A DNA stretch of 63,829 bases, counting the filler, from Reclinomonas americana ATCC 50394 (taxonomy: Eukaryota): assembly GCA_048213135.1 (NCBI GenBank). It is 5 parts of 3 records of this genome, joined end to end, with 100 filler letters (N's around TTAATTAATTAA, not from the genome) between each part and the next. Parts side by side here need not be neighbours in the genome. Positions count along the whole stretch, not along the records: positions 1 to 31,156 come from PS015079.1; 4 more parts are not named here. One strand, 5' to 3'. Made by a program: the position numbers and the translations under genes. How positions within the stretch are numbered: the first letter of the stretch is position 1; every line of letters starts with the position of its first letter. This document shows, piece after piece, positions 1-63,829 of the stretch. The notes beneath the pieces were generated by a model. It did no database searches, was not told where the DNA came from, and was given only the letters and a program-made list of their open reading frames with translations.

Positions 1-690
1 ATTGGCATTCACCGCCGCGGCCACGGCACTGGCGGCGGAGGCCAGCTCTGCTCCGCTGGGCGGTGCCGCGTACCCGTAGGGATTGTGTGGCGGCGCAGCA
101 CCGTAAGCGGGCGCGCCTTCCGGGTAGTACACTTGACCGACGCCGCGTTGGGAGCCGTCGACAAGAATCGGTGACTTGGACATGCTCACACTGCGTGGAT
201 CAAGGGTGAATGCATGCTGCGACGTGAGAGACTGCCGTGTCACACACACCGAATCGGTCGACCGCGAATGGAGGAGCCCGACAATTGACACGCTCCGCCC
301 GCCGTTCTCTCGTCCTGGAACTCGACAAAGCCGAAGCGGGTGTCGTGGTACTATTGGTGCGATCAGTGGAAAAGATAATGAGGAAAGGATGCGGGCAGAC
401 GCAACTCGATCGCCGGCCAGGACGACCTTGGCGACAGGCCCGGCGTTGGCCACGAAAAAGTCGGCCAGCTCGTGCTCGGTGATGCCCGAGTCGAGACCGC
501 CGACGTAGACAGTGCGTGTGACTGCCGCTCGCTTCTCGTCGGGGAGGCTCTCCATGGCGCGGCGGGAGGACACGGAGGTGAGGATGGCGTTTTTGGAGGG
601 GGCGATGCTGTGAAAAGGGGGATGAGACACAGGGAGGAGAGGGGGAGGGAGGAGGGGAGAGCGGAGGGAAAGAGGCAAGAGAGAGAGAGA

Positions 691-725
<35 letters not shown>

Positions 726-1830
726 GAGAGAAGAGATGCATGAGTGAGAGCTGGAAGGATGAGATTTTGATGAGCGAGAGATTGGAAGCGCAGAGGACGG
801 GATTCACAGAGAGCGAGAAAGAGACGACGCGCGAGAGTGGAGGGACACAACTCATCATAGGAGCGCACGAAAAATGTGCACAAGGAAGCAATGGGTGAGA
901 AGAGACGCACGATGCATGTGAGGATGAGAGGCTAGACGAGAAGAGAGACTGTGCGCAACTGCAGTACAAACAAAGAACGCGGTGAGAGGAACGCAAGAGA
1001 ATTGGTAGCAACAGAACATGAGCAGGGAAAGAAGAGAGATAGAGCACAATGGAGACGAGAAAGCTGCATGGAGTGAAGAAATGATGAAGAGAACAGGATA
1101 CCTGGGAGAAAGAGAGAGCGACAAGTGATTTGTCACCAAACACACCTGAGTTTCGAGGTGCCGAGCTGAATACCGTTGAGGTGAAGCGCGGACTTGGCCT
1201 TCTCCGGTGTCTCAAACTCGACAAATGCGAAACGCGTCTGGTGATCCATGTCGCCACACATGCGACACTCGGTCACCACGCCGCACACACTGAAGAATTC
1301 CTTCAGTTGCGTCTCTGTCAGCTGCAACGCCGAGGACAGAGTGAGAGATGATGTGCAAACGTGAAGTGAAGAAAGGCGCGCTGACCTGTCGATCAATCTG
1401 CGAGACGTAAATGGTCCGCGGAATGAGGACTGCTTCGGCGGCAGCACGGGACGCGTCGCGATGAGATGGCGGTTGTTGCGGTCTGGGCATGCCGTACATG
1501 GGCGGTGGTGCCATCTGCATTGCGAAATGGGAGTCAAGGTCGGCGCCCGATGACAATTACTCACTGGCACTGCACTCTATTACTTGTCCTTCGCTGCCTA
1601 ATTGGTTGCATTCTGTCTGCATGTCTTCCTGTCGGTCTGTCTCTGCTTACTCACCCGCATCATGTAGGGATCCATGTGAGGCATCTGGTGCCCGTAGCCC
1701 ATGGGCATTGGCGGTGGGTACATGGGCGCGCCAACCATAAATGGGGCCATTGGCGGTGGCTGCAGAGGCGAGAGATTTAAGCGGGAGGGCGGGGAGAGGG
1801 AGGGGGAGAGGGAGAGAGCGAATGAAGGGA

Positions 1831-1908
<78 letters not shown>

Positions 1909-2175
1909 TGTTGTGAGTGGCTATGAGAGAACAAAATGAGCGACAGAATGAGAGACGGAGAGTGGAATGCGACAGGAAGGAGGGTTGCACAGCTCAAACG
2001 ATGCGCGCAGGGATCTGAGGAGACGCAACTGCGACCGGGGCAATGGCGCTCTTGCTCGCCTGCACCTTCAGTCGCTTCCCGCCCAGGGTCACGCCGTCGA
2101 GCTGCTGGGCAAGGACCGCGCATGATGGGTCGGAGAACTCGACAAAGCCGAAGCGGGAGGGGTGGGCGGCGTCGC
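1..2175 (-). CDS. Multi-RRM RNA-binding protein resembling plant CID8-13/RBP37; multi-exon, partial at both ends
   Basis: Spliced exons give RTIYVSQIDRQ|LTETQLKEFFSVCGVVTECRMCGDMDHQTRFAFVEF...SKNAI and RTVYVGGLDSGITEHELADFF...GDR|YHDTRFGFVEF. A third RFGFVEF motif lies near 2140-2165. Introns are GT-AG. Confidence 0.8.
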
Positions 2176-2405
2176 TGGAGAGGGAGGGAGGGGGTGGAGG
2201 GTGAGATGAGAGGGAAATGAAGAGTGTGAATGCAAAAGAGAATGTGATGGAAGAGAGACGTGAGAGAACAGGAGCAGAGGGTGGCTGCGATACAAGGGGT
2301 TAAAGAGAGAGAAAGCGAGAGACGCACACCGAGGCGCAGAGAGGGGGAGTTGCTTGGAGGTCAGAGAGAATAAGAGAGACTGCAGCACATGGGTGAAGAA
2401 TGGGA

Positions 2406-2490
<85 letters not shown>

Positions 2491-2971
2491 TGTGAGAGAG
2501 AAGANNNNNNNNNNNNNNNNNNNNNNNNNNNNNNNNNNNNNNNNNNNNNNNNNNNNNNNNNNNNNNNNNNNNNNNNNNNNNNNNNNNNNNNNNNNNNNNN
2601 NNNNNNNNNNNNNNNNNNNNNNNNNNNNNNNNNNNNNNNNNNNNNNNNNNNNNNNNNNNNNNNNNNNNNNNNNNNNNNNNNNNNNNNNNNNNNNNNNNNN
2701 NNNNNNNNNNNNNNNNNNNNNNNNNNNNNNNNNNNNNNNNNNNNNNNNNNNNNNNNNNNNNNNNNNNNNNNNNNNNNNNNNNNNNNNNNNNNNNNNNNNN
2801 NNNNNNNNNNNNNNNNNNNNNNNNNNNNNNNNNNNNNNNNNNNNNNNNNNNNNNNNNNNNNNNNNNNNNNNNNNNNNNNNNNNNNNNNNNNNNNNNNNNN
2901 NNNNNNNNNNNNCGTCCTGGTTCTGATTTGGTCCTGATTTGCAGAGCCGCTGTTGATAGTTGACGAGTTGC

Positions 2972-5900
2972 ATGGCTTCTTCTTCTTCTTCTTCTTCTTC
3001 TCCGTCCTCTTCACGCTCTGGAGAACTCGATCGCAACATTCGAAAACTGCAGGATGTGATGGGCGAGCTGACCAACACTCGCGCAGGTCTCGACTTGATG
3101 ATTGTTGCGTCTCACAGATGTGCACACTGTTGTGCATGCGGGATACGCTTGGTTCGCCTCTCGATCTCCGTTGCTGGTTGCACGAAACGTGTGCACCAAG
3201 AGATATCGATTTTATTGTCCGCCTACAACTCTCCACCACATTCTTCACGCGCATTCTTTAAAGTGCTGCAGTACGAGTGTCTCGTTTTTTCTTTGTTAGA
3301 TATACTTTCGCTGTTAACACCGGCCGGTACCTTGCAGCTTGTTGATGCGTCTGGCAACATCAGCGCAGACCAGTTCAACATCATGCGTCAGTGCCTTCGC
3401 CTCCTCCTCGACCGAGTTCCATTCGGCGAAGGTCCGAAGCAGACTCGTGTTGGCATCATTCAGTGTGCCACCGACGCGCACTTGGTCGCGCCTCTGCAGT
3501 CGGATCTCACTGCGTTGCAGAGCTCATTCACCAGTGCGTCGAAACTGCACATGTCAGCATGCATGCACAGTTGTGCATGTGTCAACATGCACACGGATGC
3601 ATATGAACTAACAACGGTCTCGGTTGGTTCTTGCAGACATGAAGCCTCTCAAGTCCAGAGTTCGAAAAACCAACACGGCATTGGGTCTCCGGCGGTGTGA
3701 TGATCACTTCGCGATCAATTCGACGCGTCGTCGTGGTGCTCAACAAACCATCCTTGTTCTCACTGATGGTTGCCCCGTTAACCGCAAGGAAACATACGAC
3801 GTGGGTGCTGAGTTGCTCGAGCAGGTGCGTAAGCGTTGGCGAACTTGCACAAATAGACGCGAAAGCCGCTCGCATCAACTCATGTACTGTACGCTGCGAG
3901 CCCAGCGTGTGACGATTGTGGCCCTCGGAATCGGCCGCATTGCTGAGGAACTTCGCGTTATGTGCGCCCCGAACTGCGACCTGCAGGTGCAAAGTTTCGA
4001 CGATCTGGACACTCTGTTCAAGTGCGCCATGTTGCCACCACGAGCGCCGCCGACTGTTCTGTCCAACGGCTTGACATCTTCGAAGATAAGCGTCAAGTTT
4101 GAGATGTATGTATTCTTGCGTGCTGCAATGCATCTGCCTGTACCAGTAATTTCTCTGCTGTTTCCCCAGGCCCGAGGGCTTTGGGCAGGTGGTTGAGTAT
4201 GTTGTCGAGCGCAAGGATCGTGCAGGTGGTGAGCAAGCATATTTCCATGCATGTGACATCAGTTGCTAGCGCTATACATGCTGCTGTTGACACGTGCACG
4301 TTGCATTTTCTCAGGGCGGTGGCGACCGGAAGAGACTACGTCCCTGGCGGTGTGCGACTTTGAAAATTTGCAACCCGAGGTAACAACTAAATTGCTTGCG
4401 CACAGTAGTGAACTTAAAAGTATTTCATCACACTGCGGTTCTTGCCACACGCAGACCGAGGTCACAATTCGTGTACGAGCCATCTACCGCGATCGAACGC
4501 TGAGCGAGTGGAGCGAGGAATTCACCGCGAAGACACTGAGAGGCAAGTGATTAATGTTGCAGAACGCACAGCACAATCCGTGTGACTTGGCTGACAATTC
4601 TATTTTCCAATCATCTCCTGCTCAAGATGAACAACCTCGGTCGCCAGTGGCCGCACAGGAGCATCGACGAGGTGATTCTCATGTAGTTGCCGCAGTGGCG
4701 TACCGGCAGACGGGTGTTTTGTTAGCATCGTCAGGCTGCGCTCGCTTGCTCCAAGGAAGACGTCAGTCTGGTGTCGACGATGAACCAGTTAAGCGTCGAT
4801 CTCCGACGGCGTGCGCAAGCATGTTTGTTCGGTGCTAATATCCTGTCTGCGATGCGTTATGTTTACAGGTGGTGATGAAAGTGTTTGGGCGGCAACACCG
4901 TGCACTCTTTGACCGTGAGCTCCTTGTGCTGCAAGACGTGCGTCGGTTAATTCCACTTTGTGCTGTCCGCCTGCTGGATGTGTTGGAGGACTTTACGCCA
5001 GGCGAAGAGGACGCGCTGGTGCTACAATTCGGCAAGGGGTCGGTCTCTGAACGCCTCGAGGCTCACGTGCGCGATGGCAGGTGGGTGGAGCCGTCGCCAC
5101 TCGTTCGTATGATGCAATTTGCGATTGATGGTCATGACGATCGCTTTCGTTCTGCTCAGCATTTCACTTGCGGAGCGTCGTGCGTTGATCACAAATATGT
5201 TCACGTGCGTTCAGCAGCTACACGAGAGCACCAACTACGTATGGGTCGACTGCAAACCGGCCAACGTTGCGTCGTGCTCTTGATCAAGTCACAGTTAAAT
5301 TAAGCAGATCAGTAGTATCGACTAGAGAAGTACTGTATGCTAGCTACACTGCGCAACGTGCCTCAATTGATAGTCCCTCTCTTTGTTTCTGTGTGTATGC
5401 AGTTTGTCTTCTTCGACGACGACGATCGGCGGAGGTCAGAGCGCATGTGCATGGTTGACTTTGACAGCGCTGTCGAGCGTGGTGCGTAAGCAATTGTGTC
5501 TTCACTTATTTATCAGCCACAGCACTGTACAAATGGTGATCGATGCAGGGGAACCTGCCATCGGTACTTGGACTCCTGCGTACGGTGAGCGTAATATGAG
5601 TACCTCCAAACCCTTGCCATGAACACTGTACGCTCACCATCTGTACCCTCGCGGTACAGCGCCCCCCGAGCGATTTCTGGCGGAGCGCAATGGCACACCA
5701 TTCGTGGCGCAGCCTAGCAGTGATGTGTGGTCTCTTGGCATCTCGGCATTGGAGGTGCTCACTGGTTCCATCTGGTTCCGCACCAGGGGCATCGATGTCA
5801 GTGAACTCAGCACCGTGCTGACCGACCGTGATCGAGTGGCATCGGTGAGTGCTTGCAACATTTGCGTTTCTCGTTTTTTGTTTGACGTCTCACCAGGTAC

Positions 5901-8074
5901 TTTGCAGATGTTTTCCAAGAATTCACTGATACAAGCATTCGAATTGCCTGCTGAGTTTGCCAGTCTTCTGTCAAAGATGTTGGTGTTTGAACCACTGGAT
6001 CGACCCACCGTGAATACCCTACTTCGCGATGCCGTGTTCGTGGGCGCGTCGTACACGCAGAGTGTGTTGGGAGCGTGCGTCGCCTTGCTGCTGCTTGAAT
6101 CTTTGAGAGTGTGATTTCTTATCTCCCATTACTGTTACCACGTTGGTCTCAGGCTGGTGAATAGCACAGCTGAACTTCGTCAGGGCCAGTCGGGTGAGTT
6201 GCCACTGCATAATCCCCACCGCTGCTGCGTTGTTAACGTTGTTGCTCATGGTGTTGGTGCGTTTTGCCAGACATCTTGAATGCGGTGGCGCGACAGGCGC
6301 TGAACCATTGCCCGTCATTGTGCTTTGTGCTGCCGGAAAGGCAGGACACCTGGTTCACTCGTGCTGTGGCGTGCATCAGTCCTCACGAGCAGCTGCGCAC
6401 TGGCTGTTCGAATTTATCATGTTAGTGTACACGTGTGATTGTTCGTCATCTCACTGTTGTTGCACAGGTTCCGTCTGTTTGTGTTTTGTGAGTTCCAGGC
6501 CGTGTTGCCTACATCGCTATTCCCGACAGCCCGTGGCTTTCCAGTGGTTTGTACTTGCATTTGTGGTTGTCGTCGCGATCGGATCTGACTGCATGCACGT
6601 TTGTCACAGGGCGAGCAGCGCATTTGTGTGACACCTCTATGGCACCCAACTGGGCGCGAAGGAGTGCAGCTGGTCCGCGAGAAGCAATGGTGGCTGAAGG
6701 TGTCCAAGATTGTTGTGCGGGCGCTGAAGGTGACCAGCTTCATGGCACGTGTTAGCCAGGCGGTGCGGTTTGCTATGTCGCGATCGGTGCCATTTAGCAG
6801 TCTTTTGCGTACTTACACTGGTGGCACAGTGTGGCTTCCCTGTCCCAGATATTGAGGGCGTCGTGGAGTTTGTGACGAAGGCAAAAGAGACATTCAACAG
6901 TTATGCGCTCATCTCCTCGACGTTTATCTGCACATGCGCGATCATATCGCGCTCACCAACGAAGGTTTCGCTCGCAGCCATTGTTAACGAGTTGCATTGT
7001 GAACAAAACGTCGATGAGCTGGCGGAACTGCAAGCAAGGTTGGTTGTTATTATAATTACCCTTCCGCTTTTCGCGCAGCGATCGTTTGCCATTAATCACG
7101 TTTTGCGCAGCGACGAAGAGGTACCTGATGCTGTGCTGCCACGACGGGTGACAGGGTGAGTGGCGTGTGACATCGAGGATCTCGCCTTTGTCAACTACCA
7201 AAAGAGGAGTGCACGCAGCGAGGCTCTCGAGCAAGCACGCGACGTGTTGGGTCTCACCAGCGCGCAGCGCACCTCCGTGGCTGGTGTCACAGCCGTGATG
7301 GTGACACGCGGCGGTCCAGCGGGTCCAGTCGGTGACTTATTGTGGGTGTGCGAAGATCATGCAGGGCTGATCGAAGCCTGGAACCAGTATCACATTCAGG
7401 ACGAGATCGAATTTCTTGATCGTGCACTTCGTGTATGCCGATGCGGCAGCCGCTACATGGAGTTGCGTCAATCGTACTTTCGCACTTGTGATCGCGGTGC
7501 ATGATATTGTGTTTGCAGTCCATACGGGCCACCATTGACTGTCAGTGGAGCTGGATCACCAACGGCGGCTTCTGCCGCGTCTCCATCGGCTGGTGCCAGT
7601 GGCAGTAGCAGTGCTTTGCCTGATTCTGCGCCGCCTGCCGCGGTGTTGCGATCATGCATGGTGAAGAAGTTGAGTGCACGATTGTTTTTCATGAATTCAC
7701 GCAAGCGCGTTTGTATATTTTGCAGCTGCATGCAGCTTACCTGCGTGCTCTTGATGTCATGATGTTTATGTAGGAAGTCGACGGGGTGGATTCCGGGATG
7801 GAACAATCGCTTCATGTTGTTGGATCCCGCCGCCGGCCACGGTTTCGTTCGATGCTACAAGGACGCATCGTGCAAAAAGCTGATTGGCGTCATGACGCTC
7901 TATGACAAGTCGTTTGCAGCCGACGACGTGCGCGGCGAGCTGGCCTTTTTCGACGCTCATGGCAACGTGCAGTCGCACATCCGCTTCCCCTCCACATCAG
8001 AGTTGCAGGCGTGGTGTCGTGATCTGGTGCTTCTCGGGGTGCCGCGAGTGGATGTGGATTTCGGGAGCATTTAA
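2972..8074 (+). CDS. Multi-exon VWA - FN3 - protein kinase - COR-C-terminal-like - PH domain protein
   Basis: VWA: DLMI|LVDASGNI...RVGIIQ...TNTALGL...ILVLTDG...IVALGIG. FN3: VRAIY...SEWSE. Kinase: VVMK, VWVDCKPAN|FVF, VDFD, APPE, SDVWSLG, DRPT. Then FRLFVFCE...WH and LLWVCEDH motifs. PH-like: VKK|KSTGWIPGWNNRFMLL...ELQAWC. Some exon joins are uncertain. Confidence 0.7.
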
Positions 8075-8207
8075 ATTTTGACCCAGTACAAGTGCGCCAT
8101 GTTGTGATTGGAGTGAGACGTCCGCATGTGCACATACGTGCCCAAGCATTGCAATATTGTACGCATGCAGTGTCAAATTTCATTCTTCCACATTTTTTTC
8201 GTCTTTC

Positions 8208-10274
8208 ATGCGCGCTCTTGTCTTTGTGTGCCTCGTGCTGCTGCTGGCGCTGTGCGTGTTCGCCAGCACGTCGTGGGCCTCGTCACGCCTGCTGCGTGGT
8301 GAGCAAGCGGAGGAGGAGATGTCGGCGCAGCATCTCTTTGGTGGCCGTGTGGGCGACGACCCCGCCGATTCGTGGTTGGCCTACACTGTTGAGTGTGTGG
8401 GAGAGAGGGAGAGGGAGAGAGGGGGAGGGAGAAGGAGGAGAGGGGGGCGAGGGAGAGGGAATGAGTGAGTCGGAGCAATGCATCACAGCGTGTGTTTGTG
8501 TTGTGCGTGTGTGTGCAGACNNNNNNNNNNNNNNNNNNNNNNNNNNNNNNNNNNNNNNNNNNNNNNNNNNNNNNNNNNNNNNNNNNNNNNNNNNNNNNNN
8601 NNNNNNNNNNNNNNNNNNNNNNNNNNNNNNNNNNNNNNNNNNNNNNNNNNNNNNNNNNNNNNNNNNNNNNNNNNNNNNNNNNNNNNNNNNNNNNNNNNNN
8701 NNNNNNNNNNNNNNNNNNNNGGGAGGGAGGGAGGGAGGGAGGGAGGGAGGGAGAAGGATGGGTGTGGAGAGTGAAGGAGTGAGTCGGAGCAATGCATCAC
8801 TCTCTTTGATTGTGTGTATGTGCGTGTGTGTGTGTTGTGTGCATGTGTGCAATGAGAGAGAGAGGGAGGGAGGAAAGCAAGGGAGGGAGGGAGGGAGGGA
8901 GGGAGGTTAGAGCGAGACGGAGCAATGCATGACTTTTGTCTGTGTCTGCTTTTGTGTGTGCGTGTTTGCGAAAAGGGGGAGAGAGACAGATAGATAGACA
9001 GACAGACAGAGAGGGAGAGAGAGAGAGAGAGAGAGAGCGAAAGAGTGAGAGAATGCACGACTGTCTATGTCTCCCTTCTCTTTCCTGTTGTGTGTGGCTT
9101 ATTGTGTGTTCTGTGCAGGTTGCCAAGGGCAACGGAAAGAAGGTGACTTATGTCAATGCCACTTGGGTGGTGCCGGAGTTGCGTACGTGTGTCAGTGAGT
9201 GCGATTTTCTCCGCCGATCTCGTTTTGCGCGTTCTCTCATGCTCACTTGCATGTGCTTGCCGCATCATGGCTCGCTTCTCACCTGCACATGTTCTCTCTC
9301 ACCCCCTCTGCGCTCTCTGTCTTTCTGTCGCGCGCGTTCTCTCGTGCTAAGTGCTTGTTGCTTTTCCTCCCTTTCCTCCCTCCTCCTCCTCCTCCCCCTT
9401 TCCACTCACGCCCACCACCCACAGGTACCCCAACCGCCGCGACTCGAGCGGCAACGCTCCCGGTGAGTCCTGCCCATCCTCCCCCTTTTCCGAAATCCAC
9501 TCTCACTCATTCCCTCTCACACATACAGGTTTCTGGTTCGGCATCGAGCCGGTGGTACGACACTCTCTCTTGTGCGCCTCGCACCGTCATGGCTATTGAT
9601 TCAGTTCCTCTGCAGCCCGCTGATCTGCTCATTCAACCCATCCTGGCGTACGGCGACACTGGCAACTTCCCGCCGCGCTACTCCATCTTCAATGGTAAGT
9701 GCCTGCTCGCACTGCCTCTGATTTGCGTGTCACGTGTCTGATTGTATCCTTTATCGCAGGCTACTTTGACTGGTTGAATGGCCAGTTGCGTACTTCCCTC
9801 TGTCGTCTCTCTCTCTCTCTCCTGCGCCTGCATGTCGCTGCCACCAAGTCACGCAGCGCAGCTCATCGATGATCGCCTCCGCTCGCGCTCTCTTCGCACC
9901 TCCCCTTTCTCTCGGTGTTGCGCCGAGCTGCCTCCGAGGAGCACAGCAGCGCAACAGCGCAGCGCGCCCACGCTCGATCTCTCCTCTTTCTAGCCCCTCT
10001 CTCTCTCACTCTCCCCTTTCTCTTGCGCCGAGCAAGCCGCTGCCTCCCAGGCCGCAGCGCAGCTCATCGATGAACACCTCCACTCGTGCGGCTCTCTGTC
10101 TTCTCTCTCCCTCGCTGGTCTCTCTTGTGTTGCGCCTGTGTGTCGCTGCCACCAATGCGCGCAGCAACGCAATAGTGCAGCGCATCGATGACCACCTCCG
10201 CTCTTCTTCTCTCTCATTTGTCTCGCTTGTCTCTCTCTCTCTCTCTCTCTNNNNNNNNNNNNNNNNNNNNNNNN

Positions 10275-10332
<58 letters not shown>

Positions 10333-12189
10333 TCCCTCTCTTTTCCCTCCATCTTTTGTCCCCTCCTCTTCTCTCTAGTGCCTAGCATGTCGCTGCCACT
10401 ACGGCATCAGTGCAGCGCATCGATGATGGCCTCCACTCGTCTCTCTCTCTCTCTCCATCTCCTGTCTCCTCCTCTCCTCCTCCTCCTTCTCCTTCTCCTC
10501 CTCCTCTTCCTCTCTCTCCCTGTGTCCCTCTGGCGCCGAGCCACCACTGCAACAGCGCAGCGACCACCGCCTCTGCTCGTTCTCTCTCTTTCCTCTCTCT
10601 TTCCTCTCTCCTCACTCTCTCCCCTTCCCTCTCTTTCCACGCATCGTTGACTCACTCTCATGCACGCAGGTGGTGGCAGTCCGATGACAGGTAACTCATA
10701 CAATCTCTCAAATTATCTTCTGCATGCACCTCCGCCTCTCACCTCTCTCTCGCATCTCCCAGCATCGTCGAGCCGGGCATGCACGTTTTCGGATCGATCA
10801 CCTACCAGACCGACAACTCGTACACCATGCACATTGAGTTGCGTGCTGCAGACACGCACGCTATAATGACTGCGAGACGACTCACACGCCAGCAGATGCA
10901 AGGAGACTGGCTGGCACATTGACTCGAACATCCCGGTCGATCCGTCAGACAAGATCTTCACGGTGTGTTTCTGTGCCCCCTCACTGCGTTCTGCTCGAGT
11001 CTCGTCACTGATGCTGAGTTCTTTCCGCCCCGCAGGACGTGTACTTTGTGGTACGCACCATTGGTAACTGATGCTTTCGTTGTTGAAGTTGTTTCCCATT
11101 GTTCTCGTGTCGTGCGCAGATTGAGCACCAGCCGAATTCGTGCAAGGTTTGTCAGTTCGTTGACTTTGTTGTCTGTCTTTTGTCTCTCCTGCTTGTTTTG
11201 TCTTTCTTCTCGGCGCTTCCTCGTCTTTCTTGTCTACTTTGTCGTGCATTCCTCTTCCCGCTCTCTCCTGTTTTCCTCTCCTTCTTTTGCCTCTTCTTCC
11301 TTGCTGTCCTTCTGTCACTGCTTTTCTTGTTCTTTGTGTTTCTACTGCTCTCCTGTCCATGCCATCTTCCTGTCTTTCTCCCTGCTTATCGTGCCTGCGT
11401 TTCATCTTTACTCATTCAACCTTCCGCGCCCCTCTCCCTCTCCCCTCCCTCTCCTTCTTTTGCTTCTTCTTCCTTGCTGTCCTTCTCTCACTGCTTGTTC
11501 TTGTTCTTTGTGTTTCTACTGTTCTCCTGCCCATGCCGTCCTCCTGTCTTTCTCCCTGCTTATCGTGCCTACGTTTCATCTTTTCTCATTCAACCTCCGG
11601 CGTCCCTCNNNNNNNNNNNNNNNNNNNNTTTCTCTCCCCTTCCTCTCCTTCTTTTGCCTCTTCTTCCTTGCTGTCCTTTCGCACTGCTTAATGTTCTTTG
11701 TGCTCCTACTGTGCTTTCTCGTGCATTCCTCTTCTCCTGCCCATGCCATCTTCCTGTCTTTCTCCCTGCTTTGTTGGGCGTTCCTCTCCTGCTTCTCGCG
11801 CTTGTTTTACTCTTCATCGTCGTGTTTCCTCTCCTGCTTCTTGTCCTCTTCCCTTCTCATTCAATCCTCCCGTCATCTTCTCTTCTGTCGTGCCTCCTTC
11901 ATCCCCCCGCGTCCCTCTCCCTCTCCCTCCCCTCTCTTCCACTCACCCCTCCTCCCACCCCCAGGACTACCCCAAGAACGGCAACGTCACCTTCACCGAC
12001 ATTCACATCGAGTGGGAGGTACGCACCCCCTCCCTCCTCCCCCTCCTCACCCTCCTCCTCACACTACCGCCACCCCAGGGCAAGGAGGCCACCCCGTCGT
12101 GGACTGGCGCGCAGTACAAGCCGGCCTGCAACTCCCAGGCGCACGTCGTCAGCCCGTCGAGTGTGTACTTTACCTGGAACACGCAGTAA
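8208..12189 (+). CDS. Secreted beta-sandwich protein, possibly glutamic peptidase G1-like (copy 1)
   Basis: Signal peptide MRALVFVCLVLLLALCVFAS. Spliced exons read ATWVVPE|YPN...APG|FWFGIEPV|PADLLIQPILAYG...VYFV|IEHQPNSCK|DYPKNGNVTFTDI...FTWNTQ*. Exons are conserved in the second copy. The family call is inference. Confidence 0.7.
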
Positions 12190-12298
12190 GCGAGAGAAGG
12201 GGAAGAGCAGAGGCGCTCCGGTCGCGCATCTCTCTCTCTCTTGTGTTTTGTGGTTGATTGGATTACACACGATTTTCACTCGTTTTCCGTGCTCATTA

Positions 12299-26488: not shown

Positions 26489-26725
26489 GCTTTAGCACGG
26501 CGAGTAGACACACGCACATGTGATGGCACACGATACAGGCAAGGGGATAAAGAAACACGAATTATTTTCCATTCTCTTTTCTGTTGCAGACACACATGTG
26601 ATGGCACACGATACAGGCAAGAAAACGACATATTTTCCATTCTCTTTTCTGTTTCAGCTTTCCCTTTACACACTTACACACGTGCGCCTGTCCGCGCGTA
26701 CATGCACCGTGGCAACTCCGCCCTC

Positions 26726-28748
26726 TCACACCTTCCACAACATCTCGAGAGTGACCCCGTCCTTTGGTCGCTCAATGGCCAGCCCGAGCTCCGCGCTGAA
26801 AATGGGCTCCCGGTCCACATTCTTGTTCGTGTCGGCGTAGTATGCCGCAAACGCATCGGCCACCTCGTCCTCCGTCTCAATCACCTCGACTTTCTCCTCC
26901 GCCCTCGGCACCGTCACATCTTTTAGTGTCGGGGGCTGAGAGGACAGTTAGCCAAGACGAAGAACAGAAGACGATGATGATCAATCAATCACTACGCCGC
27001 ACCTTGTCCTCGCTGACATAGTCGACACCAAAGATGGGCTTGGCCGAGAACAGCTTGTGCAGGTTCTGAATCTCCTCAAACACCTGATTCAGCTTCTCCA
27101 GCGGATCGATGCGGAAACCGAGGACGTAGCCGCCACTGCTGGGCGACGTCTCAATCACCAGCGCCTTGCCGAACTTGGAGTCGCGGACCTTGATGGTCTT
27201 GATTTGCAGGAACGGGATCGACACGTTGAAGTTCTCGGCCAAGTTGGCGAACCTGCAAGGGAGAGGAAGGGGGGGGGGGGGGAAGAGAGAGAGGGAGAAG
27301 ACGAAGACAGATAGAGAGACAGACATGCAGACACACGCACATACACACCCAGAGAGAGAGAGAAAAGCAAAGAAGTGAGAGAAAGACAGACACACAGGCA
27401 CACACACACAGTCAGACAGACAGACAGACGGACACACACACACACAGAGGGAGAGAGAGAAAAGCATAAAATTGAGAGAAAGACAGACAGACAGGCACAC
27501 ACACAGTCAGACAGACAGACAGACGGACACACAAGCATGCACACACAAGGAGAGAAAGAGAGATAGAGAACGGACATCAGTCGTCGAAACCAGTGTCTTC
27601 ATGAGCTCGACGACGCACCATACAATGCGCACGTTCGTGATATAGAACGTGCCGAGGTTGCCCTGATCAGAGGAGAGATTCCACACACCGTTGACACGGC
27701 TGAACACCTGCTCCTTCGGCAGCAAGCACAACTCCTTCTCGCGAATGATGGCTCCACGCAATTTGAGATCACGATACAACCGACTTGTCTCGTATGCTCT
27801 GTTCACACGAGTAAGCGCCGTGCAATGACTCCGAAAGTGGTGAGGTGATGCACCTGTGCACGGCTTGCACCGTGGTAAACAGCCGCGGGCTGTTCTTGAC
27901 GAGGTTCGTAAAGATGAACTTGCGGCACAGAAAACTTAACAGTCAGGCAACCGACAAGCGCGACAACTCTGCCAACACCATGAAGCACCGACCTCGAAGC
28001 GACTATTGTTGAACTTGGTGAGAATGTACAACGCCTGCGTGTGACCTCGCAGCCGCGAATTCGCCGTGTGAATCGTGATGTTGATCACGCAGTTGTAGCC
28101 GACGGAGAGATTGATGTTGGCCTTCTTTTGCGACACCCATATCAAGCGCAGGTTGGTGATCGACAGCGTTCCTGCAGAACACAGACAATGAGTGAGAGAG
28201 GGAGAAAGAGAAGGAGAGAGAGAGGGAGGGNNNNNNNNNNNNNNNNNNNNNNNNNNNNNNNNNNNNNNNNNNNNNNNNNNNNNNNNNNNNNNNNNNNNNN
28301 NNNNNNNNNNNNNNNNNNNNNNNNNNNNNNNNNNNNNNNNNNNNNNNNNNNNNNNNNNNNNNNNNNNNNNNNNNNNNNNNNNNNNNNNNNNNNNNNNNNN
28401 NNNNNNNNNNNNNNNNNNNNNNNNNNNNNNNNNNNNNNNNNNNNNNNNNNNNNNNNNNNNNNNNNNNNNNNNNNNNNNNNNNNNNNNNNNNNNNNNNNNN
28501 NNNNNNNNNNNNNNNNNNNNNNNNNNNNNNNNNNNNNNNNNNNNNNNNNNNNNNNNNNNNNNNNNNNNNNNNNNNNNNNNNNNNNNNNNNNNNNNNNNNN
28601 NNNNNNNNNNNNNNNNNNNNNNNNNNNNNNNNNNNNNNNNNNNNNNNNNNNNNNNNNNNNNNNNNNNNNNNNNNNNNNNNNNNNNNNNNNNNNNNNNNNN
28701 NNCGTGTGTGTGTGTGTGTGTGTGTGTCTCTCTCTCCTCCTCCTCCTC

Positions 28749-28794
<46 letters not shown>

Positions 28795-29100
28795 CCTCCC
28801 TCCTCTCTCTCTCTCTCCCCAACTCACCGCGCTCTCCATTGTTGCCCTTGGTATCCTCAATCGAGTCAATCGCATCAATGATCTTCTCACCAGGTCTCAG
28901 CGACAGCTCACTACAACCAAGCACACACATGAGAGACACACACAATACACACACACAATCACATGACAACTCAACGGTGGAGGCACATCAAAACGGATCT
29001 CTCGGTCTTGCCACACAAAGTTATCTGGCATCGCAGCTCCCGCCTCGGCACTGGCTCCAGCTGCAGAAGCCGCAGCAGCACTAGACGAAGTCGCAGCCAT
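26726..29100 (-). CDS. BBS5: Bardet-Biedl syndrome 5 protein (BBSome subunit), 7 exons
   Basis: WQDREIRFD...RPGE...[71 protein letters not shown]. Confidence 0.97.
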
Positions 29101-29215
29101 GAAAACACAACAAAAACACCATAAAAAAACGATCTGATGCTCGCGCGCACTGTCCATTGTCGAGAACGAACTTGCAGTGTGTGTCGTCTGTGTGCGTGTG
29201 TGTGTGTTCAGATAG

Positions 29216-31128
29216 ATGGGTCGGGCGCACGAGCTTGAGCGGCTTCGTGTGGAGGCCGAGGCTGCGTTGCGCGCCAGTGAGAACGAGCTGTCTGCGTTCT
29301 CGTCGGCCATGGAGGCACCGCGACTGGCGTTGCTGGCGCTCACCGAGACCGACCTCGTGCACCTGTGTGAGCAGGAGCCAGGCACCGTGAGACCAACGGT
29401 CAGCGGGCCTTGTTTGCAAAAAGTGTTGAGCGAAATGGCGCGCGCACTCTTATTACTTGTTGTTGTTGTTGGTAGGTGGAGAAGGTGATGCGTGCAGTGA
29501 TGATTGTGTTGAACAAGCCGTCGACGCTGGCCGATGCACGTCGCTTGCTTTCGTCAGCAGGTCGCGTGCTTTTTCTTGCAATCATTGCCTCTCTCTCTCT
29601 TCGCGCTCATGTGGGCAAGTGCAGGTGCTGTGGATCTGCTGCAGAAGCTAGAGATGAAGAACATCCCCTCGTTTGCCGTGGCAAAGTTGCACGAGTTTGC
29701 CGCCGATCGACTCTTTTCACCAACAGTGCGCACATTGTGTGGATCGTTGCAGTTCACGTGCTCTTCTCTGACTGAGTGCGTTTGTGTGTAGGAGGTGGGT
29801 AAGCATTCGCGAGTGGCGGCTGTGCTGTGCGCGTGGGTGTTGGCAGTGGAACGCAACACGCGATTGTTTCATGAGTTTGTGGTGCCGCGGCAACGCGAGG
29901 TCGAGCAGCATCGGCAGCTGATTGCGTCGTATGAACGTGAATTGGCGCAGCTGGGTGAGTGCTGCGATGATCGAGGCACTGAGCAGAGAGAGGTTATTGA
30001 TATGGGGAGGTGCAGCGGCGGCGGCGGCGGCGGAGCGGGAGGTCGAGTCGGAGGCGACGAGTGTGCGGAAACATTCGCGCGCAAGTTCGTTCTCGGACGC
30101 CGATTCAATGTCGAGCTCGTTTGTGGAGCGTATTCCGGTGGATGAGGAGCAGTCGGACTCGGAGCCGTCGCCAGGCAGCACGGTGCGCGCCTAAATTCTT
30201 CGTGGTGAACCAGCGATTCGCAATAGGCTGATGTGGGTTGTTCATGGACTGCGCAGTCTCGTGCCGTGCGGCGGCTACAGCACGAACGGGAACGGTTAGT
30301 GACGCTGCTGGAGGCCGCAGAGTATGAGCTGGACGGGGCACGCGAGGAGCTGCACCCGGAAATTCAGCTGGCGCTGCAGCCGTTTCTGGATGCTCACAAG
30401 GTCGAAGATTTGCGAGTGTTGCGCAGCCTCTCCAGACATCCACCAGAGGTGCTTGATCGCACTCCGTGTGTACTCCCATCACTTCCTGTGACTTACCGAA
30501 CGGCGGGCACAGTTGGTGCGGGTGCTGGAGGCTGTCTTGATTCTCTTTCAGAGACCAACCACCTACGTGGTACGCGAGGCCGGCAAGTTGTTGGTGGATC
30601 CCGACGGTGAGTCTTTGTCGCACGTCGTCGCCGTCTTACTCTATCTGCTCACGCTATCGGCAGTGTTCTCCAACATGCTCATGGATTTCGAGATGGAGAA
30701 CCTCACCGAGTCGCACCTGGCCAAGCTCGCAGGTGTCACGAGCATGCTGTCGTCTAATGTTGCGCGCAGACTCCAGTGCCGATCGAGGAAGATAGCCTTG
30801 TTCTCATCTTCTCAACCCTCGCACAGGTGGTGGCTGCACGGTGTCCCGAAGCGGTGGGATTGTGTGCGTGGGTACTGGGTATGGAAAAATGCGGCAAGGT
30901 TCTGCAAGTGCTCGAGCCGTTCCGCTCCAAGATATTTCAGTTGGAGAAGAAGATTGCCGACATTGACGCACAACTCGAAGATTTTGGTGCGCATCCGTCT
31001 TCCACCTTTCAATGGCGCCCCCTCGTCTCACCCCGCAGTGCAGCCAAGCCACCGTCCACTCCTGCAGAACAGGGTCCAACGGAGGCCGATTTGCGTGCCG
31101 AGTCTGCGACGAACCAACAACGAATGAG
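29216..31128 (+). CDS. Coiled-coil protein with two dynein-stalk microtubule-binding-domain-like repeats and no motor domain
   Basis: Repeat 1: VEKVMRAVMIVL...ARRLL...SRVAAVLCAWVLAV...VVPRQ. Repeat 2: DLRVLRSLSRHPPE|LVRVLEAVLILF...EAVGLCAWVLGM...LEPFR. Both resemble the dynein heavy-chain stalk (PP...V..AV..L...A..LC.WV.A...V.P). Confidence 0.65.
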
Positions 31129-31200
31129 GGAGCTGGTGTGTTTTCTCACTCACGCANNNNNNNNNNNNNNNNNNNNNNNNNNNNNNNNNNNNNNNNNNNN

Positions 31201-31212
31201 TTAATTAATTAA
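31201..31212. other. Artificial scaffold linker TTAATTAATTAA (also at 44702, 56689 and 59530)
   Basis: Identical 12-mer with stops in all six frames, each embedded in short N runs. Confidence 0.95.
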
Positions 31213-31530
31213 NNNNNNNNNNNNNNNNNNNNNNNNNNNNNNNNNNNNNNNNNNNNGAGATGGGAGGAGAAGGGAAGAGATGGGAGGAGAAGGGAAGAGA
31301 TGTGAAGAGAGGAAAAAGGAAGAGATGATAAGAGAGGAGAAGAGAAGAGATGGGTGGAGAAGGGAGGAAAAGGGAAGAGATCGGAGGAGAAGGGAAGAGA
31401 TGGGAAGAGAGAGAGGAGATGAGATGACAAGGGAGGCAAAGAGAAGAGATGGGTGGAGAAGGGAAGAGAAGGGAAACGATGGCAAGAGAGGAGAAGAGAA
31501 GTTTCATAATGCACGCCCACTGCACGCAAC

Positions 31531-34080
31531 TGATTGCCGAATTCTGCAGCCACAAAGAGGTGACCGGAGCGCATGACACACAGTGCATTGGCGGGTGGTA
31601 CCGTGTCAAAGTACTTGATGTCGATGGCGGTGACAGAGCGGCCGGTGTACTCCACCTTGATCTTGAGAATGTCGCCGTACTCGGTTTGCACCAGGATGAA
31701 GAAGATGTCCTGCGAGACAAAGGGTGAGCAAACAGATAGCACACGACAACTCTCGGTCGCTCTCTCCCTCTCTCACTGCGTGTGTATGTGTGCAGCGCTT
31801 ATGATTGCTGGCAACAATGATTGCTAACAAGTGGCTCTTCCACGCCTCTCGTGTGTGTGCGTGTGAGTGAGAGAGATTGTGTGCGTGTGTATGTGTAAAG
31901 GCGCGTGCGATTGCTGGCAACAGCGTTTGCCAACAAGGGGCTCTTCACTCTCTCTCTCTCCCTGTGTGTGTGTGTGTGTGCGTGTGTGTATGTGTGTGTG
32001 TATGTGTACTGCGCACATGACTGCTGGCAACAATGATTGTTACCAAGTGGCTCTTCCACACCTCTCTCTCTCTCTTCTCTCTCTGTGCGTGCTTGTGAAG
32101 GTGAGTGCTGCGTATGTGTAATGCGCGCATGATTGCCGGCAACAGCGTTTGCCAACAAGTGTCTCTTCTCTCTCGGTGCGTGTGCGTGCGTATGTGTGCG
32201 TGTGTGTGTGTGTGTGTAAAAAGCGCGTATGATTGCTGGCAACAGCGTTTGCCAACAAGTGGATCCTTCCTCTCTCTCTCAGTGTGTGCGCGCGTGTACC
32301 CACCTTTTGCTTGTGCACAAAGAACGTGGTAAAGATGACCGACTCGCCCGTCGGCATGCCTTCACGACGTGGCACAGGCGCCGCAATGTCGTCCGATCCC
32401 AGGTTCTTGTACATGACAATGTTTTCCGAGCACACCAGCACACCACCTACGTCGCCAGCGTGAGCACGTGGCATGCGGGAGGAAGAAGAGAAGCTGAAAT
32501 GCTCTCACCTGGCCCCTCGGTGCCGCCGGGTACGGGGATGAGCATGTAGGCCGAGCGATGCACCACGTCTGAGAACTTGCGCACGACATTGTTCACGCCC
32601 AGATCCAGTTCGTACCATGTGAGGACCTGTGGCGAGGCACCAAGCGGGGTGAGCAGCGGGAGGATGGCAGGAGGGTGAAGGGGAAGGAGGAAGAAGGGGA
32701 ATGAGGATGAAGGGGAAGGGGAGAGAGAGAGAGAGAGGCGAATGCGGAAGGTGGGAAGACGAAGGGGGGAAGACGGGGAAGACGAAGGGGGAAGACCAAG
32801 GGGGAAGACCATGGGGGAAGACCATGGGGGAAGACCATGTGGGAAGACCATGGGGGAAGACCATGGGGGAAGACCATGTGGGAAGACCATGTGGGAAGAC
32901 CATGTGGGAAGACCAAGGGGGAAGACCAAGGGCAAGGACCAAGGGGAAGGACCAAGGGGGGAAGACGAANNNNNNNNNNNNNNNNNNNNNNNNNNNNNNN
33001 NNNNNNNNNNNNNNNNNNNNNNNNNNNNNNNNNNNNNNNNNNNNNNNNNNNNNNNNNNNNAGACGAGGAGACGAGGAGACGAGGGAGACGAGCGGAGGAC
33101 GAGGGAGACGAAGGGGAAGACGAAGGGGAAGATGGAAGGGGGAAGACCATAGGAAGAGAAGTCACAAGTGACCATCACACCCTCAACATGTAGCAAATGG
33201 CGTGACTCGTGCAGGAAGCGCAGAGACATTTAAGAGACAGTGCACATCGACTACAACGCAAGAGAGAAAAACGCAAGAGAGAAAAACGGGGAAGCGAGCG
33301 AGAGAGACAGAGAGAATGTAGCCCAGCCTTCCCCAAACATAGCCCACCTTCTCCGTCTCCTCAGCCGCCGAGCCCGACGGATCCTCGTCGGCCTCGTCAT
33401 AGTCAATCTCCAAGCACGTAAAGAGCGGATTCTCAAAGCCGACATCCACACCCACACACGCAAACACCACCGTGTGCGACTTGTGCGCCTCCAGCGGCGA
33501 CGAGATCGTCAACCGTGCCGCCGCATCGCGATTCAGCACGTACACGAACTTTTGCTTCTCCACCGCAGCTGCAACACACACAGAGAGAGGGACAGAGGAG
33601 AAAGAGAGAGAAAGAGAAACCTGTCACACACTCTCGAACAAAATGCAAGAAAGACAACTTGTGCATGCAGACCAATCATGACTGCACGGCCCTTGGGATC
33701 CATGGCCAGGTACTCTCCCGGCACAATGCGCCTCACACCTGTCTTTCCGTACGTCTCCATGTGCACGCGCTGGAACGAGTTCTTCTCCGCGGAGAACTCG
33801 AGAATGATCAGGCGACCAGAGTCGGAGCCGACGACCACATAGTCGCGATTGCCNNNNNNNNNNNNNNNNNNNNNNNNNNNNNNNNNNNNNNNNNNNNNNN
33901 NNNNNNNNNNNNNNNNNNNNNNNNNNNNNNNNNNNNNNNNNNNNNNNNNNNNNNNNNNNNNNNNNNNNNNNNNNNNNNNNNNNNNNNNNNNNNNNNNNNN
34001 NNNNNNNNNNNNNNNNNNNNNNNNNNNNNNNNNNNNNNNNNNNNNNNNNNNNNNNNNNNNNNNNNNNNNNNNNNNNNNNN

Positions 34081-34124
<44 letters not shown>

Positions 34125-34432
34125 CAGACAAAGCACGCAATGCACATACAAGAGAAGACCACATACACTCCCACTTTCCCCTGCCTTTCATCCCCTTCTC
34201 CCCTCTCCACTTCACACGCACCAGTCAAGCGAAACGGCAGCAACGATCGCACAATGCCAAACACCTCAACCTGCATCACCGACTGCAGCTTGCCGCGCTC
34301 ATCCGCGCGCAGCAACTCGAGAATGTGTCCACGCGCGACCACCACCTCTTGCGTGCGCGGCGCACTGAATGAGCCGTACACAGCGTGTGTGATGGCCGTG
34401 GGCGCTTGCAGTGTGAGGTGGTAGAGATGCAT
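31531..34432 (-). CDS. SF3B3: SF3B3 second copy, 5' part (exons 1-6), cut off by contig end
   Basis: MHLYHLTLQ...GHILELLR...[19 protein letters not shown]...[39 protein letters not shown]...EFGN. Confidence 0.95.
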
Positions 34433-34620
34433 TCGTTGGCGCTCACAGGCACACAAGAAAAGAAGTGGTGGGACAGAAAGAAAAACACTTCATTCACCAC
34501 ATTCCAATAATGCGACAAATGTCCACAAATCCCTTGCCGACGATGACCATTGGCACACCAACAAATAATAATAGAAACTTCACTGATCCATACACAACAA
34601 TGAGCATCTACCAGTGATCG

Positions 34621-35442
34621 CCATTGTATTGAAACCGGCGCTGTTGTTTTCCTGTGACTTGGCTTTCTACCTGCTTCCTAAGCGATCTCAGCGCACGTCC
34701 GCATGCGTTTGCCACCGGCGTAGCCTTCGCCACACTCGAAAGAATTTGTATGTGATGAACTTCGAAGTTTCAATGCATGTTGCTTGTGACGGATGTTGCT
34801 TTCCATCTGCAGTCTGCACCTGCATACGTACTCGCCACCTAGACCTGCATCACCGACTGCAACTTGCCGCGCTCATCCGCGCGCAACAACTCGAGAATGT
34901 GTCGACGTCCGCGCGCGCTCGACCACCACCTCTTGCGTGCGCGGCGCACTGAATGAGCCGTACACAGCGTGTGTGATGGCGGTGGGCGCTTGCAGTGTGA
35001 GGTGGTAGAGATGCATTCGTTGGCGCTCACAGACAAGAAAAGAAGTGGTGGGACAAAAAACATTGTGTTGAACTCGGCACTGTTGTTTTCCTGTGATTTG
35101 GCTTTCTACCTGCTTCCTAAGCGATGCCAACGCACGTCCGCATGCGTTTGCCACCAGCGTAGCCTTCGCCACACTCGAAAGAGTTCATATGTGATGAACT
35201 TCGAAGTTTCAATGCATGTTGCTTGTGACGGACGTTGCTTTCCATCTGCGCATGCAGTCTGAACCTGTATACGTATTCGCCACCTCGACCTGCATCACCG
35301 ACTGCAGCTTGCCGCGCTCATCCGCGCGCAGCAACTCGAGAATGCGTCCACGCGCGACCACCACCTCCTGCGTGCGCGGCGCACTGAATGAGCCGTACAC
35401 AGCGTGTCTGATGGCCTGCAATGTGAGGTGGTAGAGATGCAT
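34621..35442 (-). pseudogene. Two tandem truncated, degenerate copies of SF3B3 exon 1 (about 34843-35016 and 35280-35442), each with a shared spacer of about 220 bp
   Basis: The copy starting at 35016 has a frameshifting insertion and a TAG after QV. The copy starting at 35442 has a 9-nt deletion (APTAITH to AIRH) and loses homology after QVEV. Confidence 0.85.
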
Positions 35443-35525
35443 TCGCGCGCACAAGACAAGGCAAGCAATACAACGAAGAAAGGGAATGTCCTGCGTGTCC
35501 ACATTCGTGCAAGTCTGTCGCAGCG

Positions 35526-36342
35526 ATGAGTGGTGATCAGACGCTGTTGTCGCATGTTGCGCGATGTCGCGTGAGCTCTGTGCTCAACGGCGACCATGCA
35601 TCCTTTGGCAAGCAGAATATGCTTGATGGGAATGGTGATTGATCTCCTCCTGCACAAAGTACTGCGACTCTCTGCTTTTCTCGACCTCTCTCCCTCCCTG
35701 TCTCTCACCCTCCTCCTGTCGCCCTCGTTCTCTGTCTCATTCGCTCACTCTGTCGCTCATTCTCTCTGTCGTTTCCCCTTCGCTTCCCCTTGGCTTCCCC
35801 TTGGCTTCCCCTTGGCTTCCCCCTTTGCTTCCCCCATCGCTTCCCCTTCGCCTCCCCCTTCCATCTTCACTCGCCTCTCCTTCTCACCCACCCTTCCCCT
35901 CCCTTTCCCCTTTTCCATCCCAGGCGAGACCTGCTGGAACAGCGCACAGGGCTCTCCACAGTACGTGCAACTCGAGTTCGACACGCTGTGCACGATGCGA
36001 CACTTGGAGCTTACATTTCAAGGCGGCTTCGCCTGTCGCACTGCGCGTGTGGTGGCGTGGAACCAGAAGCATGCGGGAGACACTGTGGAGGTGGCGTTTT
36101 ATCCGCGGGATGACAACTCGTTGCAGATATGTCGAGGTGGAGTGACGTAGAAGGAGGAGGGGAAGTGCTGACTTTGTGGTGCTGCAGTGCACGTTTTTGA
36201 TGTGGAGGCGAGGCGAGTGGACGTGGTGCGGATTGTGTTTGAGGATAGCACGGACTTTTATGGGCGGATTACGATCTATATGCTGGATGTGCGAGGCGGG
36301 GTTGATGGGGAAGAAGAGGAGGAGCAAGACAGACCACAATGA
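35526..36342 (+). CDS. NR2C2AP: NR2C2AP homologue (copy 2, complete, 3 exons)
   Basis: MSGDQTLLSHVARCRVSSVLNGDHASFGKQNMLDGNG|ETCWNSAQG...FYPRDDNSLQ|VFDVE...FEDSTDFYGRITIYMLDVRG. Confidence 0.9.
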
Positions 36343-38134
36343 ACGAAGCATTGCAGACTTCGGTGTTGTTTGTGCTGGTGTCGCTGATTGTCTTCTTTAA
36401 GACGCAGAGTCGGATTAGAGCAACAGCCGGCACTGGTTGGCAGAGCCATTCAGCGATGGATGTCGTCAAGCAAGGTTTGTCGAGTGCTGTGTCAGCCACG
36501 AGCAATCAGAGTTCAGGTGGCGCCGGCGACTCGAAGAAAAGGTATGAACTGTGACGCCTTCACTGGGACACACACTCCTACGAGTAGTTGCTACAGTACT
36601 TCTCCACCGTCTCGTATGACTGTACAAGGATGTGGAGGAGTGTGGTGACCACGTGGTGCTGTCGCAACGACGCCGGCGCCACTGGCATCTCCGTACCTCG
36701 AGCTGCGTCGGAAGAGCTTGTAGCCGTATCGGACCAGGTGGTAGTGGGCAGCAGCAGTATTAACACTGTGGTGCATGTGGAGTGGGAGCGAGAACAGATG
36801 AGGGCGTGAAACACACTTGCTTTTCGAACGCACAGCACTCGTTTGAGCGATGGAGAATGGGCTTCGGACTCGACGCTGTGGAGTCTCCACCCTGAGCCAT
36901 CGTAGCCACGGCAGATAATGCTGACGTGTATAGCAGGAGGTCTGCGAGATGGTGAGTCCGTGCACTACCACTGCGTCACACTCATCATGGGCGTACCAAG
37001 CAAAAATGCAGACAACTGTCCTGTGTGGACCACATAGAAGGGATACACCAGTAGAGCAGGAAATGCAAAAGCATGGAGAATGTTGATGGTGAGTGACCCT
37101 CCGAGCAGCAGGATCTGCTGAACGGAGCCTGTGCCTCACCATCAGAAGAGTTACACACAGGGACAGCGCATTCGTACGGTGCTGATGCAGGCCCGACCTA
37201 CCAGCCCAGCTCAAGCACGACTTGTCTGGCCCCCTGCTTGGCCGTGGAAAGCTATCCAACACCACCAGAACAGCCGCCTGCCAGGATGCGACGCCGTCGT
37301 CTTTGCGACGAGGCTGAGTCGACCGCAGCGGTTCGTCGACTGATATTCCCAACAGCGCAACACACCACCACTCCAGGGAGGAGCGCGGTGCCCACATTGC
37401 GACGCATGCAGTCGTCTCGCACGAGGCCGCTGCGGCGGAGGTGTCGCTTGCACTGCCTCGACTCGCATCATGAACGGTCCGGGGTGACGCCTCCAGCACG
37501 CAGCACGTTACGTCGTAGAAAAGAGGCAGCACAGAAGGACCATGAAACGTGCAAAGCAGCAGAAAGGCAGAGACACATGCAACCCAAAAGCAGGCACCAC
37601 ACAGAGTACTCGAGTGAGATGCGAGCGATTGCCAGGGGAGTAAACAGAGAACAAGCAGTGGAACTTGTCGGAAAAATGATGGCAAGACAGCCGTTACACA
37701 GGAAAACAAGAACACGACAAAGCAGACTGCCAGCGACACCCACAAGGGGAGCACGAGTTGTGGGATGAGCTGCGCCGCACCGAGACGCTCAAACTCGAGG
37801 AACAGGAAGGGCGTCTGGCCACAAACGAGCTGTACGAGAGCGAGTGGAATCGCGACGCGACTGCGCCAGCACAGAATGCCCATCGCAAACACGCTGAGCC
37901 AACGGACCGGCCACTCGCAACAGCTGCAGAGAGAAAAGAGTGCCACCGACAGGACCCAAAACAATGCTCGAATGCAAGCAAAACAGCATGGTCTGTGCGA
38001 AAAGCCACTCGCCCATGTGCGGTCCACAGGCCAACGACGCAGGAGTGCAGTCGTCAGCATCACGGAGGAGAAACGCACGCGTTTGTAGGCTTACAGTGAC
38101 GCGAGCGGGTGGTGGTCATTGTCTCGCAATCAGA

Positions 38135-42434
<4,300 letters not shown>

Positions 42435-42541
42435 TAATGAGCACGGAAAACGAGTGAAAATCGTGTGTAATCCAATCAACCACAAAACACAAGATAGAAG
42501 AAAGATGCGCGACCGGAGCGCTTCCCTTCTCCATCATTCGC

Positions 42542-44470
42542 TTACTGCGTGTTCCAGGTAAAGTACACGCTCGACGGGCTGACGACGTGCGCCTGGGAGT
42601 TGCAGGCCGGCTTGTACTGGGCGCCGGTCCACGACGGGGTGGCCTCCTTGCCCTGGGGGTGGTGGTGGTGTGAGATGGGGAGGGGGAGGAGGAGGGAGGA
42701 AGGAGGGGGTGCGTACCTCCCACTCGATGTGAATGTCGGTGAAGGTGACGTTGCCGTTCTTGGGGTAGTCCTGGGGGTGGGAAGAGGGGTGAGTGGAAGG
42801 GAGGGAGGGGAGAGGGAGAGGGACGCGGGGGATGAAGGAGGCACGACAGAAGAGAAGATGACGGGAGGATTGAATGAGAAGGGAAGAGGACAAGCAGCAG
42901 GAGAGGAAACACGACGATGAAGAGTAAAACAAGCGCGAGAAGCAGGAGAGGAACGCCCAACAAAAAAGGGAGAAAGACAGGAAGATGGCATGGGCAGGAC
43001 AAGAGGAATGCACGAGAAAGCACAGTAGAAACACAAAGAACAAGAAAAAGCAGTGAGAGAAGGACAGCAAGGAAGAAGGAGCAAAAGAAGGAGAGGAGAG
43101 GANNNNNNNNNNNNNNNNNNNNNNNNNNNNNNNNNNNNNNNNNNNNNNNNNNNNNNNNNNNNNNNNNNNNNNNNNNNNNNNNNNNNNNNNNNNNNNNNNN
43201 NNNNNNNNNNNNNNNNNNNNNNNNNNNNNNNNNNNNNNNNNNNNNNNNNNNNNNNNNNNNNNNNNNNNNNNNNNNNNNNNNNNNNNNNNNNNNNNNNNNN
43301 NNNNNNNNNNNNNNNNNNNNNNNNNNNNNNNNNNNNNNNNNNNNNNNNNNNNNNNNNNNNNNNNNNNNNNNNNNNNNNNNNNNNNNNNNNNNNNNNNNNN
43401 NNNNNNNNNNNNNNNNNNNNNNNNNNNNNNNNNNNNNNNNNNNNNNNNNNNNNNNNNNNNNNNNNNNNNNNNNNNNNNNNNNNNNNNNNNNNNNNNNNNN
43501 NNNNNNNNNNNNNNNNNNNNNNNNNNNNNNNNNNNNNNNNNNNNNNNNNNNNNNNNNNNNNNNNNNNNNNNNNNNNNNNNNNNNNNNNNNNNNNNNNNNN
43601 NNNNNNNNNNNNNNNNNNNNNACAAAGAACAAAAAAGCAGTGAGAGAAGGACAGCAAGGAAGAAGAGGCAAAAGAAGGAGAGGAAAACAGGAGAGAGCGG
43701 GAAGAGGACTGCACGACAAAGTAGACAAGAAACACGAGGAAGTGCGAGAAGAAGATAAAACAAGCAGGAGAGACAAAAGTAAGACAGTGAACAAAATCAA
43801 CGAACTGACAACAAACCTTGCACGAATTCGGCTGGTGCTCAATCTGCGCACGACACGAGACAAATGGGAAACAACTTCAACAACAAAAGCACCAGTTAAC
43901 AATGGTGCGTACCACAAAGTACACGTCCTGCGGGGCGGAGAGAACCCAGCATCAGTGACGAGACTCGAGCAGAACGCAGTGAGGGGGCACAGAAACACAC
44001 CGTGAAGATCTTGTCGGACGGATCGACCGGGATGTTCGAGTCAATGTGCCAGCCAGTCTCCTTGCATCTGTAGGCGTGTGAGTCGTCTTGCAGTCATTAT
44101 AACGTGCGCGTCGGCAGCACGCAACTCAATGTGCATGGTGTACGAGTTGTCGGTCTGGTAGGTGATCGATCCGAAAACGTGCATGCCCGGCTCGACGATG
44201 CTGGGAGATGCGAGAGAGAGGTGAGAGGCGGAGGTGCTTTCAGAAGATAGTTTGAGAGAGAGCATGAGTTACCTGTCATCGGACTGCCACCACCTGCGCG
44301 CATGAGAGTGAGTCAACGATGCGTGGAAAGAGAGGGTGAGGGGAGAAAGGAAAGAGAGAGGAAAGAGAGAGGGAGGGAGAGAGAGGAAAAAGAGGAAAGA
44401 GGAAGAACGAGCGGAGGCGATCGTGAATGCGCTACGCTGATGAGCGACTTGCTCTGCGCAAGAGAGACAG

Positions 44471-44535
<65 letters not shown>

Positions 44536-44757
44536 AGAGAGAGGACGACGAGAACTGCTGTACGGCCAAGGCGGATGTACGGTACAGCAGTGCACTGTAT
44601 TTGCAAGTCCACGAGGACGCGCGACGACGTGGATCGTACGGTCCGGGTCCGTCGAGTNNNNNNNNNNNNNNNNNNNNNNNNNNNNNNNNNNNNNNNNNNN
44701 NTTAATTAATTAANNNNNNNNNNNNNNNNNNNNNNNNNNNNNNNNNNNNNNNNNNNN

Positions 44758-44830
<73 letters not shown>

Positions 44831-46168
44831 AGAGAGAGAAAGTGAGAGAGAGTGACGACAGAGAAATGCACGCAACTGGCCGTTCAACCAGTCAAAGTAG
44901 CCTGCGATAAAGGATACAATCAGACACGCGACACGCAAATCAGAGAAGGCGCGAGCCGGCTCTTACCATTGAAGATGGAGTAGCGCGGCGGGAAGTTGCC
45001 AGTGTCGCCGTACGCCAGGATGGGTTGAATGAGCAGATCAGCGGGCTGCAGAGGAATGGAATCAATGGCGATGATGGTGTGATGTGCACAGGGGAGAGTG
45101 TCGTACCACCGGCTCGATGCCGAACCAGAAACCTATATGTATGAATGAGTGAGAGTGGATTTCCGAAAAGGGGGAGGATGGGCAGGACTCACCGGGAGCG
45201 TTGCCGCTCGAGTCGCGGCGGTTGGGGTATCTGTGGGTGGTGGGCGTGAGTGGAAAGGGAGGGGAAAAGCGACAAGCACTTAGCACGAGAGAACGCGCGC
45301 GACAGAAAGACAGAGAGCGCAGAGGGGGTGAGAGAGAACATGTGCAGGTGAGAAGCGAGCCATGATGCGGCAAGCACATGCAAGTGAGCATGAGAGAACG
45401 CGCAAAAAGAGATTGCGCGGAGAAAATCGCACAGAGACACACGTACGCAACTCAGGCACCACCCAAGTGGCATTGACATAGGTCACCTTTTTTCCGTTGC
45501 CCTTGGCAACCTGCACGAAACACACAATCAGCCACACACACGAGAAGAGAAGAGTGAGACAGAGATAGACAGTCCGGCATTCTCTCTCACTCTTGCACTC
45601 ACACACTCACACACACACTCACTCACTCAATCACTCTCTCACTCACTCACTCTCTCTCTCTCTCTCTCTCTCTCNNNNNNNNNNNNNNNNNNNNNNNNNN
45701 NNNNNNNNNNNNNNNNNNNNNNNNNNNNNNNNNNNNNNNNNNNNNNNNNNNNNNNNNNNNNNNNNNNNNNNNNNNNNNNNNNNNNNNNNNNNNNNNNNNN
45801 NNNNNNNNNNNNNNNNNNNNNNNNNNNNNNNNNNNNNNNNNNNNNNNNNNNNNNNNNNNNNNNNNNNNNNNNNNNNNNNNNNNNNNNNNNNNNNNNNNNN
45901 NNNNNNNNNNNNNNNNNNNNNNNNNNNNNNNNNNNNNNNNNNNNNNNNNNNNNNNNNNNNNNNNNNNNNNNNNNNNNNNNNNNNNNNNNNNNNNNNNNNN
46001 NNNNNNNNNNNNNNNNNNNNNNNNNNNNNNNNNNNNNNNNNNNNNNNNNNNNNNNNNNNNNNAGTACGACGTACGTACCGACGTACGTCTCGTCTCTCTC
46101 TCTCTACTACTACACACACACACACACACACCTACCTACCTACCTACTACCTACTACTACTACTCTCT

Positions 46169-46237
<69 letters not shown>

Positions 46238-46643
46238 GTCTGTCTGTGTCTCTTTCTCGCACACATGATTTCGCAAGCACAAGACAGAGTGCATTGCTCC
46301 GACCCCCATCCTTCTCCCTTCCTCTCTCTCTCTCCCTCTGTGTGTGTGTGTGTGTGTGTGCACACACAGGCACACACAAACAAACACATTTTGTGATGCA
46401 TTGCTCCGACTCACTCATTCCCTCTCCCTCCCCCTCCCCCTCCCCCTCTCCCACACACTCAACAGTGTAGGCCAACCACGAATCGGCGGGGTCGTCGCCC
46501 ACACGGCCACCATAGAGATGCTGCGCCGACATCTCCTCCTCCGCTTGCTCACCACGCAGCAGGCGCGACGAGGCCCACGACGTGCTGGCGAACACGCACA
46601 GTGCCAGCAGCAGCACGAGGCACACAAAGACAAGAGCGCGCAT
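42542..46643 (-). CDS. Secreted G1-peptidase-like protein (copy 2), spanning the linker at 44702
   Basis: Exon-by-exon match to 8208-12189. Confidence 0.7.
44555..44590. other. Untrimmed SOLiD/Ion mate-pair internal adapter
   Basis: CTGCTGTACGGCCAAGGCGGATGTACGGTACAGCAG, recognised from memory as this adapter. It is followed by an error-ridden copy of about 41685-41745, as expected for the mate read. Confidence 0.85.
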
Positions 46644-47033
46644 GGCAGAGAGAAATTTGGAATGTGGGACGTCGCCCTTGTTGTGAAGGACGTCGACGTT
46701 CTTGCAGCAGTTCACTCGCTGATCTTGGCTCCGGATATGCTCATCCCGCTCAGCGGTAATACTTTTTTCTTGTGCGATCCGGATACACAACAACAAAACT
46801 TCTCAACCAATAACGCGACCGACCAGTATGTTCGCTCTTGGTTGATCCGCGCACGACAATGAGCATCTACCAGTGATCGCTAACAGCAACACCTCAACAA
46901 GCGCGGTTGAACAATAATGGATTTGACGAACTTGGATAGACTTCATTTTTGCACCAATCCCACTGCCTATCATCGCCATGGTGCATGCGCACGTGCATTC
47001 GGCACAGCGCACAACAGAATCACTTCACGTCAA

Positions 47034-49705
47034 TCAAGTGCACTGATTGACGTACGAGTTGATGGTGTTGAAGGTGAAGGAGCTAGCTCCGAAGCGCGTG
47101 AACGAGAATCCCTTCCACCAGCGATAGTTGTTGGGATTGGAAGCCGGCAGAGTAAACTCCTCGAAGATGCCACTGCTGTTGACGACCGTCACCTTTGCTC
47201 CCGACGTGTGGAGAGGAGTCTCGCCCGAGTAGTTGTGGACGCAGTAGGTGAAGGTGCCGAGGAACGACGGCTGGAAGGTGACGGCGATGATCTCCGGACC
47301 GAATGAAGTTGTGTCGTCTGTGTTGAGTTGGGCAAATGGATACGCGCCCAGCGAACCGCGGTTCGCCAACGGGTAGAAAACGTGATGGGCGATGTTCGAC
47401 GACGGCAGTGGCGTAAACAAGTGGCTGTCGAGGTCGTGCGGATGGATATCCCAGGCCAACAGGACGTAGAGGTCGATCGGAACAGCAGTAACCACAAGGG
47501 TGCCGATGGGAATGTCGTCGTGTGGTGAGGCGGGCGTGTTGAACATGGCGACCGTGCCGGTCGTGCCAAAGTAGTTGGCCACCAGGTTAATCGTGCTGGA
47601 AGAGCGGACCGCGAGCCGGAAACAACCGTCCGTGCCCGTGTACGTGGATGAAGAGCCCGTGTATCCGACTCCAGTGTGAACCACAAGCGCATTCGGCACT
47701 AGCAAGCCAGTGGGGGCGAGCACCACACAGCCGGTGACGTATACGCGTTCGTTGACGTAGACATCGTCAAAGTTCCAGAATGTAAAGTGCGACACACTGT
47801 GTGATAAACAGTACAGTAAATGAGAGACAATGTTGGGATAGCGCAGCGAGCAGGGAACACAGTACGCACGTGCCGACCAGCGCCGTGCCATCGCGCGTGC
47901 TAAGCGTCTCCTGCACCCACTGGCCAGTGCTAGCGTCGAAGCTCCACAGGGGCACCGTGGCTGGTGCGGATGCGGAGAGGGCCGAGTCGAGACGCAGAGT
48001 GGCAGAGGCGCCATGTGCCAGCTCGACCGACTTTCCGTTGACAGAGTCCACCAGGTGCACGTGGAGGAAACCGTAGCTGATAAGCGGTACCGAGTTGCCA
48101 CTGCCATCGCGACCGACAAAGTCACCAGGGAAAGCACCGAGATGTGCGCTCGCATTGCTGAAGTCGAAACCCGACAAGTACACGTTGACGGGGTTGGTGA
48201 CGAGTTGCAACAGGTCGTCGGCGTACGCAAACGCGTTGGCCGGGAAGGTGACCGTGTGTGAATTGCTTGAGACCGTGCCGCCGCTAGACGGCGTCACAAG
48301 CTGTTGCACCTGCGAGTGCGCGAGCAGCACGTCAACCCATGTCGTCTCGCCGTTGACGATCGCCAGCGTGCGGTAGTTATCGAGGTAGCCAGAGAACGAT
48401 GCGATCAGCACAACGCTGGAGCTGGCGTCGAGAATGCCAAACGAGAAGGTGCCCTGATCGTTGGCAAAGGTGCTGTGGCTACCAATGGTGACAGAGGCGC
48501 CGGCGATGATGGCACCAGTGAAGGCGTCCTTCACTGTTCCGTTCACAATGCCGCCGCGGGAGACGCTGCAAGTTTTGAAGTCAGTGAGGAGGGGTTGGGG
48601 GAAGAAGGACATGATAGTCGAAGAAAAGAAATGATACATGCGCACGCACCATACGCGATCACTGGTGGCAGTCGGTGCCTTGCGTTCGACCTGGTTCGCT
48701 TGACACACGGTGAGATCAGTGCACACTCGATTGGCCGTGGCCGTGCACGGCGACGACTGGTACTGGTTCGCCGGGCACGGAGCGCACTCGGTGAAAGCCA
48801 CGCAGGCGGCGGGCGAGCCGCACGTGCCGTTGAAGAAGTAGTTGTTGGGGTAGTTGACACCGTTGCATTCGCCATTGCGACCGCCAGCATAGCACTGGCA
48901 ATGCGTGCCCACATTGAGGTTGCGAGAGAGGTTGCTGCGGTTGCCACAGAAGCACGATCCGGACTGGCAGAAACCGTAGCTGTGAAATACCAACGTGATG
49001 ATCAATACAAAAAGTGTGGTGTGTGATGTGGTGTGTTATCATTCAGCGATGTAGATCTAGAGTACGCAACGGGTAGCTGCAGTCTGAGTCGAAAGTGCAC
49101 GTCACCGTGGGGGGAGTCGACGAGGCGGCAATGCAGGCAGCGGCCGAGGTGCACTGGGTGGAGGTGCCGAAGGCGTAGTTGTTGGGATACGGCGCGCCAT
49201 TGCACTGGCCGCCTTTGCCGCCGGCGTAGCATTGGCACGAGTCGCCGCGGTTGAGGTTGAGCGAGCCGTCCGAGCGGTTGCCGCAGATGCATGAGCCACT
49301 GTGCAGATGGAGGTAAGTCGCGATCGGGAGAGACATGTCTTGACAAAGACGGAAACTGTCTGATTTTTCCGCGCTCATTATGATCATACGAAACACAAAG
49401 CAGCGCATGCGAAACAAGTGGAGTGCACACAAGAGAGAGAGAGAGACATGAAGTGCGTGTGTACAAGGAAGAAAAGTTTCGGAACACAAGAATCTCACAA
49501 GCCAAAAACCACGTGAAATTTGAAAAACACAGCGGCAACGTTAACAACTCTACAAAAGGGTCCACGTGACAAGACGCAACGACTTGCAGTATCCATAGGG
49601 ATAGTTGCATTCCGAGTCACCGCTGCACGCCAGAGCGGTCGTGGCAAACAGGGCCGTGGCCAGCGCAACGATGAGAAGTGTTGTCAGAGTGCGAGTGTGC
49701 GACAT
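47034..49705 (-). CDS. Secreted protein: Cys-rich repeats, TNFR-like Cys repeat, carboxypeptidase-regulatory-like domain, FAM171/CILP-like domain and YfaP(DUF2135)-like C-terminus (paralog A)
   Basis: Signal peptide; CAPCPANQYQSSPCTATANRVC; GTVKDAFTGAIIAGASV; VPLWSFDASTGQW...VSHFTFWNFD; LAWDIHPHDLDSHL...DDTTSFGPE...YCVHNYS; 5 exons. Confidence 0.75.
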
Positions 49706-49833
49706 CTGCAGCACAATTGCAACCGCAGCGCACGAGTGAGATGCAAATATTAAAAAAGGCACAAGCAGAGCACTCAGACCGCACCTTGTCTGCGCTCACA
49801 GAAGGACGAGGAAAGAAGTTCGGCTTGAACACG

Positions 49834-50042
49834 CACTTAGATTCGCCCCACCCACCCTGACAAACTCCGTTCTCGGTGGACCAAAAATGGCTACAACATT
49901 AGAAGTTGTCTCACGCTTAGATTCGCCCGTGACAAACTCCATTCTCGGTTGACCAAAAATGGCTACAAAATTCGAACGAGTTTTTCCGATAGTGTCCGCC
50001 TTTAAGTAGAGCATCCATACGAGTTTCTCCGATCGTGTCCGC
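49834..50042. promoter_or_regulatory. Duplicated motifs in the divergent intergenic region between the two paralogs
   Basis: CTTAGATTCGCCC..TGACAAACTCCRTTCTCGGTKGACCAAAAATGGCTACAA occurs twice (near 49836 and 49916). ACGAGTTTYTCCGATMGTGTCCGC occurs twice (near 49976 and 50019). A regulatory role is inferred from position only. Confidence 0.45.
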
Positions 50043-50250
50043 AGCGCTTCAAATCAGAGCGCAGCACTACAAACAACAACAACCAACGACACAAAACACC
50101 ATTCATGATGGCAGCTGCAGGCTAATGCTGTGCGTCAGCGCGCTGCGCGCGTGGGTGTGTGTGTTTTCGTCAACTGCGATGCCAAATTGAGTCGTCCTGC
50201 AGCAGGCCATTTTCATTTTTTCTCGCACTGAGAGCAGACCAGCCGGTACC

Positions 50251-53200
50251 ATGCTTTCCCGTATTATGCTGATCGCAGTGCTCGTGATGTGCATGTTCGC
50301 AGCCACTGCGCTGGCATGCTCCACTGACTCTGACTGCGCCTACCCATACGGCTTCTGCCAGTCGTTGCGCTCTTTCACGAGGTCGCCGTGTCTTGCAGCG
50401 TAGATACGCTTACTGTCCGCATATGTTTTTTCCGCAGTGGCTCATGCATCTGCGGCAACCGCTCGGACGGCTCGCTCAACCTCAACCGCGGCGACTCGTG
50501 CCAATGCTACGCCGGCGGCAAAGGCGGCCAGTGCAATGGCGCGCCGTATCCCAACAACTACGCCTTCGGCACCTCCACCCAGTGCACCTCGGCCGCTGCC
50601 TGCATTGCCGCCTCGTCGACTCCCCCCACGGTGACGTGCACTTTCGACTCAGACTGCAGCTACCCGTTGCGTACTCTACATCGCTGAATGATAACACACC
50701 ACATCACCCACGTTGCTATTTCGCATCCATGCACAGCTACGGTTTCTGCCAGTCCGGATCGTGCTTCTGTGGCAACCGCAGCAACCTCTCTCGCAACCTC
50801 AATGTGGGCACGCATTGCCAGTGTTATGCTGGCGGTCGCAATGGCGAATGCAACGGTGTCAACTACCCCAACAACTACTTCTTCAACGGCACGTGCGGCT
50901 CGCCCGCCGCCTGCGTGGCTTTCACCGAGTGCGCTCCGTGCCCGGCGAACCAGTACCAGTCGTCGCCGTGCACGGCCACGGCCAATCGAGTGTGCACTGA
51001 TCTCACCGTGTGCCAGGCCGACGAAGTCGAGCGCAAAGCGCCCACCACCACCAGTGATCGCATTTGGTACGTGGTCGAGACGCGCTTGCTATAGCTATAT
51101 TGCTATAGCTGCGTGTGTGGGTGTAAGCATTCGTCACTTACTGCGTGCTCTCGATTGGTTGCATAGTGCTACTCGGGGTGGTATTGTGAGCGGCACTGTG
51201 CAAGATGCCGCCACCGGTGTCACTTTGGCCAACGTCGCCCTCATTATTGGCGCGCACGAAACGGTCACGGGCAGCAATGGTATCTTCTCCTTTGGCAGGC
51301 TCGACGCCAGCGCGAATGTGATACTCTTCGCCACACTCTCTGGCTTCCTCGACAACTATCGCACGTTGGCCATTGTCGACGGCGAGACGACGTGGTTGAC
51401 TGTGCTGCTGGCCCACGAGCAGGTGCAACAAGTGGTGGTACCATCGATTGGCGGTGTGGTGACCAGCGGCTCGCACTCTGTCACCTTCCCCTCCAACGCA
51501 TTCGCGTACTCGGACGACCTGACAGTGCCGGTTACCAACCCTGTCAACGTGTACTTCTCGGGCTTCGACTTTAGCAACGCCGAGGTGCACATGGGTGCCT
51601 TTCCCGGCGACTTTATTGGTCGCAGCAGCAGCGGCAGTGTAGGTCTGCTCACGAGCTTGGGCTTTTTGCACGTGCGCATGGAGGACTCGGTGACTGGCAA
51701 GTTGCTGGAGCTGGCGCTCGGCAAGTCGGCCACGCTACGACTCGACTCTGCACTCACAACGACGGCACCAAGCACGGTGCCGCTGTGGTCTTTCGACGCA
51801 AGTACCGGACAGTGGGTAGAGGAGGCAGTTGCCACTCGCGTCGGCACGGCGTTGGTTGGCAGGTTTGTAAGCTTAGCTACATCAACGATGATCCATTGAT
51901 GATGTTTTGCGAGCAACTCACTGATATGTGCCCACAGTGTGACGCATTTCACGTTCTGGGCGTACAATAGTCTATATTTGGACCAGACTGTCTTTGTTAC
52001 TGGCTGTGTCAAGTTCTCGCCCAGCGGCAGTCCCGTCTCAAATGTCATCGTGAAGCACACTGGTGACGGATACTTGGGCGCGTCCGCGACATTCACGAAC
52101 ATTGATGGCTGCTACACCCCCACCGGCGCTTTCCTTGGGACGGTGTGTCCCGGTCAAAGCGGGCCCGCGGACCACCGTGGCGGTGAATTCCGGGCAAATC
52201 TAATCGGCCACGGTGTGTTGCGGGCGAAGAAAAACAGTTGACCGTCGGCGTCGACAGTTGGGTCTGTTCAGATAAGTGCGGGCTGTGCCGGCACCGGCAT
52301 CGCGGCCTGTGCACACACCGCCTCGGCTTTGGCCAACCGCCCGATGCCGCCCAATGCCGCCGTCTCCACCGCACTGCACCGCGCGGCACCGATGCAAAAC
52401 GAGACCACTTGCACCGTCTTTGGAGCCTCGTGTGCGTGTGCCCACTCAATAAACTCCCCACGACCCGCGGGCCACACATTCTGTGTCGTGGCAATACTTG
52501 TGTGACGTGCATGCAGTGAAGCATCTGAGTGTTGCACAGTGCTCGTTTGCGTTCTGGTGGCGACGCTGTTTTGCCATGGTGATGATGAAACAAGCACGGG
52601 GAGCGCCCCGTGTGACTGTCTTCTTTCCATCCGTGTGCATGTGCGTGCGTTGCCGTGGGTGCTGGTTCACGAGTGAGACAAACGCAACACAGTTGTCCCT
52701 CGCGAGTGCGGGCCCTCAACGAGTCGTTTGATCTGCGCGCGCAACGGCAGTACGTGGTCTCTCTCTGCTTCATGCTGTGCGTGTCTGACTGTGTGGCGTC
52801 GTTTGTGTCGTCTTGATCACTGCTGTGAGCTCAAGGACTTTGTGGTTGGTAAGTGAGCGTTTCGCGCGCGCGGGAAAAGTGTTGTTGTCGCTTGTGCTCT
52901 CACCAGCCTGTGTGCGTCTGCACAGGTTTCAAGCGCAACAGAGTCAGTGTGGTAACTTGCGCGGGTGTGTCGCTTCTGAGATGGTGCGTGTGTGTCTCTG
53001 TATGTGTGTGTGTTTGAGCTTTTCCCGCCCACTTCTGCGCGACTCGCCGAGGCCCTCTCTCTCTCTGTGGCGACCACATTGGCCCGTGTGTTGACACTGA
53101 CGTACCCATGCAGATGATTTCTTGGAGTGCGATAGTGACTGTCTGTGATCCTCTTGGCTGCGTGTTCACTGTGTGACGGCCATGCTGTGCTTCTCATCAG

Positions 53201-54943
53201 CACGAATCCGCTATCCGTGAACTGCGGGCCCTGTGTTCGACTCGTTGACGCGCTCGGTGTTGCAGTTCCCACGCCCGCTGCCGCTGCTGTACTTCTGCAT
53301 CTGTTGACGCTGTTGTTTTCCCTCTCCGAACCTTCGTTCTGTTTACCAGCGGTGGCCTCACTGTGCATGTCTTGGCGGCTGTGTCTGTTAATGGACTTGT
53401 GTCAAGCTCTCGCGGCCTCTGTTCTTGCAAGTCACGGTGTCGCTCACTGCCACTCACGCCGATCCGCTCAGCCGCTGGCAAGCTTGTCTCTCTTGATTGT
53501 GCCGTGGTGGAGCTGTGATACAGTGTCTGGCGACTTGGGCTGTGACTGGTGGCTGACGGTTGGCGTTTGTGATCACTCTGTGGGTGTACATGTTGCTCGA
53601 TGAATGCAGGTCTCCAGCTTGGCGGTGTGTTCATCATTTGTTCTCTTGTTTTGTGAGTGGTGTGCTGTGGACGCTGAGAATTCGTGCTGTATCACTGTTG
53701 TGTCGGTTGTCTACAATGTGCGCCTTCAACCTTGACGGTGTATGATGTCGGTCTCGGCGATGTGGACGTGTGCGGATCTGAGTGGGAGGGAACTGGATTG
53801 CTCAAGTTTGGCGCACTGTGATTGATTTTGTGGTGGAGCGCCTCTGTACTCTGCGCGCATTGTGTCGGGGACTTAGCAGTTTTTACTCGATCTTCTTTGT
53901 GCGAGCACAGTCAGAGTTGTCAGTGAAACTTGCGTGTTGAAACCTGTGGGGGGAAAGTGAGGTGGTGGGGTAGTAGGGGGTAGGCAGAGCGGAGAGTGGT
54001 GGGTACCGCGTGCAGGCGGGCCGGTACGGCGCGCGGGCCGCGCGAACCCAAAACGAGCCCGCCGCGGCTTTGTGGCGGTGCCGAATCACACCGATTCTCG
54101 CGGTCCGTGGCGGGCCGTCATTTTCTTTGCCTTTTCTGGCGACCACCGTGGCGGTGTTGAAACAACTAAGTGCACCCGCGAAGTGAGGCGGTGCCGGGAC
54201 AAGTTATTCACGGTGTTGGCACAACAAACGGAGTCATTTCGTTTTGTGAGGGCCCTATTTACCGGAAGGTGCCGTACGGAACCGTGACCGGTGTGTCGCG
54301 GTACCGCCACTCGCTCGGGATACTGGCCGTGTACAAGCTTCCTGTGCGCGCAGCCAGCACCATCCACCTGGTGGCCAACTACCTTGGTACGCTCTCCAAT
54401 ACGCTCACCACCAATTCTCCAGCATACATGCCGGGAATGCAGCCGGCCTATCCCGTGGCCCTGCTATTTATTCCGATCCGTTCCTGTGCACTCACGATCA
54501 CGTTGCAATGGAACCGACGCCCTCGAGACCTGGACGCCTACCTGCTCACCCCGTTGGTTACTCCGTACCACCAAGTGTACTACGGCAGCACAGGCAATCT
54601 TAACGGATTGCCTTTCGCCCTGCACAGCGGTGATGACCAAGGGCAGTTTGGCCACGGAACGGAGGTTATTTGCGTTCGACAGACACAGCTCAACATGGGC
54701 TTCTACAAGTACTGTGTCCACAACTACTCCAACGAGATTCGCATGGACGAGTCATACGCCACTGTTCTGGTCGACAACTCCACTACGAAGACGGGCTTCC
54801 AGTTCGTTGCCGAGCCAGGCACTTCCGGCGCCAACTTCAATCGCTGGTGGAAGCCCTTCACGTTTGATCTCGATGGCGTGAAGGCGAAGATCCACCCCAC
54901 TGACAAGTCGATTCAGTACGTCAACCAGCAGCAATGCTTGTGA
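50251..54943 (+). pseudogene. Paralog B of the Cys-rich/YfaP-like protein; last exon interrupted by an insertion
   Basis: Same architecture as paralog A. Removing 52115-54333 restores IDGC-Y-KLPVRAASTIHLVANY, collinear with TDGCFRLAVRSSSTINLVANY in paralog A. Confidence 0.8.
52115..54331. mobile_element. 2217-bp putative non-autonomous DNA transposon with CAC...GTG ends and a TA target-site duplication
   Basis: TA|CACCCCCA...TGGCCGTG|TA. The subterminal 16-mer GACCACCGTGGCGGTG occurs at 52170 and 54141. No recognisable transposase ORF. Confidence 0.8.
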
Positions 54944-55045
54944 CGGAAGGGATAGGGGGGAGTTATCAACAAGTTTATCGATAGCTTATTTGTGTTGTTT
55001 TTTCCTATGGGACTTGTGGATTGCTTGTTGTCATGTCCTTGCTTA

Positions 55046-55694
55046 CATGGTGAATAAACTGTTCACCGACAGTGGATCTTCGCGATGCGCTCGCTCAACT
55101 GGCAGCCGAGAGTGCCAAGATCAAGTAAGAGAGACCGGCTCTGTTGAGAAGTCGTGCGGCGTGCAACCCGCTCGCAGTCTGGGACCGGCTGCCTGTACTG
55201 CTGCTGCTGCTGAGCGATTGGGCGGTGCTGGCGCATCTCGACCGCAGACTCGTCACCTTGCTGGTGCCGCCAGTGGCCGTGTCGAGTCAGGGAAGGCCGT
55301 TCCCGTCGACAGAGTAGCGCGCGACGTGCCGAACAGCCTTTCTGCGTCCGACCTCGACACTGCAGGCCTGCTTGGCGAGGTTCAGAAGTTGCGTGCTCGC
55401 GTCGAGCAGCTCGGCTACCAGCTGCAAGATGAGAGAGTCGAGCGCAAGCGACTGGAGGAGCAGGAGGTCGCCTTGCGAACGGAACTGGAGGACGCGCACA
55501 GCAATCTGCAGCAACTGCTGGACGTCAAGTCCGAGCTGATTCACCACATTGATCGCCAGGAGAGCGTCATTGGACACCTGCAGGCGTGCGTTCGTGATCG
55601 GGATGGACGACTGCAGAAGTGCTCGAGTGCGTTGGCGGTGCTGGAAAAAGTTGCGTTCCGTACAGCGTGCCGCTCGTGTCGCTACACACTCTGA
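55046..55694 (+). CDS. Putative coiled-coil protein; exon structure uncertain
   Basis: Heptad-like stretch LLGEVQKLRARVEQLGYQLQDERVERKRLEEQEVALRTELEDAHSNLQQLL. Confidence 0.4.
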
Positions 55695-56035
55695 GCAACG
55701 TCGCTGCACAGATCCCGGCGTGACAGCACACTGCAAGAGAGCTCACATCACAATGAACCTCGAGTTGTCACTCATGATCGCACACATTGCACACATCTGT
55801 CGGTAGCCAGCCACAGCAGCAGCTCTTACTAGTGCACCTCTCACAAGGCGTGTCGATCCACTGCGAAATCGGCAACGAGGATCTGCATGCACATCACCAG
55901 GAACGCTAGTCGTAATGCTGTCACTGCCACGCCGCATTGGCGGCTTCTCTCTCTCTCTCTCTCTCTCTCTCTCNNNNNNNNNNNNNNNNNNNNNNNNNNN
56001 NNNNNNNNNNNNNNNNNNNNNNNNNNNNNNNNACA

Positions 56036-56110
<75 letters not shown>

Positions 56111-56202
56111 TACACACACACACACACACACCTTCCTTCATTCGCTCTCTCCCTCTCCCCCTCCCTCTCCCCGCCCTCCCGCTTAAATCTCTCACCTCTG
56201 CA

Positions 56203-56308
56203 GCCACCACCAATGGCCCCATTTATGGTTGGCGCGCCCATGTACCCACCGCCAATGCCCATGGGCTACGGGCACCAGATGCCTCACATGGATCCCTATA
56301 TGATGCGG
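56203..56308 (+). CDS. Internal exon of the second copy of the CID-like RRM gene
   Basis: PPPMAPFMVGAPMYPPPMPMGYGHQMPHMDPYMMR and flanking intron sequence match about 1600-1830 on the minus strand. Confidence 0.8.
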
Positions 56309-56373
56309 GTGAGTAAGGAGAGACAGACAGACAGGAAGACATGCAGACAGACCGAGAGACATACAACGGGACA

Positions 56374-56409
<36 letters not shown>

Positions 56410-56602
56410 AGAGAGACAAACACGCACACAGACACGCACAGACATACCTACAGATACACGGACAGACAGGGAGAGAGAGAGACGCAAAGACAGGGAGAGG
56501 GAAAGAGCGAGAAACACACGGAGAGAGACACACACGTACACACGCACGCTGACAGACACGCATACAGACAGCCGCAAAGACAATGTGTGTGTGTGTGTGT
56601 GT

Positions 56603-56644
<42 letters not shown>

Positions 56645-56744
56645 NNNNNNNNNNNNNNNNNNNNNNNNNNNNNNNNNNNNNNNNNNNNTTAATTAATTAA
56701 NNNNNNNNNNNNNNNNNNNNNNNNNNNNNNNNNNNNNNNNNNNN

Positions 56745-57921
56745 TGCACCCCCCACCACAAGCAACACGGCGATATTCAGCAAAGAGAAGCACACTCCCC
56801 TTTTTGTAATAAAGGCTGCACGTACCAGGACAGTGGCCTGCGCCTGTCCCTCAATGAAACCGGCAATCTCGCCGACCTCGCCAAGGAGCCACGACCAGTG
56901 CTGCGAGCACAGTTTGTAAATAAAAAGAGACAGAGAAAGACAACAATCTCTCACTCCCTCTCAGCCTCACCGACACGGTCTTGATGCGGGTGGTCGCCAC
57001 GTCCACATTGGTGTTGCGGTAGGCGTGGGCGTTGCGCACCGTGATGAGCAGCGCAGCCTGCGCAAAGAGGGCGCGCACAACGGCCAGCACGACGAGAACC
57101 TCGCCCGCCCTGTCACAACAAATCAGTAGTCAGCAGCGCGATCACCGACGAAAGGGGGAAAACAAAACACGACGCACAGAATGAGAGCCGATCGGTCCGA
57201 CTTGACCGTGGTGAACCTGTTGAGCCAACCCTCGTCAGTACGAGGAGGGAGTAGAGAGGAGGGATGCAAGGTCGGGGAAAGAAAGGAGGGAGGGGGAATG
57301 AGGGGCAGGAGGTAAAGGAGGGAAAGGAGGGGGAGGAGGGGGAGGAGGGGGAGGAGGGATGCAAGGTCGGGGAAGGAGGGGGAGGAGAGGGAAACGAGGG
57401 ACACAAACGCAGGGGAGCAAGGCATTTGGCAAGTGAAGTGCTTTGTTTGGAAACCAAAAGATGTACGAGAAACACAGAAACAGGTGGACCCCAACGCACC
57501 ACGACACAATCAGACGAATCGGGAAGGCGATCTTGCACACGGCGTGCACAATGCAGTAGAGTGCAGCGGCGTACAGCTGGAAGCCGCGGACATTGAGGGA
57601 GCACAGAGCGACAGCAGCATGCTCCACCATGCCAGCGAGATTGGCCACCAGCAGAGCACTCATGCAGGCATTCAGGTAGCCCTTCTCCAGCACCAGCAGG
57701 ATAAAGGCGACCTTGAACAGCGCCCAAATGGCCTACGAATGCACACTAAGCGATAAAGCGGAAGGAGAGGAAAACGAGCGGCAGAACGCAACTGCAAAGG
57801 GCGACAGGTACACAATCTTTTGCAGCAGCGCAATGCACGCCACCGACAGCTCTGCCAGGAAGTACGCCTTGACAAAGTACTCTCGCGAGACCTCGCCAAT
57901 GTACGGGATGTCGACGACAGT
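56745..57921 (-). CDS. Multi-exon hydrophobic (membrane) protein of unknown function, partial
   Basis: Hydrophobic exons (AYFLAELSVACIALLQK; AIWALFKVAFILLVLEKG...; VLVVLAVVRALFAQAALL) separated by CT-rich GT-AG introns. Confidence 0.45.
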
Positions 57922-58848
57922 CTGCGAAGGCACAAAAAATGGGGTGGTGAGAAAGAGGGGAGAGAGAAGGAGAGAGGGGGAGGGGAGAGGGAAGAGAGGG
58001 GGAGAGAGGGAAGAGAGGGAGAGGAAGAGAGGGACGGAGGGAAGAGAGGGAGAGAGGGAAGAGAGAGAGAGAGGGAAGAGGAAGAGGAAGAGAGGNNNNN
58101 NNNNNNNNNNNNNNNNNNNNNNNNNNNNNNNNNNNNNNNNNNNNNNNNNNNNNNNNNNNNNNNNNNNNNNNNNNNNNNNNNNNNNNNNNNNNNNNNNNNN
58201 NNNNNNNNNNNNNNNNNNNNNNNNNNNNNNNNNNNNNNNNNNNNNNNNNNNNNNNNNNNNNNNNNNNNNNNNNNNNNNNNNNNNNNNNNNNNNNNNNNNN
58301 NNNNNNNNNNNNNNNNNNNNNNNNNNNNNNNNNNNNNNNNNNNNNNNNNNNNNNNNNNNNNNNNNNNNNNNNNNNNNNNNNNNNNNNNNNNNNNNNNCAT
58401 ACAACAAAATCGATGGCGGAGGTGGACGCAATGCTGTGGGCCAGCCCGAGTCGGGCGACGCTCAACGTTTCGTCTCCAACGCACTATGCACACACACGCA
58501 CTTTCGTTGTTTCGCGTTTGAGTGTCGTGCTTGCGTGTGCGCCATTTCGCTCTTTTCTCTGTCTCACACACACAAACGCTCTCTGTCTTTTGCGTGTTGC
58601 GCATATCGCTCTCTTGCGTGTAGTGTGCATACGCGTTCACGTGACACACACACACACGCACGTACGCGCGGAACATTATGTGTCTGTCTGTCACTTTTGT
58701 GTGTGTGTGCGTGTTTTGTAACCGTCGAAAGCCAACGACGCACTCGCCCGTGTTCGTCGTTACAATCACACACTCACACAAGACACTTTCTTTGTCACAC
58801 ACACACTGTCTCTTACTCTCTCGCACACGCATTCAGTGCATGTGTGTG

Positions 58849-59195
58849 TGATGAAGCTCAGTTTGGTTTATTGAGTGTTTTGGCGCGCGCGCTCACACTT
58901 GCTGTTTATCATTGCCTTTGCCAATGTGGATGCACAGAAGATGATTGACTGGTTGATGCGTGGCACTGTGCAAACTGTGGACATTCTGCCTTCTGCGGCG
59001 GCCTTGGCGGTTCCAGGCGTGATTGGCCTGGTGATTTTTGTGACGCTGGCGCGCCTGATTGCCGGCAAGCTGTTTGGGGGCAAGAATGGGAGCATGGTGG
59101 CGCTCATTCTGCGGAGTGAGGTCTTCTTTGCGGCGCACATGGCGCTCTTTGTGGCCGGTGTCCTCGGCTACTCGGTGTTTACGCAGACGCAGCAG
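58849..59195 (+). CDS. First exon of a putative membrane protein, partial
   Basis: Hydrophobic segments VPGVIGLVIFVTLARLIAG and VFFAAHMALFVAGVLGY; ends at a CAG|GTGTGC donor. Confidence 0.4.
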
Positions 59196-59387
59196 GTGTG
59201 CACTTGTGTGTGTCAGTTGGGAATTGATGGGGTTTGCATGTGTGTGTGAGATGAGCAAGCGTGGAGGCTGGGAGGGTGGAGGCAGTGTCTTTGTGCGTGG
59301 GATGCAGTGTGTGTGTATGAGTGGGGGCGAGAGAGGAAGAGAGGGAGAGAGAGGGTCCCGGGAGGCATTGTTTTGCAAGTGAGTAAG

Positions 59388-59479
<92 letters not shown>

Positions 59480-59585
59480 TGAGTGNNNNNNNNNNNNNNN
59501 NNNNNNNNNNNNNNNNNNNNNNNNNNNNNTTAATTAATTAANNNNNNNNNNNNNNNNNNNNNNNNNNNNNNNNNNNNNNNNNNNN

Positions 59586-60120
59586 GGGCGACTCATGGTC
59601 GCGCAAGGCGACGACAGTGAGCACATGTCCTCGTTCTCTGTGGACATGAGTGGGTGAGCTATCTCTCTCTCTCTTTCTGTCTGCAAGGCTGGCCTCTCAC
59701 CTCGCGTGTCTGGCAGACCGACTGCCTCTCGTTTGTGGTGTCTGCGGTTCCCCGACGACACGCTGGCCGTATTCTGCCTCAAGTTTGACGTTGCCGGCCC
59801 GCAACAACAACAACAACGGGAGCAACAGGCGGAACTGGATGGCAGCTTTGCCGCCGTCGTGGCCGGTCTCGAGCCGCACGCGGTGGACACGTTGCGTATT
59901 TTGTAGAGTACTGCTCACCCACCCCCGCAGCTCACGTGTTGGCCCTCACAGCTCCACGGTCGTCGCCATGTCGCAGAGGTCGACGTCGTACCGCTGCCCC
60001 GACATTGGCAGCGCGCTGGCTCACTTCCTCGAGTCCAACACGGCCGCACGCGATCTGCTCCTGCTAGCACGCTTCGCACACGACCAGCGCATTGCCATTC
60101 CATCGCCCTTCTGCGACTGA
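59586..60120 (+). CDS. 3' exons of an unknown protein
   Basis: In-frame join HAVDT|SRVGPHSS...PSPFCD* through a GTTGCGT...CAG intron. Confidence 0.4.
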
Positions 60121-60181
60121 ACGTCGCAGCAGCGAGTGTCCTCCCGACGGCTATTGTGTGAGAGAGTGAGAGACACAGAGC

Positions 60182-62120
60182 ATGGAGCCCTCCTCAGCAG
60201 CAGCAGGAGCAGCAGCGGGTGAGGAGGCGGACGAGTTCTTCCCGATTGTGGGAGGAGGCAGCGACGACGATGATGTCTTTATGCGGCACTCGACTGCCTT
60301 TCCTCGCGGTCAACCAGTGCGTGAGGCCTCGGTGGTCTCCGACGAAGTCATCGCCAAGCGCGTAGGCAGAAAAGCCGATTATGAACGACGACGAAAAGTT
60401 GAGAAGAAAGAGAGACGCTGCGCAGCACACAGTCTCTAACATTTCTGCTGACACACTCTCTGTGCACACACATAGTTGCGACTTGCTCGTCGTCGTGATC
60501 AGCAACGAGCGCAGCATTTGGAGGCAGTCGCCAAGGAGAATGCACGAGTGGCAGCAATGACACCCGGTCAGCGCTCTCTCTGTGTGTTACAATCAACTGT
60601 CTCTCACAAGCTCTCATACTCTCGTTGACACAGAGGAACGTGCTGCGTATGATGCCGAGCGCGCGAGTAAACGCCACGCCGCAGCAGTTTACTGTGCAGA
60701 GTCGCGAGAGCGCATGCGGCGATCGCTGGAGACCGGTCCGCAAGTGGTCTTTGACTTTTCCTACTGTCAGCGTCTCATGAACGACAAGGAGATGCGCTCG
60801 TTGGTGCAGCAGATCAACATGTTCTCGGGCGAGCTCAAGCGCAGTGAGACGCCACTTGGCACGCACTTGTGTGGCCTGTCGCCGCAGTTGCAGGAGTGGT
60901 TTCCGCACTTTTCACATCGGCGGTGGACGGGAGTTGCGTTTGCTTACTGCTTTCTTGCCCTTCTTGCCCTTCTTTCCTCTCTTCTTCTGCGGCCTGGGGC
61001 GTTGTTTGGTTCCCAGTTGGTGATCCTGTCTTTACCTTTGCTGGGAAGCCTTTGCCTTCAGTTAATCGCTTTCATTCCCCTTGATCCAGTTCTTTCCCCC
61101 AATTCCTGGAAGCATTCGTTCTGCCTCTACCTCTACCTCCCAATTGCTTGCTTCCGTTCCTGGAAGCACTCTGTCTGCTTCGCCCTGTGGTTCTCCTTGA
61201 TCCTGTCGTTTTCTCCGTTTCCGGGAAGCGCTCTTTCTGCTTGTGCCTCAATCGCTCGCCCTGTGGTTTTCCTTGACCCTGTCCTTTCCTCCTTACCTGC
61301 TTTCCCAGAGTGCACTCTTTCTGCTTGTGCTTCCGACTGCTCTTCGTTTCTCCTCGACCTTGTCCTTTCCTTCTCTGCCTCTGTCTTACCGTTGCTTCTG
61401 CTTGATCCTGTCCTTTCCTCCTTTCCCCGCTTCTCCTTGATGCTCTCCTTCCATCTCTTTCATTCCTCTCTCCCTTCTCGCTCACCCCTCTCTTTCCCAT
61501 CAACCCCCTCCCAGATCCGCATGCACGAGGAGGACGTCTTCGACTTGTTTCCACCGGAGAGGCTGGTGTTTTTGAGCCCTGACGCCCGCGAGGAGTTTGA
61601 CGGTCGCCTGGAACCGGATGCTGTCTACGTGGTCGGTGGCATTGTCGACCTGCTGGTGTCCAAGGTGTGCTTCTGCTTCTGCCAGAGAGAGTCTCCCGAC
61701 GTGTACTCACCACCGGCTGGCGCGCAGAATCAAACGTACTACAGGGCAATGCAAGGCGGCGCGCGCGCCGTGACACTGCCACTGCGCAAGTTCTTCTCGA
61801 TTCGCTCCAACCCGGTGCTCTCTGTGGATCAGGCGGCCACCATTGTGTTGCGCTGTTTCGAGTCCGGCGGGGATTTGCCGGCGGCCCTGAAGGAGGTCGT
61901 GCCGGCGCGCAAGGGTGCGTGGCGGGGCGACACACCTGAGGAGCGCGGTGAGGTCGAGGAGGGCGAGGTGGAGGACGTCGAGTCGAGTGGCGACGAGGAT
62001 GAAGTTGCCGCCGCCGCCGACGACGGTTATGATGATGGCGATGACGACGATGACGACGACGATGAGGAGGAGGAGGAGGAGGACGTAGTGGAGGGAGAAG
62101 TAGCAGCCGGACCCCCGTAG
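60182..62120 (+). CDS. TRMT10: tRNA m1G9/m1A9 methyltransferase, Trm10 family (SPOUT), with acidic tail
   Basis: VVFDFSY..LMNDKEMRSLVQQI; LVFLSPDA; VYVVGGIVD; AVTLPL; VLSVDQ; ALKEVVPARK. Confidence 0.9.
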
Positions 62121-62576
62121 AGAGTGTTTTTTGCTTGGTTTTGTCGAGACGAATGCTCCAACTTGGCGAATAGATTGTTGTTTATTGCGCACATTCTCGC
62201 GCTGCTGGAGTTACTTTTTTCTCGATTAGGGACTGCGGTGAGGTATGAGCACGGCGGTTCGGAAGAGAAAGAAGACATCGAGCCACGCACCTATCGTGAC
62301 GACGGCCTTCCTCGCGACTGTGCAGAGGAGGAAACAGTCAACACAGATAACGGGATTGGAAATTGTAGATTAGATATCCATACCTGGGGGCAGCGGGCGT
62401 ATCGTGTCGTCGTCGCCTGTGAATGCGTGTCAGTGACAACAACGCACAGAGTTCACGCATCTCCCACATCGGTCACTCCACGCACCGCTCGCTCTCTCGC
62501 GGCGGCGAGTCATGTCGGCGATGGCTTCTGGTGGATCAGCATAGCAAGTGAGTATGCTGCTGCACGAGGCACCGCA

Positions 62577-63829
62577 CTAGCCACTTCTCACAAACCGCTC
62601 TGCTTCGTGTGTCGGTGGCGAGTCGTGTCGGCGACGGCGGCTGCGTGCATGATGCAAGTCAGCACCACTAGCGAACCAAAGAACAGTGCTTGAGGATGAC
62701 AAACCGACTTGCATCGGGAGACGGCGAATCGTGGCGTCTGCGACTGGCCGACTCGTCCGGGCTGTCATGTCGGCGGCGACTACTGGAGCTCTTGTGTGCT
62801 GGCGCTTCGTCGGGCGAATCGTGGCGACGACGACTGCTGTGCAAATCAGCCACACAGTCCAGCAGTCTCGCATTGTAGTAACTCACCGAGACGGCTCCTC
62901 GGGGCTGTCGTGCCGGCGTCGCTTGTGTTCTCGCTCGGGCGAATCGTGACGATGACGCTTGGAGCTGCGTGCCGGCACGTCAGAGATGTGCACGAGGAGG
63001 AGAAGAAGAAGACGATGAACTCTCTCAACTGCTCTTCCTCCGCATCGCGTCGACTGCGCTTTTCGCGCTTCTTCTCCTTCTTGCGTCTCTTCTCCTCCGT
63101 CTCGTCGTCGCTGTGCCGCGACTTGTGCCGTTTCCGCGGTGGAGAACCACCACTCTCTCTCCTCTCACCCTCGACACTCTCGGAGTCCGGAGGCGGTGGT
63201 GGTGGAGGTGCCGGTCCCAGCACCCTGCGTGCCTGTTGCTGCTGCCGCATGTGCAACTCGTTGGCCGCACGGTCGGCCGCAATCAGCGCAGCCATGGCAC
63301 CAGTCGGCGCATCAGCCTGCGAGCCGGCATCAAACCAACCCGGTCCGGGAGCACCCGGTACCTCGTGGCGTGGTGCACTGCCAAGCGCATCATCAGTTCA
63401 CACTGCGCTGGCGAGAATGCAAAGAAAGAGTGCTGCGGCGCACCGATCAAAGCCAAGACCCGTGACACGATCCATGTCCAACACAGTGCGCTCCGACTGA
63501 CCGCGACTGAACAGCTCCTTCAGCTCGTGCCGCTCGAGACCAGTGCCCGCTGCGTTCTTCTTCTTGCGTCGCTTGATGCCGCTGTGCGTGGAGTGTGAGC
63601 GCTGGGTTACGACGGACGCACTTTCTCATGCTTTCATCGTTGCCATGGTGTCAGCATCCTCTCGCTCTCACAGTCACCTCTCACTTTGCCTCTCTCTCTC
63701 TCACTCTCTCTCTCTCTCTCTCTCTCTGCCCCTCTTACGCAACAGCGCCTCGTCCATCAACTCCTGCTCTTGCTCCCGCAACAGCTGCTTCTCACGCTCC
63801 AGCTGCGCCGCCGCCTCGACTGTGTCCTC
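62577..63829 (-). CDS. MMTAG2/C1orf35-like protein with RRRHDSP repeats, 5' partial
   Basis: EKQLLREQEQELMDEAL|GIKRRK...ELKELFSRG...DRVTGLGF, followed by a K/R/E-rich tract and several RRRHDSP repeats. Confidence 0.65.

What the first reader, a model, noticed from the sequence alone, without database searches (positions are those of the whole stretch)
2913..8190. Idiomorph-like locus, version 1: a VWA-FN3-kinase gene between the RRM gene and the secreted-protein gene
In the first contig the interval between the CID-like RRM gene and the G1-like gene holds one signalling gene. In the mirrored copy the same two flanking genes, in the same relative orientation, enclose entirely unrelated sequence (46660-55970). 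Homology stops essentially at the ATG of the G1-like gene. Non-homologous alleles at one locus are the pattern seen at mating-type, allorecognition and hyper-divergent immune loci (inference). Caveat: each side has an N gap next to the RRM gene, so a scaffolding mis-join is possible.
Basis: partly seen in the sequence, partly recalled or inferred. Interest (0 to 1): 0.7.

Follow-up and report, generated by a model that had tools for sequence, protein, structure and literature searches.

The report
Two gene cargoes at one locus
Two diverged copies of one chromosome region from an unidentified protist carry completely different genes between the same two neighbouring genes. This looks like ordinary large structural difference between uncollapsed haplotypes, not a demonstrated mating-type-like locus.

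Summary
The window is five separate records joined by N44-TTAATTAATTAA-N44 linkers. Records B and C, reversed, are colinear with record A.

- **Unique blocks.** A 2913-8206 holds one spliced VWA / FN3-like / divergent kinase / PH-like gene. C 46645-55973 holds two head-to-head secreted Cys-rich paralogs and a coiled-coil ORF. The blocks share no similarity.
- **G1 side.** Homology resumes about 30 nt before the G1-like ATG, in gap-free sequence in both records.
- **RRM side.** Both records break in the same (GA)n. C keeps only a ~240-nt exon island. Gap sizes are unreliable: A's 383-N gap hides SF3B3 residues 1-206.
- **Divergence.** Exons differ by 0.4-2.5% and the rest by 9.5%. The splicing gene SF3B3 is present in both copies.
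- **A second case.** 153 nt in A is replaced by 1,784 nt in B, with equally sharp edges.

Best reading: uncollapsed haplotypes or homeologs with pervasive structural differences. I found no mating-type-like gene content. Allelism is untestable here: no genome is held and no sequencing runs were listed. Interest is moderate to low.

The parts
1..2504 (-). RRM gene of record A (three RRM units; runs off the record start; its 5' end lies in the following gap)
   Evidence: Pfam RRM_1 on frames 1133-1576(-) (E 2e-12) and 1994-2299(-). Three copies of the RNP1-coding 31-mer at 318, 1214 and 2135.
2505..2912 (.). 408-N scaffold gap in A, directly after (GA)38-GTAGTGT-GAGAGAGAAGA
2972..8074 (+). Version-1 cargo: one multi-exon gene (about 16-25 exons, model approximate). 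Domains: VWA, FN3-like, divergent protein kinase, unknown ~500-aa region, PH-like last exon. ATG 2972 follows an in-frame TAG at 2957-2959. TAA at 8072-8074.
   Evidence: Pfam VWA and Pkinase. Exon-chaining models. Motif coordinates: DASGN 3338-, TILVLTDG 3747-, VVMKV 4869-, VDCKPAN 5221-5265, DFD 5445-, PPE 5659-. PDB kinases. Atlas: kinase 0.96, PH 0.89.
8075..8207 (.). 133-nt spacer between the version-1 gene and the G1-like ATG. Only its last ~30 nt align weakly with record C.
8208..8396 (+). First 189 coding nt of the G1-like signal-peptide gene in A
   Evidence: 3 differences in 189 nt against C (2 synonymous, 1 not). The signal peptide is read by eye.
8207..19546 (.). Flank of A shared with records C and B (inverted). 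Includes several unknown genes and the 5' part of SF3B3.
   Evidence: 7.4 kb aligned, 6.8% substitutions, 105 gap events
46455..46643 (-). First 189 coding nt of the G1-like gene in record C
46645..55973 (.). Version-2 block of record C, gap-free, unrelated to version 1
47034..49705 (-). Version-2 gene 1. Signal peptide, TNFR-like Cys-rich repeats, CarboxypepD_reg, FAM171-like domain, second CarboxypepD_reg-like domain, C-terminal beta-rich domain.
   Evidence: Pfam. PDB FAM171A2 E 1e-3. Colinear tblastn with P0123, 44% and 39% over residues 29-474, with a frame change at 47811-47865 that requires an intron. Coordinates.
50251..54943 (+). Version-2 gene 2, a head-to-head paralog of gene 1 (the two ATGs are 545 nt apart). 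Its coding parts at 50251-52115 and 54332-54943 are split by about 2.2 kb (large intron or insertion).
   Evidence: (inner arms 100% and 95% identical, outer arms 71-74%)
55047..55694 (+). Coiled-coil ORF (215 aa)
   Evidence: Weak coiled-coil Pfam hits below cut-off. Coordinates.
55974..56032 (.). 59-N scaffold gap in C with (TC)n on both sides
56033..56644 (+). RRM-gene island of record C. Layout: ACACTAC-(TC)27-(CA)n, one exon (PPMAPF...MMR), then TC/TGTC-rich low complexity to the record end.
   Evidence: (2 synonymous differences in 111 nt)
16555..16707 (.). Second sharp-edged replacement, A side: 153 nt between two divergently oriented genes
   Evidence: 53/53 and 52/53 identical flanks, interior unrelated
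36344..38127 (.). Second sharp-edged replacement, B side: 1,784 nt, no tandem repeat. Contains a 499-codon stop-free frame (36594-38090, -) with no family match.
17322..17704 (.). 383-N gap in A that must hide SF3B3 residues 1-206. In B these span about 1.8 kb (34432-32623).
   Evidence: tblastn with P0001
31157..31256 (.). Record linker N44-TTAATTAATTAA-N44 (also at 44658-44757, 56645-56744 and 59486-59585)

Best explanation
Record A and records B+C are two diverged copies of one chromosomal region that the assembler did not merge. They are most likely the two haplotypes of a highly heterozygous or hybrid strain.

Between the RRM gene and the G1-like gene, copy 1 carries one native, intron-dense, cytosolic signalling gene (VWA, FN3-like, divergent kinase, PH-like). 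Copy 2 carries three native genes: a divergently transcribed pair of secreted Cys-rich / CarboxypepD_reg / FAM171-like paralogs and a coiled-coil ORF.

I read this as haplotype-specific gene content. It is the largest of several kb-scale non-homologous replacements that sit in intergenic spacers of this pair. They probably arose by independent insertion and deletion through non-homologous repair, tolerated only where breakpoints fall between genes.

Shown: synteny of the flanks, non-homology of the blocks, the sharp G1-side edge, and a second replacement of the same kind.

Inferred: allelism, the RRM-side junctions (both lie in N gaps), and the mechanism of origin.

If this is right, each cargo gene is hemizygous in this strain.
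For: - Five records, not one mirrored sequence.
- B and C follow A in record order and together are colinear with A 19546->1612.
- SF3B3, a core splicing gene (best hits are plant SF3B3 at about 55%), is present in both A and B.
- Exons differ by 0.4-1.8%, mostly synonymous (5 synonymous and 1 non-synonymous changed codon in three segments).
- Exon-type columns differ by 2.5% against 9.5% for the rest, with 1.7 against 7.5 gap columns per 100.
- The G1-side breakpoint is in gap-free sequence in both records.
- C's RRM island ends in (GA)27-GTAGTGT, the same motif that precedes A's gap. Both records therefore break at the orthologous microsatellite.
- Both cargoes look native. The intron in version-2 gene 1 is proven by a frame change in a colinear protein match. 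Predicted donors are of the GTGCG and GTTGCG types noted elsewhere in this genome.
- A second replacement has 98-100% identical 53-nt edges.
- 3.5 kb of A and 7.6 kb of B/C (N included) in the 'shared' flank do not align.
- Flank divergence is flat (92-96% per block) over 11 kb.
- No mating-type-like domain was found in any frame scanned: 18+44+21 frames.
Against: - Allelism is not shown. No whole genome is held and no sequencing run was listed, so neither depth nor spanning reads could be examined.
- Both RRM-side junctions are scaffold joins across N gaps inside (GA)n.
- C lacks A 1909-2411, which carries the RRM1 exon. This is either a real deletion or an assembly collapse.
- A reciprocal replacement (5.3 kb against 9.3 kb of unrelated genes) needs at least two events or one complex event. 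That is less parsimonious than a simple indel.
- Both blocks are strikingly poor in the (GA)n and (CA)n microsatellites that pepper the rest: 2 loci in 14.6 kb against 49 in 45.1 kb, Poisson P about 2e-5. This reading does not explain that.
- 9.5% non-coding divergence is very high for alleles.
Confidence: 0.55

Rival explanations
1. Non-allelic copies. A and B+C are paralogous or homeologous segments (a recent segmental or whole-genome duplication, or hybridisation) that have lost or gained different genes. The two cargoes are then reciprocal gene loss (fractionation), not alleles.
For: - Very high non-coding divergence (9.5%) with dense indels.
- Several gene-scale differences within 20 kb, as expected for fractionating duplicates.
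- Both copies keep intact, near-identical exons.
Against: - Exon divergence of only 0.4-2.5% implies a very young duplication for so much rearrangement.
- The small, repeat-bounded records B and C listed right after A look like haplotigs.
- A's 153-nt filler is unrelated to B's 1,784 nt, so simple deletion does not explain that case.
- Nothing here can distinguish homeologs from alleles.
Confidence: 0.2
2. Scaffolding or collapse artefact on the RRM side. Copy 2 is really RRM'-VWA-kinase'-(version-2 block)-G1'. Its VWA-kinase allele is either collapsed into record A or left in another record. The only true difference is then a 9.3-kb insertion or deletion next to the G1-like gene.
For: - Both RRM-side joins cross N gaps inside (GA)n.
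- The RRM piece in C is 612 nt with about 240 nt of unique sequence.
- N-gap sizes are unreliable: A's 383 N hide at least SF3B3 residues 1-206, which span about 1.8 kb in B.
- Collapse between (GA)n tracts may already have removed A 1909-2411 from C.
Against: - The 59-N gap would have to hide about 6 kb.
- Collapse of the VWA-kinase alleles would require near-identity across about 20 introns, while neighbouring non-coding sequence differs by 9.5%.
- A random mis-join would not bring the RRM allele next to the G1 allele in both records.
- A's contig runs uninterrupted from the gene into G1.
Confidence: 0.15
3. True idiomorph. The two cargoes are alternative alleles kept by balancing selection. 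They specify mating type or self/non-self recognition, for example a cytosolic signalling kinase in one type and a divergently transcribed pair of secreted recognition proteins in the other.
For: - Completely unrelated, intact-looking gene sets at one syntenic site with shared flanks.
- Block sizes of 5.3 and 9.3 kb are in the range reported for truffle MAT idiomorphs, 7.6-12.1 kb (passages of PMC3864998).
- One cargo is a head-to-head pair of secreted Cys-rich beta-sandwich proteins with signs of gene conversion. This arrangement resembles polymorphic recognition pairs (recalled, not from a call).
- Both blocks have an odd microsatellite-poor make-up.
Against: - No transcription factor, pheromone or receptor domain was found.
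- Flank divergence does not rise towards the block.
- Other sharp replacements occur nearby, so the pattern is not locus-specific.
- Only one pair of copies is available, with no population or segregation data.
Confidence: 0.1

Closest known systems
Uncollapsed haplotigs in assemblies of highly heterozygous diploids (the problem addressed by Purge Haplotigs, PMC6267036; I saw only the start of its abstract, in the listing)
   Same: Small secondary records are colinear with a larger one. Exons are near-identical and non-coding sequence is diverged. The region appears twice because haplotype homology was not recognised. Hemizygous blocks are present.
   Different: The defining half-depth signature could not be tested. 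Divergence (9.5% non-coding) and the density of kb-scale replacements are at the extreme end.
Fungal MAT idiomorphs (e.g. Tuber indicum and T. melanosporum MAT1-1 / MAT1-2, PMC3864998; passages read)
   Same: Unrelated (there, largely unrelated) blocks of several kb occupy one locus between common flanking regions. Extra non-mating genes can ride in an idiomorph.
   Different: Fungal idiomorphs are defined by alpha-box and HMG transcription-factor genes and by segregation with mating type. Neither was found or testable here. The organism is an unidentified protist, not a fungus.
Reciprocal gene loss between duplicated segments after polyploidy or hybridisation (recalled, no call)
   Same: Duplicated colinear segments retain different singleton genes between shared anchor genes.
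   Different: That pattern needs non-allelic copies. The exon divergence here (0.4-2.5%) would make the duplication very recent.
Dictyostelium tgrB1/tgrC1 allorecognition pair (recalled, no call)
   Same: A divergently transcribed pair of extracellular beta-sandwich-rich proteins lies in a highly polymorphic locus.
   Different: The tgr proteins are transmembrane IPT/TIG proteins that are polymorphic in sequence, not present or absent. Here the pair are paralogs without an evident membrane anchor, and no polymorphism data exist.

Membership tests
Idiomorph (mating-type-like locus) | Sequence-unrelated segments at the same position, bounded on both sides by homologous flanks | tested here: inconclusive
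   The G1 side is met in contiguous sequence. The RRM side is reached only across N gaps in both records, and C's flank is a ~240-nt exon island. The blocks are unrelated.
Idiomorph (mating-type-like locus) | The two forms are alleles (same locus on homologous chromosomes), not paralogous loci | not testable with these tools
   No genome is held and no run was listed. Indirect support only: SF3B3 in both copies and the exon/intron divergence pattern.
Idiomorph (mating-type-like locus) | Cargo includes the determinants known for such loci (HMG, alpha-box or homeodomain factors, pheromone/receptor genes) | tested here: not met
   Pfam on 18+44+21 frames of both blocks gave only VWA, Pkinase, TNFR_c6, CarboxypepD_reg, FAM171-N and coiled-coil hits. 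Limit: frames were scanned one by one, so short exons could be missed.
Idiomorph (mating-type-like locus) | Discrete forms segregate in the population with mating or compatibility type | not testable with these tools
   Only one pair of copies is available.
Idiomorph (mating-type-like locus) | Locally raised flank divergence from suppressed recombination | tested here: not met
   Substitution identity per block is 92.3-96.2% with no trend over 11 kb. The genome-wide baseline is unknown.
Uncollapsed haplotig pair | Secondary records colinear with a primary record over their whole length | tested here: met
   B+C are colinear with A 1612-19546, apart from indels, replacements and the cargo.
Uncollapsed haplotig pair | Coding sequence near-identical, non-coding sequence diverged | tested here: met
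   0.4-1.8% in three coding segments. 2.5% against 9.5%.
Uncollapsed haplotig pair | Each copy at about half the depth of collapsed regions | not testable with these tools
   No runs were listed.
Transposable-element or mobile-cassette insertion | Terminal repeats, target-site duplication, or transposase, integrase or RT genes | tested here: not met
   No terminal inverted or direct repeats at the block ends. No such Pfam family.
Eukaryotic protein kinase (version-1 gene) | Pkinase profile match at the curated cut-off, with catalytic Lys, Asp, Asn and DFG | tested here: inconclusive
   Only the C-lobe matches: 28.6 bits against a cut-off of 31.7. PDB EGFR kinase E 1e-6. Atlas 0.96. The motifs VVMKV, VDCKPAN, DFD and PPE can be read in the sequence. 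The Gly-rich loop is degenerate by eye.

The most novel reading that the evidence does not exclude
The RRM-G1 interval is a genuine two-form idiomorph of an unidentified intron-dense flagellate. One form encodes a cytosolic VWA / FN3-like / kinase / PH-like signalling protein. The other encodes a divergently transcribed pair of secreted Cys-rich beta-sandwich proteins, whose closest sequence relatives are myxobacterial, plus a coiled-coil protein. The two forms are kept as exclusive alternatives by balancing selection and specify mating type or self/non-self recognition.
Probability: 0.08. Interest if true: 0.8.

Novelty: new member of a known kind. Interest (0 to 1): 0.35.

Why it matters
**If the ordinary reading holds.** The value is practical. 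This assembly contains uncollapsed, very divergent second copies. Its N-gap lengths cannot be trusted. Gene counts and 'duplications' from it will be inflated. It would also show an organism whose two genome copies differ in gene content every ~10 kb, which is of interest for the population biology of hyperdiverse or hybrid protists.

**If the bold reading holds.** It would be a mating-type or recognition locus of a new composition in a poorly known eukaryotic lineage. A single PCR across the shared RRM and G1 exons would genotype it.

Tried and rejected
**Tests that could not be run**
- Whole genome: none is held. Other copies of either block could therefore not be sought.
- Sequencing runs for A 2913-8190: none was listed. 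Read laying was not used, and no depth or spanning-read test was possible. No RNA holder was listed.

**Earlier notes of this scan**
- Searches near the window, among relatives, by the words haplotype and allelic, and by the sequence of each block returned nothing.
- The genome-wide listing only gave notes on GTTGCG donors and other topics.

**Organism identity**
- It was not obtained. The SF3B3 exon finds plants at about 55% and no near relative among the 120 hits listed.

**Homologs of the version-1 gene**
- The kinase frame and the VWA frame, both searched with 'longer', scored no hits. This is weak evidence.
- The kinase N-lobe frame has no PDB hit.

**FN3 and PH on contiguous frames**
- No Pfam hit even at E<=10.
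- AlphaFold2 on the last exon gave pLDDT 51.7: strands followed by a C-terminal helix, too weak to search with.
- The Atlas gave PH clusters at 0.89, which is a lead only.

**Prokaryote loci related to the version-2 ORF**
- 105 pattern matches, none confirmed.
- The alignment query was rejected for lack of a conserved stretch.

**Mobile-element and RNA signatures**
- No mobile-element signature.
- No tRNA. The only Rfam hit is a 5S rRNA.

**Analyses that did not settle anything**
- My exon-chaining gene models change with parameters: 14 to 25 exons. They are approximate.
- Codon-bias scoring did not settle whether the 499-codon frame in B is coding.

**Rejected ideas**
- A 'palindrome on one molecule': rejected because of the linkers.
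- Bacterial contamination of record C: rejected because of the intron required and the contiguity with G1 exon 1.

Full report
**What the window is.** The 63,829 bases are not one molecule. Four N44-TTAATTAATTAA-N44 linkers join five records: A 1-31156, B 31257-44657, C 44758-56644, D 56745-59485 and E 59586-63829. Another 21 N runs are scaffold gaps. The 'mirrored copy' is therefore just records B and C lying in the opposite orientation to A.

Self-blastn shows that B+C, read backwards, are colinear with A from 19546 down to 1612. B and C meet at the (GA)n where A itself has a 24-N gap (10251-10274). No whole genome is held and no sequencing run was listed for the block.

**The observation.** The two flank matches are real.
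- A 1612-1908 matches C 56351-56056 at 94% (E 8e-130).
- A 8207-19546 matches C and B in nine main blocks of 87-91% identity.

Between the flanks, A 1909/2913-8206 and C 46645-55973 share nothing. There is no blastn hit at word size 9 and E<=1e-3, and tblastx gives only 20-40-residue chance pieces.

On the G1 side both records are gap-free: 2913-8520 and 46063-55973 are two of the three longest gap-free stretches of the window. The alignment shows homology starting about 25-35 nt before the ATG (A 8208, C 46643). The first 189 coding bases differ at 3 sites. The upstream gene lies head-to-tail with the G1-like gene in both copies, with spacers of 133 nt in A and 390 nt in C.

**The RRM side is weaker than it looks.**
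- C's flank is a 612-nt end piece (56033-56644). Only about 240 nt align with A: one exon with 2 synonymous differences in 111 nt, plus adjacent intron. The rest is TC/TGTC/CA low complexity.
- Its inner end reads ACACTAC-(TC)27-(CA)n. Reversed, this equals A's (GT)n(GA)n at 1850-1908 fused to the (GA)n-GTAGTGT that precedes A's gap at 2487-2494.
- So C lacks A 1909-2411, including the RRM1 exon. This is a real (GA)n-to-(GA)n deletion or an assembly collapse.
- Both records break at the same microsatellite. C's 59-N gap has (TC)n on both sides.

Gap lengths here are not trustworthy. A plant SF3B3 (P0001) aligns to A only from residue 207 onward, whereas B holds residues 1-206 over about 1.8 kb. 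A's 383-N gap (17322-17704) must therefore hide at least that much.

The joins are still not random. A chance mis-join would not place an RRM allele beside a G1 allele in both records.

**Version 1 (A 2972-8074, + strand).** One gene fills the block.
- The ATG at 2972 follows an in-frame TAG, and the TAA is at 8072-8074.
- Exon chaining gives 14-25 exons depending on parameters, so the model is approximate.
- VWA is above Pfam's cut-off (34.4 against 23.8 bits), with DASGN and TILVLTDG motifs.
- The kinase is divergent. Only the C-lobe matches Pkinase (28.6 bits, cut-off 31.7). It also matches EGFR kinase chains (E 1e-6) and kinase clusters in the Atlas (0.96). VVMKV, VDCKPAN, DFD and PPE can be read.
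- FN3 rests only on my reading of three short exons (4170-4541, ending ...TEVTIRVRAIYRDRTLSEWSEEFTAKT). Pfam cannot see it on contiguous frames.
- The last exon is PH-like as a lead only (Atlas 0.89; AlphaFold2 pLDDT 51.7).
- No signal peptide or membrane segment is evident by eye, so the protein is probably cytosolic.
- No homolog was found with two exon queries (weak evidence).

**Version 2 (C 46645-55973).** Three genes.
- *Gene 1* (49705->47034, - strand). It has a signal peptide, TNFR-like Cys-rich repeats, CarboxypepD_reg, a FAM171-like domain and a C-terminal beta-rich domain.
- *Homologs of gene 1.* A full HMMER search found 3,901 proteins at E<=1e-3 and 1,637 at E<=1e-10.
  - I looked up names for 20 of the 150 listed. 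Seven of those clusters carry a name.
  - Three name an organism: two Sandaracinaceae (myxobacteria) and one Salpingoeca rosetta.
  - The other four have generic metagenome labels.
- *Closest protein.* P0123 (500 aa) shares a cluster with a Sandaracinaceae MAG protein. It aligns colinearly at 44% and 39% over residues 29-474. A frame change at 47811-47865 requires an intron. Gene 1 is therefore a spliced eukaryotic gene, not contamination.
- *Gene 2* (50251-52115 plus 54332-54943, + strand). It is an inverted paralog of gene 1, and the two ATGs are 545 nt apart. Its inner arms are 100% (248 nt) and 95% (342 nt) identical to gene 1, and its outer arms 71-74%. It is split by 2.2 kb.
- *Coiled-coil ORF.* A 215-aa ORF follows at 55047-55694.

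**What the two copies are.** SF3B3 is a core splicing factor and occurs in both A and B.
- Coding segments differ by 0.4-1.8%. Changed codons: 5 synonymous and 1 non-synonymous.
- In three blocks, exon-type columns differ by 2.5% and the rest by 9.5%. Gap columns are 1.7 against 7.5 per 100.
- Over all nine blocks there are 6.8% substitutions and 105 gap events in 7.4 kb, with no trend in divergence away from the cargo.

This is the signature of two old but functional copies of one region: haplotypes of a very heterozygous or hybrid strain, or very young homeologs. Uncollapsed haplotypes of this kind are a known assembly outcome (PMC6267036; start of the abstract seen in the listing).

**The cargo swap is not unique in this pair.**
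- At A 16555-16707, 153 nt are replaced in B by 1,784 unrelated, non-repetitive bases (36344-38127).
- The edges are 52/53 and 53/53 identical.
- The edges lie within about 10 nt of apparent start codons of two divergent genes (my reading).
- The B segment holds a 499-codon stop-free frame with no family match. Its coding status is unresolved.
- A 12556-13511 (a 143-nt minisatellite) faces 63 nt in B.
- In all, 3.5 kb of A and 7.6 kb of B/C (N included) in the 'shared' flank do not align.

Sharp non-homologous replacement at intergenic spacers is thus a general feature of these two copies.

**Verdict on the idiomorph reading.**
- Structurally the locus fits: unrelated blocks between shared flanks, with sizes like those of truffle MAT idiomorphs (7.6-12.1 kb; passages of PMC3864998).
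- The defining points are either untestable here (allelism, segregation) or not met. None of the 83 frames scanned has a mating-type-like domain. There is no local rise in flank divergence.
- No mobile-element signature explains the blocks.

I therefore favour haplotype-specific gene content (0.55). The alternatives are non-allelic duplicates with differential gene loss (0.20), an RRM-side scaffolding or collapse artefact that would reduce the difference to one 9.3-kb indel (0.15), and a true functional idiomorph (0.10).

**Unexplained.** Both cargo blocks are nearly free of the dinucleotide microsatellites that occur about once per kb elsewhere: 2 loci in 14.6 kb against 49 in 45.1 kb, where 15.8 are expected (Poisson P about 2e-5). 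This is also why they are gap-free. It may mean the cargoes are younger at this site than their surroundings, but I could not test that.

Noticed in passing
window 31157-31256, 44658-44757, 56645-56744, 59486-59585: The window is a concatenation of five separate records joined by N44-TTAATTAATTAA-N44 linkers. Any 'inverted repeat' or 'palindrome' seen across these points is an artefact of record order and orientation.
   Followed up: yes
window 20945-21064 (+): A full-length 5S rRNA match (Rfam RF00001, 103 bits, E 1.7e-21) lies inside the span of the SF3B3 gene of record A. It sits between SF3B3-homologous exons at 20019-20192 and 21562-21741, next to ~100-nt direct repeats at 21126-21520.
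   Followed up: no
window 17322-17704 vs 32623-34432: A's 383-N gap must hide SF3B3 residues 1-206, which occupy about 1.8 kb in record B. N-gap lengths in this assembly can be wrong by more than 1 kb.
   Followed up: yes
window 34217-35442 (-): Record B holds three copies of the first SF3B3 exon region. P0001 residues 1-72, 1-37 and 1-57 align at 34432-34217, 35016-34906 and 35442-35281, within ~440-nt tandem repeats. This is either a real tandem duplication or an assembly artefact.
   Followed up: partly
window 16555-16707 vs 36344-38127: A second sharp-edged non-homologous replacement between the two copies: 153 nt against 1,784 nt. The B segment holds a 499-codon stop-free frame (36594-38090, -) with hydrophobic N-terminal stretches and no family match.
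   Followed up: partly
window 47034-49705 (-) and 50251-54943 (+): The version-2 proteins are closest to a 500-aa protein that clusters with a Sandaracinaceae (myxobacterial) MAG protein: 44% and 39% over residues 29-474. Their Cys-rich repeats are closest to Sandaracinus amylolyticus and Salpingoeca rosetta proteins. The genes have few introns and long exons. Gene transfer to or from bacteria is possible, but no tree was built.
   Followed up: partly
window 49054-49301 / 50435-50682 and 48643-48984 / 50732-51073: The head-to-head paralogs are 100% and 95% identical in their inner (5') arms but only 71-74% further out. This points to gene conversion across the small palindrome, or to local assembly collapse.
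   Followed up: no
window 2913-8180 and 46645-55945: Both cargo blocks are almost free of (GA)n and (CA)n microsatellites: 2 loci in 14.6 kb against 49 in 45.1 kb elsewhere (Poisson P about 2e-5). They also contain none of the 25 N runs.
   Followed up: partly
window 1909-2411 vs 56033-56125: Record C lacks the ~500 nt of A that lie between two (GA)n tracts and carry the RRM1 exon. This is either a broken RRM allele or an assembly collapse between microsatellites.
   Followed up: partly
window 5160-5179 (+): Two of the five exon-chaining runs for this gene place a 20-nt micro-exon in the kinase domain, between strong GTATGA and GTGCGT donors and CAG acceptors. It is unverified. Earlier notes on this genome also mention micro-exons.
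   Followed up: no
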